Shown here piece after piece: positions 1-64,000 of a stretch of 64,000 nucleotides of DNA. How positions within the stretch are numbered: the stretch's first letter is position 1; each line of letters begins with the position of its first letter. The stretch is from the NCBI GenBank assembly GCA_964587425.1, contig CAZPLB010000002.1, forward strand, positions 31,285-95,284, given 5' to 3'. Below the pieces are notes generated by a model. That model was not told where the DNA came from. It did no database searches and saw only the letters and a list, made by a program, of their open reading frames with translations. Made by a program: the position numbers and the translations under genes. The stretch comes from an uncultured Gammaproteobacteria bacterium (lineage in GTDB: Bacteria > Patescibacteriota > Microgenomatia > UBA8517).

Positions 1-36
1 CCATAGTGTGTATTTTAACAGACTGGCTTCAGTATC

Positions 37-3000
37 TCAAATCTTTGCCTCCTCCAAAATTTGTGCAATGGTGTGGGACAGTTCCTCACTCCATGAAATC
101 CCTTGTGGGAAAGTAACCTTTTCATCCTTCCCTTCAAAAAGGAGAGTCACTTTCTGTGTACCAGGATTCTCCAAAAATACCTTCTTAATTTCTTTTAATT
201 TATCAATGTCAGTATTCTTTGGTATTCTCACAAAAAATAGTGCATCTTTCTGTGAGGCATTTTCCTTGGTGAAAACATTCTCTACAATTAAATTAACCTC
301 CTCATCTCGAACATCCACTCTTCCGGATACTAGGATTGGTTTTGCCTCACTCCAAATCTCAAGTGTATCTTTGTAAATTTTGGGGAAAACCACGAGATTC
401 AGCGTTCCAGTCCCATCCTCCATTTTTACAAAAGCCATAGAGGCTCCGCTTTTCTTGGTTACAACGTTTCTAACTTCACTCACTAGCCCTGCAATCTTCA
501 CAGTGTCTTTGTATTCATTTTCTGTATTCAATTCATCAATCTTATGTGTTGCAAAATTAAGTAGGTTGCCAAGAGTTTCAGACATTGGTTTTGCCGAAAG
601 TGAAAGCCCAAGTAATTGTCTCTCAAGGTTTTCAATTTCACCCTCAGTAAATTCATCCATATCAATAATGAAAGTCTGTGAACTCTCGGTTAATTTTTCA
701 GAAAGTTCGCCAAATAAATCCTGTTGAGATGTAGCTTTCTTTGGTTTTACTCTTTCACGAATTTCATCAATAGAAGCCAAAATCGCAGCTCTTTTACCAA
801 ATGCCGAGAAAGCTCCAACTTTAATAAGGCTCTCCAATACCCTTTTATTAATTCTCCTGGCATCAGTTCTCGAAAGGAAATCAACCAGAGTCAAAAATCT
901 TCCCTCATTTCGAACAGTTAGTATTGCATCAATTGCAGCCTCTCCAACATTTTTAATAGCAGATAGTCCAAATCGAATTGCTTCGCCATTCAAAGATTTC
1001 TCATCCTTCACTATGGTAAAACCAACAACACTTTCATTAATATCAGGAGGTAAGACATTTATTCCCATTCTTCTGCATTCGCTAATTGCGGCCGAAATTT
1101 TGTCTGTGTCCCCACTTTCACAGGTCAAAAGTGCACACATATAGGGGACTGGGTAGTTGGCCTTCATATATGCAGTTTGGTATGAAACCATACCATATGA
1201 AGCTGCATGAGCCTTGTTAAATCCATATGCCTGAAATGGTTCAAATAATTTCCAAAGGGTATCTGCAAAATCCTGCGTCTGTCCATGAGCTACAATTCCA
1301 GTTGTGAATTTTTCCTTCTGTGCAGCCATCTCTTCAGGAATTTTCTTACCCACTGCTTTTCTGAATTTATCTGCTTCCTCCCAGGTATATCCTGCCAAAT
1401 CCAGTGCACAAAAAAGAAGATCATCCTGGTAAACAATAAGTCCATATGAAGCACCAAGAAACTTTTCCATTCTGGGATCTATATATTTAACCAAACTAGA
1501 ATCGTTTTTTCTTTTTATGTATTCAGGGATAACTGCAATTGGCCCAGGGCGGTATAAGGCTACCATTGCCATTAAGTCTTCAACCTTGTCAGGTTTCAAC
1601 TCTTTGATATACCTTGTCATCCCGGAGCTAGAGAGCTGGAACACTCCCATGGTTTCCCCACGAGAGAGCATCTCAAATGTTTTTTTGTTGTCGAGTGGAA
1701 TTTCATGTAAATCAACGGTCTTACCAGTTCTCTCCTTCACTATTTCAATGGCAAGCCCTAAAATTGATAAATTTCGAATTCCAAGAATATCAAATTTAAT
1801 TAGTCCAACATCTTCGCATGCATGCATTTCATATTGAGTAATAACTTTCTCTCCAGATGGTTCTTTTTGAATTGGACTAAAATCTGTCATTTCGGTTGGT
1901 GCAACAACAACACCAGCGGCATGCACCGAAATGTGCCGTGCAGAGCCTTCAACATGACGGGCTAAATCCAAGATTTTCTTGCTGTCTGGATCTGTGTCGT
2001 AAAGTTCCTGAAGTTGCGGCGTGATCGCAAGTGCCTTTTCAATAGTAATTGGAAATCCTTGTTTTGGTGGAGGGATAAGTTTTGATATCCTATCTCCAAC
2101 TGCATATTCATATCCCAATACTCTTGCAACATCCCTTACTGACCCTCTCGCAAGCATTCTTCCAAATGTACATACCTGGGCAACCTTCTCTTTCCCATAT
2201 GTGTCAGTGATATATCCGATAATTTTATCCCTTTTATCATCAGCCACATCAAAATCAATATCAGGGGGGGATGGTCTATATGGATTTAGAAATCTCTCAA
2301 ACGGTAAATAATATTTAATCGGATCAACCGTGGTAATTCCCAAAACATATGAAACCAAACTCCCAGCTGCTGACCCTCTCGTATTTGTAATAATCCCCTG
2401 TTTCTTTGTCCAACTAGCCAAATCCATATCAATTAAAAAATATGGGGCATAGCCCTTGGCATTAATAATCCCTAGTTCATGATCTAACCTGTCAGTTAAT
2501 TCTTTAGATGGCTTTGGGAACTTTACTCGAAGTTTTTCATTGGCGAGTCGAACAAGGTATTCATCAGCCTTCTCATCATTAGGAAGAGGAAACTTAGGAA
2601 AGAACCATTTACCCAAGGTTGTTATTTCCAAATTGCACTTTTCTCCAATTGCTACAGTATTTTTAATAGCATCGGGAAAGTCTGGAAAAAGACCAATCAT
2701 CTCCTCAGGACTTCTGGCATAATAAGTAGGGGTATCAACCATTCTTATTCTCTTGGTTTCCCTAACTTGTTTCCCAGTTGCAACACACACAAGAGCATCT
2801 TGTGCACTTGCATCCTCCTTATTTATATAGTGTGCATCGTTTGTGGCAACTAGTGGAATTCCAAGTTCTCGAGAAAGCTTCACTATCTCAGTATTTACCA
2901 AAGTCTCAATTTCAGCTTGACGAGCTAACTCTGCCTTCATCTCGAGAGGCGCATTCTCAAGGTGCTTTGCATATTCATGCCTTTGAATTTCAAGATAGTA

Positions 3001-3510
3001 ATCTTTACCAAAAACTTGATTGAACCATTGAGCTGTTTTTTTTGCAGTTCCCAAGTCTCCATCAATTATGGCTCTTGCCACCTCTCCATTAACACAAGCC
3101 GAAGTGCAAATTAGCCCCTTGGAATATTTTTCAAGAATTTCTCTTTGAAATCTTGGTCTAAAATAATAACCCTCCAAGTGAGCAATGGAGGTTAGCTTCA
3201 TCAGATTTTTATACCCTTCTTCATCCTTAGCAAGAAGAAGTAGATGGTTGTAGTTGTATCTTTCTTTCTCAGGTTTCTCTTTGTGATCGTATAAAACTGT
3301 GTAGGCTTCAACTCCAATGATTGGCTTCACATTTTCTTTTTTTGCTCCTTTATAGAATTCAACAGCACCATACATTGTTCCATGATCTGTAATAGCTACA
3401 GTATCCATCTCCATTTCTTTGACTCGGTTCATCAACTTTGAAACCTTAGAAAGTCCATCAAGAAGTGAGTATTCTGTGTGTAAATGAAGGTGAACAAATT
3501 TTCCAGCCAT
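37..3510 (-). CDS. dnaE: DNA polymerase III alpha subunit (PHP domain N-terminus, 1157 aa)
   Basis: N-terminal PHP motif HLHLHTEYSLLDG..ITDHG, length and overall DnaE-like layout; ATG verified at 3510. Confidence 0.9.
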   Translation of the reverse strand: MAGKFVHLHLHTEYSLLDGLSKVSKLMNRVKEMEMDTVAITDHGTMYGAVEFYKGAKKENVKPIIGVEAYTVLYDHKEKPEKERYNYNHLLLLAKDEEGYKNLMKLTSIAHLEGYYFRPRFQREILEKYSKGLICTSACVNGEVARAIIDGDLGTAKKTAQWFNQVFGKDYYLEIQRHEYAKHLENAPLEMKAELARQAEIETLVNTEIVKLSRELGIPLVATNDAHYINKEDASAQDALVCVATGKQVRETKRIRMVDTPTYYARSPEEMIGLFPDFPDAIKNTVAIGEKCNLEITTLGKWFFPKFPLPNDEKADEYLVRLANEKLRVKFPKPSKELTDRLDHELGIINAKGYAPYFLIDMDLASWTKKQGIITNTRGSAAGSLVSYVLGITTVDPIKYYLPFERFLNPYRPSPPDIDFDVADDKRDKIIGYITDTYGKEKVAQVCTFGRMLARGSVRDVARVLGYEYAVGDRISKLIPPPKQGFPITIEKALAITPQLQELYDTDPDSKKILDLARHVEGSARHISVHAAGVVVAPTEMTDFSPIQKEPSGEKVITQYEMHACEDVGLIKFDILGIRNLSILGLAIEIVKERTGKTVDLHEIPLDNKKTFEMLSRGETMGVFQLSSSGMTRYIKELKPDKVEDLMAMVALYRPGPIAVIPEYIKRKNDSSLVKYIDPRMEKFLGASYGLIVYQDDLLFCALDLAGYTWEEADKFRKAVGKKIPEEMAAQKEKFTTGIVAHGQTQDFADTLWKLFEPFQAYGFNKAHAASYGMVSYQTAYMKANYPVPYMCALLTCESGDTDKISAAISECRRMGINVLPPDINESVVGFTIVKDEKSLNGEAIRFGLSAIKNVGEAAIDAILTVRNEGRFLTLVDFLSRTDARRINKRVLESLIKVGAFSAFGKRAAILASIDEIRERVKPKKATSQQDLFGELSEKLTESSQTFIIDMDEFTEGEIENLERQLLGLSLSAKPMSETLGNLLNFATHKIDELNTENEYKDTVKIAGLVSEVRNVVTKKSGASMAFVKMEDGTGTLNLVVFPKIYKDTLEIWSEAKPILVSGRVDVRDEEVNLIVENVFTKENASQKDALFFVRIPKNTDIDKLKEIKKVFLENPGTQKVTLLFEGKDEKVTFPQGISWSEELSHTIAQILEEAKI

Positions 3511-3787
3511 GCCTTAGTATAATACACTTTCATTATCTTGAAATCCCAATAAACATGCATTACAGTAAATCATGCTATCTCCACAAGATTTAACATCGAT
3601 AAGAAAAATTTTCGACATAGAGTTGGAGAAAAAAATACCTGGTCTTGTCGAACCAATAATCACAAAAGCTCTTCTTCCTATTAAGAAAGATATTCGAAAA
3701 ATTCAAAAAGATTTGGCTAGAACTTCCGATTTTCTCGACAGAGAGATATTGACCGACAGGAAAAGAACTAAGAAACTAGAAGAACAA

Positions 3788-5086
3788 TCAACCCTCCATC
3801 AGACTTTTTAATAAAAATTGGTTAATTATTTTTGTATCTCCCTGCCCTTTTAATTCCTTTTGTACTTGTCCAATTAAAAATCCAATAACTTCACCTTTAC
3901 CTTCTCTGTAATCTTTCACCGCCTTTGGATTATCTTTCACTACTTTCTCAACAGCCTTCTTTGTATCATCTGTACTCGCAAAACTTTTTTGTGTAAGTTG
4001 ATAAATCTTTTTGATGAGTGCTGCAGGGTCATCAATATCTTTGTCCAAGTTCTGGTTCACCATAAGTCCTGCAATTATTTTTGCTGATATGTTTTCTTTT
4101 TTACCAAGTTCGACAGCTTCTTCAAAATATTCTGCCCTTTCTTTACTATCTATCAAAACATCAATATAGTTTGAAGGGAGATCAAGTTTCATATATTTTT
4201 CCCGCTTCTCACTTGGTAGTTCTGGAATCGAACCCTTTAATTTATTTATATCTTCATCCTTTAATTTCATTGGTGGAATGTCAGGCTCTGGAAAATATCT
4301 GTAGTCATTTGCCTCTTCCTTACTTCGCTGCAAGAGTGTTTTCCCACTCTTTTCGTCATATCCTCTTGTTTCTTGTCCTACTTTTTGGCTCTTTGATAAA
4401 ATTTCACTTTGCCTTTCGAATTCATATTGAAGTGCCTTCCTCAAAAATCTAAAGGAATTAATATTTTTAAGTTCTACTTTATACTTGGGAAATTCTCCTG
4501 TATCAGTTAGCGACACGTTTGCCTCGAGCCGCATTGAACCTTTCTCCATATCAGCTGTTGATATTCCAAGGTATCTCACAATCCTTTGTATCTCTTGGAG
4601 AAAATTAATTACTTCATCAACGTCTGAGAAATCAGGTTCAGTAACAAGCTCCATCAAAGGAACTCCGCTACGATTGAAATCAATTAATGATTTGCCCTCA
4701 GTATGTTGAAGTTTCCCAGTATCCTCTTCAATGTGAACTCTTCTGATTCGCACCTTTTCTTTTTCAAGGGTTAAATTCCCTTCAATGCAAAGAGGCAAAT
4801 CATACTGTGATATTTGATAGCCCTTTGGAAGATCTGGGTAAAAATAATGTTTGCGGTCAAATTTTGAAAATTTGTTTATTTTAGCCCCAAGTGCCAATCC
4901 AAATTTAACTGTTGAATTAATAGCTTCTTCGTTGGTAAATGGAAGTGCTCCAGGAAGTCCCAAACAAACTGGGCAAACCTGGGTATTAGCTTGTTTTCCA
5001 AAATGGTCTGCAGAACATCTGCAAAACATTTTGGATTTAGTTGAGAGCTCAATGTGCACTTCAAGTCCAATTACAAATTTATACAT
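3788..5086 (-). CDS. gatB: Asp/Glu-tRNA amidotransferase subunit B
   Basis: N-terminus VIGLEVHIEL..CRCS..VCPVCLGLPG is the canonical GatB signature; last gene of gatC-gatA-(MFS)-gatB string. Confidence 0.85.
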   Translation of the reverse strand: MYKFVIGLEVHIELSTKSKMFCRCSADHFGKQANTQVCPVCLGLPGALPFTNEEAINSTVKFGLALGAKINKFSKFDRKHYFYPDLPKGYQISQYDLPLCIEGNLTLEKEKVRIRRVHIEEDTGKLQHTEGKSLIDFNRSGVPLMELVTEPDFSDVDEVINFLQEIQRIVRYLGISTADMEKGSMRLEANVSLTDTGEFPKYKVELKNINSFRFLRKALQYEFERQSEILSKSQKVGQETRGYDEKSGKTLLQRSKEEANDYRYFPEPDIPPMKLKDEDINKLKGSIPELPSEKREKYMKLDLPSNYIDVLIDSKERAEYFEEAVELGKKENISAKIIAGLMVNQNLDKDIDDPAALIKKIYQLTQKSFASTDDTKKAVEKVVKDNPKAVKDYREGKGEVIGFLIGQVQKELKGQGDTKIINQFLLKSLMEG

Positions 5087-5088
5087 AC

Positions 5089-6342
5089 TTAAGATAATTT
5101 GAAATTTTTCCTATGAATCAAGGCAAAAACTCCAAAACACATGAGAGCTAAAATTATAAGTAAGAATTGAACACCCAAAATTTCAGATATTGTAGCTGAG
5201 AAAAGAACTGGCAGCATTGTTGCAAGTGTTGTAAGAAACCAGAAATTCCCAAAAACTCTCCCCAAAAATTCCTTTGGTGTATTTTCCTGTAGATATGTAA
5301 CTGATGGAACCAAAATAGAGACAACAAGAAAACCAACTATGCCAAAAAGGATTACTCCAACAAATGTTCTGACAGAAATTACTTCAATTAATGGAAGTCC
5401 TAAAGTAACAAGTAATATATCAACACCTAAAAAGGCTATCGCCCCAAAAACAAATCTATTTTTCAACATAAACCTGGCATATTTTTTAGAAAGAATTGAG
5501 GTTCCAATTACAGCCCCAATTCCAGCAGGCATAACAATAAACAGTCCAGAACTCCCTGCCTTTATGGAAAGAATGCTTGTGGCAATTCCTGGGAGGTTAG
5601 TAACTATAACGGCTAATATGACCTGAAGCCACAACAGCAAAAGAAATGGCAGAAGAATGGTTTTGCTGTCCCTAATGAATCTATATCCTTCCAATATTTC
5701 AGTGAAGAAATGATTCACTTTGTCCTCAAACTCACCTTTCAAATTAAATCTCATCTTTGGTCTGTCATTTGGTAAGGTAAAAGTTGAAAGGTAGGCAGAA
5801 AAAAGCATGAAAGCAGCAAGAACTGTAGTTGCCCTAAATCCTAAAATTTCAGTAAATATTCCACCAAGTCCAAACCCAACAACCAAGGCAGACTGCTGGG
5901 TAATGAAAAATATTCCATTTGCCTGAGGAAGCTTCTCTTTTGGAACAAGTAGGGGCAATGCCGATGCTTCAGCTGGAACATAGAACTGATTAAGAAATGA
6001 ATAAATGAAAACTATTGCAAACGGCAAAAATACTAAATGCCTGTAAAGAAGGAGTGCATAAATTGCGATAGTAACTGCCTGAAGAATATTTGCATACATC
6101 ATTACATTGCGCTTCCCCAAAAAGTCCACTGCAGCAGCAGCTATTGGGCCAACAATGATTGCAGGCAAGGCATATGAAATCCAAATAAATGAAGTAGCAA
6201 TACTTGAATTAGTCTGCTCAAAAACCATGATGAGGATTAAAAAGCTCATCACATTAACAGTTAGCTGCGACAAAACTTGAGATACAAGTATTGCAACAAA
6301 GTTCCTGTTACTAAAAACACTATTTCTTAAAATTTTATTCAT
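5089..6342 (-). CDS. MFS-type transporter (about 12 TM segments), embedded in gatCAB operon
   Basis: Highly hydrophobic multi-helix protein. Start moved to the ATG at 6342 because the track start is a GTG; this start overlaps the gatA stop in ATGAATAA (translational coupling). Confidence 0.65.
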   Translation of the reverse strand: MNKILRNSVFSNRNFVAILVSQVLSQLTVNVMSFLILIMVFEQTNSSIATSFIWISYALPAIIVGPIAAAAVDFLGKRNVMMYANILQAVTIAIYALLLYRHLVFLPFAIVFIYSFLNQFYVPAEASALPLLVPKEKLPQANGIFFITQQSALVVGFGLGGIFTEILGFRATTVLAAFMLFSAYLSTFTLPNDRPKMRFNLKGEFEDKVNHFFTEILEGYRFIRDSKTILLPFLLLLWLQVILAVIVTNLPGIATSILSIKAGSSGLFIVMPAGIGAVIGTSILSKKYARFMLKNRFVFGAIAFLGVDILLVTLGLPLIEVISVRTFVGVILFGIVGFLVVSILVPSVTYLQENTPKEFLGRVFGNFWFLTTLATMLPVLFSATISEILGVQFLLIILALMCFGVFALIHRKNFKLS

Positions 6343-7711
6343 GCTGAAACATTTTACCCAATTGAAAGAGAGTTTCTTCACTATTTCTTGCTCCCATCAA
6401 TTGAAAGCCTAACGGTAATCCTTTTTTTGTTACACCATTTGGTATTGCCAAACTTGGAATTCCAGAAAGATTAGCAGTTGCCGCATATATATCAGTCAAA
6501 TACATTTTCAAAGGATCATCTACTTTCTCACCCAATTTAAATGGAGGTGTCGGTGCAACAGGCGCCAAGATAGCATCAACATTCTCAAAAACTTTATCTA
6601 CTTCCTCTTTAATAATTGTTCTAACTTTCATTGCTCTCAAATAGTATTTATCATGATACCCCGCCGAAAGGACATATGTTCCAAGCATAATGCGCCGCTT
6701 TGCTTCATCCCCAAATGCATCTCGCGCCTTTCCAAAACGCACTCCATCATAGCGACCAAGATTTGACGAAACCTCAGCAGGTTGAATTATGTAGTAAGCA
6801 GAAACAGCGTATTTGGTATGAGAAAGGTTTACCTCAACAAACTTCACCCCAAGTTTCTCAAATCTTTTTTTAGCATCCATAACTGCTTCTTCAACTTCTT
6901 TGTCCAAACCTTCTCCAAAAAATTCCTTTGGTATTCCAATTTTGAAATTAGTTTTAACTTTACTACTATCACCTATATTTTTGACTGTGCTGTCGTGTCC
7001 ATCTTCACCTTTCATGACATTAAAAACTGTTTCAATGTCTTCAACATTTTTTGTTATAGCTCCAACTGAATCAAGTGAACTTGCCATAGCAATTACGCCG
7101 TATCTTGAGACTCTTCCATAGGTTGGCTTGAGTCCAACTACACCGCAGTAAGAGGCAGGGAGACGTGTTGATCCGCAGGTATCAGTAGCAGTTGCAATCA
7201 AAGAGAAGTCAGAGGCAACAGAGGCTCCAGAACCAGATGATGAACCGCCAGGAACATGTTCACTATTAATTGGATTCAGTGTCAGACCAAAGTCTGAATT
7301 CTCGCCAGAACTTCCATGCGCCCATGCATCACAGTTTGCCTTGCCAATCATAATACCTCCCGCCTCCTCAATTTTTTTGACTACAGTAGCACTATATGCC
7401 GGAACATAATCTTCAAGGAGTTTTGCACCAGCTGTAGTTCGAACACCTTTTGTTGAAATAATATCTTTATGAATTACAGTTACTCCCAACAGTGGATATT
7501 CTTCAAATGCTTTATCACCTAGTTGAGAAATTAAAGAATCGCACTTTTTGGCTTGTTCAAATGCCAAATCCTCAGAAATGGTTAAAACAGCATTCAATTT
7601 TTTGTTTTTGCTTTTTATGTTCCCCAAATATGAATTAACCAAGTCCACTGCTGTAAATTCTTTTTTCAAAAGCCCGTCCTGTGTTTCTTTAATTGATTTA
7701 GGTAAGTTCAT
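6335..7711 (-). CDS. gatA: Glutamyl-tRNA(Gln) amidotransferase subunit A (amidase signature family)
   Basis: Amidase signature GGSSSGSGASVA plus Ser-cisSer-Lys context; position between gatC and gatB. Confidence 0.85.
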   Translation of the reverse strand: MNLPKSIKETQDGLLKKEFTAVDLVNSYLGNIKSKNKKLNAVLTISEDLAFEQAKKCDSLISQLGDKAFEEYPLLGVTVIHKDIISTKGVRTTAGAKLLEDYVPAYSATVVKKIEEAGGIMIGKANCDAWAHGSSGENSDFGLTLNPINSEHVPGGSSSGSGASVASDFSLIATATDTCGSTRLPASYCGVVGLKPTYGRVSRYGVIAMASSLDSVGAITKNVEDIETVFNVMKGEDGHDSTVKNIGDSSKVKTNFKIGIPKEFFGEGLDKEVEEAVMDAKKRFEKLGVKFVEVNLSHTKYAVSAYYIIQPAEVSSNLGRYDGVRFGKARDAFGDEAKRRIMLGTYVLSAGYHDKYYLRAMKVRTIIKEEVDKVFENVDAILAPVAPTPPFKLGEKVDDPLKMYLTDIYAATANLSGIPSLAIPNGVTKKGLPLGFQLMGARNSEETLFQLGKMFQHE

Positions 7712-8013
7712 ATGTTTTTATCTAGTATTGCCTTCACACTAAAGTATCCATTCTGAGTATTCTCTGTCCCAGAAAGCGCTTCATCTTGTGTCAAACATTT
7801 TGTTGGATCAGTTGTATCCTCCCTCAAGACATTGGTTAACCCAGTAACTTGTGCAGTTGGTTCAACGCCTTTAACATCAACTGCCTCAAGTTCATCCATG
7901 TAACTTAGGACCGAAGTGAGTTGTTTTGTGAATTTATCAGTTTCTTCTTTCGTCAATTGAAGTTTGGCTAACTGTGCAACACGCTTAGTATCATCATTAC
8001 TCAATTTCCCCAT
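7708..8013 (-). CDS. gatC: Asp/Glu-tRNA amidotransferase subunit C
   Basis: About 100 aa, ...TKRVAQLAKLQLTKEE...ELEAVDVKGVEPT pattern typical of GatC; start moved to the ATG at 8013 (track start is TTG). Confidence 0.7.
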   Translation of the reverse strand: MGKLSNDDTKRVAQLAKLQLTKEETDKFTKQLTSVLSYMDELEAVDVKGVEPTAQVTGLTNVLREDTTDPTKCLTQDEALSGTENTQNGYFSVKAILDKNI

Positions 8014-8052
8014 GCCATATGATATCAACTTCAAGCCATCTTTTGTAGAGCT

Positions 8053-8202
8053 TCATCCTAAAAGAAGATCTAATGCCTCCTGAAGATTATCCAAGGCTTC
8101 TTTTCTAGTTTTGCCTTGACTAGCAAGCTCCAAACCAATAGTCTTGGCAACAAACAACTTACCTTCTTTCCAAACAACTGCATCAACTTTCTTTCTTGAC
8201 AT
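8053..8202 (-). CDS. Small HicB-like/UPF0150 (antitoxin-fold) domain protein, 49 aa, no partner toxin seen
   Basis: VVWKEGKLFVAKTIGLELASQGKTRKEALDNLQEALDLLL matches the HicB N-domain pattern (..GCFSQGDTLEEAL.N..EA..L.L); the upstream part of the track ORF overlaps htpX and was discarded. Confidence 0.35.
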   Translation of the reverse strand: MSRKKVDAVVWKEGKLFVAKTIGLELASQGKTRKEALDNLQEALDLLLG

Positions 8203-8209
8203 ATAAGAA

Positions 8210-9145
8210 TTATACCATTTTCTGCAAGGCCTTAACCCTTTCAGCAATTGGAGGGTGAGTATTAAAAAGATTTGCAAACCAGGCTTTCGACCCATGTCCC
8301 TCTCCTTTGAAAGGATTAACAATGTAAAGATGAGCTGTTGCTTTGTTAGCCACTTCCAATGGCTCACGATCTCGAGATATCTTCTCAAGAGCTGAAATTA
8401 AACCGCTTGGCTGACGGGTCAAACTAACGCTTCCCACATCTGCCAAGAATTCCCTACGCCTGGAAATTGCAAGTTGAATAAGAGTTGCAATAATTGGTGA
8501 AAGAAGTGCAAATATAAATCCAACAACTACCAAGAGTGCTCCAATCTGTCCTCCTTCATTATCCCTGCTTCTCCTGCCTGATCCAAAAAAACTCATTCTC
8601 AAAAACCAGTCTCCAAGAAGTGCAACAAGTCCAACTAAAACTGCAACGATTGAAAGAAGTCTAGTGTCATAATTTCGAATATGCGACATTTCGTGAGCAA
8701 TGACTCCTTCTAGTTCTGTTCTATTTAAATTATCAAGAAGTCCTCGAGTTGCACAAATTACAGCGTGCTTTGGGTCTCGTCCTGTTGCAAAAGCATTTGG
8801 AGCAGTGTCATCAATTACATATAACTTTGGTTTTGGAACCCCTGCTGCAATACTTAAGTTCTCAGCAACTGTATAGAATTGGAAATCTTTCTTGCGGTCA
8901 GCTTCCCTTGCTCCAGAAATTCCAAGAATAATTTTGTCGCTCGTATAATATCCAACAAAACTCATCGCGCCGGATATTACAAAAGCTATACCAATAAACC
9001 CAAGTCCGCCTGGTTCATATCCAAAGTAGTAAGACATTCCGTTTGCAATTGCCCAGATAGCAATTCCCACAAAAACAACAAATGCAATCATAACGATTGT
9101 ACTTTTTCTTTTGTTTACTGCAATAGCCTCATAAATATTCTGCAT
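8210..9145 (-). CDS. htpX: Zinc metalloprotease HtpX (M48 family)
   Basis: HEMSHIRNYD zinc-binding motif, TM segments, conserved pairing with adjacent lemA. Confidence 0.85.
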   Translation of the reverse strand: MQNIYEAIAVNKRKSTIVMIAFVVFVGIAIWAIANGMSYYFGYEPGGLGFIGIAFVISGAMSFVGYYTSDKIILGISGAREADRKKDFQFYTVAENLSIAAGVPKPKLYVIDDTAPNAFATGRDPKHAVICATRGLLDNLNRTELEGVIAHEMSHIRNYDTRLLSIVAVLVGLVALLGDWFLRMSFFGSGRRSRDNEGGQIGALLVVVGFIFALLSPIIATLIQLAISRRREFLADVGSVSLTRQPSGLISALEKISRDREPLEVANKATAHLYIVNPFKGEGHGSKAWFANLFNTHPPIAERVKALQKMV

Positions 9146-9150
9146 ATGGG

Positions 9151-9732
9151 CTATATATTAACCTTCGGGGTCTTCATTTCTTCAGTTGACACTTCCATAT
9201 GTTCTCCGTTTTGTGGAGTATTTAGTCCTGAAAGTTCTTCAAAATGAAATACGTTTGCAACAATGTTTGATGGAAAGCTCACTAGCTTCACATTATAGTC
9301 TGCTGTCAAATCAATCATTAATCGTCTTGCATACATTATTTTGTCAGCAGTATCGCGTAGCTCATCCATTAAGTTTGTAACAACTTCATTTCCTTTCAAA
9401 TCAGGGTTGCTCTCAACTGCAATCTGCAATTTTGGTAGTACCGCTGATAGTTTTGTACCAGCATCAGCCATTTTTTGAACGTTTCCGCTCTCAACAGCTC
9501 CAGCTACTGCTTTTCTGGCATCAGTTAACATTTCAAAAATACCTTTTTCGTGTTTCAAATAGCCTTTGACGCTCGCTTCCAAATTAGGAATCAAATCAGC
9601 CTGTCGTTTCAACTGATTTCCAATTTCCTGTATTGAAGCCTTTACTCTCGCCTTACTTGAAACAAAAAAATTATACGTACCAAGAACCCAAAGAACTATT
9701 ACAGCAAGTGGTATTATTAAAATCCAAATCAT
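9151..9732 (-). CDS. lemA: LemA family protein
   Basis: N-terminal TM plus LemA-like helical repeats (..VKASIQEIGNQLKRQADLIPNL..); start moved to the ATG at 9732 (track start GTG). Confidence 0.75.
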   Translation of the reverse strand: MIWILIIPLAVIVLWVLGTYNFFVSSKARVKASIQEIGNQLKRQADLIPNLEASVKGYLKHEKGIFEMLTDARKAVAGAVESGNVQKMADAGTKLSAVLPKLQIAVESNPDLKGNEVVTNLMDELRDTADKIMYARRLMIDLTADYNVKLVSFPSNIVANVFHFEELSGLNTPQNGEHMEVSTEEMKTPKVNI

Positions 9733-9778
9733 ATTTATAATCACCCTCTTTCTATCTATCTTAGATTATACATCAACT

Positions 9779-10186
9779 TCAAGAATGAAATTCCGACGCA
9801 GGGACACCAAAAACCCAGGCCAATACAGTAAAAATTATCAACCCAATCAAAAATGTAATAACTGCCGCAATCATACACGCTACTAAACCATTCAAAACAG
9901 AAAGAACCAGGCGCTTCTTAGATTTGTGAGGCAGGTTTTTATAGGTTAAGAACACAACAACAAAAAAATCATAAAAAGGTATCAAGAAAATAGAATACAA
10001 TATCGAATAGTATACAAATTCAATATTATCAACAACAGAATAAGTCTTAACTAAAGTTGAATAGTAATCGTAACCAACAGACTTTGCACCCTCTCCCCAC
10101 AGAATTTGAAAAAGAACAATTCGCAATATAAGTCCAGGTAATAAGAAGAATTTTACATATCTCCCTAAAATTTTATCTTGATTCAT
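9779..10186 (-). CDS. Small integral membrane protein, unknown function
   Basis: ORF with 3-4 predicted TM helices, ATG start verified. Confidence 0.4.
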   Translation of the reverse strand: MNQDKILGRYVKFFLLPGLILRIVLFQILWGEGAKSVGYDYYSTLVKTYSVVDNIEFVYYSILYSIFLIPFYDFFVVVFLTYKNLPHKSKKRLVLSVLNGLVACMIAAVITFLIGLIIFTVLAWVFGVPASEFHS

Positions 10187-11964
10187 TTCAGTAATTTCTC
10201 GAATTCTCTCAAACTCAAGGTATTAATTATATCATTCCCTGTTGCCCAACCTCGTCTTGCCACACTTATTCCCCACTTCATATTATCCATATTTTCAAGA
10301 TGATGAGTATCTGTATCTATTGTCATTTTAACTTTTCTTTTGACTGCGTCATGTACCAAGCTATCTGGCAAATCAAGGCGGGCGGGGTCTCCATTAATCT
10401 CAACCCAAATATTCTTTGCAAGACAAGCATCAAATATCTTCTCCCAATCAAGATCTACTCCCTCGCGTTCATTTAATTTGCGTGCTGTAGGGTGAGCAAA
10501 TATTCTCACTTTTGGATTATCAAAAGCTTTCAAAACCCGCTTCGTCATTTCATCACGACTCAAATCAAAACTAGAGTGAATCGAAACCAATGCAAAGTCC
10601 AAAGTTTCAAGACCTTCAGTAGGAACAGGCAAGCTTCCATCAGGCAAAATATCAATCTCGAGGCTATTGAATACTTTAAATCCTCGATTGTTTTTCTCTT
10701 TTGAAGTTGAGTAATTTAATTCGTCAACAATTTCACGCTTTCTCTTTAATAGTTTCACAATTTCACTCGCATTATGTTTTCCTTTGCTTGGATTGTGTTC
10801 AGAAAAGGAAATATATTCATAGTTGAGCTCAATTGCTCTTTTCACGATATCTTTCATGGAAGCTGATCCTATGTCATGACTTGTTTCAATATCAAAGTCA
10901 GAGTGGATATGAAAATCTCCTTTTATATCTTTCAATTCAACAAGTTTTGGAAGTTTACTTTCTAAAGCCAGTTCAATCTCGCCAGTATCCTCTCTCATCT
11001 CAGGTGGAATATAATCCATCCCTAAAAACCTGTAAAACTTTTCCTCATCAGAAAATTCAATTAGTTTTCTATTTTTATTGAGATCATATATTCCATAATC
11101 AGAGACACTAAGTTGGTGCTTCAATGCATACTCTCTCAAAGCAATGTTATGGTGTTTAGAACCTGTGAAATGCTGAAGTAAACTCCCATATGCCTGAGGT
11201 TTACACACCATCAAATCAATCTGGATGTTGCCAGGAATTATAATAGAGGTGCTGCGCTCACCCTTTTCTATAACTCTAGTTGCTCTTGGAAACTTCGTAA
11301 AGTGTTCAATTGTTTTATCAGGGTTAGTGGACAATGCCGATAAATCAATATCCCCTATCGTTGTCGCCTGACGCCGTAAGCTCCCAAGCATGTCAACTCT
11401 TTTGACTCCAGCATCTTTCCTTACCCACTCAGCAACTTCACTTGCAATTTCATATGCATACGGCAGGAGATGGCGGCTCGGTGGTTTCTTTTCATAGTCT
11501 GTAAGAGATTTTGATATCTTTTCTTGGGAATCAACTCCAAACCCTTCCATCTCTGCAATTCTCCCGTCAGTTATTGCTTTCCTTAAATCTTTCAAACTTT
11601 TCAACTTAAGTTCATTCACAAGTTTACTCGCAGTTTTCACACCAATCCCAGGTATTTTCATGAGTTCAAAAACTATTGGAGGAATCGTTTTGGTTAAATC
11701 ATCAAAGTGCTTTGACTTACCAGTCTTGAAAATATCACTAAGATGCTCTGCTATTGATGGCCCAATTCCAGGTACATCATCAAGCTTCCCTTCTTCCCAG
11801 AGATCCCTGAGTTCACTTGTTGCATGTTCTACAGCGTCCGCTGCTTTCTCATATGCAACTATCTTAAATTTGTTTAGCTTTTCATTCTGAAGTTTATATG
11901 CTGCAGCTACATCACGAAGAACTTCAGCAATCTCAACATTTCCCATTGTTTTTGAAGTCTTCAT
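10183..11964 (-). CDS. polX: DNA polymerase X family protein with C-terminal PHP phosphoesterase domain
   Basis: N-terminal Pol beta-like HhH/fingers region (GIGPSIAEHL, GIGVKTASKL) and C-terminal PHP motif DFHIHSDFD. Confidence 0.8.
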   Translation of the reverse strand: MKTSKTMGNVEIAEVLRDVAAAYKLQNEKLNKFKIVAYEKAADAVEHATSELRDLWEEGKLDDVPGIGPSIAEHLSDIFKTGKSKHFDDLTKTIPPIVFELMKIPGIGVKTASKLVNELKLKSLKDLRKAITDGRIAEMEGFGVDSQEKISKSLTDYEKKPPSRHLLPYAYEIASEVAEWVRKDAGVKRVDMLGSLRRQATTIGDIDLSALSTNPDKTIEHFTKFPRATRVIEKGERSTSIIIPGNIQIDLMVCKPQAYGSLLQHFTGSKHHNIALREYALKHQLSVSDYGIYDLNKNRKLIEFSDEEKFYRFLGMDYIPPEMREDTGEIELALESKLPKLVELKDIKGDFHIHSDFDIETSHDIGSASMKDIVKRAIELNYEYISFSEHNPSKGKHNASEIVKLLKRKREIVDELNYSTSKEKNNRGFKVFNSLEIDILPDGSLPVPTEGLETLDFALVSIHSSFDLSRDEMTKRVLKAFDNPKVRIFAHPTARKLNEREGVDLDWEKIFDACLAKNIWVEINGDPARLDLPDSLVHDAVKRKVKMTIDTDTHHLENMDNMKWGISVARRGWATGNDIINTLSLREFEKLLK

Positions 11965-11986
11965 CTAAATATATTATACCCAAATC

Positions 11987-12346
11987 CTACTTCGTCCGTG
12001 CATCAATAAAATCACAAACAATCTCCCTTATTTCCTCGGGCAAACCTCTCCAGTGAATAAGCATTATAACTTGTGCCTCACTTTTAACTCTAAGGTGAGG
12101 CATTTTCAAATCAAAAACATGAAGAACTTCTTCTGGAATCGGCATGTAAATAGATTTATCGCGATCGCTAATCACAACACATCCTGACTCCCTCTTAACT
12201 TCAATTATTCCCACGTATCCACTCGGCAAAAAATATTCTGTAAAAAATTCACTATCAGTTGAAGGACCAGAGTAAGCCAAAAATGTAGCAGATTCCTTTA
12301 ACTCAAATTCCCTTGGTCCAAATTCTGGCATAGTAACAATTAACAT
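11987..12346 (-). CDS. Hypothetical protein
   Basis: ORF only; track start is TTG, ATG candidates at 12346 or 12331. Confidence 0.35.
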   Translation of the reverse strand: MLIVTMPEFGPREFELKESATFLAYSGPSTDSEFFTEYFLPSGYVGIIEVKRESGCVVISDRDKSIYMPIPEEVLHVFDLKMPHLRVKSEAQVIMLIHWRGLPEEIREIVCDFIDARTK

Positions 12347-12400
12347 ATTAAACGAACTCAATTGGAGAATCAAATGAATTTATAGTAAAATACAGGTGTT

Positions 12401-12472
12401 GGCCTCGTAGTTCATCGGCTAGAACATACCCCTGTCACGGGTAAAAGGTGGGTTCGACTCCCATCGGGGCCG
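12401..12472 (+). tRNA. tRNA-Asp (anticodon GTC)
   Basis: Manual cloverleaf: acceptor GGCCTCG/CGGGGCC, D-arm GTTC..GAAC, anticodon stem TACCC/GGGTA with loop CTGTCAC, T-arm GTGGG-TTCGACT-CCCAT, discriminator G. Confidence 0.8.
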
Positions 12473-12477
12473 CATAG

Positions 12478-12897
12478 TCAAGTTTTTCTGAGGTAAAATT
12501 CGTTTTTCTTGAAGTTAAAAACAACTTCATCAAAGTAGTCAAAAAAACCTCGTCTTCCAAGTAGACCTTCTCCACTATTAGATACTTCATCGCTAAAAAT
12601 CACGGGTGCATTAAATTCAAAAGTATGCTTATCTTGAATCACTTTTAATTTTAATCCACAAACTTTTCCCTTCATTGGAGGTGCATCTTTTACTCCACCA
12701 AACGGAATTTCTTTTAGACGATTAAGATCTATTCCCAATAAACCCGCCAGTTCGGAGTGAAACACATTCGTAAATGCACCCGAGTCAAGCATCGCAGGAT
12801 AATTAAAAGCTACTCCTGTTGCTGGGTCTTCAACTCTAACCTCTAACATCGGAATTTTATCGTCTTTAATTTGAGTAAACTTGTATTTAAATTGCAT
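12478..12897 (-). CDS. Retropepsin-like aspartic protease domain protein
   Basis: MLDSGAFTNVF active-site D(S/T)G motif in a retroviral-type protease fold context, 139 aa. Confidence 0.6.
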   Translation of the reverse strand: MQFKYKFTQIKDDKIPMLEVRVEDPATGVAFNYPAMLDSGAFTNVFHSELAGLLGIDLNRLKEIPFGGVKDAPPMKGKVCGLKLKVIQDKHTFEFNAPVIFSDEVSNSGEGLLGRRGFFDYFDEVVFNFKKNEFYLRKT

Positions 12898-13084
12898 TAC
12901 CTACATTGGGGAGATACTTCGCGGGCACTTTATACAAAGTAGGAATTTTCACACCTTTCTTCACGGCAGAAGCATAAACTTGCTTTGCTGTTTTACCACT
13001 TGAAACAACAATCCTTTTATTCGGTTCTAATGCAACCCACTCACCTCCATATTTTTTAATTAGCAAAGATAAATTCTTAAACAT
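12887..13084 (-). CDS. DUF5678-like small protein (65 aa), upstream partner of the aspartic protease
   Basis: YGGEWVAL..VVSSGKTAKQVYASAVKKGVKIPTLYKVP pattern; 11-nt overlap with the protease start indicates co-translation. Confidence 0.45.
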   Translation of the reverse strand: MFKNLSLLIKKYGGEWVALEPNKRIVVSSGKTAKQVYASAVKKGVKIPTLYKVPAKYLPNVGNAI

Positions 13085-13162
13085 ATTCAGAAAAGCATGT
13101 GTATAGAATAATTATCACACAATTCAGTCAGCAAATCCACTACTTAGGTACAAATATCACAC

Positions 13163-14281
13163 TTACTTGTAAATAATCACCCCAGCTTGATTAAAAGTTG
13201 CCCACTTGTGATCAAATTGGCTTCTAGACCAATACACTTGCCCCACAAGTGAGTCATTCACAATTATCTGTGTTGGATTACTGGCTGACCCCACAAAGCC
13301 AACAGCAACGACTGTATGCTCCCCAGCAACCGCAAAAATATCTTTCCCACCAGATGTCTTCCAGTGTGTTGGTCTGCCGCTACTGCTATATACCCAAATA
13401 ATAACTGGGTTACCAGCAGAAATTGCTTTTGTTAATTTTTCAATATTTCCCCCTTGAAACGCTTCAGCCTTCCCATAATTTCTTGCAACCCTTTCAATCG
13501 GACCCCAGTAAACACCATATCCATCCCTCATTTGATTGCCATCCACATTTCCAACAAAGTGTTCATATGGATCTCCCCAGGTTCCGTCAATGTGAGGCGT
13601 ATTATCAACTCCAACCTGAGCCATTAGATCTTCTTCTGTTTTTGAAATACCTTTATAGGCAAGCGCCATACGGAGAGATGACACCTCACAGGAAAGTGTG
13701 TGCTGCTGCAAGTATGCAGGAACAGGGAGTTTGAAAGTTTGTGGTTTGGGGGCAACTGCAGCTACTGAATTCGAAGCAGTCAAAGCTTGAGCATTCTGTG
13801 TCTTGAAGGAAAACTGAACTTCATATGGTTTACTTTTCCGAATAGTATTTTCAATACCTACAATTTTGACAGTGTAGGTAGTATTTGCCTGAAAACCATC
13901 TTGGGGATAAAAAACTACTTTTCTATACAAATGTGTTAAGTAAACTGGATCTTCAAAAACCCATGTTCCAGGAACATCAGGGGTAATGCTTTTCTCCATA
14001 CTCCTGCGGCTAACTGGCCTGTCAAACTGCAAATATATTGGATCGGTTAAATTGATTTCGTCACCTTTTAAATTGCTTTTTGAAATTTCGGGAGAAGGAA
14101 GAAGCAGTAAACCAAGAAGTATAGCTGCCACTGCTACAATTGCCAAAGCTGCCAAGATAACTGGCTTCACCTTGCGTTTTGCCAAATAAACAGCAGCGAG
14201 TAAACCCAAAAAGACAGCAGTAAATGAAACTAAATAATCTGAAGGCAGAAGCGGGGTTCCCGCAACAGGATTGGTAAACAT
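13163..14281 (-). CDS. Membrane-anchored C39-like (BtrH-like) cysteine peptidase domain protein
   Basis: N-terminal TM helices, a beta-rich middle domain, and a C-terminal region with the Cys/His pattern of C39-like peptidases (..HTLSCEVSSLRMALAY.. / ..GEHTVVAVGF..). Confidence 0.5.
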   Translation of the reverse strand: MFTNPVAGTPLLPSDYLVSFTAVFLGLLAAVYLAKRKVKPVILAALAIVAVAAILLGLLLLPSPEISKSNLKGDEINLTDPIYLQFDRPVSRRSMEKSITPDVPGTWVFEDPVYLTHLYRKVVFYPQDGFQANTTYTVKIVGIENTIRKSKPYEVQFSFKTQNAQALTASNSVAAVAPKPQTFKLPVPAYLQQHTLSCEVSSLRMALAYKGISKTEEDLMAQVGVDNTPHIDGTWGDPYEHFVGNVDGNQMRDGYGVYWGPIERVARNYGKAEAFQGGNIEKLTKAISAGNPVIIWVYSSSGRPTHWKTSGGKDIFAVAGEHTVVAVGFVGSASNPTQIIVNDSLVGQVYWSRSQFDHKWATFNQAGVIIYK

Positions 14282-14305
14282 CTAACTGCTTTTATTTAAG
14301 CAGAT

Positions 14306-15391
14306 TTAAAGGCCGTGAAGCAAGTCTTTTGCCAAAGTAAAATCGGGGTTGTAACCAAGTGCAGCCTGAGCTTCAATTCTAGCCTTCTCAATTTCACCAA
14401 GTCCTTTATATGCCACAGCCTTCTCATAGTGTATTTCACCAAACGAATCGTTATACCAAAGGGCTAGATCAGCAGTTTCAAGGGCTAATTTGTACTCTCC
14501 AAGCTTATTGTATGTTTGAACTGGCTGGATTTGATACCAAAGCATGCGGTGTGGCCAACCCAAAGCCTTTGATTTTTCAAATGCTGTACGAGCCTGAGAA
14601 TACTCACCAAGTCCAAAATAGCTAGTACCTAAGTTAAACCAGGCATACATATCATTTGGGTTAGCCTCAGTTTCTCTCAAGTTTCGAAGAACTGAATTCT
14701 GGTACATAGTAGGCTCATCCCAGTTTTCTCCAACTATCGCTTTAACGATAGCTTCCTTGTCTGCTCTATATACAGACATAAATTCTCTGTTATATGGCTT
14801 CCACTGACCCTCATCCCACATTTCATATGGATATTTGATCCCAACACCAAAATACGAGTCATCTGCAATTAATACCCCCTCAGTATCATCAAACCCACGA
14901 ATAATGAGAACATGCCCAATATCCTCATTTGGGTGAAGAAAGTCTTCAACCACAACATACACCCCATTTGAGACTAATGTCTTTAGGGTCTTTAAATCTC
15001 CATTAAAAAGCACTTTGTTTTGAATACCATAATCGTTCTTTAGATAGGCTGAAATTTCACCAATAAACACATTTTTGTCATCTGAGCTTGTTCGAAGCTT
15101 AGCCTTGGTTTCCTCCTGGCTAACATTATAGCCAAAATACTGAAGGGTCATGGCAGTAGCTGCAGGTCCACAATTGTTAAAACTCTGTGGAATCCACTTG
15201 GCAGAAGGCAATTGGTAGGCACTTGGGGCTTCCTTAAATGGCACTGGAGTAAGGCTTAAACCTAAAACCTTGCCTAGAGTAGGCTTATTTTTAGCTTCAG
15301 GAGCACTTACATTTGAGGCCAATCCACTCAAAGCTAACCCAGAAATGAGTAAAATTGAGACCAAAAGCATGTATTTCTTTGTTTTTCTCAT
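14306..15391 (-). CDS. Secreted C39-like peptidase domain protein with C-terminal TPR repeats
   Basis: Signal peptide; NCGPAATAMTLQYFG catalytic Cys region and HVLIIRGFDD His region; TPR-like repeats (AWFNLGTSYFGLGEYSQA..). Confidence 0.55.
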   Translation of the reverse strand: MRKTKKYMLLVSILLISGLALSGLASNVSAPEAKNKPTLGKVLGLSLTPVPFKEAPSAYQLPSAKWIPQSFNNCGPAATAMTLQYFGYNVSQEETKAKLRTSSDDKNVFIGEISAYLKNDYGIQNKVLFNGDLKTLKTLVSNGVYVVVEDFLHPNEDIGHVLIIRGFDDTEGVLIADDSYFGVGIKYPYEMWDEGQWKPYNREFMSVYRADKEAIVKAIVGENWDEPTMYQNSVLRNLRETEANPNDMYAWFNLGTSYFGLGEYSQARTAFEKSKALGWPHRMLWYQIQPVQTYNKLGEYKLALETADLALWYNDSFGEIHYEKAVAYKGLGEIEKARIEAQAALGYNPDFTLAKDLLHGL

Positions 15392-15432
15392 ACCTATAGT
15401 TTACCAAGAACAGTCAAGTAGAATGAATTTAT

Positions 15433-16071
15433 TTACTTGAGCTCAACCACACTGACAGTTAATGCACCATCTTTGTAGTCAAAGATGAATTTAACAGGGT
15501 TTTCTTTGCTATTGGTAATATACAAATTAGACTGTCCGCTAGCCTCAACTGCACCAGGCAAGGCATAAATACCTACCCCATATTCCTTTGGAACCTCAGG
15601 AATTACAGCAAAATCGTGATTATGAGGGGCAATAGAAGTGAGCCCAGCATCTCTGGCTGCCCAGTTTATTAGTGAGGCCAAATGGCAAACTCCATCCCCC
15701 ATTAGGTATCCATCAGACTTAAATCCGTCAGAATAGTTAAAATGGGCATTAGTTGTTTTCACAACATTTCCATCATATTTAGCCGCAATCTGGTCATGGA
15801 AGGCAAATTCCTCTCCAGGCTTGAGCTCAAATTCATATGTAAAAGGCTTTTCAACCTCATCCCAAGCTATTTCACCACGGTTTTTGACGCTCCCACGCAT
15901 ATAGCTAAGGGTCAATAAGATGTTGTCCTTGAAAACAGTGTTTACAGAAGGAACCGCATACCTAGTCTCAAGAGACATGGTACGGCTAGCTATAGGCATG
16001 ACAGGTGACCCAGGTGTTATATTCACTGGGGTAAAAGCCAAGGCCATAAGTACTAAAAGTGTAGGTAACAT
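15433..16071 (-). CDS. VanW-like domain protein
   Basis: GDGVCHLASLINWAA resembles the VanW/YoaR GGGVCQ.S..LYNAA core motif; signal/TM N-terminus. Confidence 0.45.
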   Translation of the reverse strand: MLPTLLVLMALAFTPVNITPGSPVMPIASRTMSLETRYAVPSVNTVFKDNILLTLSYMRGSVKNRGEIAWDEVEKPFTYEFELKPGEEFAFHDQIAAKYDGNVVKTTNAHFNYSDGFKSDGYLMGDGVCHLASLINWAARDAGLTSIAPHNHDFAVIPEVPKEYGVGIYALPGAVEASGQSNLYITNSKENPVKFIFDYKDGALTVSVVELK

Positions 16072-16075
16072 AAAT

Positions 16076-16102
16076 GAAAAAAGGTTCCCCTTTAGAGGAA
16101 CC
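16076..16102 (-). terminator. Terminator-like 8-bp hairpin plus U6 located 7 nt upstream of the vanW-like start codon (possible attenuator)
   Basis: Minus-strand GGTTCCTC-TAAA-GGGGAACC followed by TTTTTT then CATTT-ATG. Confidence 0.4.
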
Positions 16103-16242
16103 GATTTGAGGCTATCTTAACACATTATAGGATGAAAAGTCAAGTTTGGAGACCTATTTAGACAAGGGTAAAAATGGGCTAACTATTGACATTCCAGGCT
16201 TCATGGTTTAAATTGCACATGACTTCTGCCTGAGGGCAAAAA

Positions 16243-16800
16243 ATGGACTTACAAAAAATTTTAAAAAACTTAAAACTCCAGGAGAATAACATCAGTATGA
16301 TATTGGGTGTTGTCATCCTCATTGTTTTATCTGTATTTGTATATAACTACTTCAAAACCAACAAAAATGACGGTCAGATTACAAATGGAGCTTCAACTGA
16401 GAATTCATCAGTTATCCATAAAGTTGTGAAAGGCGACACTCTCTGGAAAATAGCCCAAAACTACTACAAATCTGGTTTTGACTGGAAAAAGATTGCAGAG
16501 GCAAATAAGATAACAAATCCAGGCAATATTGAAGTAGGACAAGAGTTAACCATCCCAGAGGTAGCTGTAGCTAAAGCTGATACAGCCACAGTAAATCTTG
16601 GACAAAGTGAAAATGAGGCAATTTCAAACGCAGAAGCTATAAAAGGAGCAACTTACAAAGTGGTTAAAGGTGATAGTCTCTGGAAAATTGCAGTTAGGGC
16701 ATATGGAGATGGATACAAATGGGTAACCATAGCTAAAGAAAACAAACTCAGAAACCCCAATATTATCCACCCAGATAACGTCATTATCTTACCTCGCTAG
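16243..16800 (+). CDS. Tandem LysM domain protein (peptidoglycan binding)
   Basis: Two LysM repeats: VVKGDTLWKIAQNYY...IEVGQELTIP and VVKGDSLWKIAVRAYGDGYKW..., N-terminal TM anchor. Confidence 0.8.
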   Translation: MDLQKILKNLKLQENNISMILGVVILIVLSVFVYNYFKTNKNDGQITNGASTENSSVIHKVVKGDTLWKIAQNYYKSGFDWKKIAEANKITNPGNIEVGQELTIPEVAVAKADTATVNLGQSENEAISNAEAIKGATYKVVKGDSLWKIAVRAYGDGYKWVTIAKENKLRNPNIIHPDNVIILPR

Positions 16801-16838
16801 TGCCATTATCCCCAAAATACGTAGTATAATACCCTTGT

Positions 16839-16912
16839 GCGGGATTAGTTCACCGGTAGAATGCGTCCTTCCCAAGGATGAGAAGAGGGTTCGATTCCCT
16901 TATCCCGCTCCA
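16839..16912 (+). tRNA. tRNA-Gly (anticodon CCC), CCA encoded
   Basis: Acceptor GCGGGAT/ATCCCGC perfect, anticodon stem CGTCC/GGATG with loop TTCCCAA, T-arm GAGGG-TTCGATT-CCCTT, discriminator T then CCA. Confidence 0.8.
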
Positions 16913-16959
16913 AACCTTTCTTCATTAACAAACAATTTGTGCTAAAATACGCACATTAG

Positions 16960-18729
16960 ATGGCAAAGACAAACATAAATTGGGACTTAGGTGATTTTTA
17001 TTTAAGGATCACTGATCCAAAAATCGAAAAGGACAAAAAGGAGATAGGACTTTTAACCTCCAAATTAGTTAAAAAGCACAAAGGCAAATTAGCAAGCAAT
17101 TTGCCAATGGCATTAAGTGATTACGAGAAAATCCTTGAAAAACTATGTATACTTCTGAATTTTTCAAGCTATCTTTTCACAACTAATACCAAAGACGACA
17201 AAATCAAAAATTTATACCAGGAGGTCAGAGAATTTAACACAAAAATAAATTCTCAAATTCTCTGGTTCGAACTCGAATGGATAAATCTTGATGACAAAAA
17301 AGCAAACTCATTAATCAAAAACCCCCTGCTTTCCTCATACAAACATTATCTGACACAATTGAGAGCATTTAGACCATTTATGAAATCTGAATCTGAGGAG
17401 CAAGTACTAAACATTAAATCCCAAACCTCAGATAGTGCCTTTATTCGCCTCTTTGATCAAATCGAATCTAGTGAAAAATTTGAAATTGAAATAAAGGGTA
17501 AAAAGAAAATCCTAAATTCATCTGAAATTGGATCAATAATGAAAAATAACCCAGACAGAAACCTCAGAAAACATGCAATGGAGGTATATTCTCAAACCTA
17601 TTCCAAAAATACCGGTCTATATACTTATATTTTAAATACACTTCTTCTTGATAAGAAACTATTGGACGAAATTAGAAAATATAATTTTCCCCAAGAAAAG
17701 ACATTTTTGAATTATGAAGTTACCAAAGATAGCGTAGAAAACATGACTGAGACTGTTGTCAAAAACAGAAAAATTGTCGAGAAATTCTACCTTGCCAAAA
17801 GAAAAACAATGAAAGTACAAAAATTATATGAATGGGATAGATACTCAAATATTTTAAATACCAAGGCAGAAAAAACTTACTCCTGGATTGAGGCAGAGAA
17901 AATAATCCTTGACACTTTTCGTGAGAATTCAGAAAAGTTCTACGAAATTGCCAAACTATTTTTTGACAATAATTGGATAGATGCAGAAGTTAAAGATGGA
18001 AAAAGATCAGGTGCATATTGCAGCTACAATGTACCCGCTCTCCACCCTATGGTCTTTGTAAATTTCTCAGGGAAAATAGAGGACATAACTACCCTAGCTC
18101 ACGAACTAGGTCATGCCATACATGCATATTTATCCAGAAATCAGAAGCTATCTGAATTCTATCCATCAACTGCGATAGCAGAAATGGCAAGTACTTTTGC
18201 AGAGTGTATTGTTTTTGAGAAACTATACAATTCTACAACCGACAAAAAACAAAAAATAAATCTATTGGGAGGCAAAATCCAAAATAATTTCGCTACCATT
18301 TTCCGCCAAAATGACTTTTACCAATTCGAATCAAAACTGCACGAGTTAAGGCGCACAAAAGGAGAAATCAGAGATATCGAAATCAGTGAACTTTACCAGA
18401 AAACCCTCCAACAAACATTCGGTAAAGGTCTAACTCTCACTAAAATGCACAAAAACCTCTGGATGCCGATAACCCATTTCTATCACTACAACTTCTACGT
18501 ATTCACGTACGTTCTTGGAGAACTTTTATCTCTTTCAGTTTTTGCACAATATAAAAAAGAAGGATCTAAATTCATGGACAAATACATTGACGCTCTATCT
18601 CTTGGTGGTTCCTTAACTCCATATGAAATAACAAAAACAATGGGTATCAATATTGAAGATAATAACTTTTGGCAAAATGGTTTAAATATTGTCAAAGATG
18701 AGGTTGAAGAATTTGAAAAAATGGTTTGA
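16960..18729 (+). CDS. pepF: Oligoendopeptidase F (M3B family)
   Basis: HELGHAIHAY zinc motif (HEXXH), length 589 aa typical of PepF. Confidence 0.8.
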   Translation: MAKTNINWDLGDFYLRITDPKIEKDKKEIGLLTSKLVKKHKGKLASNLPMALSDYEKILEKLCILLNFSSYLFTTNTKDDKIKNLYQEVREFNTKINSQILWFELEWINLDDKKANSLIKNPLLSSYKHYLTQLRAFRPFMKSESEEQVLNIKSQTSDSAFIRLFDQIESSEKFEIEIKGKKKILNSSEIGSIMKNNPDRNLRKHAMEVYSQTYSKNTGLYTYILNTLLLDKKLLDEIRKYNFPQEKTFLNYEVTKDSVENMTETVVKNRKIVEKFYLAKRKTMKVQKLYEWDRYSNILNTKAEKTYSWIEAEKIILDTFRENSEKFYEIAKLFFDNNWIDAEVKDGKRSGAYCSYNVPALHPMVFVNFSGKIEDITTLAHELGHAIHAYLSRNQKLSEFYPSTAIAEMASTFAECIVFEKLYNSTTDKKQKINLLGGKIQNNFATIFRQNDFYQFESKLHELRRTKGEIRDIEISELYQKTLQQTFGKGLTLTKMHKNLWMPITHFYHYNFYVFTYVLGELLSLSVFAQYKKEGSKFMDKYIDALSLGGSLTPYEITKTMGINIEDNNFWQNGLNIVKDEVEEFEKMV

Positions 18730-18783
18730 GTTCTCAGTCGCACAAATGCATTTTTATATAGACTCTATTGAATATTGAAATTA

Positions 18784-20106
18784 CTACTTTCCGGTGATTC
18801 GATACCAATCTTGCGTAGTCTGGAGAACATATAAAACTGGAGGAAGGTTGTCGCGTACCCACTTATTTATTACATAGTTTTCATCTCTTTCTCTTTTTTC
18901 TGTGCTAACAAAAATTATATTTTTACCAAGGTTACAAAATACACTTCCTTCTGCTGCATTACATGCCCAAATATTTCTGGTAATTTCCAAAGATTTTTGT
19001 CTAATTTGGTTTTCGGGGAATAACTTTTTCTTTTTCTGACTTTCAGCAATCTTATCTACTGCTTCCTGAAACTTACGATTCCAATCTCTGTCAAAATCTG
19101 GATCTCTAAAACTAGTCAAATTTTTCACAATCTCTGATTTAATGTTTTTATATTGAGAGTCATCCTTAGATATTTCCGAAAAAGGTATAATTGTAATTTG
19201 ATCAGATAGGGTTTTGGAATAGTTAACCAAATTTTCCACATAAAGTTTTATATTTTCAAGATTCTCCGCTGTCACTGAACCATATCTACCAGTTTCTGTG
19301 TAATCTGTATCGGCCACAAAAATAGTCAAATTTGATTTTATGCTGTTAAACTGCAATAAATTAACTAAATTTAACATTTCTTGAATTATTTTGGGTACAG
19401 GTTTAAGCTTCAATTCTGGGTTTTTGGCATATGCAAACAGATCAGAAATCGACTCATAACCTCCTTTGTTATCATATTTATTGATTAAACAAAGCATTGT
19501 TATAAGATTGACAGATTCCCCACTTATTGCTCTTACTAGGATATCTTCAAACTTAATCTTGTTTTGCCTTATATCGTCTGTTTTTCTCTGATCCAATTCA
19601 AACATTATTGTGACAAATGTAATTGCATCATCAGGATTATTAATCTTTTCCAACCCCTTAGACAGAACTTTTTCCAGCCAAGTTTTCATACGTTTTTCGT
19701 TTTCCTCTGCCAAATATTCAACAACATCCTCGTCTGTTATGTTTCTTCTTAGCTCCTCCTGTATAACTTCTTGAGTAAAGGCAAGACGGCTTTTGTTATC
19801 AGGAAATTCGTAACCTTCTTCTTCAAGAAGATCAAGTCTTTTACACACCATTTCCTCAAAATAATCACTGTAATCCATACTAGGTAAATCTCTTAACGCT
19901 CGAATTTTATATGCTAGAACTTCGTTGCTTAAATTATTAAGGGCAATTCTAGCTTGTTTTTTTCTTTTGATGGCCACTTCTATTTTAGGAAATAGTATTT
20001 CGGTTATTTTGTTTAATTCGCTCTTTGATAATTCATCTTGAAACTCTTCAAGAGTTAAATTACCAAGAGCATTATATGGAGGAGCTCTTCGCCTTGAATA
20101 TTCCAT
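18784..20106 (-). CDS. Hypothetical protein (440 aa), no recognisable family
   Basis: Long ORF with a verified ATG start and no signal peptide; no motif recognised. Confidence 0.5.
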   Translation of the reverse strand: MEYSRRRAPPYNALGNLTLEEFQDELSKSELNKITEILFPKIEVAIKRKKQARIALNNLSNEVLAYKIRALRDLPSMDYSDYFEEMVCKRLDLLEEEGYEFPDNKSRLAFTQEVIQEELRRNITDEDVVEYLAEENEKRMKTWLEKVLSKGLEKINNPDDAITFVTIMFELDQRKTDDIRQNKIKFEDILVRAISGESVNLITMLCLINKYDNKGGYESISDLFAYAKNPELKLKPVPKIIQEMLNLVNLLQFNSIKSNLTIFVADTDYTETGRYGSVTAENLENIKLYVENLVNYSKTLSDQITIIPFSEISKDDSQYKNIKSEIVKNLTSFRDPDFDRDWNRKFQEAVDKIAESQKKKKLFPENQIRQKSLEITRNIWACNAAEGSVFCNLGKNIIFVSTEKRERDENYVINKWVRDNLPPVLYVLQTTQDWYRITGK

Positions 20107-20324
20107 GTACCAAACTTAGACTGACAACTTAGAAGAATATCAACTGGAGTAATATCTAAATCTGAATTCATTTGTCTTAATCTCTCAATAGCCCTTTCCT
20201 TAGAAATTCTATTTATATAATTTTCTGTTTTCTCACCACCAAAAAGTTGTCGATCCATTAATCGACTAAACAAATCCATTGAATTGTTTTCCATTTCTTT
20301 TTTCATATTATTTTTCTTTCTCAT
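20055..20324 (-). CDS. Small hypothetical protein (89 aa), begins 8 nt after the tRNA-His 3' end and overlaps the next ORF by 52 nt
   Basis: Track ORF 20055..20483 truncated to the internal Met because its N-terminal part runs across tRNA-His; could also be a frameshifted N-terminal piece of the 440-aa protein. Confidence 0.25.
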   Translation of the reverse strand: MRKKNNMKKEMENNSMDLFSRLMDRQLFGGEKTENYINRISKERAIERLRQMNSDLDITPVDILLSCQSKFGTWNIQGEELLHIMLLVI

Positions 20325-20331
20325 ATATATG

Positions 20332-20408
20332 GGTGGGTGAGGAGGATCGAACTCCCGATCTCTTGCTTCACAGGCAAGCGCTTTAAACCAAACTAAGCTA
20401 CACCCACC
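20332..20408 (-). tRNA. tRNA-His (anticodon GTG) with genome-encoded G-1
   Basis: Extra 5' G(-1) opposite discriminator C73; acceptor GTGGGTG/CACCCAC, anticodon stem CTTGC/GCAAG with loop CTGTGAA, T-arm GGGAG-TTCGATC-CTCCT. Confidence 0.8.
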
Positions 20409-20481
20409 AAAACAAAATAACCCCCGTTCACTAGCACCCACGTAAAATACGTGAATATTAGAGAACGAGGGTTTGTCCAAC

Positions 20482-20659
20482 AAAAAAGGACCCTCGCGGT
20501 CCCATCTCTATTCCATTTAGTTTTGAGCTAAATGACTTCTTGGTCCCAACTCCGCGAAAAAGCGACATTAGGTGAGTTTCTTTATACGGCAAACTACTTT
20601 CCGTCGAGTATTTGGCTCGCTGCTACCAGATCGTGACTCTGGTGACTGCATTTCTTAAC
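20482..20659 (-). ncRNA. Unclassified ~175-nt non-coding RNA candidate bounded by a consensus promoter and an intrinsic terminator
   Basis: Minus strand: TTGACT-17nt-TATAAT (20666-20694), then ~175 nt with no ORF longer than 17 codons, then hairpin GGGACC-GCGA-GGGTCC plus TTTTTT (20482-20503); sits between tRNA-His and tRNA-Thr. Confidence 0.35.
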
Positions 20660-20665
20660 AGCCTT

Positions 20666-20694
20666 ATTATAAAAGAAATAATAATCTAAGTCAA
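20666..20694 (-). promoter_or_regulatory. Sigma70-like promoter TTGACT-N17-TATAAT driving the ncRNA candidate
   Basis: Exact consensus -35 and -10 hexamers with 17-nt spacer, read from the sequence. Confidence 0.45.
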
Positions 20695-20729
20695 ATTTGA
20701 GAAGTGAAAATGATATAATTAAGCTTGCT

Positions 20730-20801
20730 GCCGGGGTAACTCAGTGGTAGAGTAGCGGTATCGTAAACCGCAAGTCGTGGGTTCAAATCCCACTCCCGGC
20801 T
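20730..20801 (+). tRNA. tRNA-Thr (anticodon CGT)
   Basis: Acceptor GCCGGGG/TCCCGGC, D-arm ACTC..GAGT, anticodon stem GCGGT/ACCGC with loop ATCGTAA, T-arm GTGGG-TTCAAAT-CCCAC. Confidence 0.8.
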
Positions 20802-20810
20802 CATACAAAA

Positions 20811-21518
20811 ATGGTACAAAATTATTCAAGATTAAATAGAGTTCAGGAATATCAAAACAAAAAAACTGCTATGATTTTTGGCGGTCTTACTCTTTTCATA
20901 ATTGTTTTTGGGTTCTTCTTTGGAATTCCTTTAATTTCAAAGTTTGTTGGGTTATTTTCAAAACCAAGCAAAACTCAAACTCAAAATTCAAATTCTCCAA
21001 TTATCGCTCCAACTCTCTCTGTTCCTCCACAATTCACAAACCAACAATCCATTATCCTAAAAGGTACCACAAGTCCAGGAAGCAAAGTAAAAATCTTTGT
21101 AAACAACAAAGAAAGTACTACCCAATCAGATAGTGATGGAGCCTTCACAGTAAGTGTAGGGCTTGATAAGGACGATAATATTATCTTTGCACAGACTGTT
21201 GATAAATCCGGTAATTTAAGTGATGATTCATCACATTACACTGTAGTTTTTGACAATAAGGCACCAGAGTTGACTGTAAACTCTCCCACTGATGGTCAAA
21301 CCTTTTTTGGCAGTAAACAAAAAACAATAACTATTACAGGAACTACTGATGCTGATGGCTCCCTTTCAATAAATGACAGAGTTGCAATAATTGATAACAC
21401 TGGAAAGTTTAATTTCAGTTATGAATTAGGCGATGGAGACAATGAACTAAAGATTGTTGCCAAGGATAAAGCAGATAACAAAAAAGAAATTGATCTAAAA
21501 GTAACATATAATCCCTAA
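20811..21518 (+). CDS. Membrane-anchored surface protein with Ig-like beta-rich repeats
   Basis: N-terminal TM helix, then two similar ~70-aa T/S/D-rich segments (..TSPGSKVKIFVNNKES.. / ..GTTDADGSLSINDRVA..) typical of bacterial Ig-like domains. Confidence 0.45.
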   Translation: MVQNYSRLNRVQEYQNKKTAMIFGGLTLFIIVFGFFFGIPLISKFVGLFSKPSKTQTQNSNSPIIAPTLSVPPQFTNQQSIILKGTTSPGSKVKIFVNNKESTTQSDSDGAFTVSVGLDKDDNIIFAQTVDKSGNLSDDSSHYTVVFDNKAPELTVNSPTDGQTFFGSKQKTITITGTTDADGSLSINDRVAIIDNTGKFNFSYELGDGDNELKIVAKDKADNKKEIDLKVTYNP

Positions 21519-21590
21519 ACCTAAAAGTTGACTGTCTACAAAAAAGGATATATCAAAAGCTTTTTAACTTCAGGGGATTTGTTGAGTAAT

Positions 21591-22010
21591 TCATTTAATT
21601 ATTTTAGTTTTAAAAAACTCAAACGCTTTCTTGTTGTTATCTCTCCCAAGTAATTTTACTACCTCATCGAAACTACACCATTTATATTCTGAATGCTCTG
21701 AAGGATTTAATTTAATTTGAGAATTAGAATCTATTTCAATTCCGAACACAAATTCAATTACTGTTTCATCTCTTTTGTTTTTCCAATCAAATCGCCATAT
21801 TTCATCAGTAAAGTTTATTGAGTTATCTATACCAGTTTCTTCTTTAAGTTCACGTTTGAGACAATCAATTAATTTTTCACCATCATTCACTGTTCCAGTC
21901 AAAGGTTGCCAAAAATCACCATCTTCTGGTGTGCGTTTAAGAATTAGAAACTTGTATTCATCTTCGACTTTGGAAAACAAAATACCTTCTAGTTTAATAG
22001 GAAGTTCCAT
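21591..22010 (-). CDS. NUDIX hydrolase
   Basis: Nudix box GTVNDGEKLIDCLKRELKEETGI (G-x5-E-x7-REUxEExGU). Confidence 0.7.
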   Translation of the reverse strand: MELPIKLEGILFSKVEDEYKFLILKRTPEDGDFWQPLTGTVNDGEKLIDCLKRELKEETGIDNSINFTDEIWRFDWKNKRDETVIEFVFGIEIDSNSQIKLNPSEHSEYKWCSFDEVVKLLGRDNNKKAFEFFKTKIIK

Positions 22011-22013
22011 AAA

Positions 22014-22565
22014 TTAAAATATTTCTTCCAAGCCTTTCAAAACTTGTGGCAATGTTTTCCATCCAGAAGATCCATTTAGATGTCCACCATCCTCTACAGC
22101 TACAAGTTCGCAAGCCAACTCTTTTGACAGTATCTGGGCATGTTCAAAAGGAACTCTATCATCATTATCTCCATGAATCACTAAAAAGTGATCAGCACTT
22201 TTCTTAATCTTTTCAAAATCAAAAGGTTTATCAAGAAAATTATTTATATTTCCGTTTCCAACTGATTTAATTGGTCCTGAAACTAAAACTACTCCCTTTA
22301 TATTCTTGGCTTCAGTTGTTTGCAAAAATCTAAGTATTGCAGTACTCCCCAAACTATGTCCAACCAAATAAATTTCATTATTTTTGTTTTGTTCTACAAC
22401 TCTTGCAATTTCTTCAATCCATTCCTCGCAAACAGGATCTTCGGTTTTTGGCATAGGTAAAGCGCATGCATAAATTTCTTTTTTCTCTAGCTCTCCCATC
22501 AACCAAGTTCGCCAACCACCGTTTGGCCATCCTTTATATCCATGCACAATAAATACTTCTTTCAT
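22014..22565 (-). CDS. Alpha/beta serine hydrolase of the RBBP9/YdeN family
   Basis: IVHGYKGWPNGGW...LVGHSLGS nucleophile elbow GxSxG and ~180 aa size typical of this family. Confidence 0.6.
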   Translation of the reverse strand: MKEVFIVHGYKGWPNGGWRTWLMGELEKKEIYACALPMPKTEDPVCEEWIEEIARVVEQNKNNEIYLVGHSLGSTAILRFLQTTEAKNIKGVVLVSGPIKSVGNGNINNFLDKPFDFEKIKKSADHFLVIHGDNDDRVPFEHAQILSKELACELVAVEDGGHLNGSSGWKTLPQVLKGLEEIF

Positions 22566-23140
22566 TTTACAAATGGATTTTCCATATCAAATAATATATC
22601 TGGAGTGTGGTTGTTTATCTTATCTTCTGAAATTCCATATTTTTCAGAATATAAAGTATCAACAGAACAAAATCTTGCTTTCAAATAATCAAGTCCGAGT
22701 TTATTTGCAACTTCTTTTACTTCTTCTTCGGATTTTCCTTCTATTTCCACATATGACTCAAGAAACGGCCATTCATCAATTGTTATTTCAACACCATTTA
22801 ATTCCCATAGTTCTCTTTTACTTTCTTGGTATGCTTTCTTTTTTGCCCCAGTTGCCTCTAAAAGTTCAACACCTTCATTGAAACTATTAATTTTTAATTG
22901 AATTTCTTTCTGATTTTCAATTTTATCCCCATCAACTATCTTTAAGCTCATTGTAATTTTATCTCCTTCATCACGAACGCGAAGCCAACCGCCTTTTATC
23001 TCATGACCTGAAGGAAGGTTAAACACTGCTCTTTTTTGCATAAATTCACTGCGAACCAATTTCGCACCAGCTTTTTTAAGTTTAGTTCTTGCACTGGTTT
23101 TGCTGATATTTGGAAATGTAGCTTCAAATTCTGTATACAT
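22562..23140 (-). CDS. CYTH (triphosphate tunnel metalloenzyme) domain protein
   Basis: N-terminal E-x-E-x-K-like signature (TEFEATF..), alternating charged beta-strand pattern, ~190 aa. Confidence 0.55.
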   Translation of the reverse strand: MYTEFEATFPNISKTSARTKLKKAGAKLVRSEFMQKRAVFNLPSGHEIKGGWLRVRDEGDKITMSLKIVDGDKIENQKEIQLKINSFNEGVELLEATGAKKKAYQESKRELWELNGVEITIDEWPFLESYVEIEGKSEEEVKEVANKLGLDYLKARFCSVDTLYSEKYGISEDKINNHTPDILFDMENPFVK

Positions 23141-23186
23141 ACAGGTATATTAACACAGCTTATAGGTTTAGAGATATAATTCGAAC

Positions 23187-23609
23187 ATGACAGATAAACA
23201 AATAATTCAGAAAATTGTTGTTGGAGGAGTGATAGTAAAAGATAATAAGATCTTAATTATCCAAAGATCTGCTGATGAAGACGCTTTTCCAAACCTCTGG
23301 GAACTTCCAAGTGGCAAAAGAGAGCTATTGGAAACTTCAGATGCTGCTGTTATTCGTGAAGTTAAAGAAGAAACAAACATAGATGTAAAAGTTGTAGCAC
23401 CAATCTCTGTTTTTGAATACAAAGTTGAGAAAGAAGACGAAATAAGAGATACTACTCAAATTAATTTTTTGGTTGAATACATTAGTGGTAAAGTTAAATT
23501 GAGTAATGAACATCGAACTTTTGCATGGATCACAAAAGAGGATCTGGATAAATACGAAGTCAGTCAAAAAACTAAGAAAGTTATCGAGAAAGCTTTTGAA
23601 ATAATTTAA
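23187..23609 (+). CDS. NUDIX hydrolase
   Basis: Nudix box SGKRELLETSDAAVIREVKEETNI. Confidence 0.75.
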   Translation: MTDKQIIQKIVVGGVIVKDNKILIIQRSADEDAFPNLWELPSGKRELLETSDAAVIREVKEETNIDVKVVAPISVFEYKVEKEDEIRDTTQINFLVEYISGKVKLSNEHRTFAWITKEDLDKYEVSQKTKKVIEKAFEII

Positions 23610-24589
23610 TCCTTCAAAATTTCTAATCTTACTTTGTTATCTTTTACACTAAGTTTTGCACTTCCTCCAATCGGGAAAGTAACTTTGGGATCAGTATGTC
23701 CAAAATCAACATTTGACGTAACGGGAATATTATCTAGCTCTCTTTTTGTTTTGATAATTTCATTAAGTAAGGTGTTGGATATCTCACTTGCCTTTTGGAA
23801 TCTACCAATCACAATCCCCTTTATGCCGTTGAAACCAGGTTGTTGGATTAGAGATTGCAAAACACGATCAAAATGATGAGGTTTAGATTCGTCGTCATCT
23901 TCAATAAAGAGAACCGAATTAGTTAAATTTGGCATGTATTGTGTTCCAAACAGCAGTTTAAATGTATCAAAGTTTCCCCCTAGAATTGTTCCTTGAGCCT
24001 CTCCTTCGTTTATTGCCAAAAAACCATTATTCTTTGTTTGTTTTCTATTGTCTTGATCTTCATACCAAGCATCGTCACTCCAGAATTTACTTGGTTTTAC
24101 TTCAAATTGTTTGTCTTCCATCAAACATTTCTTGAAATAGTCCAAAGTGTAATCAAAATACAATTTTTGTCCAAAACTTGAATAGTGTGGTCCTGAATAA
24201 GTAACAAGACCAGTCATTGCAAAAATAGCATTATTAAGAATTGTAATATCTGAATAACCACACAAAAGTTTAGGATTTTTTTTAATTAAATCCCAATCAA
24301 TATAATCAAGTAACTGATTAGAATTAAAACCCCCAATAACAGTTAAAATTGCTTTTATGCTCTTATCTGCAAACGCATCGTGTAGGTCATCAACTCTTGA
24401 CTTAACACTAGACGATGTAAAATCGTCAATCTCTTCAATATGTTTTCCAAAAGACAACTTAAACCCCATTTCCTGAAAACGCTTATTTGCGATTTCCCTA
24501 GTCTCTTTAGAAATGATAGACATAGACATAGAAGGAGCAATAATCCTGATTTCGTCTCCTTTAACTAACTTTTTTGGTATAACATTCAT
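23606..24589 (-). CDS. LD-carboxypeptidase (peptidase S66 family)
   Basis: S66 layout: ..IRIIAPSMS.. N-terminal region, GYSDIT(I/A)L nucleophile motif (LCGYSDITILNN), C-terminal His/Glu region; start moved to the ATG at 24589 (track start TTG). Confidence 0.7.
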   Translation of the reverse strand: MNVIPKKLVKGDEIRIIAPSMSMSIISKETREIANKRFQEMGFKLSFGKHIEEIDDFTSSSVKSRVDDLHDAFADKSIKAILTVIGGFNSNQLLDYIDWDLIKKNPKLLCGYSDITILNNAIFAMTGLVTYSGPHYSSFGQKLYFDYTLDYFKKCLMEDKQFEVKPSKFWSDDAWYEDQDNRKQTKNNGFLAINEGEAQGTILGGNFDTFKLLFGTQYMPNLTNSVLFIEDDDESKPHHFDRVLQSLIQQPGFNGIKGIVIGRFQKASEISNTLLNEIIKTKRELDNIPVTSNVDFGHTDPKVTFPIGGSAKLSVKDNKVRLEILKD

Positions 24590-24690
24590 ATCAGAAGTTG
24601 TCTGGTGGTTCCACAATAGCTCTCTTTACTAACTGAATTATTTGTCTAAACCAAATTTTTATCTCCATACAGCTATTATACTCTAGGCAA

Positions 24691-25590
24691 TTATAAATTT
24701 GGGTACTCAAAAGGTTTTTTGTCAGTTGACATATCTTTATGTTCAGAAATATAATCGTCAAAATATTTTGGTAGATGAAACAGAGACAAATGTTCACTAC
24801 CTGAATAAAAGGAGAGTTTAACCTTGTTTTTCTTTATATATCCATCAATTTGAACTGGAGTAGCCTTCAAAGGATTGCATGAATCACTTGCAAACAAAAA
24901 CCCCCAATCGTCACCAAAAATAGAAATTATTGCATGCATAGGAAAAACATTTTTAAATACTTGTTTCATTGAATGATATAGAGCTGATATACAAGTAAGA
25001 TTGTTTGGGTTTACGCTTTGAGATTGAACGGTAAGAATACCGTTTTTGTTTAAATGATTTTTAACAATTCTATAAAAATCTTTTGTAAAAAGTGGATGAG
25101 AAGCCCCGCCATGTATCGGTGCAGTTATATCAACAATTATTAAATCAAACTTTTCTTTAGAACTTGCGAGATATCCTCTTGCGTCTGCAAAAATTAATTT
25201 TACCTTCCGATTATTGTATGATCCTTCATGCCAACCAGGTAAATATTTATCAAATATTTCTATAGCTTCCTCGTCGATATCACATTGAACTATTTTTTCC
25301 ACACTGGGATGTTTTAAAATCTCTTTAAGCATCACACCTTCTCCTCCCCCCGCAATAAACACTTTCTTAACTTTTTTGTGAAGTATCATCGCTGGGTGTA
25401 CCAAAACTTCATGATATGCTGGATTATCTATGTCAGAAGATTCTGGACAATTATCCATGAAAACTGCTCTGCCAAAAGTTTTTGTTTGCAATATTTCTAA
25501 AAGTTGAATTTTAGTCTGTTTTTTTACTAAAACTTTATCATATTCAATACTTATCTTTTCAGAATCTTTTCTAAAATAAGTTTTCCACAT
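24691..25590 (-). CDS. speE: Spermidine synthase-like polyamine aminopropyltransferase
   Basis: KKVFIAGGGEGVMLKEILKH..IVQCDIDEEAI..ADARGYL matches the SpeE GGGDGG and D-x-D motifs. Confidence 0.7.
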   Translation of the reverse strand: MWKTYFRKDSEKISIEYDKVLVKKQTKIQLLEILQTKTFGRAVFMDNCPESSDIDNPAYHEVLVHPAMILHKKVKKVFIAGGGEGVMLKEILKHPSVEKIVQCDIDEEAIEIFDKYLPGWHEGSYNNRKVKLIFADARGYLASSKEKFDLIIVDITAPIHGGASHPLFTKDFYRIVKNHLNKNGILTVQSQSVNPNNLTCISALYHSMKQVFKNVFPMHAIISIFGDDWGFLFASDSCNPLKATPVQIDGYIKKNKVKLSFYSGSEHLSLFHLPKYFDDYISEHKDMSTDKKPFEYPNL

Positions 25591-25596
25591 ACTAAA

Positions 25597-26409
25597 TTAA
25601 AACAATGTTACTTCTGGAAAAGTTCTTTTTCTGAGAACAAAAACACCAAAAGCTAAATAGTTATGATTTTCGTTAAACAATCCCATTGTCTCTATTAATC
25701 TCGTAATTGCAGCATCGGTAACACCCTTACTCCACCCTTTTTGTATTGCAAGATATGAGCAGTAATCCTTTATTTTTTTATCTGACACTGCTTCAGCCAC
25801 ACTGTAAGTGGTATGATATATTTCCAAATCTGCTTTTCTGTAAATATTTAGCCAATATTCTTTATTCCACGGCTGGATTTGAATCCCTAATAATTTATTA
25901 AGTTTATTTAACATCTTCTTTGGAGGATCTGTATGATAATAAAAGTTTATATCTCCAATGAAACCCCAAGGTCTACATACTCTTTTATATTCATTCAAAG
26001 CTTTCTGTATATCGGGAATGAAAGCAGTTGATCCACCACTCATTACAAGATCAAAAGAATTATCTTCAAACGGAAGTTTCTCGCCATCTCCCTGCAAGAA
26101 GGAGATCTTATTTTTGAGGTTAGGATAGTATTGATCTCTTAATGAAGTTGCAGATTTGATCATGTTCTTGTTTATATCCAATCCAACAACTTTACATTTT
26201 GCCAAACTTGCAATTTCAAAACTGCAATAACCAGTATTACATCCCACATCCAAAACCTCGCTTTCAGAGCCAAGAAAAGTGTTTATTACCAGCTCACGTA
26301 TAGACTCTTTCCCCCCAGGCGGTCTATTTATTTCATCCAAGGTCGCCATTAAATCAACATAGCTCATTTTTTCGATATCACTTACAGTAAGTTTTTTTGC
26401 TTTATTCAT
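25597..26409 (-). CDS. Class I SAM-dependent methyltransferase
   Basis: Motif I VLDVGCNTGYCSFEIA, acidic loop VGLDINKNMI. Confidence 0.7.
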   Translation of the reverse strand: MNKAKKLTVSDIEKMSYVDLMATLDEINRPPGGKESIRELVINTFLGSESEVLDVGCNTGYCSFEIASLAKCKVVGLDINKNMIKSATSLRDQYYPNLKNKISFLQGDGEKLPFEDNSFDLVMSGGSTAFIPDIQKALNEYKRVCRPWGFIGDINFYYHTDPPKKMLNKLNKLLGIQIQPWNKEYWLNIYRKADLEIYHTTYSVAEAVSDKKIKDYCSYLAIQKGWSKGVTDAAITRLIETMGLFNENHNYLAFGVFVLRKRTFPEVTLF

Positions 26410-26411
26410 AT

Positions 26412-26795
26412 CTATTCAAAATACCTCCTAACTTTCTTAATTTTAGTTTTACCAGGTTTAAAAATATCTTTAATATCATCGAAAAGCAAAACTGTATTTT
26501 CTTCGTTGTCTTTCGAATAATTACAAACGAATACGTCTAAACTTACATAACCTTCTTTTGGCCATGTATGTATAGCAACATGTGATTCAGCAAGAGACAC
26601 AACACCTGTTAAACCCATATCAAACTGATGATAATACGAACCAAGTTCGTTAAAACCATGCTTTAGTATTAATTTTGATATTTCATTCCTTATGTGATTT
26701 GTGGTAAATCCTAATAATAAATTCGGGTCGCAACTTTGTAAGTCACCAATTACATGTAACCCTACAATATTTTTATTTCCTAGGTTGTCTGTCAT
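26412..26795 (-). CDS. speH: S-adenosylmethionine decarboxylase proenzyme (pyruvoyl-dependent, SpeH type)
   Basis: LAESHVAIHTWPKEGYVSLDVFVC matches the AdoMetDC (SpeH) self-processing and active-site signature. Confidence 0.8.
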   Translation of the reverse strand: MTDNLGNKNIVGLHVIGDLQSCDPNLLLGFTTNHIRNEISKLILKHGFNELGSYYHQFDMGLTGVVSLAESHVAIHTWPKEGYVSLDVFVCNYSKDNEENTVLLFDDIKDIFKPGKTKIKKVRRYFE

Positions 26796-27829
26796 ATCGT
26801 ATTAACGTGATCCTTCAAAACTGGATAAAGTATACAGTCAACGATAGATGGTAAACCTAACATCCAGGCAATAAGTCTTTCTATTCCCATTCCAAAACCA
26901 GCCGTCGATTTATACCCACTGTTCAAACGAAGATCCAAATACCAATCGTAATTACCGTTATTCCGAACATTTTGCCTCTTCATAGATGTTATTAATTCGT
27001 TTTTGTTATCTTGCCTTTGTCCACACCCTAAAATCTCACCACCAAAACCTCCGTTGATGGAAGGGAAGATTAAATCTGCATTCAAAACTTTATTTATGTT
27101 ATCAGGATCTGGTTTCTGATAAAAAGCAACAGTATCTCGATCGTATTTAATAACCCAGAAAGGAGTATTGTCCTTAGATAAAATCTCGGCTAATTTTATT
27201 TCACCTTCTCTTGTAAGAACCCGTCCAAAATCATGCTGTTCAATCAGTTTACCGAAACCTTTTTTCGTGAGAATATCTTCTGCTTCATCGAAAGTTACTA
27301 TCTTAAATTTTCTATTTAACCCCTTTTTTATTTCACCAAAATTATTCTTTTTAAAACTAAAAACATTCTTATCATAAGATTCCAACACTTTTCCGCAAAT
27401 ACTCTTCACTAATCCTTCAGCAATATTCATAGCATCTTCTAATTTTCCCCTTAACTCAGCTTCACAATGAAAGAATTGATTAAGGTGTCTGTCATCGGGA
27501 TCTTCACCTCTAAAAGAAGGTAAATAGCAGTAGACCATATCAAAAGACTTTTGTACAAGAGGTTCCATACCAAACTGTGCACTATCAACCAAATAAGCAT
27601 GCTTCGAACCAAATTCAAAAGGTATGGGAACTGAATCGGAACCTTTCCCGGTTGGAGATGAGACTCCCTGTGTAATCAAAAACAAATCTACCTTAGGTGA
27701 ATTTAGTTTTTGAAAATAAGCATCACATGACAAACTAACCAAATTCCTAAGTAATATGAGATTACGGTAAAAACTATCTTTAGTTAAATCTTTAATATGA
27801 TTGTCAGGATTGTAATATTTAGTTTTCAT
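26792..27829 (-). CDS. AsnA-like aspartate-ammonia ligase / class II aaRS catalytic-core paralog (no anticodon-binding domain)
   Basis: Class II aaRS motif 3-like GFGMGIERLIAWMLGL and motif 2-like FHCEAELRG region in a ~345-aa protein lacking N-terminal OB fold, as in archaeal-type asparagine synthetase A. Confidence 0.55.
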   Translation of the reverse strand: MKTKYYNPDNHIKDLTKDSFYRNLILLRNLVSLSCDAYFQKLNSPKVDLFLITQGVSSPTGKGSDSVPIPFEFGSKHAYLVDSAQFGMEPLVQKSFDMVYCYLPSFRGEDPDDRHLNQFFHCEAELRGKLEDAMNIAEGLVKSICGKVLESYDKNVFSFKKNNFGEIKKGLNRKFKIVTFDEAEDILTKKGFGKLIEQHDFGRVLTREGEIKLAEILSKDNTPFWVIKYDRDTVAFYQKPDPDNINKVLNADLIFPSINGGFGGEILGCGQRQDNKNELITSMKRQNVRNNGNYDWYLDLRLNSGYKSTAGFGMGIERLIAWMLGLPSIVDCILYPVLKDHVNTI

Positions 27830-27886
27830 AAAAATCCTATAAGTGTAGAAATTGTATCACAATTTTAGAAAAATGGCGTAAAATAG

Positions 27887-29179
27887 CTATTTTGTTGAAG
27901 TAGCCATCCTGTTTAAAAACTCATCTCTGTTTACCGTGGTAGGTTGTGTCTCTTCTCTACCTTTTATTTCAACAACACCTTTTTCTATTGTTTTACGACT
28001 CACGACTATCCTCGCCGGAATGCCCATTAAGTCCGCATCTGCAAACTTTTCTCCTGCTCTAACATCTTCTCTATCATCAACCAAAACAGAAACACCCCTG
28101 ACTGCTAACCCAGATCTTATATAGCTGACTTCCTGAACAACATCTTCTCTATCTCCATCTAATACAACCAGATGACACTGAAAAGGAGCCACCGAGTCAG
28201 GCCAAACAATACCCCTCTCATCATTGTGTAATTCGACAATAGAACCCATTAATCGAGTTGTACCTATTCCATAACAACCCATCAGAACTGGTTGTGAAAA
28301 ACCATCTTTGTTGGTGAACCTCAAACCAAAATCATCACTAAATTTAGTACCCAACTCGAAAATATGGCCAACCTCAATAGACTTACTTGTTGTCAGTTGA
28401 CCGTTACATTTCGGACATATCTCCCCATTATGATAATGTGATATTTCTACATTTTGAGCAAAAGTACAATCGACACAATGTACGATTGTATCCTCTCCAG
28501 CTTCAGATAAAGCCATAAACTCATGGGTCGACAACTTTGTGAACGCACCTCCTGATGCTTCTGTCACTTTGGCATTTATTCCACAAGCTGCAAATATACC
28601 AAGATATGTTTCTCTTGTTGCTTCATAAAATTGTCTAAAATCCTCATAGCTACCATGAAAACTGTACATATCATTCATACCAAACTCTCTCCCTCTAATT
28701 ATTCCCGACTTAGCTCTTTTCTCATCTCTATATTTCTTTTGCATTTGATATACCGCTAACGGTAAGTGCTTATATGACTTAATTCTCTCCTTAACAAGTG
28801 GTGTCACAATCTCTTCGTTAGTTGCACCAAGGGCATATTCTTTATCTCCCCATCTACTTTTTAACTTAAAAAGAACTTCAACCGTATTCCACCTTCCTGT
28901 CTGATCCCACACCGACTTTGGTTGTAAGGCTGGCATTATAATTTCCTCTGCCCCTAATCTATTCATTCCATTCCTGATTATTCCTTCAATGCTATCCATA
29001 ACCCTAACACCCAGTGGCAAAATTGAATAAATTCCCGCTGCTTCTTGATGAATATAACCTGCTCTTATGAGCAACTCTTGATTTCTTGAGGGGCTATCTT
29101 TGGGAATTTCCTTCCTTGTTTGAGATAATGAAGAAGAAAGTAAAAGTTGATCAGAACCATAACGCTCTCGTCTTTCCAC
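27887..29179 (-). CDS. proS: Prolyl-tRNA synthetase (short bacterial form without editing insertion)
   Basis: LLIRAGYIHQEAAGIYSILPLG N-terminus, class II motifs (RGREF; GCYGIGTTR), C-terminal anticodon-binding domain; GTG start in track. Confidence 0.8.
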   Translation of the reverse strand: MERRERYGSDQLLLSSSLSQTRKEIPKDSPSRNQELLIRAGYIHQEAAGIYSILPLGVRVMDSIEGIIRNGMNRLGAEEIIMPALQPKSVWDQTGRWNTVEVLFKLKSRWGDKEYALGATNEEIVTPLVKERIKSYKHLPLAVYQMQKKYRDEKRAKSGIIRGREFGMNDMYSFHGSYEDFRQFYEATRETYLGIFAACGINAKVTEASGGAFTKLSTHEFMALSEAGEDTIVHCVDCTFAQNVEISHYHNGEICPKCNGQLTTSKSIEVGHIFELGTKFSDDFGLRFTNKDGFSQPVLMGCYGIGTTRLMGSIVELHNDERGIVWPDSVAPFQCHLVVLDGDREDVVQEVSYIRSGLAVRGVSVLVDDREDVRAGEKFADADLMGIPARIVVSRKTIEKGVVEIKGREETQPTTVNRDEFLNRMATSTK

Positions 29180-29223
29180 AATAAAACAAGTATATCAGGA
29201 GAGTCAAATAACTATAAGAAACT

Positions 29224-30282
29224 TTATTCGTTAATATCTTTTTGCACTAACTTTCTTGCAAGTAATTCAGTACCAAAACCAGAAACAACAGTTTTTTCTT
29301 TATTATTTGAAGTTAAATAATTTAACCATTTAACTTCACCGCCATCAACTACATCCACATCTCCCCAATATATAGCAAACACAATTCCTGAATAATGTCC
29401 CATACCATAAGCTCTGTCTAATTGTACTGTACAAGCTATATCAGGTCGTCCTTTAAATAAAGTCGATAATTTATCAATCTCAGAAACTTCATTTTTTAAT
29501 TCAACAGAATCCACATAAGAAAGAAATGCATTGTCAGATAAAATATCTTCTGCAGAAAGTCTGCCACGTAAACCAGTTGGTAGTTTTTGCGATAAAGCCA
29601 ACTCCTTATCGTCCGCCTTCATACCAGCATCATGAATTAATAGGTTGGTAGCTATATTCACATTTCCAATAGAAATCTCAAACTTAGTATTCGGAATCAA
29701 ATCATTAAGCACAGACAGGTAATAATCAACAAGCGAGACTATTGTCTGATGAGAAAAACGATACCCCAAATCTTTATTTGGAAGATAGGAATCAATCGTC
29801 CCGAACATATCGAAAGTAGTTTTATAATTCGGATCGTCATATCTTTGGAGTCTGGTGCATCTATGAAATGTAGATAAAGATACTCTTTCGTTTTGACCAG
29901 AAAACCTTCTTCTGTAAACTTCAATAGCTAGTTGAGTTGTTGGATCAGCCACCACATCTGCAGGTCTCCCAGTAGTATGCGAGATCTTTAACGCAGAAGT
30001 TTGAGCTAATATAGAATCTAATCCAAAAGGACCCAAAGGCGAAAGAAAAATAAAGTCTCGTCCTCCTTTTCTTTGGACAAGTAACTCGTGAATATGATGT
30101 AAAAACAATGAAGTATCCGAATCAAGTGGCAATGTAAATTCATCTCGGGACAAATCCTTTACTCTTTTAACACCGTAATCCTGAACAGAACTACTAATCT
30201 TTTTATGGACAGCGGCCCTAAAATCAGTATTTACTGAACTATTGTTTAAATCAACACCATCTATCCTTTTTTCTATTGACAT
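29224..30282 (-). CDS. HisRS-like class II aaRS paralog (HisZ-like, catalytic core only), divergent
   Basis: Alignable blocks to HisRS: FEISIGNV vs LELNSIGS, RAYGMGHYSGIVFAI vs RGLDYYTGTVFE, DGGEVKWL vs GGRYDGL, SGFGTELLARKL vs GFAMGLERL; no anticodon-binding domain; key HisRS residues not conserved. Confidence 0.4.
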   Translation of the reverse strand: MSIEKRIDGVDLNNSSVNTDFRAAVHKKISSSVQDYGVKRVKDLSRDEFTLPLDSDTSLFLHHIHELLVQRKGGRDFIFLSPLGPFGLDSILAQTSALKISHTTGRPADVVADPTTQLAIEVYRRRFSGQNERVSLSTFHRCTRLQRYDDPNYKTTFDMFGTIDSYLPNKDLGYRFSHQTIVSLVDYYLSVLNDLIPNTKFEISIGNVNIATNLLIHDAGMKADDKELALSQKLPTGLRGRLSAEDILSDNAFLSYVDSVELKNEVSEIDKLSTLFKGRPDIACTVQLDRAYGMGHYSGIVFAIYWGDVDVVDGGEVKWLNYLTSNNKEKTVVSGFGTELLARKLVQKDINE

Positions 30283-30326
30283 AATGAGCTATATTAGGCT
30301 CAACTCAAGAAGAAATCAAATTTTGT

Positions 30327-30548
30327 TTAAGAATTACCATGCAAATGTCCTTTTATATATTGTGCAATAGATACTACAACTGGGTCGGTATTATCAACAA
30401 CCATCTCAGAAGAAGACTTTTGTGCAACATCAATAACTCCAGTTTCTTTAATAACCAACTCTTTACCAACATCCTTTAAATGATCCTTTATGTACTGCTC
30501 AATAGATGCTGCAATAATTGCATCATCTGGTCTATTTTCTATTTCCAT
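30327..30548 (-). CDS. Small acidic protein with an internal tandem repeat (73 aa), first gene of the aaRS-paralog/polyamine operon
   Basis: Two copies of I(E/A)QYIK(D/G)HL; preceded on the minus strand by TTGACA-16-TAAAAT only ~6 nt before the ATG (near-leaderless). Confidence 0.35.
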   Translation of the reverse strand: MEIENRPDDAIIAASIEQYIKDHLKDVGKELVIKETGVIDVAQKSSSEMVVDNTDPVVVSIAQYIKGHLHGNS

Positions 30549-30627
30549 AACACTATTTTACTACTTTGTTCTAGTTTGTCAAAAAAGTTATTACGCAACA
30601 CTAATCCCCTTTTACGGAATAAATCTA

Positions 30628-31761
30628 CTAAGTAACATCTCTTTTTCTTGTTACTCCAATCAGAATTGCAATCCACCCCAGTACAAAACTATAGAAAAAT
30701 GTATTTGTGAAGCTTCCATGTACTAGTACTGCGGCTAGTATTACTAGAAGTGCAAAACCCATTTCATCTTTCGATGTTTGAGAAATGATGCTTTTTATAC
30801 AAAATAAAAAAACGGTTGTTCCAGCTATTCCTGTTGTCACAAGCAGAAAAAATAGACTATTATCAAGTCCGCTGCACGCATGCGATGCAGAGTTCGTATC
30901 ATTCAAAAACTTTTGCCGTCCAGCACATACATTATCAAATCCAATTCCAAAGATGGGGGATTTGGAAAAAAGAACAATGCTCTCTTTGTAATTCTTGAAT
31001 TTCTCATTAACTGAATATGTTCGAGTCAAGTTAACTCCCTCCCCCGCAGGCCTTGGCAAAATTGGAATAATTAATAGAAAAAACAGGCCCAAGTATATTA
31101 AAAACTTTTTCTTGTATTTTAAAAATACAATTAGGATTGACCCCAGAAGTGCAATATAGCTCGACCTTGAATAAGTGAAAGCAATAGTAGTAATTAAAAA
31201 AATATTTAAGAGGATATTTGTCAAAGATTTCTTACCAGCTGTTTTAACCAAAACCAATATTTCAGTTAGAACTAATATTATTCCAGTAAATGCAGGATCT
31301 AAAAATGTTGAAGCTAACCTGAAATAATGATCATCCCAACCCAAATCTTTCAACTCGCGAAGATCTGGATATATAAAATACTGTAGCCATCCAAGAATGG
31401 CTACAAAAATTCCTACAACCAGTAAGCTTCCAAGTATTAACTTTTTCTTCTTTAAGGTTCCGCTAAACCTCATCCAAATTACCTGGGAAAAGATTACATA
31501 TGAAAAAAAACGAAGAGCATAGAGGCTTCCTCTCAAAACAACCTCTGGGGGAAAAAAGATTGTTGAAAAAACTAATGAGAATAATAAAACAACAAAAAAA
31601 TTCTTGAAGTAATTTGGTATTGGAGTTAAGTTTCTCTTTTTGTAAAAAAAGAAAACAAGGCAAATAATGCCAACCACAATATCAGTTAAATTAAAAATTT
31701 TATATTTCAGCAATTGCCCTAAAGGGAAAATTGCGAGGTATGTAAATATTAATGTGTCCAT
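30628..31761 (-). CDS. O-antigen ligase-like (Wzy_C family) polytopic membrane protein
   Basis: About 10 TM segments with a ..FAYSRSSYIALLGSILIVF.. loop region typical of O-antigen polymerase/ligase family. Confidence 0.55.
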   Translation of the reverse strand: MDTLIFTYLAIFPLGQLLKYKIFNLTDIVVGIICLVFFFYKKRNLTPIPNYFKNFFVVLLFSLVFSTIFFPPEVVLRGSLYALRFFSYVIFSQVIWMRFSGTLKKKKLILGSLLVVGIFVAILGWLQYFIYPDLRELKDLGWDDHYFRLASTFLDPAFTGIILVLTEILVLVKTAGKKSLTNILLNIFLITTIAFTYSRSSYIALLGSILIVFLKYKKKFLIYLGLFFLLIIPILPRPAGEGVNLTRTYSVNEKFKNYKESIVLFSKSPIFGIGFDNVCAGRQKFLNDTNSASHACSGLDNSLFFLLVTTGIAGTTVFLFCIKSIISQTSKDEMGFALLVILAAVLVHGSFTNTFFYSFVLGWIAILIGVTRKRDVT

Positions 31762-32501
31762 TGTTTACTTAAACTAAGATATGAATGAAAGCTCATAAAT
31801 GCTGCTTGAACAAAACCATGTGTACCATCTAAAAATCCAAGCCTCAAAATGTAGTTAACAAAAAATTTTCCCACTGGATGGAAAATGACAAATAAAAAAT
31901 TAAACCTCTTTTTTTCTTTTATATTTTCCTCTGCATGATGTGTTGAATAGTTATTTAAATCAGTTAAAAATTCTTTTATTGAGTTATGTGGATAATGTAA
32001 AATTGGATTATTTAATTCACCAATTTCCCCTTTTACCCGCCATTCCTCATGGACAGCTCTGTTCCATTTGCCGCTTCCTTTTCTAGCAAGTCTTAATAGT
32101 TTGGCATTTGCAGTTTCCCCATGCCTCAATTCCTTTCCCATCCAGTAATCTCTCCTTCTTATGCAGTACCCAGAAATATTTGTTGTTTGTAGTTTATTTA
32201 CAATTTCCTCTGCAAGTTCCTTTGGAACAACCTCATCTGCATCTAAAAATAATACCCATTCATTTTTTGCTTTTTTGAGACCAAAATTTCTTTGTTCTGC
32301 AAAGTTGTTGTCGAGCTTGTGTCTAAATACTTTTACTTTTTTTGATTTAAATAATTTTACAATACGAAGTGTGCCGTCAGTTGAATAATCATCAACAACA
32401 ATAATCTCACTGCACCACATGAGGCTTGCCATACACTTTTTTATATTCCTCTCTTCATTTTTTGTAAGTACGACAGCAGAAATTGAAGTTATATTATGCA
32501 T
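31749..32501 (-). CDS. Family 2 glycosyltransferase
   Basis: GT2 N-terminus VVLTKNEERNIKKCMASL..IIVVDDYSTDGT and DxD (LFLDADE). Confidence 0.75.
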   Translation of the reverse strand: MHNITSISAVVLTKNEERNIKKCMASLMWCSEIIVVDDYSTDGTLRIVKLFKSKKVKVFRHKLDNNFAEQRNFGLKKAKNEWVLFLDADEVVPKELAEEIVNKLQTTNISGYCIRRRDYWMGKELRHGETANAKLLRLARKGSGKWNRAVHEEWRVKGEIGELNNPILHYPHNSIKEFLTDLNNYSTHHAEENIKEKKRFNFLFVIFHPVGKFFVNYILRLGFLDGTHGFVQAAFMSFHSYLSLSKQWTH

Positions 32502-33717
32502 TTCTTAAAGTCTTTTGAAAAAGGTAGAAGGCAACAGGAAGTCCTACAATTGAACCAATCAAAGCCGAGAATGCAGCTCCAGTAATTCCAAACATATTAG
32601 TCAAAGGAAAAATAAATATAGCAAGCGTTAAAATACTAACCAAAGTTACAATTGAAACATAATTCTGTTTCTTGTATGCCAAAAAGACAGAATAAAAAAG
32701 ACTTGTAATTGATCTAATTACGCCAAAAAGAGAAAGAACACGAAGAACTGGTATGGCAAGTAGCCACTTCTCACCCAACACTAGTCTCACTGCAATATCA
32801 GACAAAAGAAAAAGAGCAATTCCAAATGGAGCCACTGTGACAAATGTATATCCTAAAGTTTTATAAAATGCTCTCTTAATTCTTTCCTTGTCTTCTGTAA
32901 ATTTGACGTAAATTGGGAAGGTAACTCTTCCAAGTTGTTTCGCTAAAACATTTAATGGAACTATTGAAAGAGCATATGCCTGCTGATAAATTCCAAGTGA
33001 GAATGCATTCAAAAGGCGCCCTATGGCAAGGTCATCCAAATGTTCAAAGAAATAATCAAAAAGATAAGCAGCTGTTACCCATTTACCGCGGTGAATAATC
33101 CTTAGTAATTGTTCTTTTTCAAACTTCAATTTTGGCCTCTCTTTCACAATGATAAATGTAATAATAATTTCAAGGATTGCAGAAACAATCATTCCTAAAA
33201 CAAAGCTGAAAACAGAATGTGTAGTTAATGCAAAAATGACAACTGAAATATCTCCAATCAAAGATATTGCAAATCTATAAATTGCATCCTCCTTGAACCT
33301 AAGACTTTTTTGCAGAGTTACAATGGCAGGATTAATAAAGCCGCGGATAAATGGCACCAGACTTACTGCAAGAATTACATTGTGCGCTTGAGGTGTTTTG
33401 AAAAATAAGGCAATTGGGTATGAGAAAATTGCTAAAACAAGAGAAATTAAAACTCCCCTTGCAATAGATACCACCCAAGCAGTATCTAAAAACTTTTTTA
33501 CTTCGTCTTTCTCTTGAACTAAAAAGACATTAATCCCTGTTTCAGTTAGAAGTTCCAAAAAACCAAGTATTAAAATTGCTATTCCAAAGACACCAAATTC
33601 AGTTGGAGAAAATATCCTGGAAAGAATTGCAATTTTAATAATGCTCGTTCCTTTCCCAGCCAAATCAAGGAAACTCCCCCAAGAAATCCCTTTTATAACA
33701 TCTCGAGAATACCCCAT
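32494..33717 (-). CDS. Polysaccharide flippase (Wzx/MOP superfamily)
   Basis: 12-TM-like hydrophobicity pattern, gene context between glycosyltransferases. Confidence 0.6.
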   Translation of the reverse strand: MGYSRDVIKGISWGSFLDLAGKGTSIIKIAILSRIFSPTEFGVFGIAILILGFLELLTETGINVFLVQEKDEVKKFLDTAWVVSIARGVLISLVLAIFSYPIALFFKTPQAHNVILAVSLVPFIRGFINPAIVTLQKSLRFKEDAIYRFAISLIGDISVVIFALTTHSVFSFVLGMIVSAILEIIITFIIVKERPKLKFEKEQLLRIIHRGKWVTAAYLFDYFFEHLDDLAIGRLLNAFSLGIYQQAYALSIVPLNVLAKQLGRVTFPIYVKFTEDKERIKRAFYKTLGYTFVTVAPFGIALFLLSDIAVRLVLGEKWLLAIPVLRVLSLFGVIRSITSLFYSVFLAYKKQNYVSIVTLVSILTLAIFIFPLTNMFGITGAAFSALIGSIVGLPVAFYLFQKTLRNA

Positions 33718-34640
33718 ATAAATCCAAGCATTATAGCTATATCGCTTGTTACCTGAAGTATAATTACAAATAGCCCGCTCCGCCAGTCGAGATGCTTATT
33801 TCTAAATTTAAAAATAGAAAAAGCAAAATAAATTAAAACACAAAAAAGTAAGTAAACAGAAGGTAACTCAAAAAACAAAACAAAGGAAAGAAGAGCTAGA
33901 CCAATCAAATACCTCAAAAAAATTGTAAGTGTGTGTATATTGTGCGACCAAAGACCTTTGCTTGGATGAACTATAACTTTTGTTAATACATCACCTTTTG
34001 AATATCCAAAAACTTTTTTACCAAATTCAAAAATATCTTTTGGCATCCCCCACTCTACAATTGCATTTTTCACGACAACAATTTTCACACCGTTTTTCAA
34101 AAGTTTTACGTTAAACAGTGTGTCCTCAGCTGCATCTCTCAGTTTTTCATCAAATCCATGAACCTTTTTCCAAACACTCTTTCTGAAGGCAATAGAGCGA
34201 GTAGAAGGTAAAAAATCATCACCAACTTCATCAGGCATTACCCCCAAATATGGAATCATTGCTCTTTGAAGATATGAGTCTCCAACCATCTTATAAAATC
34301 CAGCTACGACTTCATTTTTCCCACTAACAAATGGTTTCGTTAATTTTGAAAGCCAATCTCTCTGTGGAGTACACCCTGCATCAGTCATTGCAATAATTTC
34401 ATACTTAGAAAGCTTTACACCAAGGTTTCTTCCTTTTGATCTACTAGTTCCTTTTTTTACAATTAATTTTAAGTTTGAAGAAGATTTAAAACTATTAATT
34501 ATTGAAATTGTGTCATCAGTTGATCCAGCATCAACAATAATTATCTCGTCAGGCTTTTTACTTTGTTTTGAAAGTGAAACAAGAAGCTTTTGAATTGATC
34601 CCTCTTCATTTAAAATTGTTACTACTACTGAAACTTTCAC
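33693..34640 (-). CDS. Family 2 glycosyltransferase with C-terminal TM segments
   Basis: VSVVVTILNEEGSIQKLL..IIIVDAGSTDDT GT2 signature, DAG..D motifs, TM tail. Confidence 0.75.
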   Translation of the reverse strand: MKVSVVVTILNEEGSIQKLLVSLSKQSKKPDEIIIVDAGSTDDTISIINSFKSSSNLKLIVKKGTSRSKGRNLGVKLSKYEIIAMTDAGCTPQRDWLSKLTKPFVSGKNEVVAGFYKMVGDSYLQRAMIPYLGVMPDEVGDDFLPSTRSIAFRKSVWKKVHGFDEKLRDAAEDTLFNVKLLKNGVKIVVVKNAIVEWGMPKDIFEFGKKVFGYSKGDVLTKVIVHPSKGLWSHNIHTLTIFLRYLIGLALLSFVLFFELPSVYLLFCVLIYFAFSIFKFRNKHLDWRSGLFVIILQVTSDIAIMLGFIWGILEML

Positions 34641-34943
34641 TTACCCTCTATGTTCTTTTAATCTTAGTTTTACGGTCTTTCTATCCTCAGATTTTTCAGC
34701 CTCCAACTCCGCATCGTCAAAACCAACTTTCAAGAAATAAACAAAAGAATCAGCATCCTTCTTACGCCAATGCCCACTCAGTAATATATTATCTGGATGG
34801 CTATTTAAATTATCTGACTTACCATTAATTAATCTCTTTTTACTAGTACCAAACTCTCCTTTATCTTTCCCTTCCTTTCCCAACTGCACATTATGAACAG
34901 TGTGAACATAATCTGTAATTCTATTTCCTCTTTCTTCGCCCAT
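34641..34943 (-). CDS. Hypothetical basic protein (100 aa)
   Basis: ORF only, abuts the GT2 start; lies between the glycan genes and the RM gene. Confidence 0.3.
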   Translation of the reverse strand: MGEERGNRITDYVHTVHNVQLGKEGKDKGEFGTSKKRLINGKSDNLNSHPDNILLSGHWRKKDADSFVYFLKVGFDDAELEAEKSEDRKTVKLRLKEHRG

Positions 34944-35153
34944 CAGAGAGAGATTAATTCATCTATATATTTTTGCAAGAAGTCAAAGTGGTACATATCC
35001 CATCATTACACGTTAAAAATCTACTTTTTGTTCTTTTTAAGTATTTTTGGATTAATAGCTCGTTTAAGAAGTTCTTCGAAGGTTATCTTTTGTTTTTTCT
35101 TTTTCTTAATCACAAGTTCAATATAACACGAGAAAAACCATAGAAACTTACAC

Positions 35154-37484
35154 TTGTGTTTCTTTAGCAATATAGTTATTATTGTTTACATGAACAACCA
35201 AACGTATAATCTACCTTTGGAAAGAGATACAGAAACCCTCATTGATAGAACTCTTGAAAACCTTGGCTGGATTGATGACCCTAAAAGTAATGCTAGAAAT
35301 GTATACAAGCAACAACCCAAAACCAGCGATCAAAAACGAGCATTGAATGGTCTTTTCCCTGATTACGTACTATATAAAACTGGCTCAGATAAACCAATTA
35401 TTGTGATTGAAGCCAAAAAGCCAAGAAAAAATATTCACGAAGCACTAAAACAAGGATTAGATTACGCACAAAAGATTGGAGCTCCCATTGTTTTTGCCAC
35501 TGACGGAATTTTTACTAAAACACTGCATATTAAAACAAAGAAACCACTCACTCTTAACGGTGAAGAACTTGATGAACTTATTAGGGAGTATATCGCCTTA
35601 CAATATATAGATACTAGCGATTTAACCACTAAAGACAAAAAAGTAATCGAGTCTCGAAAAGAGCTAATCGGTATATTTGATCATGCCAATGACATATTGC
35701 GTGGTGAAGGACTCCATGCAGGAGTTGATAGATTTAGTGAATTTGCCAATATTCTTTTTTTGAAGATAATATCTGAGCGAGAGGATATTAACGAACAAAA
35801 TGGGGATGCTAACGTAATACCAAGAGAATACCGCTGGAACTTCTTTAAGAATAAGAGGGATAACGAGTTGAGACAATATATCAACTCGATTGTCCTTAGA
35901 TATTTCAGGGAAAGATATAACGATTCAAATATATTCACAGATCTTCGGATTAAAAACCCGAATCGATTAAAGAAAATAATAGAAATGCTCGATCCTCTTT
36001 ATCTGATAGATACTAAAGCAGATATAAAAGGTGATGCTTTTGAGTACTTCTTAAAGTCGTATAGCTCGGGAAATAGTAATGATCTTGGGCAATATTTCAC
36101 ACCTAGACACATCGCTAAAACTTTAGTTAAGCTACTGAACCCCCAACTTGGTGAAAAGATCTATGATCCCTTCTGTGGAACAGGTGGGATGTTGACAGAA
36201 TCTTTCAAATATATTTTCAATCGAATGCCACAGAATAGAAATTCTGAAGATATTTTGAAAACTAGTACAGTATACGGACGAGAGTTAACTAGCATCGCCA
36301 GAATCGCCAAAATGAATATGATATTGATAGGTGATGGCCATAGTAATATTGAGCAGACAGACAGTCTTGAGCACCCATTATCAAATGAATATGATGTGGT
36401 AATAACAAACATCCCATTTGCACAAGAAACTGAGTGGGGAAACCTTTATGACCTACCAAGCAGAAATGGTGACAGTATATGCCTACAGCACTGCCTTAAA
36501 TCTCTAAACTCTAATAATCCAAATAGTCGAGCTGGAATTATTGTACCAGAAGGTTTCTTGTTTGATTCAAGATTTGAGAAAGAAAGAGAGTGGTTAGTTG
36601 AAAAATTTGACTTACAAACTGTTATTTCTCTACCTTCTGGCGTTTTCCTACCATATACTCCACAAAAGGCTAGTATTTTGCATGTAAAACTAAGAGATAA
36701 AGCTAAGAAGAAGAAAAATGTTTGGTTTTTTGACGTAAAGTCAGATGGTTACACCTTAGATAATTACAGGAAACCAACTGATAAAAATGACTTAGACAAT
36801 CTACTGGACGGCATACATTTTGATTCACTGGAAATAAGCGAACTAAGAAAAAGAAAATATGAATTAGTTAGATCACTCTATATTAAAGGTGGAATAATTG
36901 GAGGGAAACATAAAACAGTAGATCTAAAGTCGATAGCAACCGTTGCGTTTGGTAATTCGGCACCACAAGACCTTGATAGTTTCATAGACGGAACCCACCC
37001 TTTCGTTAGAGTCTCCGATCTCGCAAAGAAACATATAGCATTTAATTTAACAGATACTAGAGATTTGCTTAACGACAAAGCAGTAAAAAATATGCGACTT
37101 TTTCCTAAGGGAACGATACTTTTTCCTAAAAGTGGTAAATCAGCTCTGAAAAACCATAGAGGTATATTAGGCCGTGACGCTTATCTGGTAAGTCACTTCG
37201 CTTGTATTATCCCTAATGTTGACATAGTTGATCCCTACTACCTGTTTAAATGTTTAATAAATATTAAAGCTCAGGACATCATAGTGAACGAAGGCTATCC
37301 TTCAATCAGGAAGGAGACGTTTGAAAATCTACAGATTCCACTACCACCAATAGAGAAACAAGAGGAATTAGTTAAAGAAATGAAAGAAATAGTAGATTTA
37401 GAGTATAGAGTTAACGAGCTTATGAGTAATATGGATATACGATTTGAATCTGAAAATGCTACTTTAGAGAACAATGACAAATAA
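35154..37484 (+). CDS. Single-polypeptide Type IIG-like restriction-modification enzyme (HSDR_N/Mrr-like PD-(D/E)xK nuclease domain + gamma-class N6-adenine MTase + one HsdS-like target recognition domain)
   Basis: N-terminus PDYVLYKTGSDKPIIVIEAKKP (HSDR_N motif); MTase motifs GQYFTPRHIAK (X), DPFCGTGGML (I), VVITNIPFAQ (IV, NPPF-type); C-terminal ~300 aa with HsdS-like TRD features (..KIGDLFE-like block, IPLPPIEKQEELV conserved HsdS repeat motif). Confidence 0.75.
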   Translation: MCFFSNIVIIVYMNNQTYNLPLERDTETLIDRTLENLGWIDDPKSNARNVYKQQPKTSDQKRALNGLFPDYVLYKTGSDKPIIVIEAKKPRKNIHEALKQGLDYAQKIGAPIVFATDGIFTKTLHIKTKKPLTLNGEELDELIREYIALQYIDTSDLTTKDKKVIESRKELIGIFDHANDILRGEGLHAGVDRFSEFANILFLKIISEREDINEQNGDANVIPREYRWNFFKNKRDNELRQYINSIVLRYFRERYNDSNIFTDLRIKNPNRLKKIIEMLDPLYLIDTKADIKGDAFEYFLKSYSSGNSNDLGQYFTPRHIAKTLVKLLNPQLGEKIYDPFCGTGGMLTESFKYIFNRMPQNRNSEDILKTSTVYGRELTSIARIAKMNMILIGDGHSNIEQTDSLEHPLSNEYDVVITNIPFAQETEWGNLYDLPSRNGDSICLQHCLKSLNSNNPNSRAGIIVPEGFLFDSRFEKEREWLVEKFDLQTVISLPSGVFLPYTPQKASILHVKLRDKAKKKKNVWFFDVKSDGYTLDNYRKPTDKNDLDNLLDGIHFDSLEISELRKRKYELVRSLYIKGGIIGGKHKTVDLKSIATVAFGNSAPQDLDSFIDGTHPFVRVSDLAKKHIAFNLTDTRDLLNDKAVKNMRLFPKGTILFPKSGKSALKNHRGILGRDAYLVSHFACIIPNVDIVDPYYLFKCLINIKAQDIIVNEGYPSIRKETFENLQIPLPPIEKQEELVKEMKEIVDLEYRVNELMSNMDIRFESENATLENNDK

Positions 37485-37507
37485 AAAAGATTTCGACAAA
37501 TTGCTTA

Positions 37508-37738
37508 AAAAGGTAAAATTATTATATGGAGCAACTCTAAAAAGAAGTTCTTTAAAAATCCCTTCTTTTCTGTAGTTATATCTGAAAGCATATTCATCGC
37601 ATAAGTTTGAAGATATTTGGGATCAACGTGCACATAAAACCCCGTTATTCCTCTTTTTACTTGTCCCCAAAACCCTTCAATTGTATTAGTGTGTATTTCA
37701 GGATTATCAACCTTCGATAACCTCTTATCTAGAAGTAT
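37508..37738 (-). pseudogene. IS1595-family (ISXO2-like) transposase, C-terminal remnant only (~77 codons)
   Basis: Minus-strand translation ..DNPEIHTNTIEGFWGQVKRGITGFYVHVDPKYLQTYAMNM.. matches the conserved IS1595 C-terminal block (HTNTIEGFWS.LKRGI.GVYHHVS.KHLQRY); no upstream DDE part remains, frame closed by a stop at 37739-37741. Confidence 0.6.
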
Positions 37739-38600
37739 TTACCTTCCAAAGTTTCAAATATAACTGGGCGACTTTGTCCCAAGTTTGTTGTCTTGCCCAA
37801 CTATTTGCATCCTCATCTAAAAATGGAGATAGCTTCCAATAATCTTTTTTCAAAGTATTATCCCAACCAACCATTAGCTTGCATCCACTACTCAAAGCTT
37901 CAAGAGCTACAAGGTATCCTCCTGCAAAACAAATTTGTGATTTCTTGTAATAAAGATGTGGGTCAGTAAATCCATGAACTGTTCCATATTTTTCACAAGT
38001 TTCACGCAACCGTCCATCACCACAAAATTCAACTGAGTAACTTTTGTGTGTATCTAAAAATTTGAACAGTTTTTTTATCCCAGTATCCCACTCTAATCTT
38101 CCAACATACAAAATACTATTTCTTTTTCTTTTACTATTTGTTCTTTTCATAGTTTCAATTCCGCCATACGTAATATAATCAGCTTTTACTCCATACCACT
38201 TCTCTATATATTCCCCAACTGCAATACTCCCCCAGGAAAGTTTGCATGCAAGTCTTTTCAAAAAAATATTTTTGAATGGAATTGGAAACTTTCCTTCCCA
38301 ACCATGAAATGTTGTGTAAACAGGTTTATGTAGAAAAAGAAATCGGAAAGGTAAGTACCAAACAAAAACATCATGACAGTGGACAATATCAACACCTAAA
38401 ATTAATTTTCTGTTTTTGAACAGCCAGAACCATATATAAATAAGTCCAAGAATTTTAATGTTGGGGTATTTAATATCTTCAGTAGAAATCGTCTTGACTT
38501 TATGACCTTTTAAATTTAACCTGCTACTTAAACTATATATGTGTCTTTCAACACCACCTCTGTGTGGCCAAGAATATCTAGCTAAAAAGAGTACTCTCAT
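37725..38600 (-). CDS. Glycosyltransferase (GT-B, group 1-like, short)
   Basis: N-terminus MRVLFLARYSWPHRGGVERHI typical of GT4-type N-domain; C-terminal FAGGYLVALEALSSGCKLM helix. Confidence 0.55.
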   Translation of the reverse strand: MRVLFLARYSWPHRGGVERHIYSLSSRLNLKGHKVKTISTEDIKYPNIKILGLIYIWFWLFKNRKLILGVDIVHCHDVFVWYLPFRFLFLHKPVYTTFHGWEGKFPIPFKNIFLKRLACKLSWGSIAVGEYIEKWYGVKADYITYGGIETMKRTNSKRKRNSILYVGRLEWDTGIKKLFKFLDTHKSYSVEFCGDGRLRETCEKYGTVHGFTDPHLYYKKSQICFAGGYLVALEALSSGCKLMVGWDNTLKKDYWKLSPFLDEDANSWARQQTWDKVAQLYLKLWKVNTSR

Positions 38601-39334
38601 TTTTTTGAAGAAAGGATGTAAATTTGAGATTCTCCAAATAGAGGTATCGTAAGCGTGTCAATAAATGCAAAAGTGTCAGAAAGAGATCCTTTGAGAAATC
38701 TAATAATATTTCCAGCAAAACGATTGGTAAATAAAAAATTCCTTAGAATACCTTCAGTTTTGTAAGTACGTAAAATATTCATCTTTCGATCCAGTAACAA
38801 TTCACTCAAGTCTCCCAAAGTATATCGTCTTAGATGTCCCACTCTTTCGTCAAAACCCTTAAGCATATTTAATCTATAAAGAGGGGCGTTTTTTGAAGGA
38901 ACAGATAATAATAGCAAACCATCATCTTTTAAATAATTCTTTACATAATTTAGAACCTTCCGATCGTCCTTTAGGTGTTCTAATACCTCTGTCATCAAAA
39001 TTAAATCGTATTTACCCTTAACCTTAATTGTTTGAAACTTACCAGAAACAAACCTAGCGTTATTGTTCAAAGACAAAAACTCTGCACTTGAAATTGCTGT
39101 ATCAATTGCTCGTTTGGAGATATCAACACCAAGGACTTTACTGCCTTTTGAAGCTAAATATAAACTTACTGTACCAACACCACATCCAATGTCCAAAACT
39201 TTCTTATCCCCGTTAAGAAGAGAATTTTCATTAAGTATCCAGAATAGATTCCTATAAGTAAAATTATTTTTAGCTATAATCTTTTTCTGAATTCTTGTGA
39301 CACTGTGGTATTTTTCGTATAACAAATTACTCAC
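38597..39334 (-). CDS. Class I SAM-dependent methyltransferase
   Basis: VLDIGCGVGTVSLYLASKGSKVLGVDISKRAI motif I and post-I. Confidence 0.7.
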   Translation of the reverse strand: MSNLLYEKYHSVTRIQKKIIAKNNFTYRNLFWILNENSLLNGDKKVLDIGCGVGTVSLYLASKGSKVLGVDISKRAIDTAISSAEFLSLNNNARFVSGKFQTIKVKGKYDLILMTEVLEHLKDDRKVLNYVKNYLKDDGLLLLSVPSKNAPLYRLNMLKGFDERVGHLRRYTLGDLSELLLDRKMNILRTYKTEGILRNFLFTNRFAGNIIRFLKGSLSDTFAFIDTLTIPLFGESQIYILSSKK

Positions 39335-39521
39335 AATGGAAGTCTAACAATAAAGTTTCCACTTGACAAATATTGCGATTTCATACTTTACTGAAACAGG
39401 TGAACAAATTGAAATCCAAGATAGGATTAACTTTAACCCTTGCAATAACACTGTTGTCTGTCTCTCTCAAAAATAAAGGAGGTTGTGGAATCAACTCCCC
39501 ATATCTCTGGAGATTTGCTAT

Positions 39522-40100
39522 ATGAGAGAGGATCCACCTCTCGTAGACCTCAAAGTCACAAATCCTATTACTTACATCAAAAAATGGTGGGGTAAAATAA
39601 TTGGAAATGAAGGTATAGACTTCAGGTTTCGTGTTCACCCCTTAACTGCCCTTGCAATCGCAATAGTTATAGCCAGTATTGGTTTTGGAGTAGGAAGATT
39701 CATCTTACCTTTCCCAATCCCCTTCTTTCAGTACAATAATGAAACTGGACAAGTAGATAAAGTATCTCCAACCGCAAACCCGTGGAGGGAAACTGCATAT
39801 ACTGGAACTCTTCAATTTTCAAAAGCAACAAGCCTCTACTATCTTCAAGTTACATCATCCTCTGAAGCAATAACCCTTCAAACTCCATCAAATATTGATT
39901 TCGAACCCCTGATTGGGAAAAGAATACTTGCTATAGGAAGTTACAACAAGGGAACCAGAACCCTAGTTGTAGCCGATGCCAAAGACCTAGAAATCCTTCC
40001 AAAATCACCTATTCCAATACCAACAATCGAGCCAACAAACACCACAGCACCAACTGCAACACAAACTCCATTATCTGAGCCTACGAACCAGCCATATTAG
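39522..40100 (+). CDS. Membrane-anchored extracytoplasmic protein with Pro/Thr-rich C-terminus, unknown function
   Basis: One TM helix (LTALAIAIVIASIGFGVG) then a beta-rich region and a PT-rich tail; start taken at the internal ATG (MREDPP..); the overlapping minus-strand 85-aa ORF was rejected. Confidence 0.4.
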   Translation: MREDPPLVDLKVTNPITYIKKWWGKIIGNEGIDFRFRVHPLTALAIAIVIASIGFGVGRFILPFPIPFFQYNNETGQVDKVSPTANPWRETAYTGTLQFSKATSLYYLQVTSSSEAITLQTPSNIDFEPLIGKRILAIGSYNKGTRTLVVADAKDLEILPKSPIPIPTIEPTNTTAPTATQTPLSEPTNQPY

Positions 40101-40135
40101 CCAAAATTGCACCAATTTAACCCACTTTGAACATC

Positions 40136-40164
40136 TTGACAAAGACCAAATATACTATTAATAT
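40136..40164 (+). promoter_or_regulatory. Sigma70-like promoter TTGACA-N17-TAATAT
   Basis: Read directly: cTTGACAaagaccaaatatactatTAATAT. Confidence 0.4.
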
Positions 40165-40235
40165 GTAAAAAGTTAAATGTACGGGACCAAAAACAGATTG
40201 ATGTTTTTGTTGCCCCTTGCAAAAAGGGTATATGA

Positions 40236-40262
40236 CCTCGACCAAAAGTCGGGGCTTTTTAT
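40236..40262 (+). terminator. Intrinsic terminator-like hairpin (CCUCGAC-CAAAA-GUCGGGG) followed by CUUUUUAUU
   Basis: 7-bp stem with one G-U pair and a U-tract, ~70 nt downstream of the promoter above and ~55 nt upstream of the secreted-protein operon. Confidence 0.4.
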
Positions 40263-40318
40263 TGTCCAAAACTTGACTTTTAGTATTATAGGATTATAAT
40301 ACGGACGATTAGATAAAT

Positions 40319-42310
40319 ATGGCAAACAGAGAAGCATTGTTAGTCGCCACAGTTTTAACAGCAGCTGTCACCACAGGCAGTATTGCATCAGCCTCCCAAA
40401 ATAACACCGATCTCGAAGGAAAAGATAAAGACAAAACCTTTTGTTCACCCGATAGTCTAAACATTCTAACAAAACAAGCAGATCAAAAATGTGCACAATG
40501 GTCACTTTCCACTGCCGCTCCTTTGGTTAACACTGTCCCAAGTACTTTTAATGATTTAGAAGCTCAGGCTGAACATATGCGTAGAATTGAGGTATCAGGT
40601 GAAGCAAATACACAAGCTGAAGATACGAGATTTTCACGAGTCGAGAGACAAAATGTCATTGGAAACCCTAATATTGCAGCCATAGCACTAGATTCCTTTC
40701 CACTTGGAGACTTAACTTCACCTGACAATGCCCAGAATATTTCTACTGCTACAAATCCCGGGATTATTCCAATGGATACTTTCTATAGTGCCCTAGAAGC
40801 AGACTTGAATGCACATTTTCAAGGAGATGAACTGCAAAATGAACTAAGTAAGTTTCAAGAAGTAAAAGTTAAATATGACAGCGAAAGAGCTTTTGTGGCT
40901 CAATGGTTGGGAACAGATGTGGAAAATATAGATGCAGAATTAGTGATTCTATCTAGCACATATCAAGGGGTAGCTGATACAGGAATACTTCTTCATCCTA
41001 CAATAGGCCAAGGAGTACTTGACACAGGAGTACCTGCTTACTTTTTAGATGCAGATGGAATTGTTGGTCCAGATGGACAAGAGATTCCAAGAGGATCATT
41101 CTTAACTACTTTTAACAATCATGGAATTGCAGATGTTGCTGTAATGAGATATGACACAAGTGGAAGCAGTTCACTTAATTTAATCACGCTTGAAGAACCA
41201 GGAGGCACTACAGTTATACCAGCCAGATACAATACTGATGGGCAGCTTGTTTCTATCTTAATGAAAGGCCAAGAACAATATGATTATGCCCAAGAAATGG
41301 CAGTCCATTTTGGCAAAATAAATACCACAGCGTCTTATGTAAATGTACGAGATGATGTGACAGGTCAACCACTAAAAACACCAAACGGTGCGCCTTTTGT
41401 GTTCAACGATGGGTTTGACGTAATAGTTTTTGATAATAGTAAAGGAATGATACCTAACACAAATATAGAAGGTGAGCGTGTTCTTCTTCCAGCAGGTACT
41501 ACGGCTCTTGTTGCATCAAGTTTAATTGAGGATTCTCAAAACATACCATTACTAGGAGCGGGTATACCTCTTACCCCCGTTTCACCCACAATTGTAGATA
41601 ATCAGAATCAAACTCAAAACCAAGAAAACGCAGGTGTAGAAGTTGTTGTGGTACCGGCATTTGATCCAGAAAATTCAATTTTCGAAAATGCCAGTTTTTC
41701 ACCACAGGCAGAATTAAGTTCAACAACAGGAAATTACACTGTTGCATACAGTAATGGAGTTATGGAACTCGCTGGAAAATCGTCTATTTCTTCGCCTGCA
41801 AATGTCATGGATCAGGCATACCAAACCATACTTAATTTAGCTCTAAATCTTTCAGGAACTCCCACCCCCGAAGATGTTGAAATGCGAGGGGTAACTAATG
41901 GTGCACACGACGCAAACCCAGGTCACATTAGCGGTTCATTGAGTGGAATAGAACAATACATTGTAACTACACAAGAATTTATAAGTATCAAGGCAAATTT
42001 TGAGTCTCAAACAGAAATTGAATATGTCGAAATAGTTCCACCTCAACAATATTTGGTAGGAGCCATCATCTATCGAGACGCAGCAGGAAAATATATCCTT
42101 ATTAACTCTGAAACATTTTCAGGACTAAGACGTCGTTTTAACGCCCAGGAGGCAATCAAAAACGGACCAGCTCTTGCTGAATTTTATTTTATTGATGGAA
42201 TGGCCGCAGGGAAAGGAACCTCTCCTGCAATCAATGTAACAAATATGTACGAAATATTTGGTTGGACAGAGGCTTTGGGATGTCAAAACTGTTCACTTGT
42301 ACTCCAATAG
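40319..42310 (+). CDS. Large secreted protein (663 aa), unknown function
   Basis: Signal peptide MANREALLVATVLTAAVTTGSIASA; no recognisable catalytic motifs. Confidence 0.55.
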   Translation: MANREALLVATVLTAAVTTGSIASASQNNTDLEGKDKDKTFCSPDSLNILTKQADQKCAQWSLSTAAPLVNTVPSTFNDLEAQAEHMRRIEVSGEANTQAEDTRFSRVERQNVIGNPNIAAIALDSFPLGDLTSPDNAQNISTATNPGIIPMDTFYSALEADLNAHFQGDELQNELSKFQEVKVKYDSERAFVAQWLGTDVENIDAELVILSSTYQGVADTGILLHPTIGQGVLDTGVPAYFLDADGIVGPDGQEIPRGSFLTTFNNHGIADVAVMRYDTSGSSSLNLITLEEPGGTTVIPARYNTDGQLVSILMKGQEQYDYAQEMAVHFGKINTTASYVNVRDDVTGQPLKTPNGAPFVFNDGFDVIVFDNSKGMIPNTNIEGERVLLPAGTTALVASSLIEDSQNIPLLGAGIPLTPVSPTIVDNQNQTQNQENAGVEVVVVPAFDPENSIFENASFSPQAELSSTTGNYTVAYSNGVMELAGKSSISSPANVMDQAYQTILNLALNLSGTPTPEDVEMRGVTNGAHDANPGHISGSLSGIEQYIVTTQEFISIKANFESQTEIEYVEIVPPQQYLVGAIIYRDAAGKYILINSETFSGLRRRFNAQEAIKNGPALAEFYFIDGMAAGKGTSPAINVTNMYEIFGWTEALGCQNCSLVLQ

Positions 42311-42332
42311 GATTTAATTGTATTATTGATTA

Positions 42333-42896
42333 GTGTCTAATAAGAAAATAATCGCCCTAATTTTTGTTTTTTGTGTAATTCTTCTTTTTGTTGCGCTTAA
42401 ATTAATAACAGCCAATCAATTCAAGTCCACACTATCCTCTCAACAAATTTATTTTGAATCCAACATACCCGATTTCAAGGTATCTCTAAAAAACGAGATA
42501 GATCTTAAAAATGCTCTGGAAAATTCAGGTCTTTGGGAGAAAGATAGAGTGAACAATTCCATTAATCCCGGTACTAAAATTACAGCGAATAATTTATTTA
42601 TTAATGTGTCATTAAAGACAGTCCACCCTTTTTATATACAAAATGATAAAGATGGTCACATGATAATCGAAGTAGAGTCTTTCACTGACACATCCAATAA
42701 CTTACATATAAACATAGGTATCGGCAATTACCTATTAAATAACCCCAAAAATGATACAGCAACATGGATTGATGCAGCTTTCTGGTCCGCAGTGAGATTT
42801 TCCATCAAAGATCCGACTATCATAGAAGAAGTGGCTTATGGAAGTACAAAAGGTATAAAATTATCTACATTCAAAATAACACCAATAAATAAATGA
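42333..42896 (+). CDS. N-terminally anchored extracytoplasmic protein (187 aa)
   Basis: TM helix IIALIFVFCVILLFVALKLI; overlaps the next gene by 4 nt (operonic). Confidence 0.5.
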   Translation: MSNKKIIALIFVFCVILLFVALKLITANQFKSTLSSQQIYFESNIPDFKVSLKNEIDLKNALENSGLWEKDRVNNSINPGTKITANNLFINVSLKTVHPFYIQNDKDGHMIIEVESFTDTSNNLHINIGIGNYLLNNPKNDTATWIDAAFWSAVRFSIKDPTIIEEVAYGSTKGIKLSTFKITPINK

Positions 42897-44599
42897 AAAT
42901 AAAATTATCCATAATATTATTTTTTGTTGGTTTTATGTTCTTTAACCCCAGTTCAGTAAATGCTCAACTTTCATGTCAAGGAAATACACCAAAAGCTGGT
43001 ACCCAAGAAAGACAAGTCTGTACAGATTCAGGCGGTAATCCATGTAGTTTTGGTGACCCCGGCTGTACCTGTTCAACAGTATGTGATGGCACAATATGGA
43101 CTTGTAACAGTTGCAGTAGCGGTCCAGGAGCAGGCGGATGCGGTGACGACTACTCATGCATCGGAATTACTAACTGGGTATGCGTTGTTCCTGGTACAGG
43201 GGGTTGTCATTGGGTAAACACGAGTACCCCAGCCCCAACAACTGGACCAACTGCATCTCCAGCCCCAGGTTCTTGTACCTCAGGTGATCCTTTCTATGGA
43301 CTCAGTAACTGTGGAGAAGTAGGAAGAGTAAATGGCTCAGGTAACTGTGGCGCTGGTTGTCTTTGCTGTGCAACTACTGGATCATTTAGTCCTCCTACCT
43401 GCAGTTTAGGTGTCCATAGTGGCTCTCTTGCAACAGGTCCCCTTTTAAGTAATGGGCAAAATTATAATATCCCCCTTAACGTCAATAAATTAACAGAATC
43501 TCGTACAAGCACAAACGGATGGGTACGAACCATATCCTATTTTGTTTCAGATACCTCAAAAGCATTCTTAAGTCCAGGTGGTCCCCAAAGAATAGTTCGT
43601 TTCTGTGATTGTAATACATTACCATGCACTAATTCATACACAGGTGGTACATGTGGTAGTACAAACCCCCAATCTGTCACAAATCAGTTTGTCCACGGCC
43701 TTTCAACTCTTACACCCTACTCTACTCTAACTGTTGCAACAACATGCCAGGGTCCTGGGGGAAGCGTTCAGAGAAGCCAAACCTTCCATTTGGTCGTAGT
43801 TGATACCCCTGCTTGGTGGCAGACAAAAGGTGGAGATGTAATGTCTGGTGACAATCTAGTATCAAAAATTCCTGCAACATGTACAGGGGCTTGTATCCCC
43901 GATCTCATTCTTGATGCTCCATCCCCACAAGGAAGCGGTTACCCCGGAGTGGCAGTGTATGGCACCGGCTACGATTTTTCAGACGGCAGTGGAGTTGGCA
44001 TTACCTCAACCAAAAATTGGTTAGCTCAATCAACGTATACAGGTAAAACATATAATTACAATTATTTTGATACTCTTGTACCAAGCGACGTCACTTTTGT
44101 AAATGTATCAGGGTCAGTAGGTGGTGGAACCTTTGTCTCACAGGGAACTCCAAACAAAGGATATGTATGGTTCAAATCTACTGGTGATTTAACAATCAAC
44201 AGTAATATTAACTTGAGTGCAAGAAAAGTAATTCTTCTGGTTAATGGAAACTTAACCATTCAGGGGCCAATTAATGTAACTGATGGTCAGGGCTTTTTCT
44301 TAACTGTTGTTTCTGGAACAACATCATTTGACCCAAGCTTAGGAGGATCAAGCGGAAGTCCATCTATTGAAGGTATGTTCCTCTCAGATGGAGGAATTTC
44401 AACGGGTGGTGGAAATGTTGCCTTTTACGAACGTGGCTCGATAGTTGCAAACGGAGGGTTAAATCTGCAAAGGAATCTGGGAACAACCAATAACAAAACC
44501 AATCCAGCAGAAGTTTTTGAATACGCCCCAGATATGATACTTAACTTTCCAAGATCTCTTGCAAGATCCAAAATAATCTGGCAGGAAGTAGCGCCGTAA
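42893..44599 (+). CDS. Secreted Cys-rich protein with a C-terminal beta-helix-like repeat region
   Basis: Signal peptide, then ~150 aa with >25 Cys (CQGNTPKAG..CTDSGGNPCSFGDPGCTCSTVCDG..), then Gly/Asn/Thr-rich repeats (..NINLSARKVILLVNGNLTIQGPINVTDG..) reminiscent of right-handed beta-helix adhesins. Confidence 0.5.
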   Translation: MKIKLSIILFFVGFMFFNPSSVNAQLSCQGNTPKAGTQERQVCTDSGGNPCSFGDPGCTCSTVCDGTIWTCNSCSSGPGAGGCGDDYSCIGITNWVCVVPGTGGCHWVNTSTPAPTTGPTASPAPGSCTSGDPFYGLSNCGEVGRVNGSGNCGAGCLCCATTGSFSPPTCSLGVHSGSLATGPLLSNGQNYNIPLNVNKLTESRTSTNGWVRTISYFVSDTSKAFLSPGGPQRIVRFCDCNTLPCTNSYTGGTCGSTNPQSVTNQFVHGLSTLTPYSTLTVATTCQGPGGSVQRSQTFHLVVVDTPAWWQTKGGDVMSGDNLVSKIPATCTGACIPDLILDAPSPQGSGYPGVAVYGTGYDFSDGSGVGITSTKNWLAQSTYTGKTYNYNYFDTLVPSDVTFVNVSGSVGGGTFVSQGTPNKGYVWFKSTGDLTINSNINLSARKVILLVNGNLTIQGPINVTDGQGFFLTVVSGTTSFDPSLGGSSGSPSIEGMFLSDGGISTGGGNVAFYERGSIVANGGLNLQRNLGTTNNKTNPAEVFEYAPDMILNFPRSLARSKIIWQEVAP

Positions 44600-44618
44600 G
44601 TCTTTGGGTTAACAATCT

Positions 44619-45011
44619 ATGATTCAAAAATCAAATGATGAGTGGAAAAAGAAACTAACTCCAGAAAGCTATAAAGTTACTTGTGAAGGCTCAACAGAAG
44701 CTCCATTCACAGGTAAATACTTACACAACAAGGATACTGGGATGTACAACTGTATCCGCTGTGGAGCTACGCTATTCTCATCAGATACAAAATTCGATAG
44801 TGGAACAGGCTGGCCGAGCTTCTATGATGTAGCCAAAACAGGAACAGTAAAAATCAAAAAAGATTTAAGTTTGGGAATGGTAAGGGATGAAGCAGTCTGC
44901 AGCAATTGCGGAGCCCATCTTGGTCACCTTTTTGATGATGGTCCAAAAGAAAAAACAGGTTTAAGATATTGCATCAATTCAGCTGCACTTGACTTCAAAA
45001 AAGAAAAGTAA
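44619..45011 (+). CDS. msrB: Peptide-methionine (R)-S-oxide reductase
   Basis: Two CxxC zinc knuckles (CIRCGA.., CSNCGAHLGHLF) and GTGWPSF catalytic region typical of MsrB/SelR. Confidence 0.85.
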   Translation: MIQKSNDEWKKKLTPESYKVTCEGSTEAPFTGKYLHNKDTGMYNCIRCGATLFSSDTKFDSGTGWPSFYDVAKTGTVKIKKDLSLGMVRDEAVCSNCGAHLGHLFDDGPKEKTGLRYCINSAALDFKKEK

Positions 45012-45025
45012 GAAAATAAATCTCC

Positions 45026-45241
45026 ATGCCGGAGTTCGAAAGTATACATTTACAAGAGATATTTGATACTGCTAAAAGTATCACCCAAAACAATGGTAAA
45101 GTTAGACAGTTTGACAGGACAGGCGCACTCAAGACAATAGCAATGCACCAAAAGATGGCACTAGAGTCAAACATAAACCCCTTTGAAGTAAGCACGGCAA
45201 TATCTAGAGGATTTAGAGCCGGTACTGAAAAAATAAATTAG
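45026..45241 (+). CDS. Small hypothetical protein (71 aa)
   Basis: ORF only; ends 1 nt before the tRNA-Val 3' end on the opposite strand. Confidence 0.3.
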   Translation: MPEFESIHLQEIFDTAKSITQNNGKVRQFDRTGALKTIAMHQKMALESNINPFEVSTAISRGFRAGTEKIN

Positions 45242-45313
45242 TGGATCCGGATGGGATCGAACCATCGACCTTACCGATGTGAACGGTACGCTCTACCACT
45301 GAGCCACGGATCC
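45242..45313 (-). tRNA. tRNA-Val (anticodon CAC)
   Basis: Acceptor GGATCCG/CGGATCC perfect, D-arm GCTC-AGTGGTA-GAGC, anticodon stem TACCG/CGGTA with loop TTCACAT, T-arm GATGG-TTCGATC-CCATC, discriminator A. Confidence 0.8.
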
Positions 45314-45397
45314 GAGACATCATATTTTAACACGAAGTTATAAATTTCATCACACTCCACTTGCCTTTCACCAACCAAAACTACATAATTAAAAGGT

Positions 45398-45952
45398 ATG
45401 ATGCAGCGAATCGGAAGCTTCCTCCTAGATACAATTCAAGTAGTTGTATTTGCAGTCTCAATTTTTCTCTTTCTCTACCTAATTGTTGCCCAACCCCATA
45501 AGATCAAAGGTCACTCTATGGAATCAAACTTCCATGATGGACAATATATACTAACTGACAAACTCTCATATCGCTTTGGGAACCCCAAGAGAGGCGATGT
45601 AATAGTTTTCAAAGCCCCTCCAGATGGCCATGATGAATTCATCAAGAGAATAATTGGAATAGCTGGAGATACTGTCATGGTACAAAATGGAAAGGTTTTC
45701 TTGAATGGAAAGCAGTTAAATGAAACATATCTGCCGTCAGACCTATACACCAGTCCAGGGTCATTTCTAACAGAGGGAAACACTATTACTGTCGCCAACA
45801 ATTCATATCTTGTTATGGGAGATAATAGACCAAATTCATTCGATGGAAGAAACTTTGGACTAATTACAAGGGATAAGATAACTGGACGTGGTTGGCTTGT
45901 TTACTGGCCGCCACAGGATGCAAAAATAGTTAAAAATCCATTCGGAAATTAA
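45398..45952 (+). CDS. lepB: Signal peptidase I (S26 family)
   Basis: Catalytic Ser region KGHSMESNF, GDVIVFK, Lys box FIKRIIGIAGD, C-terminal GDNRPNSFDGR. Confidence 0.8.
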   Translation: MMQRIGSFLLDTIQVVVFAVSIFLFLYLIVAQPHKIKGHSMESNFHDGQYILTDKLSYRFGNPKRGDVIVFKAPPDGHDEFIKRIIGIAGDTVMVQNGKVFLNGKQLNETYLPSDLYTSPGSFLTEGNTITVANNSYLVMGDNRPNSFDGRNFGLITRDKITGRGWLVYWPPQDAKIVKNPFGN

Positions 45953-45968
45953 ACAAGAGAAGAATATA

Positions 45969-46805
45969 TTAGGAAGCCAAAGCCTTGTGAATTTTCTCCA
46001 ACCTTCCTTGAGTTTCCTCCAAGGTTCCGCGAAGTACAAAAGTAAGTCTCGTCTGGCTTCTTGACCTAACCAACTTTACTGCAGTTGATTTATCATCATT
46101 TGATAATGCAAGTCCTCTCTGCATATCCCCCTGCAGTTTATCAATCTCTTCAGAAATTATTCTCATGTCAGAAATTCTGGCTTTTGGCTTTGGAGCTTGA
46201 TTATTATCAGCCTTCATACGTCGGGCCAACTCTTCTGCTCGCCTTACTGATCCACTCTCACGAAGAATTATCTTGTAGGCATCAATGACTAAGCTCTGGT
46301 CATCAATAGACGAAAGCGCTCTAGCATGTCCCTCAGAAATAAGTCCTGAAAGTAGTCCATCTTTAAGGGCATCAGGAAGAGTAAGGAGTCTCATTGAGTT
46401 AGATACATAGGCTACACTTTTTCCAATTTTTACTGCCACTTCACTTGTAGTTAATCCAAACTCATTCATTAATCTTTCAAAACCTTTTGCACGATCAAGT
46501 GGATTAAGATCAACTCTTTGCACATTTTCAACCAAGGCCATTTCAAGCATTCCTTTGGGAGAAGTTTCACGAACTACAGCTGGAACATGAGTAAGCCCTG
46601 CAAGTCTCGAAGCTCTCCATCGCCTTTCTCCTGCAATAATTTGATACCCAGCCGGAGTCTTGGCAATAACCAAAGGTTCAAGTACTCCATGTTCTTTAAT
46701 GGAATCAACTAAATCGACTAAACTTTCTGGGGTGATAACGCCGCGAGGCTGCAAAGGATTACTTTGAAGTTCATCTACTGCAATCTGGATTATTGAGTCT
46801 GCCAT
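45969..46805 (-). CDS. parB: ParB/Spo0J-family chromosome partitioning protein
   Basis: ParB box GERRWRAS..(CTPase motif), HTH region, N-terminal ..[10 protein letters not shown].. Confidence 0.8.
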
Positions 46806-47044
46806 ACTGAAACTGTTTTCTTGCCTAATTTTTGTCCAAATTTAACTATTCCGGCAGCTTTTGCAAAAAGAGTGAAGTCGCGTCCCACCTTTACACCTTT
46901 TCCAGGTGAAAATTTTGTTCCAACCTGGCGAACCAAAACTGATCCAGCATTCACAGTCTCTCCATTATTAACTTTAACCCCGCGCCTCTTACCGGCTGGG
47001 CTTGTATGCTGTTTGGCTTTTCCTGCTGCTTTATGCGTTGACAT
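46790..47044 (-). CDS. rpmA: 50S ribosomal protein L27
   Basis: [18 protein letters not shown].. canonical L27 N-terminus, 84 aa. Confidence 0.9.
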
Positions 47045-47095
47045 ATCTTGTAGTTATCAAATAGTATGGATTAAATTTTCACGGATGTCAAGATA

Positions 47096-47404
47096 TCACA
47101 AAGATATCTTCTGAACTAGAAGTTTACTGTATTTTGGCCTAAAACCAGTCTTTCTCCTATATCTGCTTTTCGCCTTAAATTTCTTGATATATAGCTTTTC
47201 ACCCTTAACTTCTTCAGCCACCAACTTCAAATCAACTTCAGCACCCTTTACAGTTGGCTTTCCCACTTTCACTTTACCCTCATCAGAGACAAGTAATACA
47301 TCAGCCTCAATTTTCTTTGGATCCTTGAGTCTATCAACCAAAATCTCCTCTTTTTCCTCTACTTTATACTGGTGTCCCTGCAACCTAATTACTGCGTATT
47401 TCAT
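47096..47404 (-). CDS. rplU: 50S ribosomal protein L21
   Basis: MKYAVIRLQGHQYKVEE.. canonical L21 start; start placed at that internal Met rather than the track upstream start. Confidence 0.85.
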   Translation of the reverse strand: MKYAVIRLQGHQYKVEEKEEILVDRLKDPKKIEADVLLVSDEGKVKVGKPTVKGAEVDLKLVAEEVKGEKLYIKKFKAKSRYRRKTGFRPKYSKLLVQKISL

Positions 47405-47417
47405 ACTCGATATAATA

Positions 47418-48443
47418 TCATTTCTTCGCTCCAATTACCATCCCAAGGGTAATCATAGTGGCAATTAACGAAGAACCTCCTGCAGAAACTAGTGGAAGAG
47501 TTAACCCAGTAATAGGCAATACTCCCATATTCATCCCTACATGAATAAATATCTGGAATAAAAAGGAAAAAAATATTCCTCCAATAAAAGTCCTGACTGG
47601 TCCCTTTTGTGCCATTTTCAATATTTGAATAATGCGATAGCAAAGAAGACAAAGTACCAAGAGTACTATCCCGCCGCCCAAAAATCCCATCTCCTCAGAA
47701 ATTGCTGCAAACACGAAATCTGTTTGTTTCTCAGGTAAAAATGCAAGTTGGGTTTCTGTTCCCTTACCAAGTCCTTGTCCAAAAATTTTCCCTGACCCCA
47801 CCGAGATTGTTGCCTGAATGCTGTTGTAGTTGTCAAAAGAAACTATTCTTGCCTTTTGGTATGGAGCAAGGAAGTTCCAAAAAAGAGGAAGTAAAATTAA
47901 ACAAATCCCTGCAAAAAGAAACAGAAGTTTCTTACTGAACGAACTCCCAAATAATATTCCAATATATCCAATCAAAGTAACAATCCCAACCCCAAGTGAA
48001 GGCTGAACTAAAATGAGGATGAAGGGAATTAAAAATAATATTCCAGAGATTAAAAAAAGTTTCAGAGTCACTTTCTGCCTCCATAATAATTTTGCAAAGA
48101 AAACAAAAAGAAATGGTCGAACAAGCTCTGCTGGGAGAACGCTAATAGGGCCAATCGGAATCCATCTAACAACCCCTCTTGTCACCTGCCCTATAATCAA
48201 AGGTAAAACAAGAAGGATAATGGATATTACATAAAAATGTTTGTAGAAGTAAGTTAAAACCTCAAACTCAATTTGTGAAAAAACAAAAAAAAGAATTACT
48301 CCAACAATAATGTAGACAAAATATAATGGAAAAAGGCCAGGTGCAATTGAATGAAGAACAAGTATGCTTGTCCCAATTAGGAAGACTACACAGATACTTA
48401 TCCACGCATCAAGTGTTATGCCAGTACCACGAACATTATTCAT
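47418..48443 (-). CDS. rodA: SEDS-family peptidoglycan glycosyltransferase (RodA/FtsW-like)
   Basis: 10-TM SEDS pattern with conserved ..KIFGQGLGKGTETQLAFLPE.QTDFVFAAISEEMGF.. block. Confidence 0.7.
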   Translation of the reverse strand: MNNVRGTGITLDAWISICVVFLIGTSILVLHSIAPGLFPLYFVYIIVGVILFFVFSQIEFEVLTYFYKHFYVISIILLVLPLIIGQVTRGVVRWIPIGPISVLPAELVRPFLFVFFAKLLWRQKVTLKLFLISGILFLIPFILILVQPSLGVGIVTLIGYIGILFGSSFSKKLLFLFAGICLILLPLFWNFLAPYQKARIVSFDNYNSIQATISVGSGKIFGQGLGKGTETQLAFLPEKQTDFVFAAISEEMGFLGGGIVLLVLCLLCYRIIQILKMAQKGPVRTFIGGIFFSFLFQIFIHVGMNMGVLPITGLTLPLVSAGGSSLIATMITLGMVIGAKK

Positions 48444-51218
48444 TTACTTTCTAGTTACCTTAAACTCACCAGTCTTAATTGAGGAAACGAGTGCACGTCT
48501 TTTAATCTCACCCTCAAATTCTTTTGGCCAAGCAGGTAAGGTCGCTTCAACCAACTCATCCAGTTTGGTTCCCAAGTTTTTGCGCTCTTCCTGAATTTTC
48601 CTCACAATATCTCGCATTTCCCCTTCTGCTTTAAGTTCTGGAGTAATAGTTGTATCAAGCTCCGCAATTAGATCTCCCAAAGTAACTCTTTTCACATTAA
48701 TCTCATCTTTTAAAACATTTTGGAATTCGACTGGAAAACGATATGTCGTTGCTAGTGAATTTAGTGGTTGTCGTAAAACAATACTACTTTCCTTTCTTAT
48801 TGCATGTGTTTTTTCAGAGACCTCTCTGACATCAATCATATTTTTCAATATATCTTTTTCATCCTTTGTTAACGATTTAGATTTAGGCCAATCTAAAAGA
48901 TGAACAGATTCCTCTTTTGTAAGATTTTTGTAAACATAATCAGCAACAAAAGGTGCAAATGGAGCAATCAGTTTACAAACTGTTGTTAAAACTTCAAAAC
49001 TGGTTTCAAAAAACCCATCATCAGTCCTACCTCTAGACCTTCTTATGTACCACTGTGAAAAATCCTTCGATACAAAGTCTTCAATTAAGTGTGTCGCGTT
49101 ATATAAGTCATAGCTATCCAAACACTCAGTGGCTTTATTCACAACATCTTGTAGATTAGTTAATATCCATCTATCTAAAACATTTTCACTTTTCTTATTT
49201 TTATTTGTTGGTTCCCAACCATTCAAATTTGCGTAAGTTACAAAATAGTTATAGCTATTCCAAAGAATTAAAAGGAATCTTTTTGTTACATCCTTCACTA
49301 GATTAGTTGAGAACTTAAAGCTAGGTCCCGGGGCTATTGTTGAAAACATGTACCATCTTGTTGCATCTGCTCCAACTTCATTTAAATGAATCCATGGATC
49401 AATAACATTACCCTTAGACTTACTCATCTTATTTCCCTTCTCATCAAGCAAGTGCCCCAAGCAAATTACATTTTTGTATGCTGTTCCCTTTTCAAGAAGT
49501 GCAGAAACTCCTTGCAGTGTATAAAACCAGCCGCGGGTTTGATCAATTGCCTCAGCTATGTAATCAGCTGGAAAATTAGCTTTAAATTTATCTTCATTTT
49601 CAAATGGATAATGCCATTGGGCAATCGGCATGGCGCCACTGTCAAACCAGCAATCAAGAACAAAGTTAACTCTCAACATCTCTCCTTCGCACTTTTTACA
49701 TTTAAATTTAACTTCATCAATAAACGGTCTATGTAAATCAAGTTCTTTCAAATCCTTGTTTGCTAAATCCGACAGTTCTTTCACACTTCCTACTAATATT
49801 GTTTCAGAGCATGAATTACATCTCCAAATAGGGAGTGGTGTTCCCCAGTATCTGCTTCTTGATAGTGCCCAATCACGATTATTCTTGAGCCACTCTCCCA
49901 TCCTTCCTTCTTTAATATGTTCAGGTACCCAATTAACAGAATTATTGTTTTCAATTAATTCTTTTTTAACTGCAGTAGTTTTTAGATACCAAGAAATCAT
50001 TGCATAATAAAGAAGTGGGGTTCCACACCTCCAGCAAAATGGGTATGTGTGTTTTATTCTCTCACTTTTAAATAAATTTCCATTTTCTTGGAGTGCCTCA
50101 ATAATTTCTTTATCAACGCTTTTTACAAATTTTCCAGCCCAAGGTTCAACTTCCCCAACAAACTCACCCTTTTCATTAACTACATGCTTCATTGGAAGGT
50201 CATACTTTTTCCCCAATTTGAAATCGTCTTCACCATACATGACTGCAGTGTGCACGATCCCTGTTCCTTCATCCATAGAAACAAAGTCCCCACTCACAAC
50301 AAAATGAGACTTCCTGTCGTAAGATATAAAATTAAAAACAGGATGATACTCCAATCCTTCAAGTTCTTTGCCCTTGTATTTTTTGACAACCTTTCCTTTT
50401 AAATCTAAATCCTTGACTCTTTTTTCAGCCAAGATTAAAAATTCATCGTGAACTTTAACTTTTACATATGATTCCTTTGAGTCAACTGCCAAAGCAACGT
50501 TTCCAGGAAGTGTCCAAGGTGTTGTCGTCCAAACAAGAAAGTAAGTATCATCCTCATTTTTCAACTTGAACTTAACAAAAATAGATGGGTCTTCAACATC
50601 ATCTTTATAGCCGAGTGCTAGTTCATGAGACGAAAGAGATGTTCCACATCTACTGCAATATGGAACAACTTTGTAATCTTCATAGAGCCACCCCTTCTCC
50701 CAAATTTGTTTTAAAATCCACCATTCACTTTCTATGTAATTGTTGTCCATAGTTTCATATGGATTAGTAAGGTCAGACCAATATCCGATACGTTTTGTCA
50801 ATTTTGTCCATTCGTCAACATACTCATAGACGCTCTTGCGGCAAAGAGCATTAAACTCCTCAATTCCATATTCCTCAATTTGTGGTTTACCAGAAATTCC
50901 TAATTGCTTTTCAACTTGAAGCTCGACAGGCAGTCCGTGACAATCCCAACCGGCTTTACGCGGAACATAATATCCTCTCATCGTTTTATATCTCGGAATT
51001 ATATCTTTGAAGGCACGCGCCTCAATGTGGTGAACTCCTGGCTTTCCGTTTGCAGTTGGTGGTCCCTCGTAAAAAACAAAATGTTTGCCGTCTTTGTTTT
51101 TTTCAACTGACTTTTCAAAAACTTTGTTCTTTTCCCATGAAGCCAAGACCTCCTCTTCCAACTTTGGAAAGTTTACTCTTGGGTCAACTGGTTCAAAATA
51201 ATTTTTTGTCTTTGCCAT
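48444..51218 (-). CDS. ileS: Isoleucyl-tRNA synthetase
   Basis: Class I HIGH region (PPTANGKPGVHH), KMSKS loop, DWALSRSRYWGTPLPIW editing/CP1-proximal block typical of IleRS; 924 aa. Confidence 0.8.
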   Translation of the reverse strand: MAKTKNYFEPVDPRVNFPKLEEEVLASWEKNKVFEKSVEKNKDGKHFVFYEGPPTANGKPGVHHIEARAFKDIIPRYKTMRGYYVPRKAGWDCHGLPVELQVEKQLGISGKPQIEEYGIEEFNALCRKSVYEYVDEWTKLTKRIGYWSDLTNPYETMDNNYIESEWWILKQIWEKGWLYEDYKVVPYCSRCGTSLSSHELALGYKDDVEDPSIFVKFKLKNEDDTYFLVWTTTPWTLPGNVALAVDSKESYVKVKVHDEFLILAEKRVKDLDLKGKVVKKYKGKELEGLEYHPVFNFISYDRKSHFVVSGDFVSMDEGTGIVHTAVMYGEDDFKLGKKYDLPMKHVVNEKGEFVGEVEPWAGKFVKSVDKEIIEALQENGNLFKSERIKHTYPFCWRCGTPLLYYAMISWYLKTTAVKKELIENNNSVNWVPEHIKEGRMGEWLKNNRDWALSRSRYWGTPLPIWRCNSCSETILVGSVKELSDLANKDLKELDLHRPFIDEVKFKCKKCEGEMLRVNFVLDCWFDSGAMPIAQWHYPFENEDKFKANFPADYIAEAIDQTRGWFYTLQGVSALLEKGTAYKNVICLGHLLDEKGNKMSKSKGNVIDPWIHLNEVGADATRWYMFSTIAPGPSFKFSTNLVKDVTKRFLLILWNSYNYFVTYANLNGWEPTNKNKKSENVLDRWILTNLQDVVNKATECLDSYDLYNATHLIEDFVSKDFSQWYIRRSRGRTDDGFFETSFEVLTTVCKLIAPFAPFVADYVYKNLTKEESVHLLDWPKSKSLTKDEKDILKNMIDVREVSEKTHAIRKESSIVLRQPLNSLATTYRFPVEFQNVLKDEINVKRVTLGDLIAELDTTITPELKAEGEMRDIVRKIQEERKNLGTKLDELVEATLPAWPKEFEGEIKRRALVSSIKTGEFKVTRK

Positions 51219-51365
51219 TAAAAAATCCGTCCTTAATCATTATACAAGGACGGACAATGCCGTGGTACCACCTTATTTTGTTCTCTTTACTGCTGTTACG
51301 GGCTTACCCGGAAAGTTCTACTTTATTCCTCTTCCAGCTCGGGATTGATAGTCCCTCAAACGCTT
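51219..51365 (-). promoter_or_regulatory. T-box riboswitch leader of ileS (antiterminator/terminator switch)
   Basis: Minus-strand RNA contains AAUAAGGUGGUACCACGG (T-box consensus AAUUAGGGUGGNACCGCGG) arranged as helix-7nt bulge UGGUACC-helix, mutually exclusive with terminator GUCCGUCCUU-loop-AAGGACGGAU plus UUUUUU directly before the AUG; bulge UGGU matches discriminator A of tRNA-Ile. Confidence 0.7.
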
Positions 51366-51371
51366 TGAAAC

Positions 51372-51400
51372 ATTATATCACCCGCAAGCGACATTGACAA
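51372..51400 (-). promoter_or_regulatory. Sigma70-like promoter TTGTCA-N17-TATAAT for the ileS leader
   Basis: Read directly from reverse complement. Confidence 0.5.
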
Positions 51401-51431
51401 AGAATCCTTTAAGAATAAAATAACCACACAC

Positions 51432-51791
51432 ATGCCAGAATTTGATCAGATAGACGAACGTGTATCACCTAGTAAATTTGCAAAACAAGAATGTAGCCTG
51501 AGATTTATATGTAATATATTAGCGAGAGGAACACTAAAAAACATATTAAATTTACCAGATAGAGACATTAAATACCTAGCGACATACACAATTCAAACAT
51601 TAGCACTCGACTATCCAGAAATTGATCTCAAGATAAAAGAACCTGAGCAACTAATAAAAATAACACTTTCCCTGCTTCCGGCTATCAAGGATAGGTTTCA
51701 AAATTGCTTCCTGGATAATAATGTTGTCGGAGAATATCATGAAACACTTCTGGAATTAAGGAAAATACAGAACCGACTTAGTAAAATGTAA
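51432..51791 (+). CDS. Hypothetical protein (119 aa)
   Basis: ORF only. Confidence 0.35.
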   Translation: MPEFDQIDERVSPSKFAKQECSLRFICNILARGTLKNILNLPDRDIKYLATYTIQTLALDYPEIDLKIKEPEQLIKITLSLLPAIKDRFQNCFLDNNVVGEYHETLLELRKIQNRLSKM

Positions 51792-51810
51792 AATAAAAAC
51801 GCCTCCCAAA

Positions 51811-52206
51811 TCACATCACAACTAATTCAGCTAATGCACATAGTACAAGATCAATTTGTGATGATGTCAGTGGTTTAAAACCAAATTGTAATAAAAACAC
51901 TCTAGAAACCTCATGGTAATTAACTTCCGCTGATATCCGTCCATTTTCCTGGCATATTTTAACTAAACTCAAATTTTCAAGTTCTCCACCCTTCTTTTGA
52001 TATCCAATACTTTGCTCCATACCCTTCTCCAAAACTGACATACCTATCCATTTCCTCTCCGAATGAAAATAGGGATCATCACACCAACTACGAAAAGTAC
52101 TCTCATAAGCCTTAAAAGTTTTTTCTTGTGAAGGAAGCAATCCACTTAAAATATTAGCTCTTATATAGTTAGCAAGCTCCTTTGGCGTATTTCCCTCAAT
52201 ACTCAT
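51811..52206 (-). CDS. Hypothetical protein (131 aa)
   Basis: ORF only. Confidence 0.35.
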   Translation of the reverse strand: MSIEGNTPKELANYIRANILSGLLPSQEKTFKAYESTFRSWCDDPYFHSERKWIGMSVLEKGMEQSIGYQKKGGELENLSLVKICQENGRISAEVNYHEVSRVFLLQFGFKPLTSSQIDLVLCALAELVVM

Positions 52207-52256
52207 AACACCGAACTAATAATGCAGTAAAGAAAACATTTTTACAAGATTGAATT

Positions 52257-52838
52257 ATGTATTTGCACAACAAAAATTTGTGTGCTACATTTGGCAGCAT
52301 GGGAATATCAAAAGAAATTGAAAACGAACGTTTACAATTTGGAACAAGACCAAAAACTTTCACACAAGCATTGGTTCGTTTGCCTGACCATGGAGTATTT
52401 GTGAGAGGTGACACGGAACTTGAATCGCTCATGTCTCTCCGGTTTCAATTAACCTACGCTTTAAAAATGGGTTGCTCGGCAGACTCTCTAACCGAAAGAA
52501 TGTACCCACTAGAACCAAAAGAAATGGCTCTTCTCGAAAAGTTTTCTTTCAAAAGAAATGAAGTAATCGCAACTGGTAAATGGATCGCCCTAGGGAGAAA
52601 TAAAGTATGGAATACAATGTTTGGATCCGAAGATGACGATTACAGACACTACAATGTAACATCGATTACTCCAACCCTCGACAGGAAACGACCACAGATG
52701 ATTTGCATACAAGAACACGATGATTATTCCAAAACAAGCTGGGATTGGGAAACAGACGCTATTTCAACATTCTATATTGGGATTATCACAAGCAAAGAGC
52801 TTAGTGAACTTAAGAAAGCACTCCAGGAAGAAATTTAA
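52257..52838 (+). CDS. Hypothetical protein (193 aa)
   Basis: ORF only; 4-nt tail-to-tail overlap with the ftsZ stop region. Confidence 0.35.
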   Translation: MYLHNKNLCATFGSMGISKEIENERLQFGTRPKTFTQALVRLPDHGVFVRGDTELESLMSLRFQLTYALKMGCSADSLTERMYPLEPKEMALLEKFSFKRNEVIATGKWIALGRNKVWNTMFGSEDDDYRHYNVTSITPTLDRKRPQMICIQEHDDYSKTSWDWETDAISTFYIGIITSKELSELKKALQEEI

Positions 52839-55117
52839 TTTATCTTTCGGCGAAGAAATGCTGGAATCTCAAGATCCTCTTCAACCTGAGGCTCATCTTG
52901 TGAATTATTGTTGTCATCCCCATTACTATCATCGTTTGTGTTCTGTTGGTTTTGCTGTGTTTCTCCAATCATCCCCTGTACAGGAGGCGGTTGTGTACGT
53001 GTTGTTACCCCCCTATCAATTTGTGCCATTCTGCTCCTGGTTTCATCAAATCCAGTTGCAATAACTGTAATCCTCACTTGATCTGCATAACTATCCTTTA
53101 TAACGTTTCCGTAAATAATATTTGCATCGGGGTCCGCAGCTGAAGTAATAATACGCGCTGCCTCATCAACTTCAAACATAGTTAGATCCGGTCCTCCAGC
53201 AATATTGAATAAGACTCCTCGAGCTCCTTCAATTGATAGATCTAGAAGAGGGGATGAAACTGCAGATCTTGCTGCCATCTGAGCCCTATTTTCCCCAACT
53301 CCAGTTCCAATTCCCAAAAGTGCTGTTCCAGCGTCACTCATAATGGTCTTTACATCAGCAAAGTCAACGTTAACTAGTCCTGGCACAGTTATAATTTCAG
53401 CTATACCAGCTACAGCCTGCCCTAACACTGAATCTGCTACCTTGAAAGCTTCAAGAAGTGTAACTTTACGGTCAACAACATCCATTATTCGCTGATTTGG
53501 AATAACAATAAGGGTATCAACTTCTTTCTTTAAGTTTTCAATTCCCTCTTCAGCAAGGATTGTTCTCCTAGCCCCCTCAAAACTAAATGGTTTTGTAACT
53601 ACTCCAACAGTCAATGCCCCAGACTCTTTTGCAAGCCGAGCTACAACCGGTGCAGCTCCCGTTCCAGTATTGTGTACCAAAAATCCTTCACTCACGAAAT
53701 TATGGCTTCCCTCTACTGTGATATCATAAACATCCTCTTCACCAAGATTAGTTACAGATTTGACAGCTGAAAAACCAAAGTTCTTGAAAAACTCATCATC
53801 TGTCGCTCCTCTATATCCATAAGTAAAGCCGCTCCAATGTCTTGTTCTCGTTTTTTCTTCCAAGCTTCTGTCCAGTTGATATAGTTTATACACTCTAAGA
53901 CTCCATGAGACCGCCTGAATCGGTTTTGGTGAGTTAGGAGCTTGAATAGTTCTAGTTCTCGTAGAAACATTGCCAGTCCTTAAACCCAAAACATTGCAAA
54001 GAACCTTTAATTGTTTAATGAGGTTCTCACTTGACATCTCAAACCGCAATTCAAGCTTGTCTTTACCACTATGGTTTTTTTGCTTTAGATAACTTCCATC
54101 AGCATCAGCCAATCCCAAAATAAATTGTTTTTTGTGATCATCTGAAAGCTTGAATATCCAGTTTGGAACTTCTTTCTCTTTTGCATGTTTATCTAAACCA
54201 AGTTCATAAAGTATTTCATAAACTTTCTTGGAGTTTCCATAATACCAACTAGTCGTACTTTTCTTCATTTCAATTCCAAATATGTCCTTTATTAACTTTA
54301 GATATTTACTATTTAGATCTTCTTTTACAGATGGAGAGAAATGGATTTTCCAGCTATCTTTACTTCTTGAGATCCATCCATCACCCAATAAAAATCCATA
54401 TAGTCTACAAAATTCGGGTGTAAAAGAAACTTTAGATTTAAGATTAATTTCTTCTGTGATCTCAGGAGTACTTTTTAAAATAACCACCAAATCATCTGGC
54501 TGAAGATTTTGTGCTTCCTCCCATTTAAACTTGAATTCACTAAACCTATTTTTCTTATCTGGATTTACCGGTTCAACCTTCATAAAAGGGTGATCATATG
54601 AAGCAACAAGTGCGTTGTTGTTTGTTTTCACTTCGTAAACCTTTTTTATTCCAGTTCTCATTGAAGCTAAAACTTTTCTTTTAGCTAGCTTTCCTTCATC
54701 AAGAGTGTAAACATGCGAACCTTTCTTTATTGTGTCTATTCTCACCGGTCCTTCGGGGTTTGTGTAAACCAAGGAGCTACCCCTAAGACAGCCTCCACCC
54801 ATGCCTGCAGTCACGAATATCATGTCAGATCCAACTAATAACTCCTTGATTTTTTCAACAGACTCTTCAGCTGCCATTTTACCAACTTCAGGATTTCCAC
54901 CAACTCCAAGACCTTTAGTCAGTTTCTCACCAATTTGAACTTTAGTAGGAATGCTATTTGAAAGAAGAACTTGAGCATCTGTATTAACTGCAATAAATTC
55001 AACCCCGCTAATGAGTCCACCATCAACCATGGATTCAACAGCATTGCCGCCGCCGCCGCCAACACCAATAACTTTAATTTTTGCAATTCTCGCCGAATCA
55101 GGTTTAACTAGCGCCAT
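52835..55117 (-). CDS. ftsZ: Cell division GTPase FtsZ, interrupted by an in-frame intein (760-aa precursor)
   Basis: N-extein KVIGVGGGGGNAVESM..FVTAGMGGG and C-extein TGTGAAPVVARLAKE..GARR.. reconstitute the tubulin signature GGGTGTG; acidic C-terminal tail with conserved ..DLEIPAFLRR.. FtsA-binding peptide. Confidence 0.85.
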   Translation of the reverse strand: MALVKPDSARIAKIKVIGVGGGGGNAVESMVDGGLISGVEFIAVNTDAQVLLSNSIPTKVQIGEKLTKGLGVGGNPEVGKMAAEESVEKIKELLVGSDMIFVTAGMGGGCLRGSSLVYTNPEGPVRIDTIKKGSHVYTLDEGKLAKRKVLASMRTGIKKVYEVKTNNNALVASYDHPFMKVEPVNPDKKNRFSEFKFKWEEAQNLQPDDLVVILKSTPEITEEINLKSKVSFTPEFCRLYGFLLGDGWISRSKDSWKIHFSPSVKEDLNSKYLKLIKDIFGIEMKKSTTSWYYGNSKKVYEILYELGLDKHAKEKEVPNWIFKLSDDHKKQFILGLADADGSYLKQKNHSGKDKLELRFEMSSENLIKQLKVLCNVLGLRTGNVSTRTRTIQAPNSPKPIQAVSWSLRVYKLYQLDRSLEEKTRTRHWSGFTYGYRGATDDEFFKNFGFSAVKSVTNLGEEDVYDITVEGSHNFVSEGFLVHNTGTGAAPVVARLAKESGALTVGVVTKPFSFEGARRTILAEEGIENLKKEVDTLIVIPNQRIMDVVDRKVTLLEAFKVADSVLGQAVAGIAEIITVPGLVNVDFADVKTIMSDAGTALLGIGTGVGENRAQMAARSAVSSPLLDLSIEGARGVLFNIAGGPDLTMFEVDEAARIITSAADPDANIIYGNVIKDSYADQVRITVIATGFDETRSRMAQIDRGVTTRTQPPPVQGMIGETQQNQQNTNDDSNGDDNNNSQDEPQVEEDLEIPAFLRRKIN
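53669..54790 (-). mobile_element. Intein (374 aa) with LAGLIDADG homing-endonuclease domain, inserted in the FtsZ G-box
   Basis: Starts with Cys (CLRGSSLVYT, block A) immediately after GMGGG and ends ..FLVHN before the +1 Thr; two LAGLIDADG-type motifs (YGFLLGDGWI, ILGLADADGSY). Confidence 0.75.
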
Positions 55118-55148
55118 TTATTTTGTTTGTATTTTTGAGGCAGGCTTT

Positions 55149-56408
55149 CTAGGGCAGAAGATCTTTAATACTTTCTATGACTTTACCAAGAATTCCCGAA
55201 TTTGGCAACCGCATCTTCTGACCAATACCACCCTGCGGTTGCACTATACTCTGTCGGCTGCCGTAAAGCAAAAGACCAACACAAACAGAATATGGTGGAT
55301 CCATTATTTCATCTACTAGTCCTCCAACTCCACCTGGCTTTCCAAGTCGAACAGGAAGCTGCATGCTGCGCTTAGCCGAATCAATTACTCCAACAGTCAT
55401 TGCCCCTCCTCCAGTTACAACAGCTCCTGATGGAATTTTATTAATAAGGTTCGCCTTCTCCAAGTCGAGTTTCACCATAGTAAAAATTTCATTCAACCTC
55501 GGTCTTATAATCCCTTCCACCAAAGTTCTTCTTGAAACTTTCTTTACTTCCTTAGTATCAGGATCTGTTATCTCAATACTATCCTTAGATTCCTTTTGTT
55601 TGAAGTCCTCAGAAAGCGACAATTTAATGCGCTCTGCAGCTTCAAGTGAAACCCTGAGTCCAATCGCCAAATCATTTGTAACGTTACGAGCTCCAATCGG
55701 AAGCGAGCCGGAATACGAAAGGCTTCCATCAACATAAGCTGCAATGGTAGTAGTTCCAGCCCCAATATCAATTAGTACACACCCTAATTCTTTTTCAGTC
55801 TCAGACAAAACTGAGTAGGATGCAGCAAGGCCTGAAAACACAATTCCTTCAATCGCAATCCCAACCTCATTTGTAGTTTTTGAAAGGTTTTTCAAAGCTG
55901 GAGATGAAGCCGTAATAAGATGGGTGAGGACTTCAAGCCTGACTCCAGTCATTCCAACTGGATCTTTGACTCCAGCCTCGCCGTCAACTATAAATTCCTG
56001 TGGAATAACATGAATTATCCCCCGAGATGCCGGTTGTGGAAAAGCTCGAGCCGCCTCAATCACACGCTCTATATCATTTTGCGTAACTTCCCCCTGAGGA
56101 TCTGAAACTGCAACAACTCCTGTTGAGTTTTGGGATGAAATATGTCCGCCACCAACAGAAACAAATGCGCTGCTCAGACTATACCCAGCCATCCGCTCTG
56201 CAGCTTCAACTGATGAAATAGTTGCTTCAACCGCCTCTTCAATGTCAACTATCTGTCCCTTCTTCACTCCTCGCGATGGGGTAGTGGCCGCGCCAACTAC
56301 ATTAATGGAAGTTTCAAAAGAAATAGAATCAACAATGACTTGACCAATTATGGTCGTTATTTTTGAAGACCCAATATCTATTCCAGCTATAATTTTGTTT
56401 TTACCCAT
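55149..56408 (-). CDS. ftsA: Cell division protein FtsA (actin-like ATPase)
   Basis: N-terminus IAGIDIGSSKITTIIGQ phosphate-1 motif and overall actin fold signatures (VLIDIGAGTTTIA). Confidence 0.85.
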   Translation of the reverse strand: MGKNKIIAGIDIGSSKITTIIGQVIVDSISFETSINVVGAATTPSRGVKKGQIVDIEEAVEATISSVEAAERMAGYSLSSAFVSVGGGHISSQNSTGVVAVSDPQGEVTQNDIERVIEAARAFPQPASRGIIHVIPQEFIVDGEAGVKDPVGMTGVRLEVLTHLITASSPALKNLSKTTNEVGIAIEGIVFSGLAASYSVLSETEKELGCVLIDIGAGTTTIAAYVDGSLSYSGSLPIGARNVTNDLAIGLRVSLEAAERIKLSLSEDFKQKESKDSIEITDPDTKEVKKVSRRTLVEGIIRPRLNEIFTMVKLDLEKANLINKIPSGAVVTGGGAMTVGVIDSAKRSMQLPVRLGKPGGVGGLVDEIMDPPYSVCVGLLLYGSRQSIVQPQGGIGQKMRLPNSGILGKVIESIKDLLP

Positions 56409-56441
56409 TACATCCTTACTTAAAAAGTGGCAGGCTCTGTT

Positions 56442-57080
56442 TCACCTCAAAACAGGGTTTTTAAACCGTAGATCAATTGTAGAGACTTCCTTCACACTTG
56501 GCAACCGTGAAAGAATGAGGTTTAGTGCCCCAAAAAGATAATCCCTATCCCCCTCCAAGGGAAATATAACAGTCTTTCCTTCTATTCCGCCAACTATCAT
56601 ATGATCGCCTGCAATCTTTACTTGTCTACCTCCGTAGAAAGTATTTATATCAGAAAAGGTAAGAATAACAAAATTCAAATATTTTGAATCAATCTTTCCA
56701 CTCACTCGGGGGAGCTGTGAACTAGTAGCTTCTCCAACTAAAAATCCACTTTTGTCATATAGCTTTAACTTTCCATCTCCCTGATCCCAAGCAATAATTG
56801 CTTTTCTTTCAATTAAATTGACAGAAAGTTCATTAAGAAGCTTAAACCTAATTGAAAATTTAATAATTCGCTGATCACTTTTCAGAACTGCCTCAACACT
56901 TCTGAAACTATCAAGCAATCCTTTCCCTTCAGCCTTTGAAAGTTTGTCCACCAAATAGCTTTGGCAGTTTCCAAATTGACTAACACAAACAACTTTTCGA
57001 ATCTGGAAGAATTTGAGAAAACAAACTATGGCTAAAAAAAGAAAGCCAAGTGCAAAAACCGCGATTAATACCTTTTTCAT
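56442..57080 (-). CDS. ftsQ: FtsQ/DivIB-like protein (TM anchor + POTRA)
   Basis: Single N-terminal TM, ~210 aa, position between murG and ftsA. Confidence 0.5.
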   Translation of the reverse strand: MKKVLIAVFALGFLFLAIVCFLKFFQIRKVVCVSQFGNCQSYLVDKLSKAEGKGLLDSFRSVEAVLKSDQRIIKFSIRFKLLNELSVNLIERKAIIAWDQGDGKLKLYDKSGFLVGEATSSQLPRVSGKIDSKYLNFVILTFSDINTFYGGRQVKIAGDHMIVGGIEGKTVIFPLEGDRDYLFGALNLILSRLPSVKEVSTIDLRFKNPVLR

Positions 57081-58252
57081 GACTCAAGAAGCGAAACCAC
57101 CCCATCAACAAATTTTTGAGCTGCATTTTTATCCAAGGCATAATCTCCCATGTTTACATTAGTAACCATATGGCTCCAATTTTTTCTAACTTTTTCAATA
57201 TCAAGAAGCAGGGACTCAGAGGTCAATTTTTCTTGCTCCAAGATAACAGCAATTCCGGCAACAACTGCCTTCTTTGCATTTTTCATCTGTTCATTTCCAA
57301 TAGCCCATGGAATGGGGATTAATATTGCAGGTCTATGTGCTACCACAATATCAGCTATGGTATTAGCTCCAGCTCTTGAAACAATAATGTCCGCCTTCTC
57401 GAAACACTTGGAAAAATCTTCAGGATTGGTATATCCAAAAACTGTGTAACGGCTTTTTAAGTTAGCTTCTAACTTTTCTTTGCGTTCGATGAAATACTCT
57501 GCATTCTTTTCTCCAGTTTGATGTATTACAAAATAATCTTTGAGAAGTGTTTCCAAAATTGAGTCAACAACGCCGTTAATAATAACTGACCCCGATGATC
57601 CTCCTGTGATAAATAATGTAGAAGGGTTTCCAATTTTATTTTTTGCCTTCACTGAAAAAAAGTCTGATACTTGAGGGTTGCCAATTAATGTTGTTTTTTT
57701 CTTTGGAAAGACTTCCAAACTTTCGCTTCTTGCGATGAAAATTTTATTTGCAAAAGGGGATGAGAGTTTATTTGCAAGTCCGGCTCCTGTAATTTGTTCC
57801 TGAATTACTATTTTCTTTCCCATTAGCCAAGCATTGAATACAACAGGGAGTGCTGCAAAACCACCGAATGAGATAACTATATCGGGATTAAGTTTCCTCA
57901 AGTGAAAATATGCTTGGAAAAAACCTATTGGGATTTTAAAGTAAGCCCGCAGCAAAACAAGTGGGCTGCCTCTTCTCAAAGCTCTGCCTGCTACAATTTT
58001 TTTAATGTTAACGCCGTACTTTGTTAATATTTTTTCAGCAGCAGTTGGAACATTCCCTGCCTCCATTGCAGATACTGGTCCAACCCAGTATAGTTTCCAA
58101 TTAAGTTTTCGCGCTGCAATTTCCTCAACAACCCCAAGAGCTGGTGTTGCAGCGTGTCCTCCAGTTAAAACTATTTTAGTGTCTTCTTCTTTTTGGTTTT
58201 GCATATTGATGACTAACAGCACTATCAGACTCGCCAAGCTTGGCCTGACCAT
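57077..58252 (-). CDS. murG: UDP-GlcNAc:lipid I N-acetylglucosaminyltransferase
   Basis: G-loop LTGGHAATPALGVVEE (cf. GGTGGHVFPALA), GT-B two-domain layout, dcw context. Confidence 0.75.
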   Translation of the reverse strand: MVRPSLASLIVLLVINMQNQKEEDTKIVLTGGHAATPALGVVEEIAARKLNWKLYWVGPVSAMEAGNVPTAAEKILTKYGVNIKKIVAGRALRRGSPLVLLRAYFKIPIGFFQAYFHLRKLNPDIVISFGGFAALPVVFNAWLMGKKIVIQEQITGAGLANKLSSPFANKIFIARSESLEVFPKKKTTLIGNPQVSDFFSVKAKNKIGNPSTLFITGGSSGSVIINGVVDSILETLLKDYFVIHQTGEKNAEYFIERKEKLEANLKSRYTVFGYTNPEDFSKCFEKADIIVSRAGANTIADIVVAHRPAILIPIPWAIGNEQMKNAKKAVVAGIAVILEQEKLTSESLLLDIEKVRKNWSHMVTNVNMGDYALDKNAAQKFVDGVVSLLES

Positions 58253-59306
58253 GCTTGCCTATGTTTAATAATACTCCCACAGCAAAAAGTATTATAGTCA
58301 AACTGCTTCCTCCGTATGAAAAGAATGGCAGTGGAACTCCTGTTAATGGGATGAGGGCAACCATTGAGGCTATATTTAAAAATATTTGTGCCACAAACCA
58401 AGCAATAATCCCAGTTCCCAAAATTAATGAAAATCTGTCAGGTGCATTCATCACAATACGAATTGCCTTGTAAACAAAAAATCCAAGGAGAACAAGTACA
58501 AAGATGGCTCCAACGAAACCCAGTTCCTCAGCAATGTTGGCAAACACTGAATCAGTTGCAACCTCAGGCAAAAAAAGATATTTCTGTCTCCCCTGACCTA
58601 AACCTACTCCAAATAATCCTCCAGACCCCAATGCAATTAAAACTTGGCGAATATGGTACGAGGAAGTTAAAGGGTGACTAGAAGACTCAAGAAATGTAAG
58701 AAGTCTTTGTTTGCGGTATGGGGAGACAATAGTCAGTAAGAATCCAGCAAGAAGCCCTCCAAGTCCTGTTAAGCCAAAAGAAATAAGTGGAACCTTTGCA
58801 ACAAAAAGTTCTGCAAAACAAATTATAATCACAACTATTGTTGTACCAAGATCCGGTTGCAGCATAATTAATCCTCCAATAAGAACCATTGGAATAATTA
58901 GTTTTAAATACGGCTTCTCTAAATCAATTAACTTTGCCATGTAGGCCGCAATACTAAATTTGACTAATTCCGAGGGCTGCAAACTAAAAAAACCAAATGA
59001 AATCCAACGCCTTGCTCCAAGCACCTGAGTACTAAGTCCTGGTATTAAAACAACAACCAATAAAACTAGATTAATTAAAAAAAAGAGAGATGCAAATTTC
59101 CTCCAGAAAGTAAAAGGTACAAGGTAGGCTCCAATCAAGGCAGCAAAACCCACTCCTCCCCAAATTAGCTGTTGTTTTAAAAAGTAAAAGCTATCTCCGA
59201 AATAGTTCTGAGCTTGAGGAGCAGATGCATCAGCAACAGCAACAAACCCCAAAAGAAGAAGAACAATTGTAAGAATGAAGAAGGTTCTTAAATCTTTGCG
59301 AGCCAT
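58176..59306 (-). CDS. ftsW: SEDS-family cell division protein FtsW
   Basis: SEDS motifs (..LQPDLGTT.., ..FLPE.ATDSVFA.IAEELGF..); start placed at the internal ATG (MARKDLR..) to remove a 150-nt overlap with mraY. Confidence 0.75.
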   Translation of the reverse strand: MARKDLRTFFILTIVLLLLGFVAVADASAPQAQNYFGDSFYFLKQQLIWGGVGFAALIGAYLVPFTFWRKFASLFFLINLVLLVVVLIPGLSTQVLGARRWISFGFFSLQPSELVKFSIAAYMAKLIDLEKPYLKLIIPMVLIGGLIMLQPDLGTTIVVIIICFAELFVAKVPLISFGLTGLGGLLAGFLLTIVSPYRKQRLLTFLESSSHPLTSSYHIRQVLIALGSGGLFGVGLGQGRQKYLFLPEVATDSVFANIAEELGFVGAIFVLVLLGFFVYKAIRIVMNAPDRFSLILGTGIIAWFVAQIFLNIASMVALIPLTGVPLPFFSYGGSSLTIILFAVGVLLNIGKHGQAKLGESDSAVSHQYAKPKRRRH

Positions 59307-60343
59307 AACCCAAGTATAGCGAGCATCAGCCCAACTAGCCATGCTCTCATGACTATCTTTGGCTCCTCCCAACCAAGAGCTAAGAATGTGTGATGAATTG
59401 GGGCAAGTGGAAATATTCTTCTTTTCATTAGTTTCCAACCCAAAATTTGAATTGTAGACGAAGCAGCCTCAATAACGAAAACTCCACCAATAATAAATAG
59501 TGGTGCAATATTTCCTGTAATTAACCCTACAACTGCAATCATAGCTCCAAATGAAAGTGCTCCTGTGTCCCCAAGCCAAATACGGGCTGGCCAAACATTA
59601 AAGTAAAGAAATGCCATCACTGCCCCAATCCAAAGTGTCATAAAAATAGAAAGAGGGGTATCCAAGTTGCTTGCAGCAATTATAGTAAAAGCAAAAAGAT
59701 AAATAACAAGAAGACCGCTAGCGAGACCATCCAAACCATCAGTGAAATTAAATGCGTTAGTAAAAAAAACAATTATGGCTGCAGCAAAAGGAACATAAAA
59801 AATACCCAAGTAGATGTTAGCCTCAAGAAGTGGAATATGTACAAAGTTTATACCCAAGAAATAATACAGAACAAAGGCTACAACAAAAGCCAAAAGAAAC
59901 TGCATTAATAACTTAACCTTCCTACTTAAACCAAACACCACTCCCAAATTCCCAGCTCTACCTTTACCAACAATCTTTACAAAATCGTCCAGTAGTCCAA
60001 GTAATCCAAATGCAATAAATGTAAAGAAAATTATGAAGAGCTCATATTTAAGGTCATGGGCAGTGTGTACAAATATCCCAAGTCTTGAAACCATCGGAAA
60101 TAAAATCGCAAAAAGTATACCAACAGTTACAACAAGGAGTATCCCTCCTCCAGTTGGAGTACCAGCCTTCTTATCATGTAATTCATCAAAAAGAGATTTC
60201 TTTTTTCCACCGATACCCTCAACTCGTCTTGTAAATTTAAATTTATATAAAAGGTCTATGAAGGGAACAACAAGAACTGCGTTAATTAGGAATGAAAAAA
60301 TAAGGAGTCCAAGAGTTAGAGGTAGAAGACTTGGAAAATTCAT
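59288..60343 (-). CDS. mraY: Phospho-N-acetylmuramoyl-pentapeptide transferase
   Basis: NAFNFTDGLDGLASG signature; start moved to the ATG at 60343 (track start TTG). Confidence 0.85.
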   Translation of the reverse strand: MNFPSLLPLTLGLLIFSFLINAVLVVPFIDLLYKFKFTRRVEGIGGKKKSLFDELHDKKAGTPTGGGILLVVTVGILFAILFPMVSRLGIFVHTAHDLKYELFIIFFTFIAFGLLGLLDDFVKIVGKGRAGNLGVVFGLSRKVKLLMQFLLAFVVAFVLYYFLGINFVHIPLLEANIYLGIFYVPFAAAIIVFFTNAFNFTDGLDGLASGLLVIYLFAFTIIAASNLDTPLSIFMTLWIGAVMAFLYFNVWPARIWLGDTGALSFGAMIAVVGLITGNIAPLFIIGGVFVIEAASSTIQILGWKLMKRRIFPLAPIHHTFLALGWEEPKIVMRAWLVGLMLAILGLWLAKI

Positions 60344-60369
60344 ATCTGGTTTATTATATAATACAACTA

Positions 60370-61101
60370 ATGCAAACAATAATCGACAACATACTGATAA
60401 ACTATGAACTTTTTGGTGCCGAAAACAAAAGAACAATACTTATTCTCCATGGTTGGAAGAATAGTTTAAAAAACTGGGAAAATATAGCAATAAGTCTAGC
60501 AAAAGAAAACAAAGTAGTTATCATAGACCTACCTGGTTTTGGCAACAGCTCACTTCCAATAAAAAGACCATTTGACACATATGACTATGCAGAATTAGTC
60601 AATAAACTTGTTGAAAAACTAGATTTAAAAAATGTGATATTGGCCGGGCACTCATTTGGTGGAAAAATATCTGTCATCGTGGCATCAAATAATACCAATA
60701 TCAGAAAGCTAGTTTTAATTGACATATCAGGCATAAACGAAAAAAGTTCAATGCTTAGTGTAAAAAAATACTTATTCAAACTAGGTAAGATATTCCTACC
60801 CAAAAATATTGCTGAAAAACTTTCAAAATCACTATCTTCTGACGATTACAAATCAGCAGGAAACTTAAGAGAATCATTTAAAAAAATTATAACCCAAGAT
60901 ATATCGCAGGAAGCAAGTCTAATCAAAATCCCCACACTAATAATTTGGGGTGAAAAAGATAGCGAAGTACCCCTTTCTTCAGCAAGGATACTAAAGAACC
61001 TAATCAAAAATTCAACACTTAGGATTGTGTGGAACACAAATCATCATCCACACCTTGAGAAGCCAGAAAAGTTTTTAGAGATATTAAAAGAATTTATATG
61101 A
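60370..61101 (+). CDS. Alpha/beta-fold hydrolase
   Basis: ILILHGW..LPGFGNS..LAGHSFGG nucleophile elbow; start moved to the ATG at 60370 (track start TTG overlapped mraY). Confidence 0.6.
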   Translation: MQTIIDNILINYELFGAENKRTILILHGWKNSLKNWENIAISLAKENKVVIIDLPGFGNSSLPIKRPFDTYDYAELVNKLVEKLDLKNVILAGHSFGGKISVIVASNNTNIRKLVLIDISGINEKSSMLSVKKYLFKLGKIFLPKNIAEKLSKSLSSDDYKSAGNLRESFKKIITQDISQEASLIKIPTLIIWGEKDSEVPLSSARILKNLIKNSTLRIVWNTNHHPHLEKPEKFLEILKEFI

Positions 61102-62450
61102 TCAAAATTTTAAACATAATTTGCCCAATAAAACTACAGTTAAATATTCTTCAACTTGAAGAATATAAACCTTTAAGATTTTTAAATTGGATTTTAAAGA
61201 ATTTTCTAAAAAGAGAGATTCAAACAAAAAAACCGATCGTATACACTGTCAAAATAAAAAACATAATACTTATTTACACATGCCTATGTCTTCTCTCTTT
61301 TTTTATAACACCATTCATTTCTGTAATACTAATAACACAACCTTATATTGGTTTAATTATCGCATTACTAATACTTAAACCATATGAGATTTACAATAGA
61401 TATAAAACCATCGAAAATAGTAGAAAAAAAATCCTATCTCTCAGAAATTTAAATGTGATCGGGGTAACAGGCAGCTTTGGAAAGACTTCAACAAAAGAAA
61501 TCTTATATCAAATACTCAAAAATAAACACAAAACACTCCGAACTCCCGAAAGTTTCAATACAATTTTCGGAGTTGCAAAAGTTGTAGATCTAGAACTCGA
61601 CAACTCCTATGAATACTTCATTTGTGAAATGGCAGCATATAAAATTGGAGAAATAAAAATACTTTGTTATATGGTTCCACCACAGTACGCCATCCTAACA
61701 GGAATTACCACACAGCATTTCGAACGATTTGGAAGTCTCGAAAATACCGTAAAAGCAAAATTTGAATTAATAAACGCCATAATGAATAAAAATAATATTG
61801 TTTATAATTTAGATGATGACAATGTTCTAAATGAGTTAAAAAGAATAAAAACAAAAATCTCAAACAACATATTATCTGCAAAAAATATAACTTTCGATAA
61901 AAATGGTTCAAACTTCGATTTAGTGATAAATAAAAATACCTATAAAATAAAAACTTCTCTTTTTGGGTCAGCAAATATTAAAAATATAATAATTGCAGCA
62001 AATCTTGCAACCAAATTAGGGTTTTCAAATACAGAATTAGTTGAGGCAATCAAAAATCTAAAACCTTTCGATAACAGAAATGTATTAGTAAACGACAAAA
62101 GAACAACAATTGTAAATAATACCTACAGCAGCAATATTCAGAGTTTTAGGGAAACTTTAAAAACAGCCAAAAAAATAAATGGTAAAAAGGTTTTGGTAAC
62201 TCCAGGGATTGTTGAATTAGGAAGTCTAGAGAAAATAACTCACGAGAATTTAGGAAAGGAAGCACAAGGTGTATTCGATAAGATCATCCTAGTTGGAAAA
62301 AATGATCGAACTAACTCATTTGCAAGTGGGTTAGACAATAATTATAAATTTATAGAGGATACAAGAGCCCAATACTCTGAAACAATAGAAAAACTAAAGA
62401 AGGATTACGAATGGATTTTCCTGGAAAACGACCTAACCCAAAACTATTAA
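61098..62450 (+). CDS. Mur ligase family protein (MurF-like) with an N-terminal two-TM membrane anchor
   Basis: Mur ligase P-loop VIGVTGSFGKTSTKE, central and C-terminal Mur domains; first ~100 aa strongly hydrophobic. Confidence 0.6.
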   Translation: MIKILNIICPIKLQLNILQLEEYKPLRFLNWILKNFLKREIQTKKPIVYTVKIKNIILIYTCLCLLSFFITPFISVILITQPYIGLIIALLILKPYEIYNRYKTIENSRKKILSLRNLNVIGVTGSFGKTSTKEILYQILKNKHKTLRTPESFNTIFGVAKVVDLELDNSYEYFICEMAAYKIGEIKILCYMVPPQYAILTGITTQHFERFGSLENTVKAKFELINAIMNKNNIVYNLDDDNVLNELKRIKTKISNNILSAKNITFDKNGSNFDLVINKNTYKIKTSLFGSANIKNIIIAANLATKLGFSNTELVEAIKNLKPFDNRNVLVNDKRTTIVNNTYSSNIQSFRETLKTAKKINGKKVLVTPGIVELGSLEKITHENLGKEAQGVFDKIILVGKNDRTNSFASGLDNNYKFIEDTRAQYSETIEKLKKDYEWIFLENDLTQNY

Positions 62451-63601
62451 CTTTTTGAACCTTTCGATCCATTGAAATTTTCCAGAATATTACTTTCGAA
62501 GGTCGCATTTAATTTTTCTTTCTTAGCTTTTTTTTCTATGGCCAAATCAATTAATTTATCAAGCAATTTTGTAAAAGATATTCCTTTCTCCTTCCAGAGA
62601 TAAAAAGACAGTGACCCAGGCATGGTGTTAATTTCATTTAGATAAACTTCCTTCTCATCTTTGGAAAGAAGAAAATCCATTCGCACAATCCCTTCACCTC
62701 CAATTTCTGAAAAGAATTTAATGGCATACTCCTCAATTTTTTTATCAGTACTACTTTTAATTGGAGCAGGGATTATCCTTTTTAGAGATGCCATACCCTG
62801 TGATTTTCCTTTCTCTGAGAGATATTTATCTTTAAAACTCAAAACTTCACTTGACGCAATTGGCATTTCAGTAGGCGAAACTTCGTATGGATTATTTCCC
62901 AAAAGAGATATGTTAACTTCCTTTGCACTACTTACACCTTGTTCCACTAAAACTTTGTTATCATAGAAAAATGCTATATTTAATGCTTCATCAAGCTCTT
63001 TTTTATTTTCTACTCTCTTTATACCTATCGACGACCCTAAATGTACTGGTTTTACATAAACAGGATATTTTAAGCCATCCATTGCCATCTTTCGCTCACT
63101 ATCACTTACCCAATTCCCTGGCAAAACAGGTATGTCAATTGCCTGTGCTACTCTTTTGCTAAGCATTTTATCCATCCCAATTCCAGATGCAGTAACCCCA
63201 CACCCGACATAGGCCAAATTAGACACTTCCAATAATCCTTGAATACTTCCATCTTCTCCGAAACGCCCATGAAAAACTGGAAAAACAACATCTATTTCTT
63301 CTTTTACAAGCGGTTTAAAAAAAGTATAAGTACTGGGAGGCTCAACCAAATAATTAATAGCTGTATCTGGAGTTATAAAAGCGTAATCTTTATTCTTAAT
63401 TGACCTATCAAAATTTCTAAATATCGATACGTCAAAGAACCTCTCGTCCCCCTTTACCCATCTACCTTCTTTAGTAATATAAACAGGTATAACATCATAT
63501 TTATCTTTATCTAGTGCATTTAAAACTTGAATTCCACTAATAATAGATACCTCGTGTTCAGTAGAAACCCCACCAAACAAAACCACTACTTGTTTCTTCA
63601 T
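62447..63601 (-). CDS. ddl: D-alanine--D-alanine ligase
   Basis: N-terminus VVVLFGGVSTEHEVSIISG, ATP-grasp core, C-terminal ..EINTMPG.. motif. Confidence 0.8.
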   Translation of the reverse strand: MKKQVVVLFGGVSTEHEVSIISGIQVLNALDKDKYDVIPVYITKEGRWVKGDERFFDVSIFRNFDRSIKNKDYAFITPDTAINYLVEPPSTYTFFKPLVKEEIDVVFPVFHGRFGEDGSIQGLLEVSNLAYVGCGVTASGIGMDKMLSKRVAQAIDIPVLPGNWVSDSERKMAMDGLKYPVYVKPVHLGSSIGIKRVENKKELDEALNIAFFYDNKVLVEQGVSSAKEVNISLLGNNPYEVSPTEMPIASSEVLSFKDKYLSEKGKSQGMASLKRIIPAPIKSSTDKKIEEYAIKFFSEIGGEGIVRMDFLLSKDEKEVYLNEINTMPGSLSFYLWKEKGISFTKLLDKLIDLAIEKKAKKEKLNATFESNILENFNGSKGSKS

Positions 63602-63640
63602 AGAAATTAATTATATACCAACACAATAATATTGTTTAAC

Positions 63641-64000
63641 TTACACGCTTTCAACATCTGGAGATATACATACATGAAAACAAGTGGGAGTACATTGATC
63701 ATCTTCAATAAAATTCTCTACTATTAGATTGCAAAAACCTGAATTGGCATAAGAAGATAAAATTGAACCCAAACTTTCAAATATTAACGGCTGATAACCC
63801 AAAGATAATTTATCATTCCAAACATTTACTCCCGAAATTTGACCAGCACTATCAACCAAATAATGGCTTCGCAAACTTATATCAAACGCTGCCCCAGCAG
63901 CATGAGCACTCGTTCCAACACGAGCGGCACGATACCATTCCGAACTATTTACGATTTCATCTTGAAGTGTGTCGCTCCTATATAAACTGGTAACCGCTAA
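63641..64000 (-). CDS. Partial CDS (3' end only; gene continues beyond the window end), unknown function
   Basis: Open frame continuous from the window edge to the stop at 63641. Confidence 0.3.
   Translation of the reverse strand, partial: LAVTSLYRSDTLQDEIVNSSEWYRAARVGTSAHAAGAAFDISLRSHYLVDSAGQISGVNVWNDKLSLGYQPLIFESLGSILSSYANSGFCNLIVENFIEDDQCTPTCFHVCISPDVESV

Follow-up and report, generated by a model that had tools for sequence, protein, structure and literature searches.

A retropepsin-like aspartic protease encoded with DUF5678 as a conserved two-gene operon in bacteria and archaea

DUF5678 and a retropepsin-like aspartic protease are the products of an autonomous two-gene operon in which the small DUF5678 gene comes first and both genes are inherited together. 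The operon was analyzed in the window, i.e., the whole stretch of 64,000 nucleotides of DNA, and both of its genes are conserved well past chance level. Among the functional options, the genomic evidence leans towards DUF5678 as an inhibitor- or antidote-like partner.

The window locus and its surroundings

A first-pass annotation of this DNA had described a 65-aa DUF5678-like gene that overlaps a 139-aa gene by 11 nt, and the ORF coordinates (Table 1) agree with it. Its term "co-translated" holds in the sense of translational coupling between two separate ORFs but not in the sense of one fused product. The gap to tRNA-Asp, given there as 6 nt, measures 4 nt, from the protease stop codon (12478) to the tRNA-Asp 3′ end (12473). 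In addition, the module does not start at the tRNA; it is the 3′ end of the module that abuts tRNA-Asp, in convergent orientation. The DUF5678 gene and the protease gene are each present in a single copy within the window. A consensus scan of the minus strand gave no full -35/-10 site for the pair.

Table 1. Features of the DUF5678-protease locus, in window coordinates.
Feature	Coordinates	Strand	Basis and remarks
tRNA-Asp(GTC)	12401-12473	+	ARAGORN; convergent neighbor, judged to lie outside the module
DUF5678 gene, 65 aa, ATG start, first of the pair	12887..13084	-	ORF and Pfam PF18929
Retropepsin-like (clan AA) aspartic protease gene, 139 aa, ATG start, second of the pair	12478..12897	-	ORF
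Overlap of DUF5678 stop region and protease start, 11 nt	12887..12897	-	ORF coordinates; tight operon coupling
Codons of the catalytic triplet D38-S39-G40 (GAC TCG GGT)	12778..12786	-	Read from the sequence
Codons of L112-L113-G114-R115, hydrophobic-hydrophobic-Gly motif	12553..12564	-	Alignment; retropepsin equivalence presumed
Candidate extended -10 element TGTGATAAT	13111..13119	-	Putative; 26 nt upstream of the DUF5678 ATG

A second assembly contains a 9.4-kb copy of the region, in which one flank encodes LysM, VanW, and two C39-like peptidases and the other a hypothetical gene, PolX, LemA, and an M48 peptidase. In the window, two tandem Peptidase_C39_2-like genes adjoin the module and are followed by a VanW-domain gene (13163-16071, minus strand). 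The C39_2-like protein of 372 aa combines a membrane segment at its N-terminus with a Big_5 domain, and the one of 361 aa has faint TPR matches; together, these genes appear to encode a group of proteins that are exported or belong to the cell envelope. Beyond tRNA-Asp, the minus strand encodes a hypothetical protein of 114-128 aa with no Pfam or NCBIfam match (11987-12373) and a PolX-type polymerase of 593 aa with a faint PHP-domain match (10183-11964).

The tRNA gene had been read as an integration site, which would make the pair the cargo of an element integrated at tRNA-Asp, forming a small genomic islet. The distance of only 4 nt is in keeping with such an islet, as is an imperfect inverted repeat of 18 nt on either side of the pair (12474-12491 and 13087-13104). 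However, a tRNA beside the pair is found in none of the 32 related loci scanned, the region contains no direct, att-like repeat of the tRNA-Asp end, the genes called in the 9.4-kb copy of the region include no integrase, and the composition of the pair region is ordinary (35.6% GC versus 36.3% for the window). The inverted repeat was rejected as marking the ends of an element and is ascribed to chance, because eight relatives carry no comparable flanking repeats; the same search returns nine inverted repeats of this kind within 1 kb. The integrated islet is highly improbable and effectively already refuted, the position of tRNA-Asp next to the pair being coincidental.

Collections of mobile elements and defense systems were also searched. 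The window protein as query has no matches among plasmids (PLSDB) or phages (INPHARED), patterns derived from the close-relative alignment have none in IMG/VR, and there is no match in PADLOC and no significant match in PHROG. These negative results are weak because the collections hold few CPR or DPANN elements.

The two proteins

The 139-aa protein is a retropepsin-type aspartic protease by its fold, its motifs, and the family links of its relatives, as the first reading of the sequence had it. It harbors the sequence MLDSGAF (i.e., M-L-D38-S39-G40-A41) and, toward its C-terminus, LLGR, which we take from clan AA knowledge to be the hydrophobic-hydrophobic-Gly motif of retropepsins, the counterpart of ILGR/IIGRN. 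D38, S39, G40, and LLGR are invariant in 26 close relatives; across 99 diverse relatives, D38 and G114 never vary, and conservation of S39 and G40 is at least 90%. There are 28 close homologues (E down to 5e-56), the closest of which are found in Woesebacteria-type CPR genomes, and a profile built from 26 of the close homologues detects 622 cluster representatives at E ≤ 1e-3, nearly all of them 120-160 aa long. In the predicted structure, the protease adopts a single-lobe β-barrel that can be superimposed on the retroviral proteases, and this model is confident and complete without a partner.

The window protease itself lies under every curated cut-off. It scores 14.6 bits (E = 0.055) against Asp_protease_2 (PF13650), below the gathering cut-off of 24.3 bits, and matches no NCBIfam model. 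Among the 99 diverse relatives, 81 match Asp_protease_2 (a count of profile-detected relatives at E ≤ 0.01), 60 match gag-asp_proteas, 19 match RVP, and 29 match TIGR03698. On these profile scores, membership of the window protein in Asp_protease_2 is transitive only, through its relatives.

Neither a signal peptide nor a membrane segment is apparent in the sequence of the window protease, so the enzyme is presumably cytoplasmic. Retropepsins are homodimers in which each subunit provides one aspartate, and by analogy the active form of the window protease would be a homodimer with one Asp per subunit. A gag-pro-like frameshift fusion of the two ORFs was considered and excluded, because the two ORFs do not hold a constant frame relation from one relative to the next and the protease has retained a start of its own, MQFKY, which is conserved.

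The 65-aa protein is, judged by its profile match, a bona fide DUF5678 member: it aligns with positions 2-49 of the 49 positions of Pfam PF18929 (E = 4e-10) and scores 39.8 bits, above the gathering cut-off of 23.2. Of the Pfam families named at first pass, DUF5678 is confirmed for the small protein, and the match of its neighbor to Asp_protease_2 falls below the gathering score. The window DUF5678 has the core motif GGEWVAL and the C-terminal tail KVPAKYLPNVGNAI. This tail is the best-conserved stretch in the close clade, where K52, V53, P54, K56, Y57, P59, and G62 are invariant; the pattern KVPxKY[IV]PYIG is characteristic of the window's clade, and the tails of other clades differ. A single-sequence AF2 model (pLDDT 62) suggests a small β-β-α-β core followed by the clade-specific tail, a layout that may be considered reminiscent of antitoxins whose tails fill the toxin active site.

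No PDB match for DUF5678 was found; Foldseek and profile searches of the PDB returned noise, including designed-repeat artefacts. In the Pfam and PDB searches and the low-confidence model, no DNA-binding domain is recognizable. The net charge is not conserved, with pI values from 4.5 to 10.4, which sets DUF5678 apart from typical autoregulating antitoxins, and a conserved charge that would hint at nucleic-acid binding was accordingly dismissed. A ubiquitin-like reading of the C-terminal glycine was likewise rejected because the terminal glycine is restricted to one clade. Fusions of DUF5678 and the protease ("Rosetta stone" proteins) number zero among 296 collected family proteins.

Conservation, decay, and notable relatives of the pair

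Searched from the protease side by a pattern scan with one genome per species, 29 loci were obtained, and a DUF5678-like ORF stands beside the protease in 27 of them. It lies directly upstream in 26 loci, and in L023 it is convergent and overlaps the protease 3′ end; the loci that lack it encode a membrane-anchored protease paralogue (L017) and an N-terminally truncated protease (L024). According to the record titles, some of which are probably mislabels of MAGs (e.g., "Gammaproteobacteria"), the 29 loci belong to CPR bacteria, Pace-, Woese-, and Nanoarchaeota, Thermoplasmata, Acidobacteria/Terriglobia, Solirubrobacterales, and Planctomycetia. The small upstream ORFs match Pfam DUF5678 at E ≤ 0.01 in 25 of 28 cases, and when the eight most divergent were checked singly, seven were above the Pfam cut-off and one (L032) was just below. 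Individual look-ups of close and distant protease homologues gave DUF5678 directly upstream on the same strand in 9/9 cases.

Searched from the DUF5678 side, the protease is directly behind DUF5678 in 27 of 32 metagenome loci, a census of the close clade only because the broad DUF5678 alignment is too diverse for pattern scans. The five exceptions are two contig ends, one 33-aa protease remnant, and two orphans with altered C-termini. Together with the protease-side counts, these figures bear out the pairing proposed at first pass, which is strongly conserved across phyla and in both prokaryotic domains.

At most loci, the junction between the two genes ranges from a 4-nt overlap to a gap of a few nucleotides; a few junctions seem larger, depending on the choice of start codon. 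The neighbors of the pair are diverse and include NUDIX, FtsW, LpxC, NurA/HerA, the his operon, YchF/S6, groESL, and dnaK/dnaJ, and no third recurring gene was found near the pair among the loci compared. Pairwise identity among the DUF5678 proteins tracks that among the proteases (Mantel r = 0.81, equaled in 0 of 2000 permutations), as expected of a jointly inherited unit, and, on inspection of the alignments, each major taxon has its own sequence type of the pair.

Where the pair decays, the decay appears one-sided, with the protease going first. At L012, L050/51, L035, L038, and L060/62, DUF5678 is intact and the protease ORF next to it is shortened, broken into parts, or truncated at one end or the other. 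The protease carries D->N at L031, and it is reduced to a remnant or gone, leaving DUF5678 orphaned, at L044, L058, and L059. These amount to about 7-10 events, some of which are perhaps assembly errors. The sample contains no intact soluble protease without DUF5678, although the DUF5678-side search is blind to copies in which DUF5678 itself has decayed.

The two loci without DUF5678 are distinctive in other respects. The L017 relative (2767-3330) is a protein of 187 aa with an N-terminal hydrophobic segment, a membrane-anchored layout like that of APRc; it alone among the intact family members sampled lacks DUF5678 upstream. The truncated protease of L024 (2238-3291, a Planctomycetia MAG) is missing the DSG region and lies directly downstream of a toxin-antitoxin-type pair of DUF433 and DUF5615 (PIN-like) genes.

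In one CPR lineage (L068, L070, L072, and L077; about 290-2950 in each), the pair always follows groES-groEL on the same strand, and the genes downstream of the pair differ. Between groEL and DUF5678 lies a GC-rich terminator hairpin, followed by a -10-like element, TGGTATACT, about 8 nt before the DUF5678 start codon. Co-transcription of the pair with groESL was rejected on account of these two intervening elements, which indicate instead that the pair is its own transcription unit in this lineage; the short distance between TGGTATACT and the start codon suggests a near-leaderless transcript. Both genes are intact throughout the lineage, in which GroEL identity goes down to 83% and that of the pair is 51-69%. 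With both genes kept intact beside groESL, the pair in this lineage resembles a cellular function under stable inheritance more than a restless selfish element. Elsewhere, the pair lies downstream of dnaK in L006 and L052, and in L006 dnaJ comes next.

Other relatives occur in unusual settings. P0166 (745 aa) carries a retropepsin-like domain (PF13650, E = 5.5e-7) N-terminal to a P-loop NTPase; the STAND-like match of the latter is weak (E = 5e-4) and does not reach the cut-off. STAND-type proteins usually bear an effector domain at the place where P0166 has its protease domain, which would make the protease the effector head of a STAND-type NTPase. In an uncultured archaeon (L022:1410-4911), the pair separates a NurA-domain gene from a HerA (DUF87) ATPase gene; NurA and HerA genes are adjacent partners as a rule. 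Small retropepsin-domain proteins of ~100 aa (e.g., Saci_1895), which may or may not belong to the present family, are reported in association with type III-D CRISPR loci in Sulfolobales (PMC3973734). A Nanoarchaeota contig (L025:2383-4959) contains a 1061-bp tandem repeat with two full copies and a partial third. The repeat unit comprises the 3′ end of a 601-aa nucleotidyltransferase-domain gene and the whole DUF5678-protease pair, and the two copies of the pair are identical over 623/623 nt, as the result of a recent segmental duplication or else of faulty assembly.

Possible roles of DUF5678

To our knowledge, free-standing prokaryotic retropepsin-like proteases are numerous and almost uncharacterized, with roles known only for APRc, RimB, and RloA, all of which differ from the window protease in localization, specificity, and partners. 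APRc (RC1339) of Rickettsia conorii is a membrane-anchored, autoprocessed bacterial retropepsin-like protease (PMC4140852; PDB 5c9b/5c9f). In contrast, the window protease, with about 19% identity to it, has no membrane segment or pro-region, and no DUF5678 partner has been described for APRc. RimB and RloA of Pseudomonas (PF05618/DUF785; PMC11957791, PMC11957051) are bacterial retropepsin-like proteins that work with operon partners. RimB trims poly-glutamate as part of the RimABK complex (PMC11957791), and RloA is secreted (PMC11957051). The window protease belongs to the poorly studied prokaryotic single-domain clan AA peptidases (COG5550/TIGR03698 "AF_0612 family"; Asp_protease_2), which are likewise about 120-150 aa long and, as in the window family, have the D-S/T-G-A and hydrophobic-hydrophobic-Gly motifs and occur in bacteria and archaea. 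A partner gene has never been reported for these peptidases, of which "little is known" according to a 2009 survey (PMC2642776).

Retroviral proteases (MEROPS A2: HIV, FIV, RSV, and EIAV PR) are parts of polyproteins, whereas the window protease is free-standing with its own start, has extra N-terminal strands, and has no frameshift link to the upstream gene. The RVP domain of Ddi1 is fused to a ubiquitin-like domain; DUF5678 is too short for such a domain and has no ubiquitin-like match. Operon-encoded cognate inhibitors of proteases are exemplified by the staphostatin-staphopain and Spi-SpeB systems, in which the inhibitors are small, cytoplasmic, co-transcribed, and specific for their protease. 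The DUF5678 operon shares with them a small cytoplasmic protein co-transcribed with a potentially harmful protease. However, the staphostatin and Spi systems involve secreted cysteine proteases, their inhibitor gene lies downstream, and their inhibitors have no sequence or fold relationship to DUF5678. A literature search for DUF5678 tied to a protease, or for a retropepsin-like protease tied to an antitoxin or toxin, found no paper in the library covered.

It is plausible, and is put forward tentatively, that DUF5678 is a cognate partner that restrains the cytoplasmic protease in an inhibitor- or antitoxin-like manner. In such a scheme, the protease would be active as a homodimer, and translational coupling would provide DUF5678 in an amount roughly equal to that of the protease. 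DUF5678 would bind the protease and block its activity, and its clade-specific tail might occupy the substrate cleft or sit where the two subunits of the dimer meet. The protease would be released once its partner is lost or degraded, much as with operon-encoded inhibitors or type II antitoxins, and the cassette could be either a selfish toxin-antitoxin pair or a stress-triggered cellular protease. Restraint is favored because modules in which the antidote comes first show this gene order and coupling and because harm is to be expected from a cytoplasmic retropepsin that escapes regulation. It is further favored by the one-sided decay, which leaves no intact soluble protease without DUF5678, by the antitoxin-like core and tail of DUF5678, and by the place of the truncated L024 protease next to a DUF433/DUF5615 pair and of the P0166 protease domain at the N-terminus of an NTPase.

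The broader proposal that the pair is a widespread toxin-antitoxin-like or protease/inhibitor system, with a cytoplasmic aspartic protease as effector and DUF5678 as its inhibitor, is possible but somewhat unlikely. The likeness to type II toxin-antitoxin systems comprises a small gene followed by a larger one, overlapping or abutting ORFs, autonomy with variable neighborhoods, a patchy spread across domains, and earlier decay of the second gene. In contrast to those systems, DUF5678 has no recognized DNA-binding antitoxin domain, and plasmid or phage copies of the pair were not found. A classical toxin-antitoxin reading is weakened because DUF5678 has neither a DNA-binding domain nor a conserved charge, because PADLOC and IMG/VR are without matches as are the plasmid and phage collections, and because one CPR lineage keeps the pair after groESL. 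Among known toxin-antitoxin families, no aspartic-protease toxin is found in PMC2701414, nor is there one matched in PADLOC.

The strict co-occurrence and tight coupling fit equally with DUF5678 as an adaptor, activator, or folding/dimerization helper (ClpS-type or a pro-region in trans), in which case the pair would be a cellular proteostasis device. Stable vertical retention by groESL in one CPR lineage and a dnaK…dnaJ cluster in another are consistent with such a device, as are the empty searches of mobile-element and defense collections and the involvement of partner proteins with characterized bacterial A2-type peptidases (reviewed in PMC11957791). However, of roughly 40 contexts, only 2-3 independent ones place the pair beside chaperone genes, and groEL is set apart from the pair by a terminator. 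For a helper and its protease, either gene could go first, but only protease-first decay is seen, and the model of the 139-aa protease is confident and complete on its own. An adaptor or helper role is thus considered unlikely.

DUF5678 could alternatively be a dedicated substrate or precursor, as the first-pass annotation had raised among its options, such that the protease trims the tail or processes DUF5678 into a mature small protein or peptide. Conservation within the close clade peaks in this tail, and from clade to clade the tail changes along with the protease, as might be expected of a substrate. The altered tails of orphan DUF5678 copies are compatible with an inhibitor as well as a substrate. 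However, genes for export, modification, or a receptor do not recur in the neighborhood, the tail lacks conservation between clades and so reveals no common cleavage site, and the coupling would suggest roughly equal amounts of the two proteins, not an enzyme with excess substrate. Processing of DUF5678 by its neighbor is judged improbable, although this role and that of an adaptor or activator both deserve serious consideration.

One large subfamily of retropepsin-like proteases is nearly always encoded with DUF5678, and this pairing provides the first functional context for DUF5678. If DUF5678 is indeed an inhibitor, the pair would be the first toxin/antidote-type module built on an aspartic protease, and DUF5678 would gain a function, that of a natural protein able to inhibit a member of the enzyme class to which HIV protease belongs. 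Such a module would represent a class of toxin not known in prokaryotes, present in many genome-reduced CPR bacteria and DPANN archaea. The frequency of the pair among CPR and DPANN organisms, whose genomes are tiny, would then point to a role valuable enough to be retained despite strong genome reduction.

Follow-up and report, generated by a model that had tools for sequence, protein, structure and literature searches.

The minus strand between tRNA-His and tRNA-Thr in the window (the whole stretch of 64,000 nucleotides that was analysed) very probably encodes a transcription-attenuating T-box riboswitch leader specific for tRNA-His. T-box riboswitches are the textbook example of one structured RNA reading another, and the element described here is an unusual variant: it is transcriptional with its specifier in an apical loop, it has a built-in early hairpin and U-run, and it controls the gene of its own ligand. 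It is the cis-acting leader of an operon of tRNA-His and genes without assigned function (hisS too in relatives) rather than a free-standing housekeeping RNA. We place it in the T-box family because its discriminator, pseudoknot and specifier have the features that mark the family, while a long Stem I is missing and the Rfam score stays under the curated threshold.

An earlier note on this DNA had proposed a structured, non-coding, promoter-driven RNA in the region flanked by the two tRNA genes, and to this extent it is supported, as the flanking genes are present (Table 1) and both the promoter and the hairpin with its U-run are conserved in relatives. The identities considered there are not supported: no 6S or SRP model matched even at E ≤ 10, and in place of a lineage-specific free-standing sRNA we find a cis-acting T-box leader.

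Table 1 Features of the probable T-box leader and its surroundings in the window
Feature	Position	Strand	Description
Promoter, sigma-70-type	20694-20666	minus	-35 TTGACT 20694-20689, 17-nt spacer, -10 TATAAT 20671-20666; 11/12 consensus matches
Probable T-box leader, ~250 nt	~20659-20409	minus	Positions of promoter and T1 fall within or at the leader
Short Stem I	20650-20621	minus	Lower helix UGC 20650-20648 / GCA 20623-20621; asymmetric internal loop; upper helix above
Stem I upper helix	CCAGA 20642-20638 / UCUGG 20630-20626	minus	Closes the 7-nt apical loop
Specifier loop GUCACGA	20637-20631	minus	Apical in Stem I; His codon CAC 20635-20633, then purine G
P2, mini Stem II	20619-20605	minus	CGAG / CUCG, A-rich loop CCAAAUA
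Stem IIA/B-like H-type pseudoknot	20604-20575	minus	IIA and IIB helices
IIA helix	ACGG 20604-20601 / CCGU 20589-20586	minus	Aligns with the RF00230 CGG..CCGUUA element
IIB helix	AGUUU 20595-20591 x AAACU 20579-20575	minus	First strand is the IIA loop; register in the window read by eye
P3 hairpin, lineage-specific	20572-20545	minus	CCUAAUGUCGC-UUUUU-CGCGGAGUUGGG; between pseudoknot and Stem III
Stem III and purine flanks	20540-20510	minus	AGAAG 20540-20536 (fits RRRxG), Stem III 20535-20513, AAU 20512-20510
Antiterminator	20509-20460	minus	A1, bulge and A2: AGAGA-[UGGGACC]-GCGAGGGU ... ACCCUCGU-UCUCU
Helix A1, 5 bp	AGAGA 20509-20505 / UCUCU 20464-20460	minus	Directly 5' of the bulge
T-box bulge UGGGACC, 7 nt	20504-20498	minus	UGGN+ACC form, N = G
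Helix A2, 8 bp	GCGAGGGU 20497-20490 / ACCCUCGU 20472-20465	minus	G.U closing pair beside the bulge
T1 hairpin and U-run	20503-20482	minus	GGGACC-GCGAG-GGUCCU 20503-20487, U-run 20487-20482 (U6)
T2, canonical T-box terminator	20473-20409	minus	26-nt arms 20473-20448 / 20444-20419, then UAUUUUGUUUU; abuts tRNA-His G-1 (20408)
tRNA-His	20407-20331	minus	Anticodon GUG; encoded G-1 at 20408, C73; first gene 3' of T2
89-aa ORF	20324-20055	minus	Downstream of tRNA-His, same transcription unit
440-aa ORF	20106-18784	minus	Downstream of tRNA-His, same transcription unit
tRNA-Thr	20730-20802	plus	Flank opposite tRNA-His

Promoter and transcription unit

The TTGACT-N17-TATAAT promoter claimed in the earlier note is present and, with matches at 11 of 12 consensus positions, is the top site of a 3.5-kb scan, in which the total of promoter-like sites was not above chance (12 observed versus 13.3 expected). 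Judging from its position, it would start transcription near 20659 on the minus strand and thus a leader of ~250 nt. Promoters with at least 10 of 12 matches, ending 27-41 nt 5' of the specifier loop, were found in 22 of the 28 leaders that we compared. Promoter and T1 hairpin exceed chance because the same relative positions recur in relatives, and the expectation that both should be conserved there is borne out (T1 in 19/19 of the leaders of Group A, defined below). Between T1 and the tRNA no internal tRNA-His promoter was found at 9 or more of 12 matches.

Downstream, hisS is gone from the operon in the window, and in relatives it comes after the two ORFs that follow tRNA-His. This leaves tRNA-His and the two ORFs (89 aa and 440 aa) under the control of the switch; no Pfam domain was found in the 440-aa ORF. 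The His-responsive regulon also takes in proteins without assigned function, one of which has a cyclodipeptide-synthase/PvcA/TyrRS-like fold.

Covariance-model searches

At gathering thresholds, Rfam returned five tRNAs only in the whole window, and at E ≤ 10 the region 20400-20740 (341 nt) gave nothing beyond tRNAs, with no SRP, 6S, RNase P or tmRNA. Only after the search was narrowed to 226 nt, with filters relaxed, did RF00230 (T-box) surface, aligning end to end with positions 20655-20458 (25.7 bits, E = 3.7e-4). In one relative (L026) the same family scored 45.1 bits (E = 7e-9), and both scores lie below the RF00230 gathering score of 93. At gathering, RF00230 was called neither in the window nor in the loci of 23 relatives, and a narrowed Rfam search on another relative (L006) gave no match. 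In the Rfam comparison that had been suggested as a check, RF00230 alone scored significantly, and its model gives good alignments for Stem III and the T-box sequence. With our own family model (R1) the window scored 75.6 bits, the second-lowest value, and only one relative (L011) was lower (70.4 bits). Each locus yields a single copy with this model, the rest of the window has no further one, and we found no paralogues with other codons.

Discriminator and antiterminator

A T-box discriminator is defined by RRRxG-Stem III-AA, helix A1, the UGGNACC bulge and helix A2 with a terminal G.U pair (PMC7583486). All of these are found in the window, where 13 of 13 A1 and A2 pairs form. Among the leaders with a complete T-box core (Group A, 19 leaders including that of the window), RRRxG-Stem III-AA and the bulge UGGGACC are each present in 19/19, and the G.U pair closing A2 occurs in 17 of 18 distinct sequences.

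Base pairing was assessed on an alignment of the Group A core segments (19 leaders) in which variable loops had been swapped for GAAA. Paired cells amounted to 96.4% in the discriminator overall, versus 79.5% in shuffles and 37-61% when partners were slid, values to be read with the caveat that the segments were chosen partly by complementarity and that many sequences are closely related. Compensatory changes were seen at 12 of 20 pairs: at 7/7 tested pairs in Stem III, at 3/5 in A1 (100% paired; AAGGA/UCCUU, AGAGA/UCUCU, AAGAA/UUCUU) and at 2/8 in A2 (92% paired). The A1 variant AGAGA/UCUCU is common to the window and two relatives (L004 and L006), so that the A1 helix of the window has its own compensatory variant, which indicates selection for pairing.

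The variable position of the bulge (N = G) is complementary to C73 of tRNA-His. In tRNA-His, C73 is paired with G-1, and the authors of TBDB skip the discriminator-base criterion for His (PMC7778990). Because of this C73 to G-1 pairing, the UGGG:CCCA match is weaker evidence here than it would be for other tRNAs.

A compact decoding half

The 5' half of the leader was aligned with MAFFT across all 28 leaders. Overall, 93.7% of cells were paired (shuffles: 71.1%) and compensatory changes were seen at 13 of 17 pairs, pseudoknot included; RNAalifold predicts three nested helices of this half de novo. Together with the discriminator pairs, this is the outcome of the covariation analysis that the earlier note had recommended, and the covariation is strong.

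The hairpin CCAGA-GUCACGA-UCUGG seen in the earlier note is present at 20642-20626. It had been taken as faintly resembling SRP helix 8; it is instead the specifier hairpin of a T-box, and 'AGCAGC', judged by eye, forms the 3' strand at the base of Stem I and no SRP symmetric loop. The loop GUCACGA is identical in 27 of 28 leaders and its CAC triplet is unchanged in 28/28. This codon matches the GUG anticodon of the adjoining tRNA-His, and the invariant purine G after it and the C as third codon base conform to the specifier rule (PMC7583486). The Stem I upper helix is paired in 96% of cells, with 4/5 pairs compensatory, and the 3-bp lower helix covaries by eye (AGC/GCU, UCC/GGA, UGC/GCA, the last being that of the window). 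The RF00230 alignment sets this stem at the base of the model's Stem I, reducing 75 model positions to 6 nt in both the window and L026. The features of a long Stem I (specifier internal loop, AG bulge, distal-loop platform) are absent in these alignments. The basal internal loop is K-turn-like in L026 (UUGA / GA), not in the window (AGUCA / UA), and a K-turn at the Stem I base is convincing in some relatives such as L026 but not in the window.

The remaining helices of the decoding half are similarly well paired across the 28 leaders (P2: 99% of cells, 3/4 pairs compensatory; IIA: 99%, 2/4; pseudoknot helix IIB: 80%, 4/4). P2 takes the place of the RF00230 Stem II in the alignment, which deletes the S-turn region (GAA...AGUA), and no Stem II S-turn was identified: the Stem II position holds only a 4-bp hairpin with the loop CCAAAUA, whose adenines might conceivably stand in for it. 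The 'AGUAGA' in the P3 of one subgroup was not taken as evidence for an S-turn in P2 or P3, since its partner strand is a misfit. P3 itself is an insertion in the Rfam T-box alignments of the window and L026, and its basal helix covaries (GUCGA/UCGGC, CCUAA/UUGGG, CCAU/AUGG, CUGA/CCAG). A direct repeat, GAGUUGGGACC / GAGAUGGGACC, was also set aside; its upstream copy is the P3 3' strand plus linker, and it is unconserved outside the subclade of the window.

Two terminator hairpins

The hairpin with U6 that the earlier note had placed at 20503-20482 is present (T1). It is formed from the T-box bulge (GGACC) and the first A2 loop bases/A2 top (GGUCC), and every Group A leader (19/19) has a 5-7 bp hairpin followed by U4-8 here, its dG ranging between -4.9 and -11.7 kcal/mol. 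The note had taken it as the end of a unit of ~175 nt. An RNA of this length is plausible as an OFF-state species, but as the boundary of the unit the claim does not stand, as a larger hairpin with a U-run follows at 20473-20409 (T2).

The 3' strands of A2 and A1 (20472-20460) lie within the 5' arm of T2 (20473-20448), so that T2 and the antiterminator are mutually exclusive. Its 3' arm (A)GAACGGGAGG and the U-run occur in 19/19 Group A leaders. When the whole leader is folded, T2 forms in the MFE structure, and forcing the antiterminator gives a fold ~18 kcal/mol less stable than that with the terminator. T1 precedes the 3' strand of the antiterminator; the antiterminator therefore cannot block T1 co-transcriptionally, and the standard model leaves the avoidance of T1 unexplained. 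We suggest from the arrangement of these strands that T1 may be a weak early terminator, or a pause giving tRNA time to bind, and we propose that it buys this time because the long Stem I with its elbow-binding platform is missing. Pairing of the tRNA to UGGG would compete with T1.

Relatives and genomic context

A protein search with the 440-aa ORF gave 19 homologues, one of them named Candidatus Woesebacteria. The 440-aa protein found no related loci in the genome contigs collection, and its exact look-up led to one 3.6-kb contig only. The contigs encoding homologues share an upstream cluster (dnaB, a metallo-beta-lactamase-fold gene, a ~280-aa gene, then tRNA-His) and the order after tRNA-His (small ORF, 428-aa homologue, hisS, EamA, L31, RF1), and on all of them a homologue of the leader stands 5' of tRNA-His. 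A search pattern from the conserved 5' half (AGTCACGATN5AGSWGCN3YCAAAN{5,6}GAC) found 21 loci in a species-representative genome collection. Most are labelled Patescibacteria (Woesebacteria, Amesbacteria, Paceibacterota, 'Saccharimonadia'), and several come from TPA metagenome bins labelled Gammaproteobacteria, a label that we doubt. The final set of 28 distinct leaders comprises that of the window and 27 homologues from Patescibacteria genomes and metagenome contigs.

The leader is always upstream of, and co-oriented with, tRNA-His, hisS or his genes. Of 30 fetched leader loci, 18 have tRNA-His (GUG) directly 3' of the leader, with its G-1 often 0-10 nt from the T2 U-run, and 20 have hisS downstream; most of the others were fetched over too short a stretch to judge. 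Wherever the sequence reached far enough, tRNA-His and/or hisS usually came after the leader. At other loci the genes next to the leader encode M20 peptidases, an aromatic-amino-acid-lyase (HAL-like) protein with a PLP enzyme, or a HisG-like protein. In one of these (L015), the HisG-like gene (a weak match, E = 1e-4) is followed by a sequence that resembles the HisD N-terminus by eye.

A second set of leaders (Group B; 8 leaders and 1 degenerate copy) retains the promoter, Stem I with CAC, P2, the pseudoknot and P3, and scores 70-102 bits with model R1. These leaders are without UGGNACC, A1 and A2 and have plain terminators instead, the first of them strong. Group B leaders occur mixed in with Group A relatives, and tRNA-His/hisS or a HisG-like gene continues to follow them. 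Candidates for a substitute antiterminator in Group B were not retained, as the complementarities were seen by eye only and MFE folds were indecisive.

Proposed mechanism

With a tRNA gene behind its terminators, the switch can only operate at the level of transcription. By analogy with the known T-box mechanism, from which we infer both tRNA binding and the sensing of aminoacylation, the decoding module (the Stem I loop with CAC, P2, the IIA/B pseudoknot and P3) would bind the GUG anticodon of tRNA-His, and the discriminator would capture the free 3' end CCCA of the uncharged tRNA. This capture would stabilise the antiterminator A1 and A2, which occupies 20472-20460 and so prevents T2, and RNA polymerase would read on into tRNA-His, the 89-aa ORF and the 440-aa ORF (and hisS in relatives). 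With charged tRNA-His, or with no tRNA, T1 and T2 would form and transcription would stop at 20482 or ~20409. The OFF state would leave a leader RNA of ~175 nt or ~250 nt.

Alternative readings

That promoter and hairpin with U6 bracket ~175 nt, and that T1 is kept throughout Group A, would also fit a free-standing, trans-acting sRNA running from promoter to T1, be it of the housekeeping kind (6S, SRP variant) or a lineage-specific sRNA such as a 'sponge' that binds tRNA-His, with no downstream control. Group B, in which a strong first terminator remains alongside the decoding half but the acceptor-end sensor is lost, lends this idea some weight, as the terminated RNA could be the main product there. 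We nevertheless consider it extremely unlikely. The interval between T1 and T2 is the covarying complementary strand of the T-box antiterminator and would be superfluous to an RNA ending at 20482, and the element is constantly 5' of, and co-oriented with, tRNA-His, hisS or his genes. None of the gene-type Rfam families, 6S and SRP included, gave a score, and against shuffles the 181-nt stretch shows no unusual stability (z = -1.35, a value that is not informative).

A decayed T-box remnant, in which charging is no longer sensed and the element serves as a constitutive attenuator or processing signal before tRNA-His, might be suspected from the missing hisS, from the low R1 score of the window (only L011 is lower), from an RF00230 score below that of L026, and from the loss of the discriminator in Group B. 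We regard this as very unlikely, given that the discriminator of the window is complete (the full set of A1 and A2 pairs, UGGGACC, the G.U pair and RRRxG-Stem III-AA) and that the compensatory A1 variant shared with L004 and L006 indicates selection for pairing. The earlier note had seen no ORF over 17 codons; this was mistaken, as a 27-codon ATG ORF (20651-20568, minus) and a 44-codon TTG ORF (20592-20458, minus) exist. The former is preceded by an A/G-rich stretch 5' of its ATG and could in principle be a small protein gene, a reading to which we give almost no credence: the ORF is not conserved, because an ATG 5' of the Stem I hairpin is present in only 7 of 28 leaders, and substitutions track base pairing, not codon patterns. 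The tRNA-His-specific T-box leader thus remains the reading that we prefer.

Significance

A full-text literature search for T-box with 'Candidate Phyla Radiation' or 'Patescibacteria' gave no report, and a search of titles and abstracts gave no case of T-box leaders controlling tRNA genes; absence from either search is not proof. Since the curated Rfam threshold misses them, leaders of this kind have probably gone without annotation in CPR genomes, and the covariance model R1 or the search pattern given above can be used to annotate more members. The leader family marks a His-responsive regulon in ultra-small Patescibacteria, and it is rare for a riboswitch to have the gene for the tRNA that it senses under its control.

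These observations could be joined into a broader and more doubtful reading, which we offer tentatively and consider unlikely as a whole, namely an undescribed T-box class of Patescibacteria that combines platform-free attenuation, own-ligand feedback and sensor loss in Group B. T1 would then hide the T-box bulge and act as a pause or first checkpoint that compensates for the missing elbow platform. The tRNA-His gene, under its own riboswitch, would form a feedback loop on tRNA-His supply, and Group B might represent an anticodon-only sensor of the tRNA-His level or a free-standing tRNA-binding RNA.

Comparison with known systems

The leader resembles 6S RNA and bacterial SRP RNA in length and promoter-to-terminator layout. 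Unlike 6S RNA, it is without an end-to-end closing stem or central bubble, and unlike SRP RNA it lacks a helix 8 that has a GNRA cap as well as symmetric and asymmetric loops, its own hairpin loop being a codon-presenting 7-mer.

Canonical transcriptional T-boxes include those of Bacillus subtilis tyrS and glyQS and the hisS leaders of Firmicutes. With the canonical form (RF00230) the His leader shares the codon followed by a purine, the IIA/B pseudoknot, RRRxG-Stem III-AA, A1/A2, the 7-nt bulge UGGNACC and the closing G.U pair. As in canonical T-boxes, the terminator shares a strand with the antiterminator and an aminoacyl-tRNA synthetase operon is controlled. It differs in having a Stem I of ~30 nt with an apical codon and no specifier internal loop or elbow platform, a Stem II reduced to a 4-bp hairpin in which no S-turn can be recognised, P3 as an additional hairpin, and a long A2 (8 bp) whose top, with the bulge, forms T1. 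The cognate tRNA gene comes first among those regulated, the hosts are Patescibacteria (CPR), and the Rfam score is under gathering.

Transcriptional T-boxes generally need the elbow-binding platform of a long Stem I for fast enough tRNA binding, and a short Stem I with an apical loop is tied to translational T-boxes, mostly of Actinobacteria (PMC7583486). The His leader family breaks this link between a short apical-loop Stem I and translational control. As they are described in PMC7583486, which cites Sherwood et al. 2015, the 'ultrashort' Stem I T-boxes of actinobacterial ileS belong to the translational class, and in this account they share with the His leader the short Stem I, the apical specifier, the lack of an elbow platform, the reliance on Stem II and IIA/B, and insertions atop helix A2. 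On the same description, the ileS T-boxes use a Shine-Dalgarno sequestrator, whereas the His leader has intrinsic terminators and a tRNA gene; it further differs from them in its specificity (His versus Ile), in a much smaller Stem II and in the additional P3 and T1.

Leaders and genes downstream of the His leader

In Group B, the homologues of the His leader (the tRNA-His-specific T-box riboswitch leader) without UGGNACC, which comprises L007, L009/L010/L022, L011, L015, L016, L019, L025, L032 and the degenerate L021, the codon-presenting half of the T-box is retained and both the UGGNACC bulge and the antiterminator are gone. These losses apparently occurred in several independent events, and downstream of Group B leaders there is still tRNA-His/hisS or a HisG-like gene. 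A leader and synteny of this Patescibacteria type also occur in several loci whose records are TPA metagenome bins with 'uncultured Gammaproteobacteria' or 'Pseudomonadales' in the title (L015, L018, L020, L025-L027 and L029-L032), labels that are probably wrong or placeholders.

The 3' CCA of the window tRNA-His is not fully encoded, because just 'CA' follows C73, and its D-loop is unusually long (AGUUUGGUUUA). Behind this tRNA, the 89-aa ORF shares its last 52 nt with the beginning of the 440-aa ORF; in relatives the counterpart small ORF encodes 76-123 aa and overlaps or abuts the large ORF. In L018 and L023, two tandem ORFs lie behind the leader and tRNA-His at the position equivalent to the 440-aa ORF. 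They are paralogous to one another (BLASTP E 3e-9 and 2e-15). BLAST finds no significant match between them and the 440-aa protein. Short motifs are common to them and its family, namely a hydrophobic run ending in C-P and then ADTN/ADTD.

Two plus-strand promoter-like sites, from a 3.5-kb scan whose total was not above chance (12 versus 13.3 expected), lie back to back with the T-box promoter region, overlapping it. Both face tRNA-Thr, and together with the T-box promoter they may form a divergent promoter pair.

Features of the window and of Patescibacteria loci with a homologous leader
Feature	Locus	Position	Strand	Remarks
440-aa ORF	window	18784-20106	minus	start shared with end of 89-aa ORF
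89-aa ORF	window	20055-20324	minus	after tRNA-His
tRNA-His	window	20330-20408	minus	G-1 encoded, C73
TTAACA-16-AATAAT	window	within 20642-20682	plus	10/12 matches
GTGACT-17-TATTAT	window	within 20642-20682	plus	9/12 matches
tRNA-Thr	window	20730-20802		
Tandem ORF pair	L018	oriented 2351-4605		5' of hisS
Tandem ORF pair	L023	oriented 5521-7568		
M20 peptidases	L014, L030			directly behind His leader
Aromatic-amino-acid-lyase (HAL-like) gene and PLP-dependent enzyme	L025			directly behind His leader
PLP-type ORF	L028			directly behind His leader; homologous to that of L025
HisG-like gene	L015			directly behind His leader; weak match, E 1e-4
188-aa and 246-aa proteins without assigned function	L012, L013			directly behind His leader

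In other Patescibacteria, different genes stand directly behind the His leader. The HisG-like gene is followed 3' by an apparent HisD N-terminus, as judged by eye. The lyase of L025 is split into two ORFs, and a HAL-like start in L028 is a by-eye reading only. A starvation-induced switch controlling a histidine-degrading lyase would be an odd pairing.

Follow-up and report, generated by a model that had tools for sequence, protein, structure and literature searches.

The catalytic cores of class II aminoacyl-tRNA synthetases are used for more than tRNA charging. Cores without tRNA-binding domains act as amide ligases in AsnA, archaeal AsnA and EpmA, and Ap4A is classically produced by Lys-, Ala-, His- and Pro-type class II synthetases. 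In microcin C biosynthesis, MccB carries out a succinimide and re-adenylylation route on a peptide. The logic by which MccD plus MccE1 operate in microcin C has been described, as has the adenine-stacking Trp of E. coli MccF, W186 (PMC8323819), and MccG offers an S51-type comparison (PMC9239234). Stand-alone homologs of MccF, MccE2 and MccG give microcin C resistance in many bacteria (PMC8323819, PMC9239234).

Here we describe a gene array within a 64,000-nucleotide stretch of DNA, analysed as a whole and referred to below as the window. The array is a copy of a module conserved in ultrasmall (CPR) bacteria, for which a search of the literature found no description. The module links a paralog of a tRNA-synthetase catalytic core with relatives of enzymes that modify or detoxify microcin C, an antibiotic. 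Asparagine and polyamine housekeeping does not seem to be the task of these genes; the module probably makes an aminoacyl-nucleotide compound and protects the cell from it. As our leading reading, held tentatively and at somewhat below even probability, we propose a microcin-C-like aminoacyl-nucleotide pathway that is RiPP-independent and includes self-immunity, as suggested throughout by homology and gene linkage.

The gene array in the window

ORF analysis of the window places eight co-directional minus-strand genes between 30548 and 23606 (Table 1), spaced from a 4-nt overlap, as between the AsnRS-like stop and the SAMDC start, to a 74-nt gap. The earlier note had described such an operon-like array, and all of its ORFs exist. 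Its count of eight genes stands, although it named only seven and its position for the array, 26792-30548, covers only the first four. The gene it left unnamed, the eighth, encodes the S66 peptidase and proved to be the central one. The same note placed gatCAB in the window, and gatC, gatA and gatB are all found there; an MFS gene separates gatA from gatB.

Table 1. Coordinates of the gene array, its promoter-like site and candidate accessory genes in the window.
Feature	Position	Strand	Basis or remark
Promoter-like site	30555..30582	minus	TTGACA, 16-nt spacer, TAAAAT; 11/12 matches
73-aa ORF	30548-30327	minus	ORF list of window
352 aa, HisRS/HisZ-like class II core paralog	30282-29224	minus	sequence and AlphaFold/Foldseek
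430 aa, proline--tRNA ligase (ProRS)	29179-27887	minus	TIGR00409 above cutoff
345 aa, AsnRS catalytic-core paralog	27829-26792	minus	PF00152, asnS alignment
127 aa, pyruvoyl-type S-adenosylmethionine decarboxylase (SAMDC)	26795-26412	minus	TIGR03330 above cutoff
270 aa, MccD-like SAM-dependent alkyl transferase	26409-25597	minus	best PDB match 5fcd
299 aa, SpeE-like aminopropyltransferase	25590-24691	minus	Spermine_synth domain, subclade motif
336 aa, MccF-type S66 serine peptidase	24616-23606	minus	PDB matches, catalytic residues
NUDIX	23187-23609	plus, convergent with S66	possible accessory gene
CYTH	22562-23140	minus	possible accessory gene
Ser_hydrolase	22014-22565	minus	possible accessory gene
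NUDIX	21591-22010	minus	possible accessory gene

The promoter-like site ends 7 nt 5' of the 73-aa ORF's ATG. It is the best such match on the minus strand, in a region whose total of such sites is not above chance, and may drive the operon, in which case either the first ORF would be leaderless or the 73-aa stretch would be a 5' leader; an Rfam search of the leader matched no family. The internal repeat previously noted in this ORF is real, though short (SIEQYIKDHL / SIAQYIKGHL; 13 aa, ~37 nt). The ORF had no match in Pfam, NCBIfam or PADLOC, and tblastn against 60+ related loci recovered only a contig of the same organism (L058). It is best treated as a putative gene, specific to the window and outside the conserved module.

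ProRS scores 458.6 bits against a TIGR00409 cutoff of 306.7 and is of the bacterial type that lacks the INS editing domain; an anticodon-binding domain is present. This supports its earlier identification as a genuine proS. It is absent from every other module locus compared; within this operon it is probably an embedded housekeeping gene. ProRS and the 73-aa ORF, both included in the operon as first drawn, are passengers in the window and do not belong to the conserved module.

The AsnRS-like core and its S66 peptidase neighbour

The 345-aa protein consists of a tRNA-synt_2 core only (PF00152, 2.3e-32) and aligns to asnS positions 131-453, so that the OB anticodon domain is missing. Motif 2 (FRGE), RHLxQFxHCEAE, GEIxGxGQR and motif 3 (GFGMGIERL) are all kept, and active-site motifs are >95% conserved among 53 family sequences. 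The family is a large one in Patescibacteria, with >120 clusters at >=49% identity, all similar in length. The protein is an AsnRS-core paralog, as had been proposed; with intact motifs and so large a family of similar lengths, it is not the pseudogene that had been considered. It scores 173 bits for AsnRS versus 139 bits for archaeal AsnA, matches AsnRS 1x54 at 2e-33 versus archaeal AsnA 1nnh at 3e-9 in the PDB, and lies under every curated AsnA and AsnRS cutoff. These scores leave the AsnA-like direct route to asparagine claimed earlier without support, as does the near-invariant MccF-type S66 neighbour, for which an asparagine synthetase would have no use. We regard the protein as the module's invariant, predicted adenylate-forming enzyme, its site being intact.

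Of 54 non-redundant related loci, 47 have an S66 peptidase <=6 kb from the AsnRS-like core. The loci span many CPR classes and several gene orders, stop and start codons often overlap, and most loci contain SAM-dependent transferases. The hosts are mainly Patescibacteria (CPR), together with a Calothrix plasmid; this cyanobacterial copy (L029) fits a mobile secondary-metabolism cassette.

The S66 peptidase of the window is 336 aa long from a TTG start, or 327 aa if counted from an ATG at 24589. It has the Ser nucleophile (GYSD) and the histidine of GHT, and one of its Trp residues aligns with the Trp that stacks on adenine in MccF. It matches B. anthracis BA_5613 ('MccF-like') at 8e-119, B. 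anthracis MccF at 1e-50 and E. coli MccF at 7e-40, whereas LdcA-type structures match at only 1e-16 to 1e-26. By sequence it groups closest to MccF-type enzymes and belongs to the BA_5613/Lmo1638 subfamily. We know of no substrate for this subfamily, which counts against the microcin-C-like reading.

A plain housekeeping view, along the lines of the earlier note, would make the array a chance gathering in one operon of an AsnA-like asparagine synthetase, ProRS, speH and speE for spermidine, a methyltransferase and a murein LD-carboxypeptidase, with the HisZ-like protein as a relic. In its favour, ProRS and SAMDC exceed curated thresholds, archaeal AsnA models match the 345-aa protein at 2e-40, and compact CPR genomes have mixed operons. 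Housekeeping synthetase genes also occur near the module in ~11 of 57 loci, which is about chance level on a rough estimate for a genome of ~1,000 genes. We nonetheless consider this view very unlikely, since the AsnRS-like/S66/transferase linkage is kept across dozens of species in several gene orders, the S66 enzyme is far nearer MccF-type than LdcA-type enzymes, the 345-aa protein falls below all relevant cutoffs, and GatCAB already supplies Asn-tRNA. The methyltransferase and SpeE-like enzyme, described below, argue in the same direction, the former being MccD-like and the latter lacking the acceptor-site acidic residue and belonging to a subclade confined to the module.

Partner proteins, tailoring enzymes and accessory genes

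By sequence, the 352-aa protein matches HisRS/HisZ weakly (E 0.003-0.0065). Its AlphaFold model (pLDDT 77.7, pTM 0.79) matches HisZ and HisRS structures in Foldseek (E ~1e-14, TM 0.56-0.62). The model confirms a HisRS-like class II fold that lacks an anticodon domain, bearing out both the earlier description of the protein and the class II fold on which that description had been made to depend. Amino-acid-site motifs are kept (VVADPT, corresponding to HisRS LRPEGT, and DR..GxGHY, corresponding to the HisA motif). The protein lacks the conserved ATP-binding arginines of motifs 2 and 3; across the family the motif 2 arginine varies and that of motif 3 is lost. This loss is compatible with the suggestion that the HisZ-like protein has a new, possibly non-catalytic role. 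The family adjoins the module in 19 loci, and its L008 member matches PF13393 at 7.6e-8. A second synthetase-like protein of His, Ala or Lys type is usual in related loci, these types being interchangeable, and the 352-aa protein is the module's variable 'partner' subunit here.

The 127-aa protein is an AdoMet decarboxylase (TIGR03330, 80.1 bits versus a cutoff of 75.65), found in the same position in L001, L004, L033 and L059-L061. The 270-aa protein has a class I methyltransferase fold and was annotated generically as such. Its best PDB match is MccD (5fcd; E 8.7e-23, residues 3-232 versus 5-233), the runner-up reaching 1e-13, and its subfamily profile aligns with MccD at probability 99.8 (E 9e-29, 206 columns). 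Over nearly its whole length it is homologous to MccD, the aminocarboxypropyl transferase of microcin C. MccD homologs occur in 13 scanned loci, listed as the window, L001, L004, L006, L014, L018, L033 and L035-L039, with the MccD-like gene also present in L059-L061.

The 299-aa protein has a Spermine_synth domain (2e-42), yet falls under both NCBIfam speE cutoffs. It retains the dcSAM motif GGGEG, and its acceptor motif reads D-I-T-A-P, within a subclade (n=7) defined by D-[IV]-T-A-P as against D-x-x-[D/E]-P in ordinary relatives. This D-x-T-A-P subclade is found only within the module, beside a SAM decarboxylase; three further members stand in the order AsnRS-like, S66, SAMDC, MccD-like, SpeE-like. 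SAMDC and the SpeE-like gene are dedicated module parts; with the altered acceptor motif and an MccD-like transferase beside them, the claim that the array is fused to polyamine biosynthesis genes is not supported.

These enzymes could also serve an AsnRS-like core acting as an AsnA/EpmA-style amide ligase, which would activate Asp or Asn and transfer it to an amine. SAMDC and the MccD-like and SpeE-like enzymes would make or extend this amine, which might be aminopropylated or methylated. The product would be an Asx-polyamine-type conjugate, turned over by the S66 peptidase. The tight linkage of aminopropyl-transfer enzymes, the weak matches of the 345-aa protein to amide-ligase families and the lack of an exporter and MccB agree with this, and S66 enzymes cut amide bonds beside an L-centre carbonyl. 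However, MccD homology and the conserved S66 adenine-stacking Trp point to a nucleotide-bearing substrate, and accessory NUDIX, HD and APH genes likewise suggest nucleotides or phosphates. The SpeE/SAMDC set, moreover, is present in a minority of loci, whereas the AsnRS-like/S66 pair is near-universal, and we judge such a ligase unlikely.

The four genes at 21591..23609 are possible accessory genes, and a Ser_hydrolase homolog also lies near the module in L007. Across 150 ORFs the most frequent accessory families are NUDIX (6), HD (6) and APH (5), all nucleotide- or phosphate-directed, which supports the microcin-C-like reading. L001 is flanked by a RelA/SpoT-like gene and an HD gene. This flank and the frequency of NUDIX and HD would also agree with a dinucleoside polyphosphate or other nucleotide signal, in which the cores make Ap4A-type compounds from aminoacyl-adenylate and NTP, methyltransferases modify them and NUDIX, HD and CYTH enzymes degrade them; the synthetase types present are, in addition, those classically producing Ap4A, and CYTH and two NUDIX genes lie beside the window's cluster. 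We give this signal the least credence of all, as it leaves unexplained both the near-universal S66 peptidase and the MccD-like/decarboxylase/SpeE-like set, GNAT and S51, and the accessory nucleotide hydrolases occur in a minority of loci.

A proposed pathway and its microcin C counterparts

For the microcin-C-like pathway we envisage five steps. Firstly, the AsnRS-core paralog would convert Asn (or Asp) and ATP to an aminoacyl-adenylate-type product; most specifically, and most speculatively, Asn-AMP would pass through a succinimide and re-adenylylation to the phosphoramidate isoasparaginyl-AMP. Secondly, the MccD-like transferase may install an aminopropyl-type group, as happens in microcin C, with SAMDC either supplying dcSAM or decarboxylating the adduct; both enzymes are placed here by homology and gene linkage, while substrate and step order are provisional. 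Thirdly, another aminopropyl group could be added by the SpeE-like enzyme, whose altered acceptor site would serve an acceptor other than a diamine. Fourthly, the partner (HisZ-like here, AlaRS-like or LysRS-like elsewhere) might bind or add a second amino acid, or alternatively serve as a non-catalytic specificity or regulatory subunit; HisZ-like and AlaRS-like partners have no motif 3 Arg and so may not ligate anything. Finally, the S66 peptidase, whose family, catalytic residues and tight linkage are evident, would hydrolyse the aminoacyl-nucleotide amide bond and thereby protect the producer.

Searches for MccA, MccB, a precursor peptide and an exporter found none, and no conserved exporter lies near the module in related loci or in the window's array region. 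A secreted antibiotic normally needs an exporter, and its absence counts against the microcin-C-like reading. With MccB and a precursor peptide absent, the nucleotide-forming step rests on a chemistry that, to our knowledge, has never been shown for a class II synthetase core. The same absences of exporter, precursor and MccB would suit a resistance or detoxification island without a product of its own, guarding episymbionts against their neighbours' aminoacyl-adenylate-mimicking antibiotics: S66 (elsewhere GNAT or S51) would inactivate the toxin and the synthetase-like cores would be decoys or sensors. Precedent exists in the resistance given by stand-alone MccF, MccE2 and MccG homologs, and partners without catalytic arginines agree with it. 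MccD-like, SpeE-like and SAM/PLP decarboxylase functions are, however, those of biosynthetic tailoring and not of resistance, the AsnRS-like catalytic motifs are strongly conserved, and variable His/Ala/Lys-type partners make poor decoys for an Asp/Asn-adenylate mimic. We therefore think such an island quite improbable.

True MccD homologs are present in only ~1/4 of loci, with generic class I methyltransferases elsewhere, and GNAT, S51 and PLP decarboxylase genes occur in just one or two loci each; this rarity was also counted against the microcin-C-like reading.

On the microcin-C-like reading, where microcin C uses a ribosomal peptide and the ThiF-type MccB, the module would use tRNA-synthetase catalytic cores in their place. 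The 270-aa transferase is the counterpart of MccD and the S66 peptidase, with its adenine-stacking Trp conserved, that of MccF. A decarboxylase beside the MccD-like gene, whether SAMDC or the PLP Orn/DAP-type enzyme of L039 (PF02784, 8.5e-33), resembles the pairing of MccD with MccE1, the GNAT of L037 (7e-18) resembles MccE2, and the Peptidase_S51 of L014 and L018 (3e-22) resembles MccG.

The gene array and its linkage across genomes

Eight ORFs make up the array, all on the minus strand; neighbours overlap by up to 4 nt or lie up to 74 nt from each other. ORF calling and searches of Pfam and NCBIfam bear out the co-directional eight-gene arrangement described in an earlier, sequence-only note. 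The genes named there all exist; the eighth, which it left unnamed, is an S66 peptidase gene that closes the array. The first ATG is preceded, at a distance of 7 nt, by a strong match to a promoter (TTGACA, 16-nt spacer, TAAAAT). A known RNA element in the leader or the 73-aa region was considered and rejected, with no Rfam match there at permissive E-values; at gathering thresholds, five tRNAs were the only Rfam matches across the whole window. An anti-phage defence system was likewise rejected, the PADLOC matches being generic methyltransferase domains only.

Two genes occur only in this window's copy. The 430-aa protein is the genuine ProRS that had been claimed: it scores 458.6 against a TIGR00409 cutoff of 306.7, and matches PF00587 and PF03129, with a catalytic core and anticodon-binding domain and without an INS domain. 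ProRS is absent from every other module locus, and we therefore treat it as incidental, rejecting it both as a module component and as a resistance copy. The 73-aa ORF was considered as a conserved precursor or carrier protein and dropped, since it has no homolog in 60+ related loci. Its first six residues, MEIENR, are the N-terminus of the HisZ-like homolog P0002 and resemble the MSIEKR start of the HisZ-like protein of the window, while the remainder is unrelated; this could be a coincidence or the remnant of a duplicated 5' end.

Elsewhere in the window, gatC, gatA and gatB are all present, as the note had said, with an MFS transporter gene between the latter two. The FtsZ gene contains an intein that carries a LAGLIDADG homing-endonuclease domain (PF14890 and PF14528 both match) and splits the Tubulin GTPase domain. 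Five kb upstream of the operon, past a block of glycosyltransferase, O-antigen-ligase-like and flippase-like genes, lies a 776-aa ORF whose sequence resembles an N6-adenine DNA methylase joined to a region of the specificity or restriction type.

Coordinates of features in the window and in related loci from other genomes
Feature	Sequence	Position (nt)	Strand	Remarks
Eight-gene array	window	30548-23606	minus	
73-aa ORF	window	30327-30548	minus	first gene of the array
MccD-like gene	window	25597-26409	minus	270 aa
gatC	window	7708-8034	minus	gatCAB region 3788-8034
gatA	window	6335-7711	minus	
gatB	window	3788-5086	minus	
MFS transporter gene	window	5089-6381		430 aa; start overlaps gatA end
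FtsZ gene with intein	window	52835-55117	minus	760 aa
Glycosyltransferase, O-antigen-ligase-like, flippase-like block	window	30628-34640		
Methylase-like ORF	window	35154-37484	plus	776 aa
EgtD-like methyltransferase and Amidase_6	L029	4909-6126	minus	Calothrix plasmid
Synthetase-tRNA_edit fusion	L001	1-1148		600 aa
LysRS-like paralog upstream of genuine LysRS	L010	12841-15683		474 aa (paralog)
Orphan with HIGH-like motif	L035; L036	4575-5651; 2978-4066		359 aa
Orphan with IRPENT motif	L053	7608-8864		419 aa

Scanning species-representative genomes with the AsnRS-like core of the window yielded 48 more loci, whose ORFs were called, searched with the window proteins and then clustered. Of 54 non-redundant loci, 47 have an S66 peptidase gene no more than 6 kb from the AsnRS-like core, the exceptions falling mostly at contig ends. 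The position of this gene varies: it may precede or follow the core or lie on the other strand, and stop and start codons frequently overlap. SAM-dependent transferases from three families accompany the pair. Set beside this linkage, a coincidental grouping of housekeeping genes appears very unlikely to us. Roughly one-fifth of loci have housekeeping synthetase genes close to the module, a proximity that by rough estimate is about that expected by chance in genomes of ~1,000 genes. Among 150 neighbouring ORFs from ~40 loci, the commonest accessory families were NUDIX, HD, histidine kinase, APH-type kinase and radical SAM. A part for the module in dinucleoside-polyphosphate metabolism strikes us as highly improbable.

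One copy of the module is carried by plasmid 2 of Calothrix parasitica NIES-267 (L029). There, an EgtD-like histidine-specific methyltransferase (Methyltransf_33) and an Amidase_6 protein are encoded just upstream of the module, and an S9-type hydrolase just downstream. At L001, from Woesebacteria RIFCSPHIGHO2_02_FULL_42_20 and its relatives, an unusual class IIb synthetase combines an OB anticodon domain, tRNA-synt_2 and a YbaK/ProX-type tRNA_edit domain, 3 kb from the module and beside RelA/SpoT-like and HD genes.

The linkage of an AsnRS core, an MccF-type peptidase and a SAM transferase is a well-supported new observation, and would be so even if the mechanism proposed below were wrong. 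We found no description of the module in the searchable subset of the literature that we covered (microcin C enzymes, synthetase paralogs, CPR). Annotation of these genes as housekeeping functions in asparagine or polyamine synthesis is probably misleading.

Synthetase-derived proteins

In the 345-aa protein, a tRNA-synt_2 core, the alignment to asnS is confined to the catalytic part (positions 131-453, NCBIfam) and scores 172.9 bits against a cutoff of 342.6. Pfam gives no PF01336 match for an N-terminal OB-fold anticodon-binding domain. FRGE (motif 2), RHLxQFxHCEAE, GEIxGxGQR and GFGMGIERL (motif 3) are kept across 53 family members, which resemble AsnRS in having no AspRS-type Lys of QSPQLxK; we presume that these class II and amino-acid-site residues have the roles ascribed to them in the synthetase literature. 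Together, the conserved motifs and the missing Lys suggest a functional AsnRS-type site for amino acid and ATP, without tRNA anticodon recognition. The family is far commoner than the close relatives of the 352-aa protein described below, comprising more than 120 clusters at 49% identity or above, annotated at source as "amino acid--tRNA ligase-related" or "asparaginyl-tRNA synthetase".

The suggestion that this protein is an AsnA-like asparagine synthetase was not borne out by comparison with the relevant families. It scores below every cutoff of the archaeal AsnA models (PRK06462; at best 138.7 bits against 389, otherwise 135.5 against 322, 108.2 against 368 and 79.7 against 309), and it matches P. 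horikoshii AsnRS at 2e-33 but the solved archaeal AS-AR structures (PDB 1nnh, 3p8t) at only 3e-9 to 7e-8. With AsnA and AS-AR it shares a class IIb core derived from AsnRS/AspRS, lacking the anticodon-binding domain, and probably, as predicted for the 345-aa protein, the formation of an adenylate that does not serve tRNA charging. It differs in being ~50 residues longer at the N-terminus, in carrying a family-specific SSPTGxGSDSxP loop, and in its linkage to an MccF-type peptidase (47/54 loci). An Asx-amine amide ligase pathway is, in our view, an unlikely alternative use of the core.

The 352-aa protein has a marginal sequence match to HisRS and HisZ, scoring 16.7 bits against the TIGR00443 (HisZ) cutoff of 271.65. 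An AlphaFold model built on 11 homologs (pLDDT 77.7, pTM 0.79) was matched by Foldseek to HisZ/HisRS at E ~1e-14 and TM 0.56-0.62 (HisZ 6ftt, 1.3e-14; HisRS 6o76, TM 0.62), and thus supports the class II, HisRS-like core without an anticodon domain that the earlier note had called. The observation made in that note holds, and neither outcome that it named as refuting has come about: the 352-aa protein has a predicted class II fold, and the 345-aa one is no pseudogene. The window ORFs scanned include no hisG.

While the 352-aa protein shares the predicted HisZ/HisRS fold and the lack of an anticodon domain, it is only 12-18% identical to these proteins. It keeps equivalents of the HisRS amino-acid-site motifs (VVADPT; DR..GHY) with degraded catalytic arginines, as a pseudo-enzyme would: across its family the motif 2 arginine is variable and the motif 3 arginine lost. 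The motif 3 arginine is likewise missing from an AlaRS-like protein found at other loci. By analogy with HisZ, both may be non-adenylating binding or regulatory subunits. Close relatives of the 352-aa protein number about a dozen, all from CPR bacteria; their loci repeatedly include a tRNA-synt_2 core, AdoMet_dc, a methyltransferase and Peptidase_S66, and none includes ProRS or the 73-aa ORF.

Unlike HisZ, this protein is linked to the AsnRS-like/S66 module, in which it can be swapped for other synthetase-like partners. The HisZ-like form occurs at 19 loci, the 381-aa AlaRS-like form (PF01411, 2.5e-6) at 14, and a divergent LysRS-like form with motifs 2 and 3 intact at five (L009, L010, L021, L031, L055). 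At the module end of L010, the LysRS-like paralog (269 bits against a cutoff of 468) is followed immediately by a genuine LysRS (511 aa, 563 bits); at the other four loci a radical SAM gene is often alongside. A tblastn search with the AlaRS-like partner gave no match in an annotated plasmid collection, which does not include the Calothrix plasmid. At profile level the HisZ-like superfamily has 1,657 representatives, and it is broader than the module, since the Chloroflexota member P0010 lacks linkage to it. Certain module variants contain orphans: one at L035 and L036 with HIGH-like and KLSKS-like motifs, and one at L053 with IRPENT and IAPIQV motifs reminiscent of class IIa synthetases. The L035 and L053 proteins have no Pfam or PDB match; from their motifs, these orphans may be further synthetase-derived partners.

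MccF-type peptidase and SAM-dependent enzymes

Among solved proteins, the S66 peptidase matches BA_5613 (8e-119), B. anthracis MccF (1e-50) and E. coli MccF (7e-40) far more strongly than LdcA-type enzymes (1e-16 to 1e-26 only). The features of MccF are present, with the Ser nucleophile, the His and the adenine-stacking Trp all aligned; the Trp is presumably W180 of B. anthracis MccF, which fits the residue count in the alignment. BA_5613 (PDB 4e5s) and L. monocytogenes Lmo1638 (4h1h, 6e-111) are ~60% identical to the window protein over their full length and have the same catalytic residues and Trp. They are stand-alone genes for which we know of no physiological substrate, whereas the S66 gene here is coupled translationally or operonically to a synthetase core. 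In E. coli MccF the stacking Trp is W186 (PMC8323819). An island conferring resistance only is a reading that such a peptidase would accommodate; with the coupled core and SAM-dependent transferases also in view, we consider it quite unlikely.

Pfam and NCBIfam place the 270-aa protein in the class I methyltransferase fold; its best solved relative is MccD (PDB 5fcd; E 8.7e-23, residues 3-232 on 5-233). This alignment takes in almost the full length, extending N- and C-terminal of the Rossmann core, and the next-best match lies at 1e-13. A profile of the 270-aa subfamily matches MccD with a probability of 99.8 (E 9e-29), while the other transferase families of the module have only the Rossmann core in common with it. 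The MccD feature, a predicted 3-amino-3-carboxypropyl transferase, is present in the window as a homolog. The companion of the MccD-like gene is a SAM decarboxylase gene in the window and at L001, L004, L033 and L059-L061, and at L039 it is one for a PLP Orn/DAP-type decarboxylase, which we take to be of the fold class of MccE1. In microcin C biosynthesis, MccD moves the 3-amino-3-carboxypropyl group of SAM onto the phosphoramidate, and MccE1 then decarboxylates that group to aminopropyl (PMC8323819). The 127-aa SAM decarboxylase scores 80.1 bits against a TIGR03330 cutoff of 75.65, with the AESH self-cleavage motif visible.

The 299-aa protein belongs to Spermine_synth (PF01564, 2e-42) and falls below both speE cutoffs (NF002010, 239.9 against 260; TIGR00417, 202.8 against 249.55). 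Its best matches are T. thermophilus SpeE (1uir, 2e-54) and the ACL5 thermospermine synthase (6bq2, 1e-49). Like polyamine aminopropyltransferases, it has the fold, a GGGEG dcSAM-binding motif (invariant in the homolog alignment) and a SAM decarboxylase partner. The acidic residue of D-x-x-[D/E]-P helps such enzymes to bind the diamine acceptor. This motif is found in six more distant homologs and five solved aminopropyltransferases; in contrast, all seven members of the subclade to which the window protein belongs have D-[IV]-T-A-P (D-I-T-A-P in the window), with Ala in place of the second acidic residue. The six closest homologs are 49-56% identical to the window protein, and past this subclade identity falls to ~40%. 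Two of them were traced to contigs, giving three loci that each encode, in this order, AsnRS-like, S66, SAM decarboxylase, MccD-like and SpeE-like proteins; the subclade is found inside the module only. The identical gene order of the three loci indicates that the SAM decarboxylase and SpeE-like pair is a dedicated tailoring unit of the module; the pair does not speak for the general polyamine synthesis to which it had initially been assigned.

Proposed pathway and its relation to microcin C

The gene families, their conserved linkage and their intact or altered motifs are direct observations. The reading best supported by them, which we hold tentatively, is a microcin-C-like aminoacyl-nucleotide pathway with self-immunity, in which an AsnRS core would replace both MccA and MccB. 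We infer all of the chemical steps, above all that a class II core would yield a stable nucleotide conjugate, as well as which acceptor the SpeE-like enzyme uses and what the partner does.

A more far-reaching proposal, possible though doubtful, is that CPR bacteria recruited class II synthetase cores to make aminoacyl-nucleotide toxins without MccB, and that such cores were also mobilised to a plasmid of a cyanobacterium. In this scheme an (iso)asparaginyl-adenylate warhead would arise on the AsnRS core, straight from free Asn and ATP, and receive aminopropyl groups from the MccD-like, SAM decarboxylase and SpeE-like enzymes. Addition or choice of a second amino acid would fall to the interchangeable partner, of His, Ala or Lys type, and survival of the producer would depend on the MccF-type peptidase.

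Such a route to microcin-C-type Trojan-horse antibiotics would be neither ribosomal nor NRPS-based, and its products might serve episymbionts against their hosts. If the microcin-C-like reading itself is right, it would reveal a new means of building translation inhibitors that mimic aminoacyl-adenylates, with synthetase paralogs replacing the ribosomal peptide and ThiF enzyme. It would give a testable function to a widespread CPR family whose current annotation stops at ligase-related, and a chemical weapon or translation-control molecule to ultrasmall, host-dependent bacteria. The module also offers candidates for unusual chemistry: the aminopropyltransferase, whose acceptor site is altered, the SAM decarboxylase tied to an MccD homolog, and pseudo-synthetases of the HisZ-like type.

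Against known mcc clusters (mccABCDEF and the MccG/MccH variants), whose product is a phosphoramidate isoasparaginyl-nucleotide inhibiting AspRS, several components are missing. Among ORFs of at least 20 aa, the only small candidate for mccA, a short precursor ending in Asn, is the 73-aa ORF, which ends ...GNS. No mccB/ThiF match was found by Pfam among the window genes in 21591-31761, and ThiF is absent from the 25 most frequent Pfam families of the 150 accessory ORFs. The window cluster has no transporter that might act as a dedicated exporter (MccC-type MFS or ABC), the closest MFS gene being 18 kb off, and none recurs near the module; nor are MccB, a precursor peptide or an exporter among the recurrent accessory families of those neighbouring ORFs. 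Without these three components, the module lies outside the mcc RiPP family as defined in PMC9239234.

Shared features are MccD and MccF homologs in one operon, a decarboxylase gene adjoining the MccD-like gene, and a central adenylating enzyme predicted from the genes to be Asn/Asp-specific. Sister loci carry a GNAT (L037; compare MccE2), a PLP decarboxylase (compare MccE1) and S51 peptidases (L014, L018; compare MccG), the GNAT and S51 families corresponding to the McC immunity enzymes MccE2 and MccG (PMC9239234). Furthermore, as in mcc clusters, tailoring by SAM enzymes differs between loci (PMC8323819, PMC9239234). Unlike those clusters, the module has a predicted class II AsnRS catalytic core as its adenylating enzyme, a pyruvoyl SAM decarboxylase in place of MccE1, and both a SpeE-like aminopropyltransferase and a second synthetase-like protein in addition, and its hosts are CPR bacteria.
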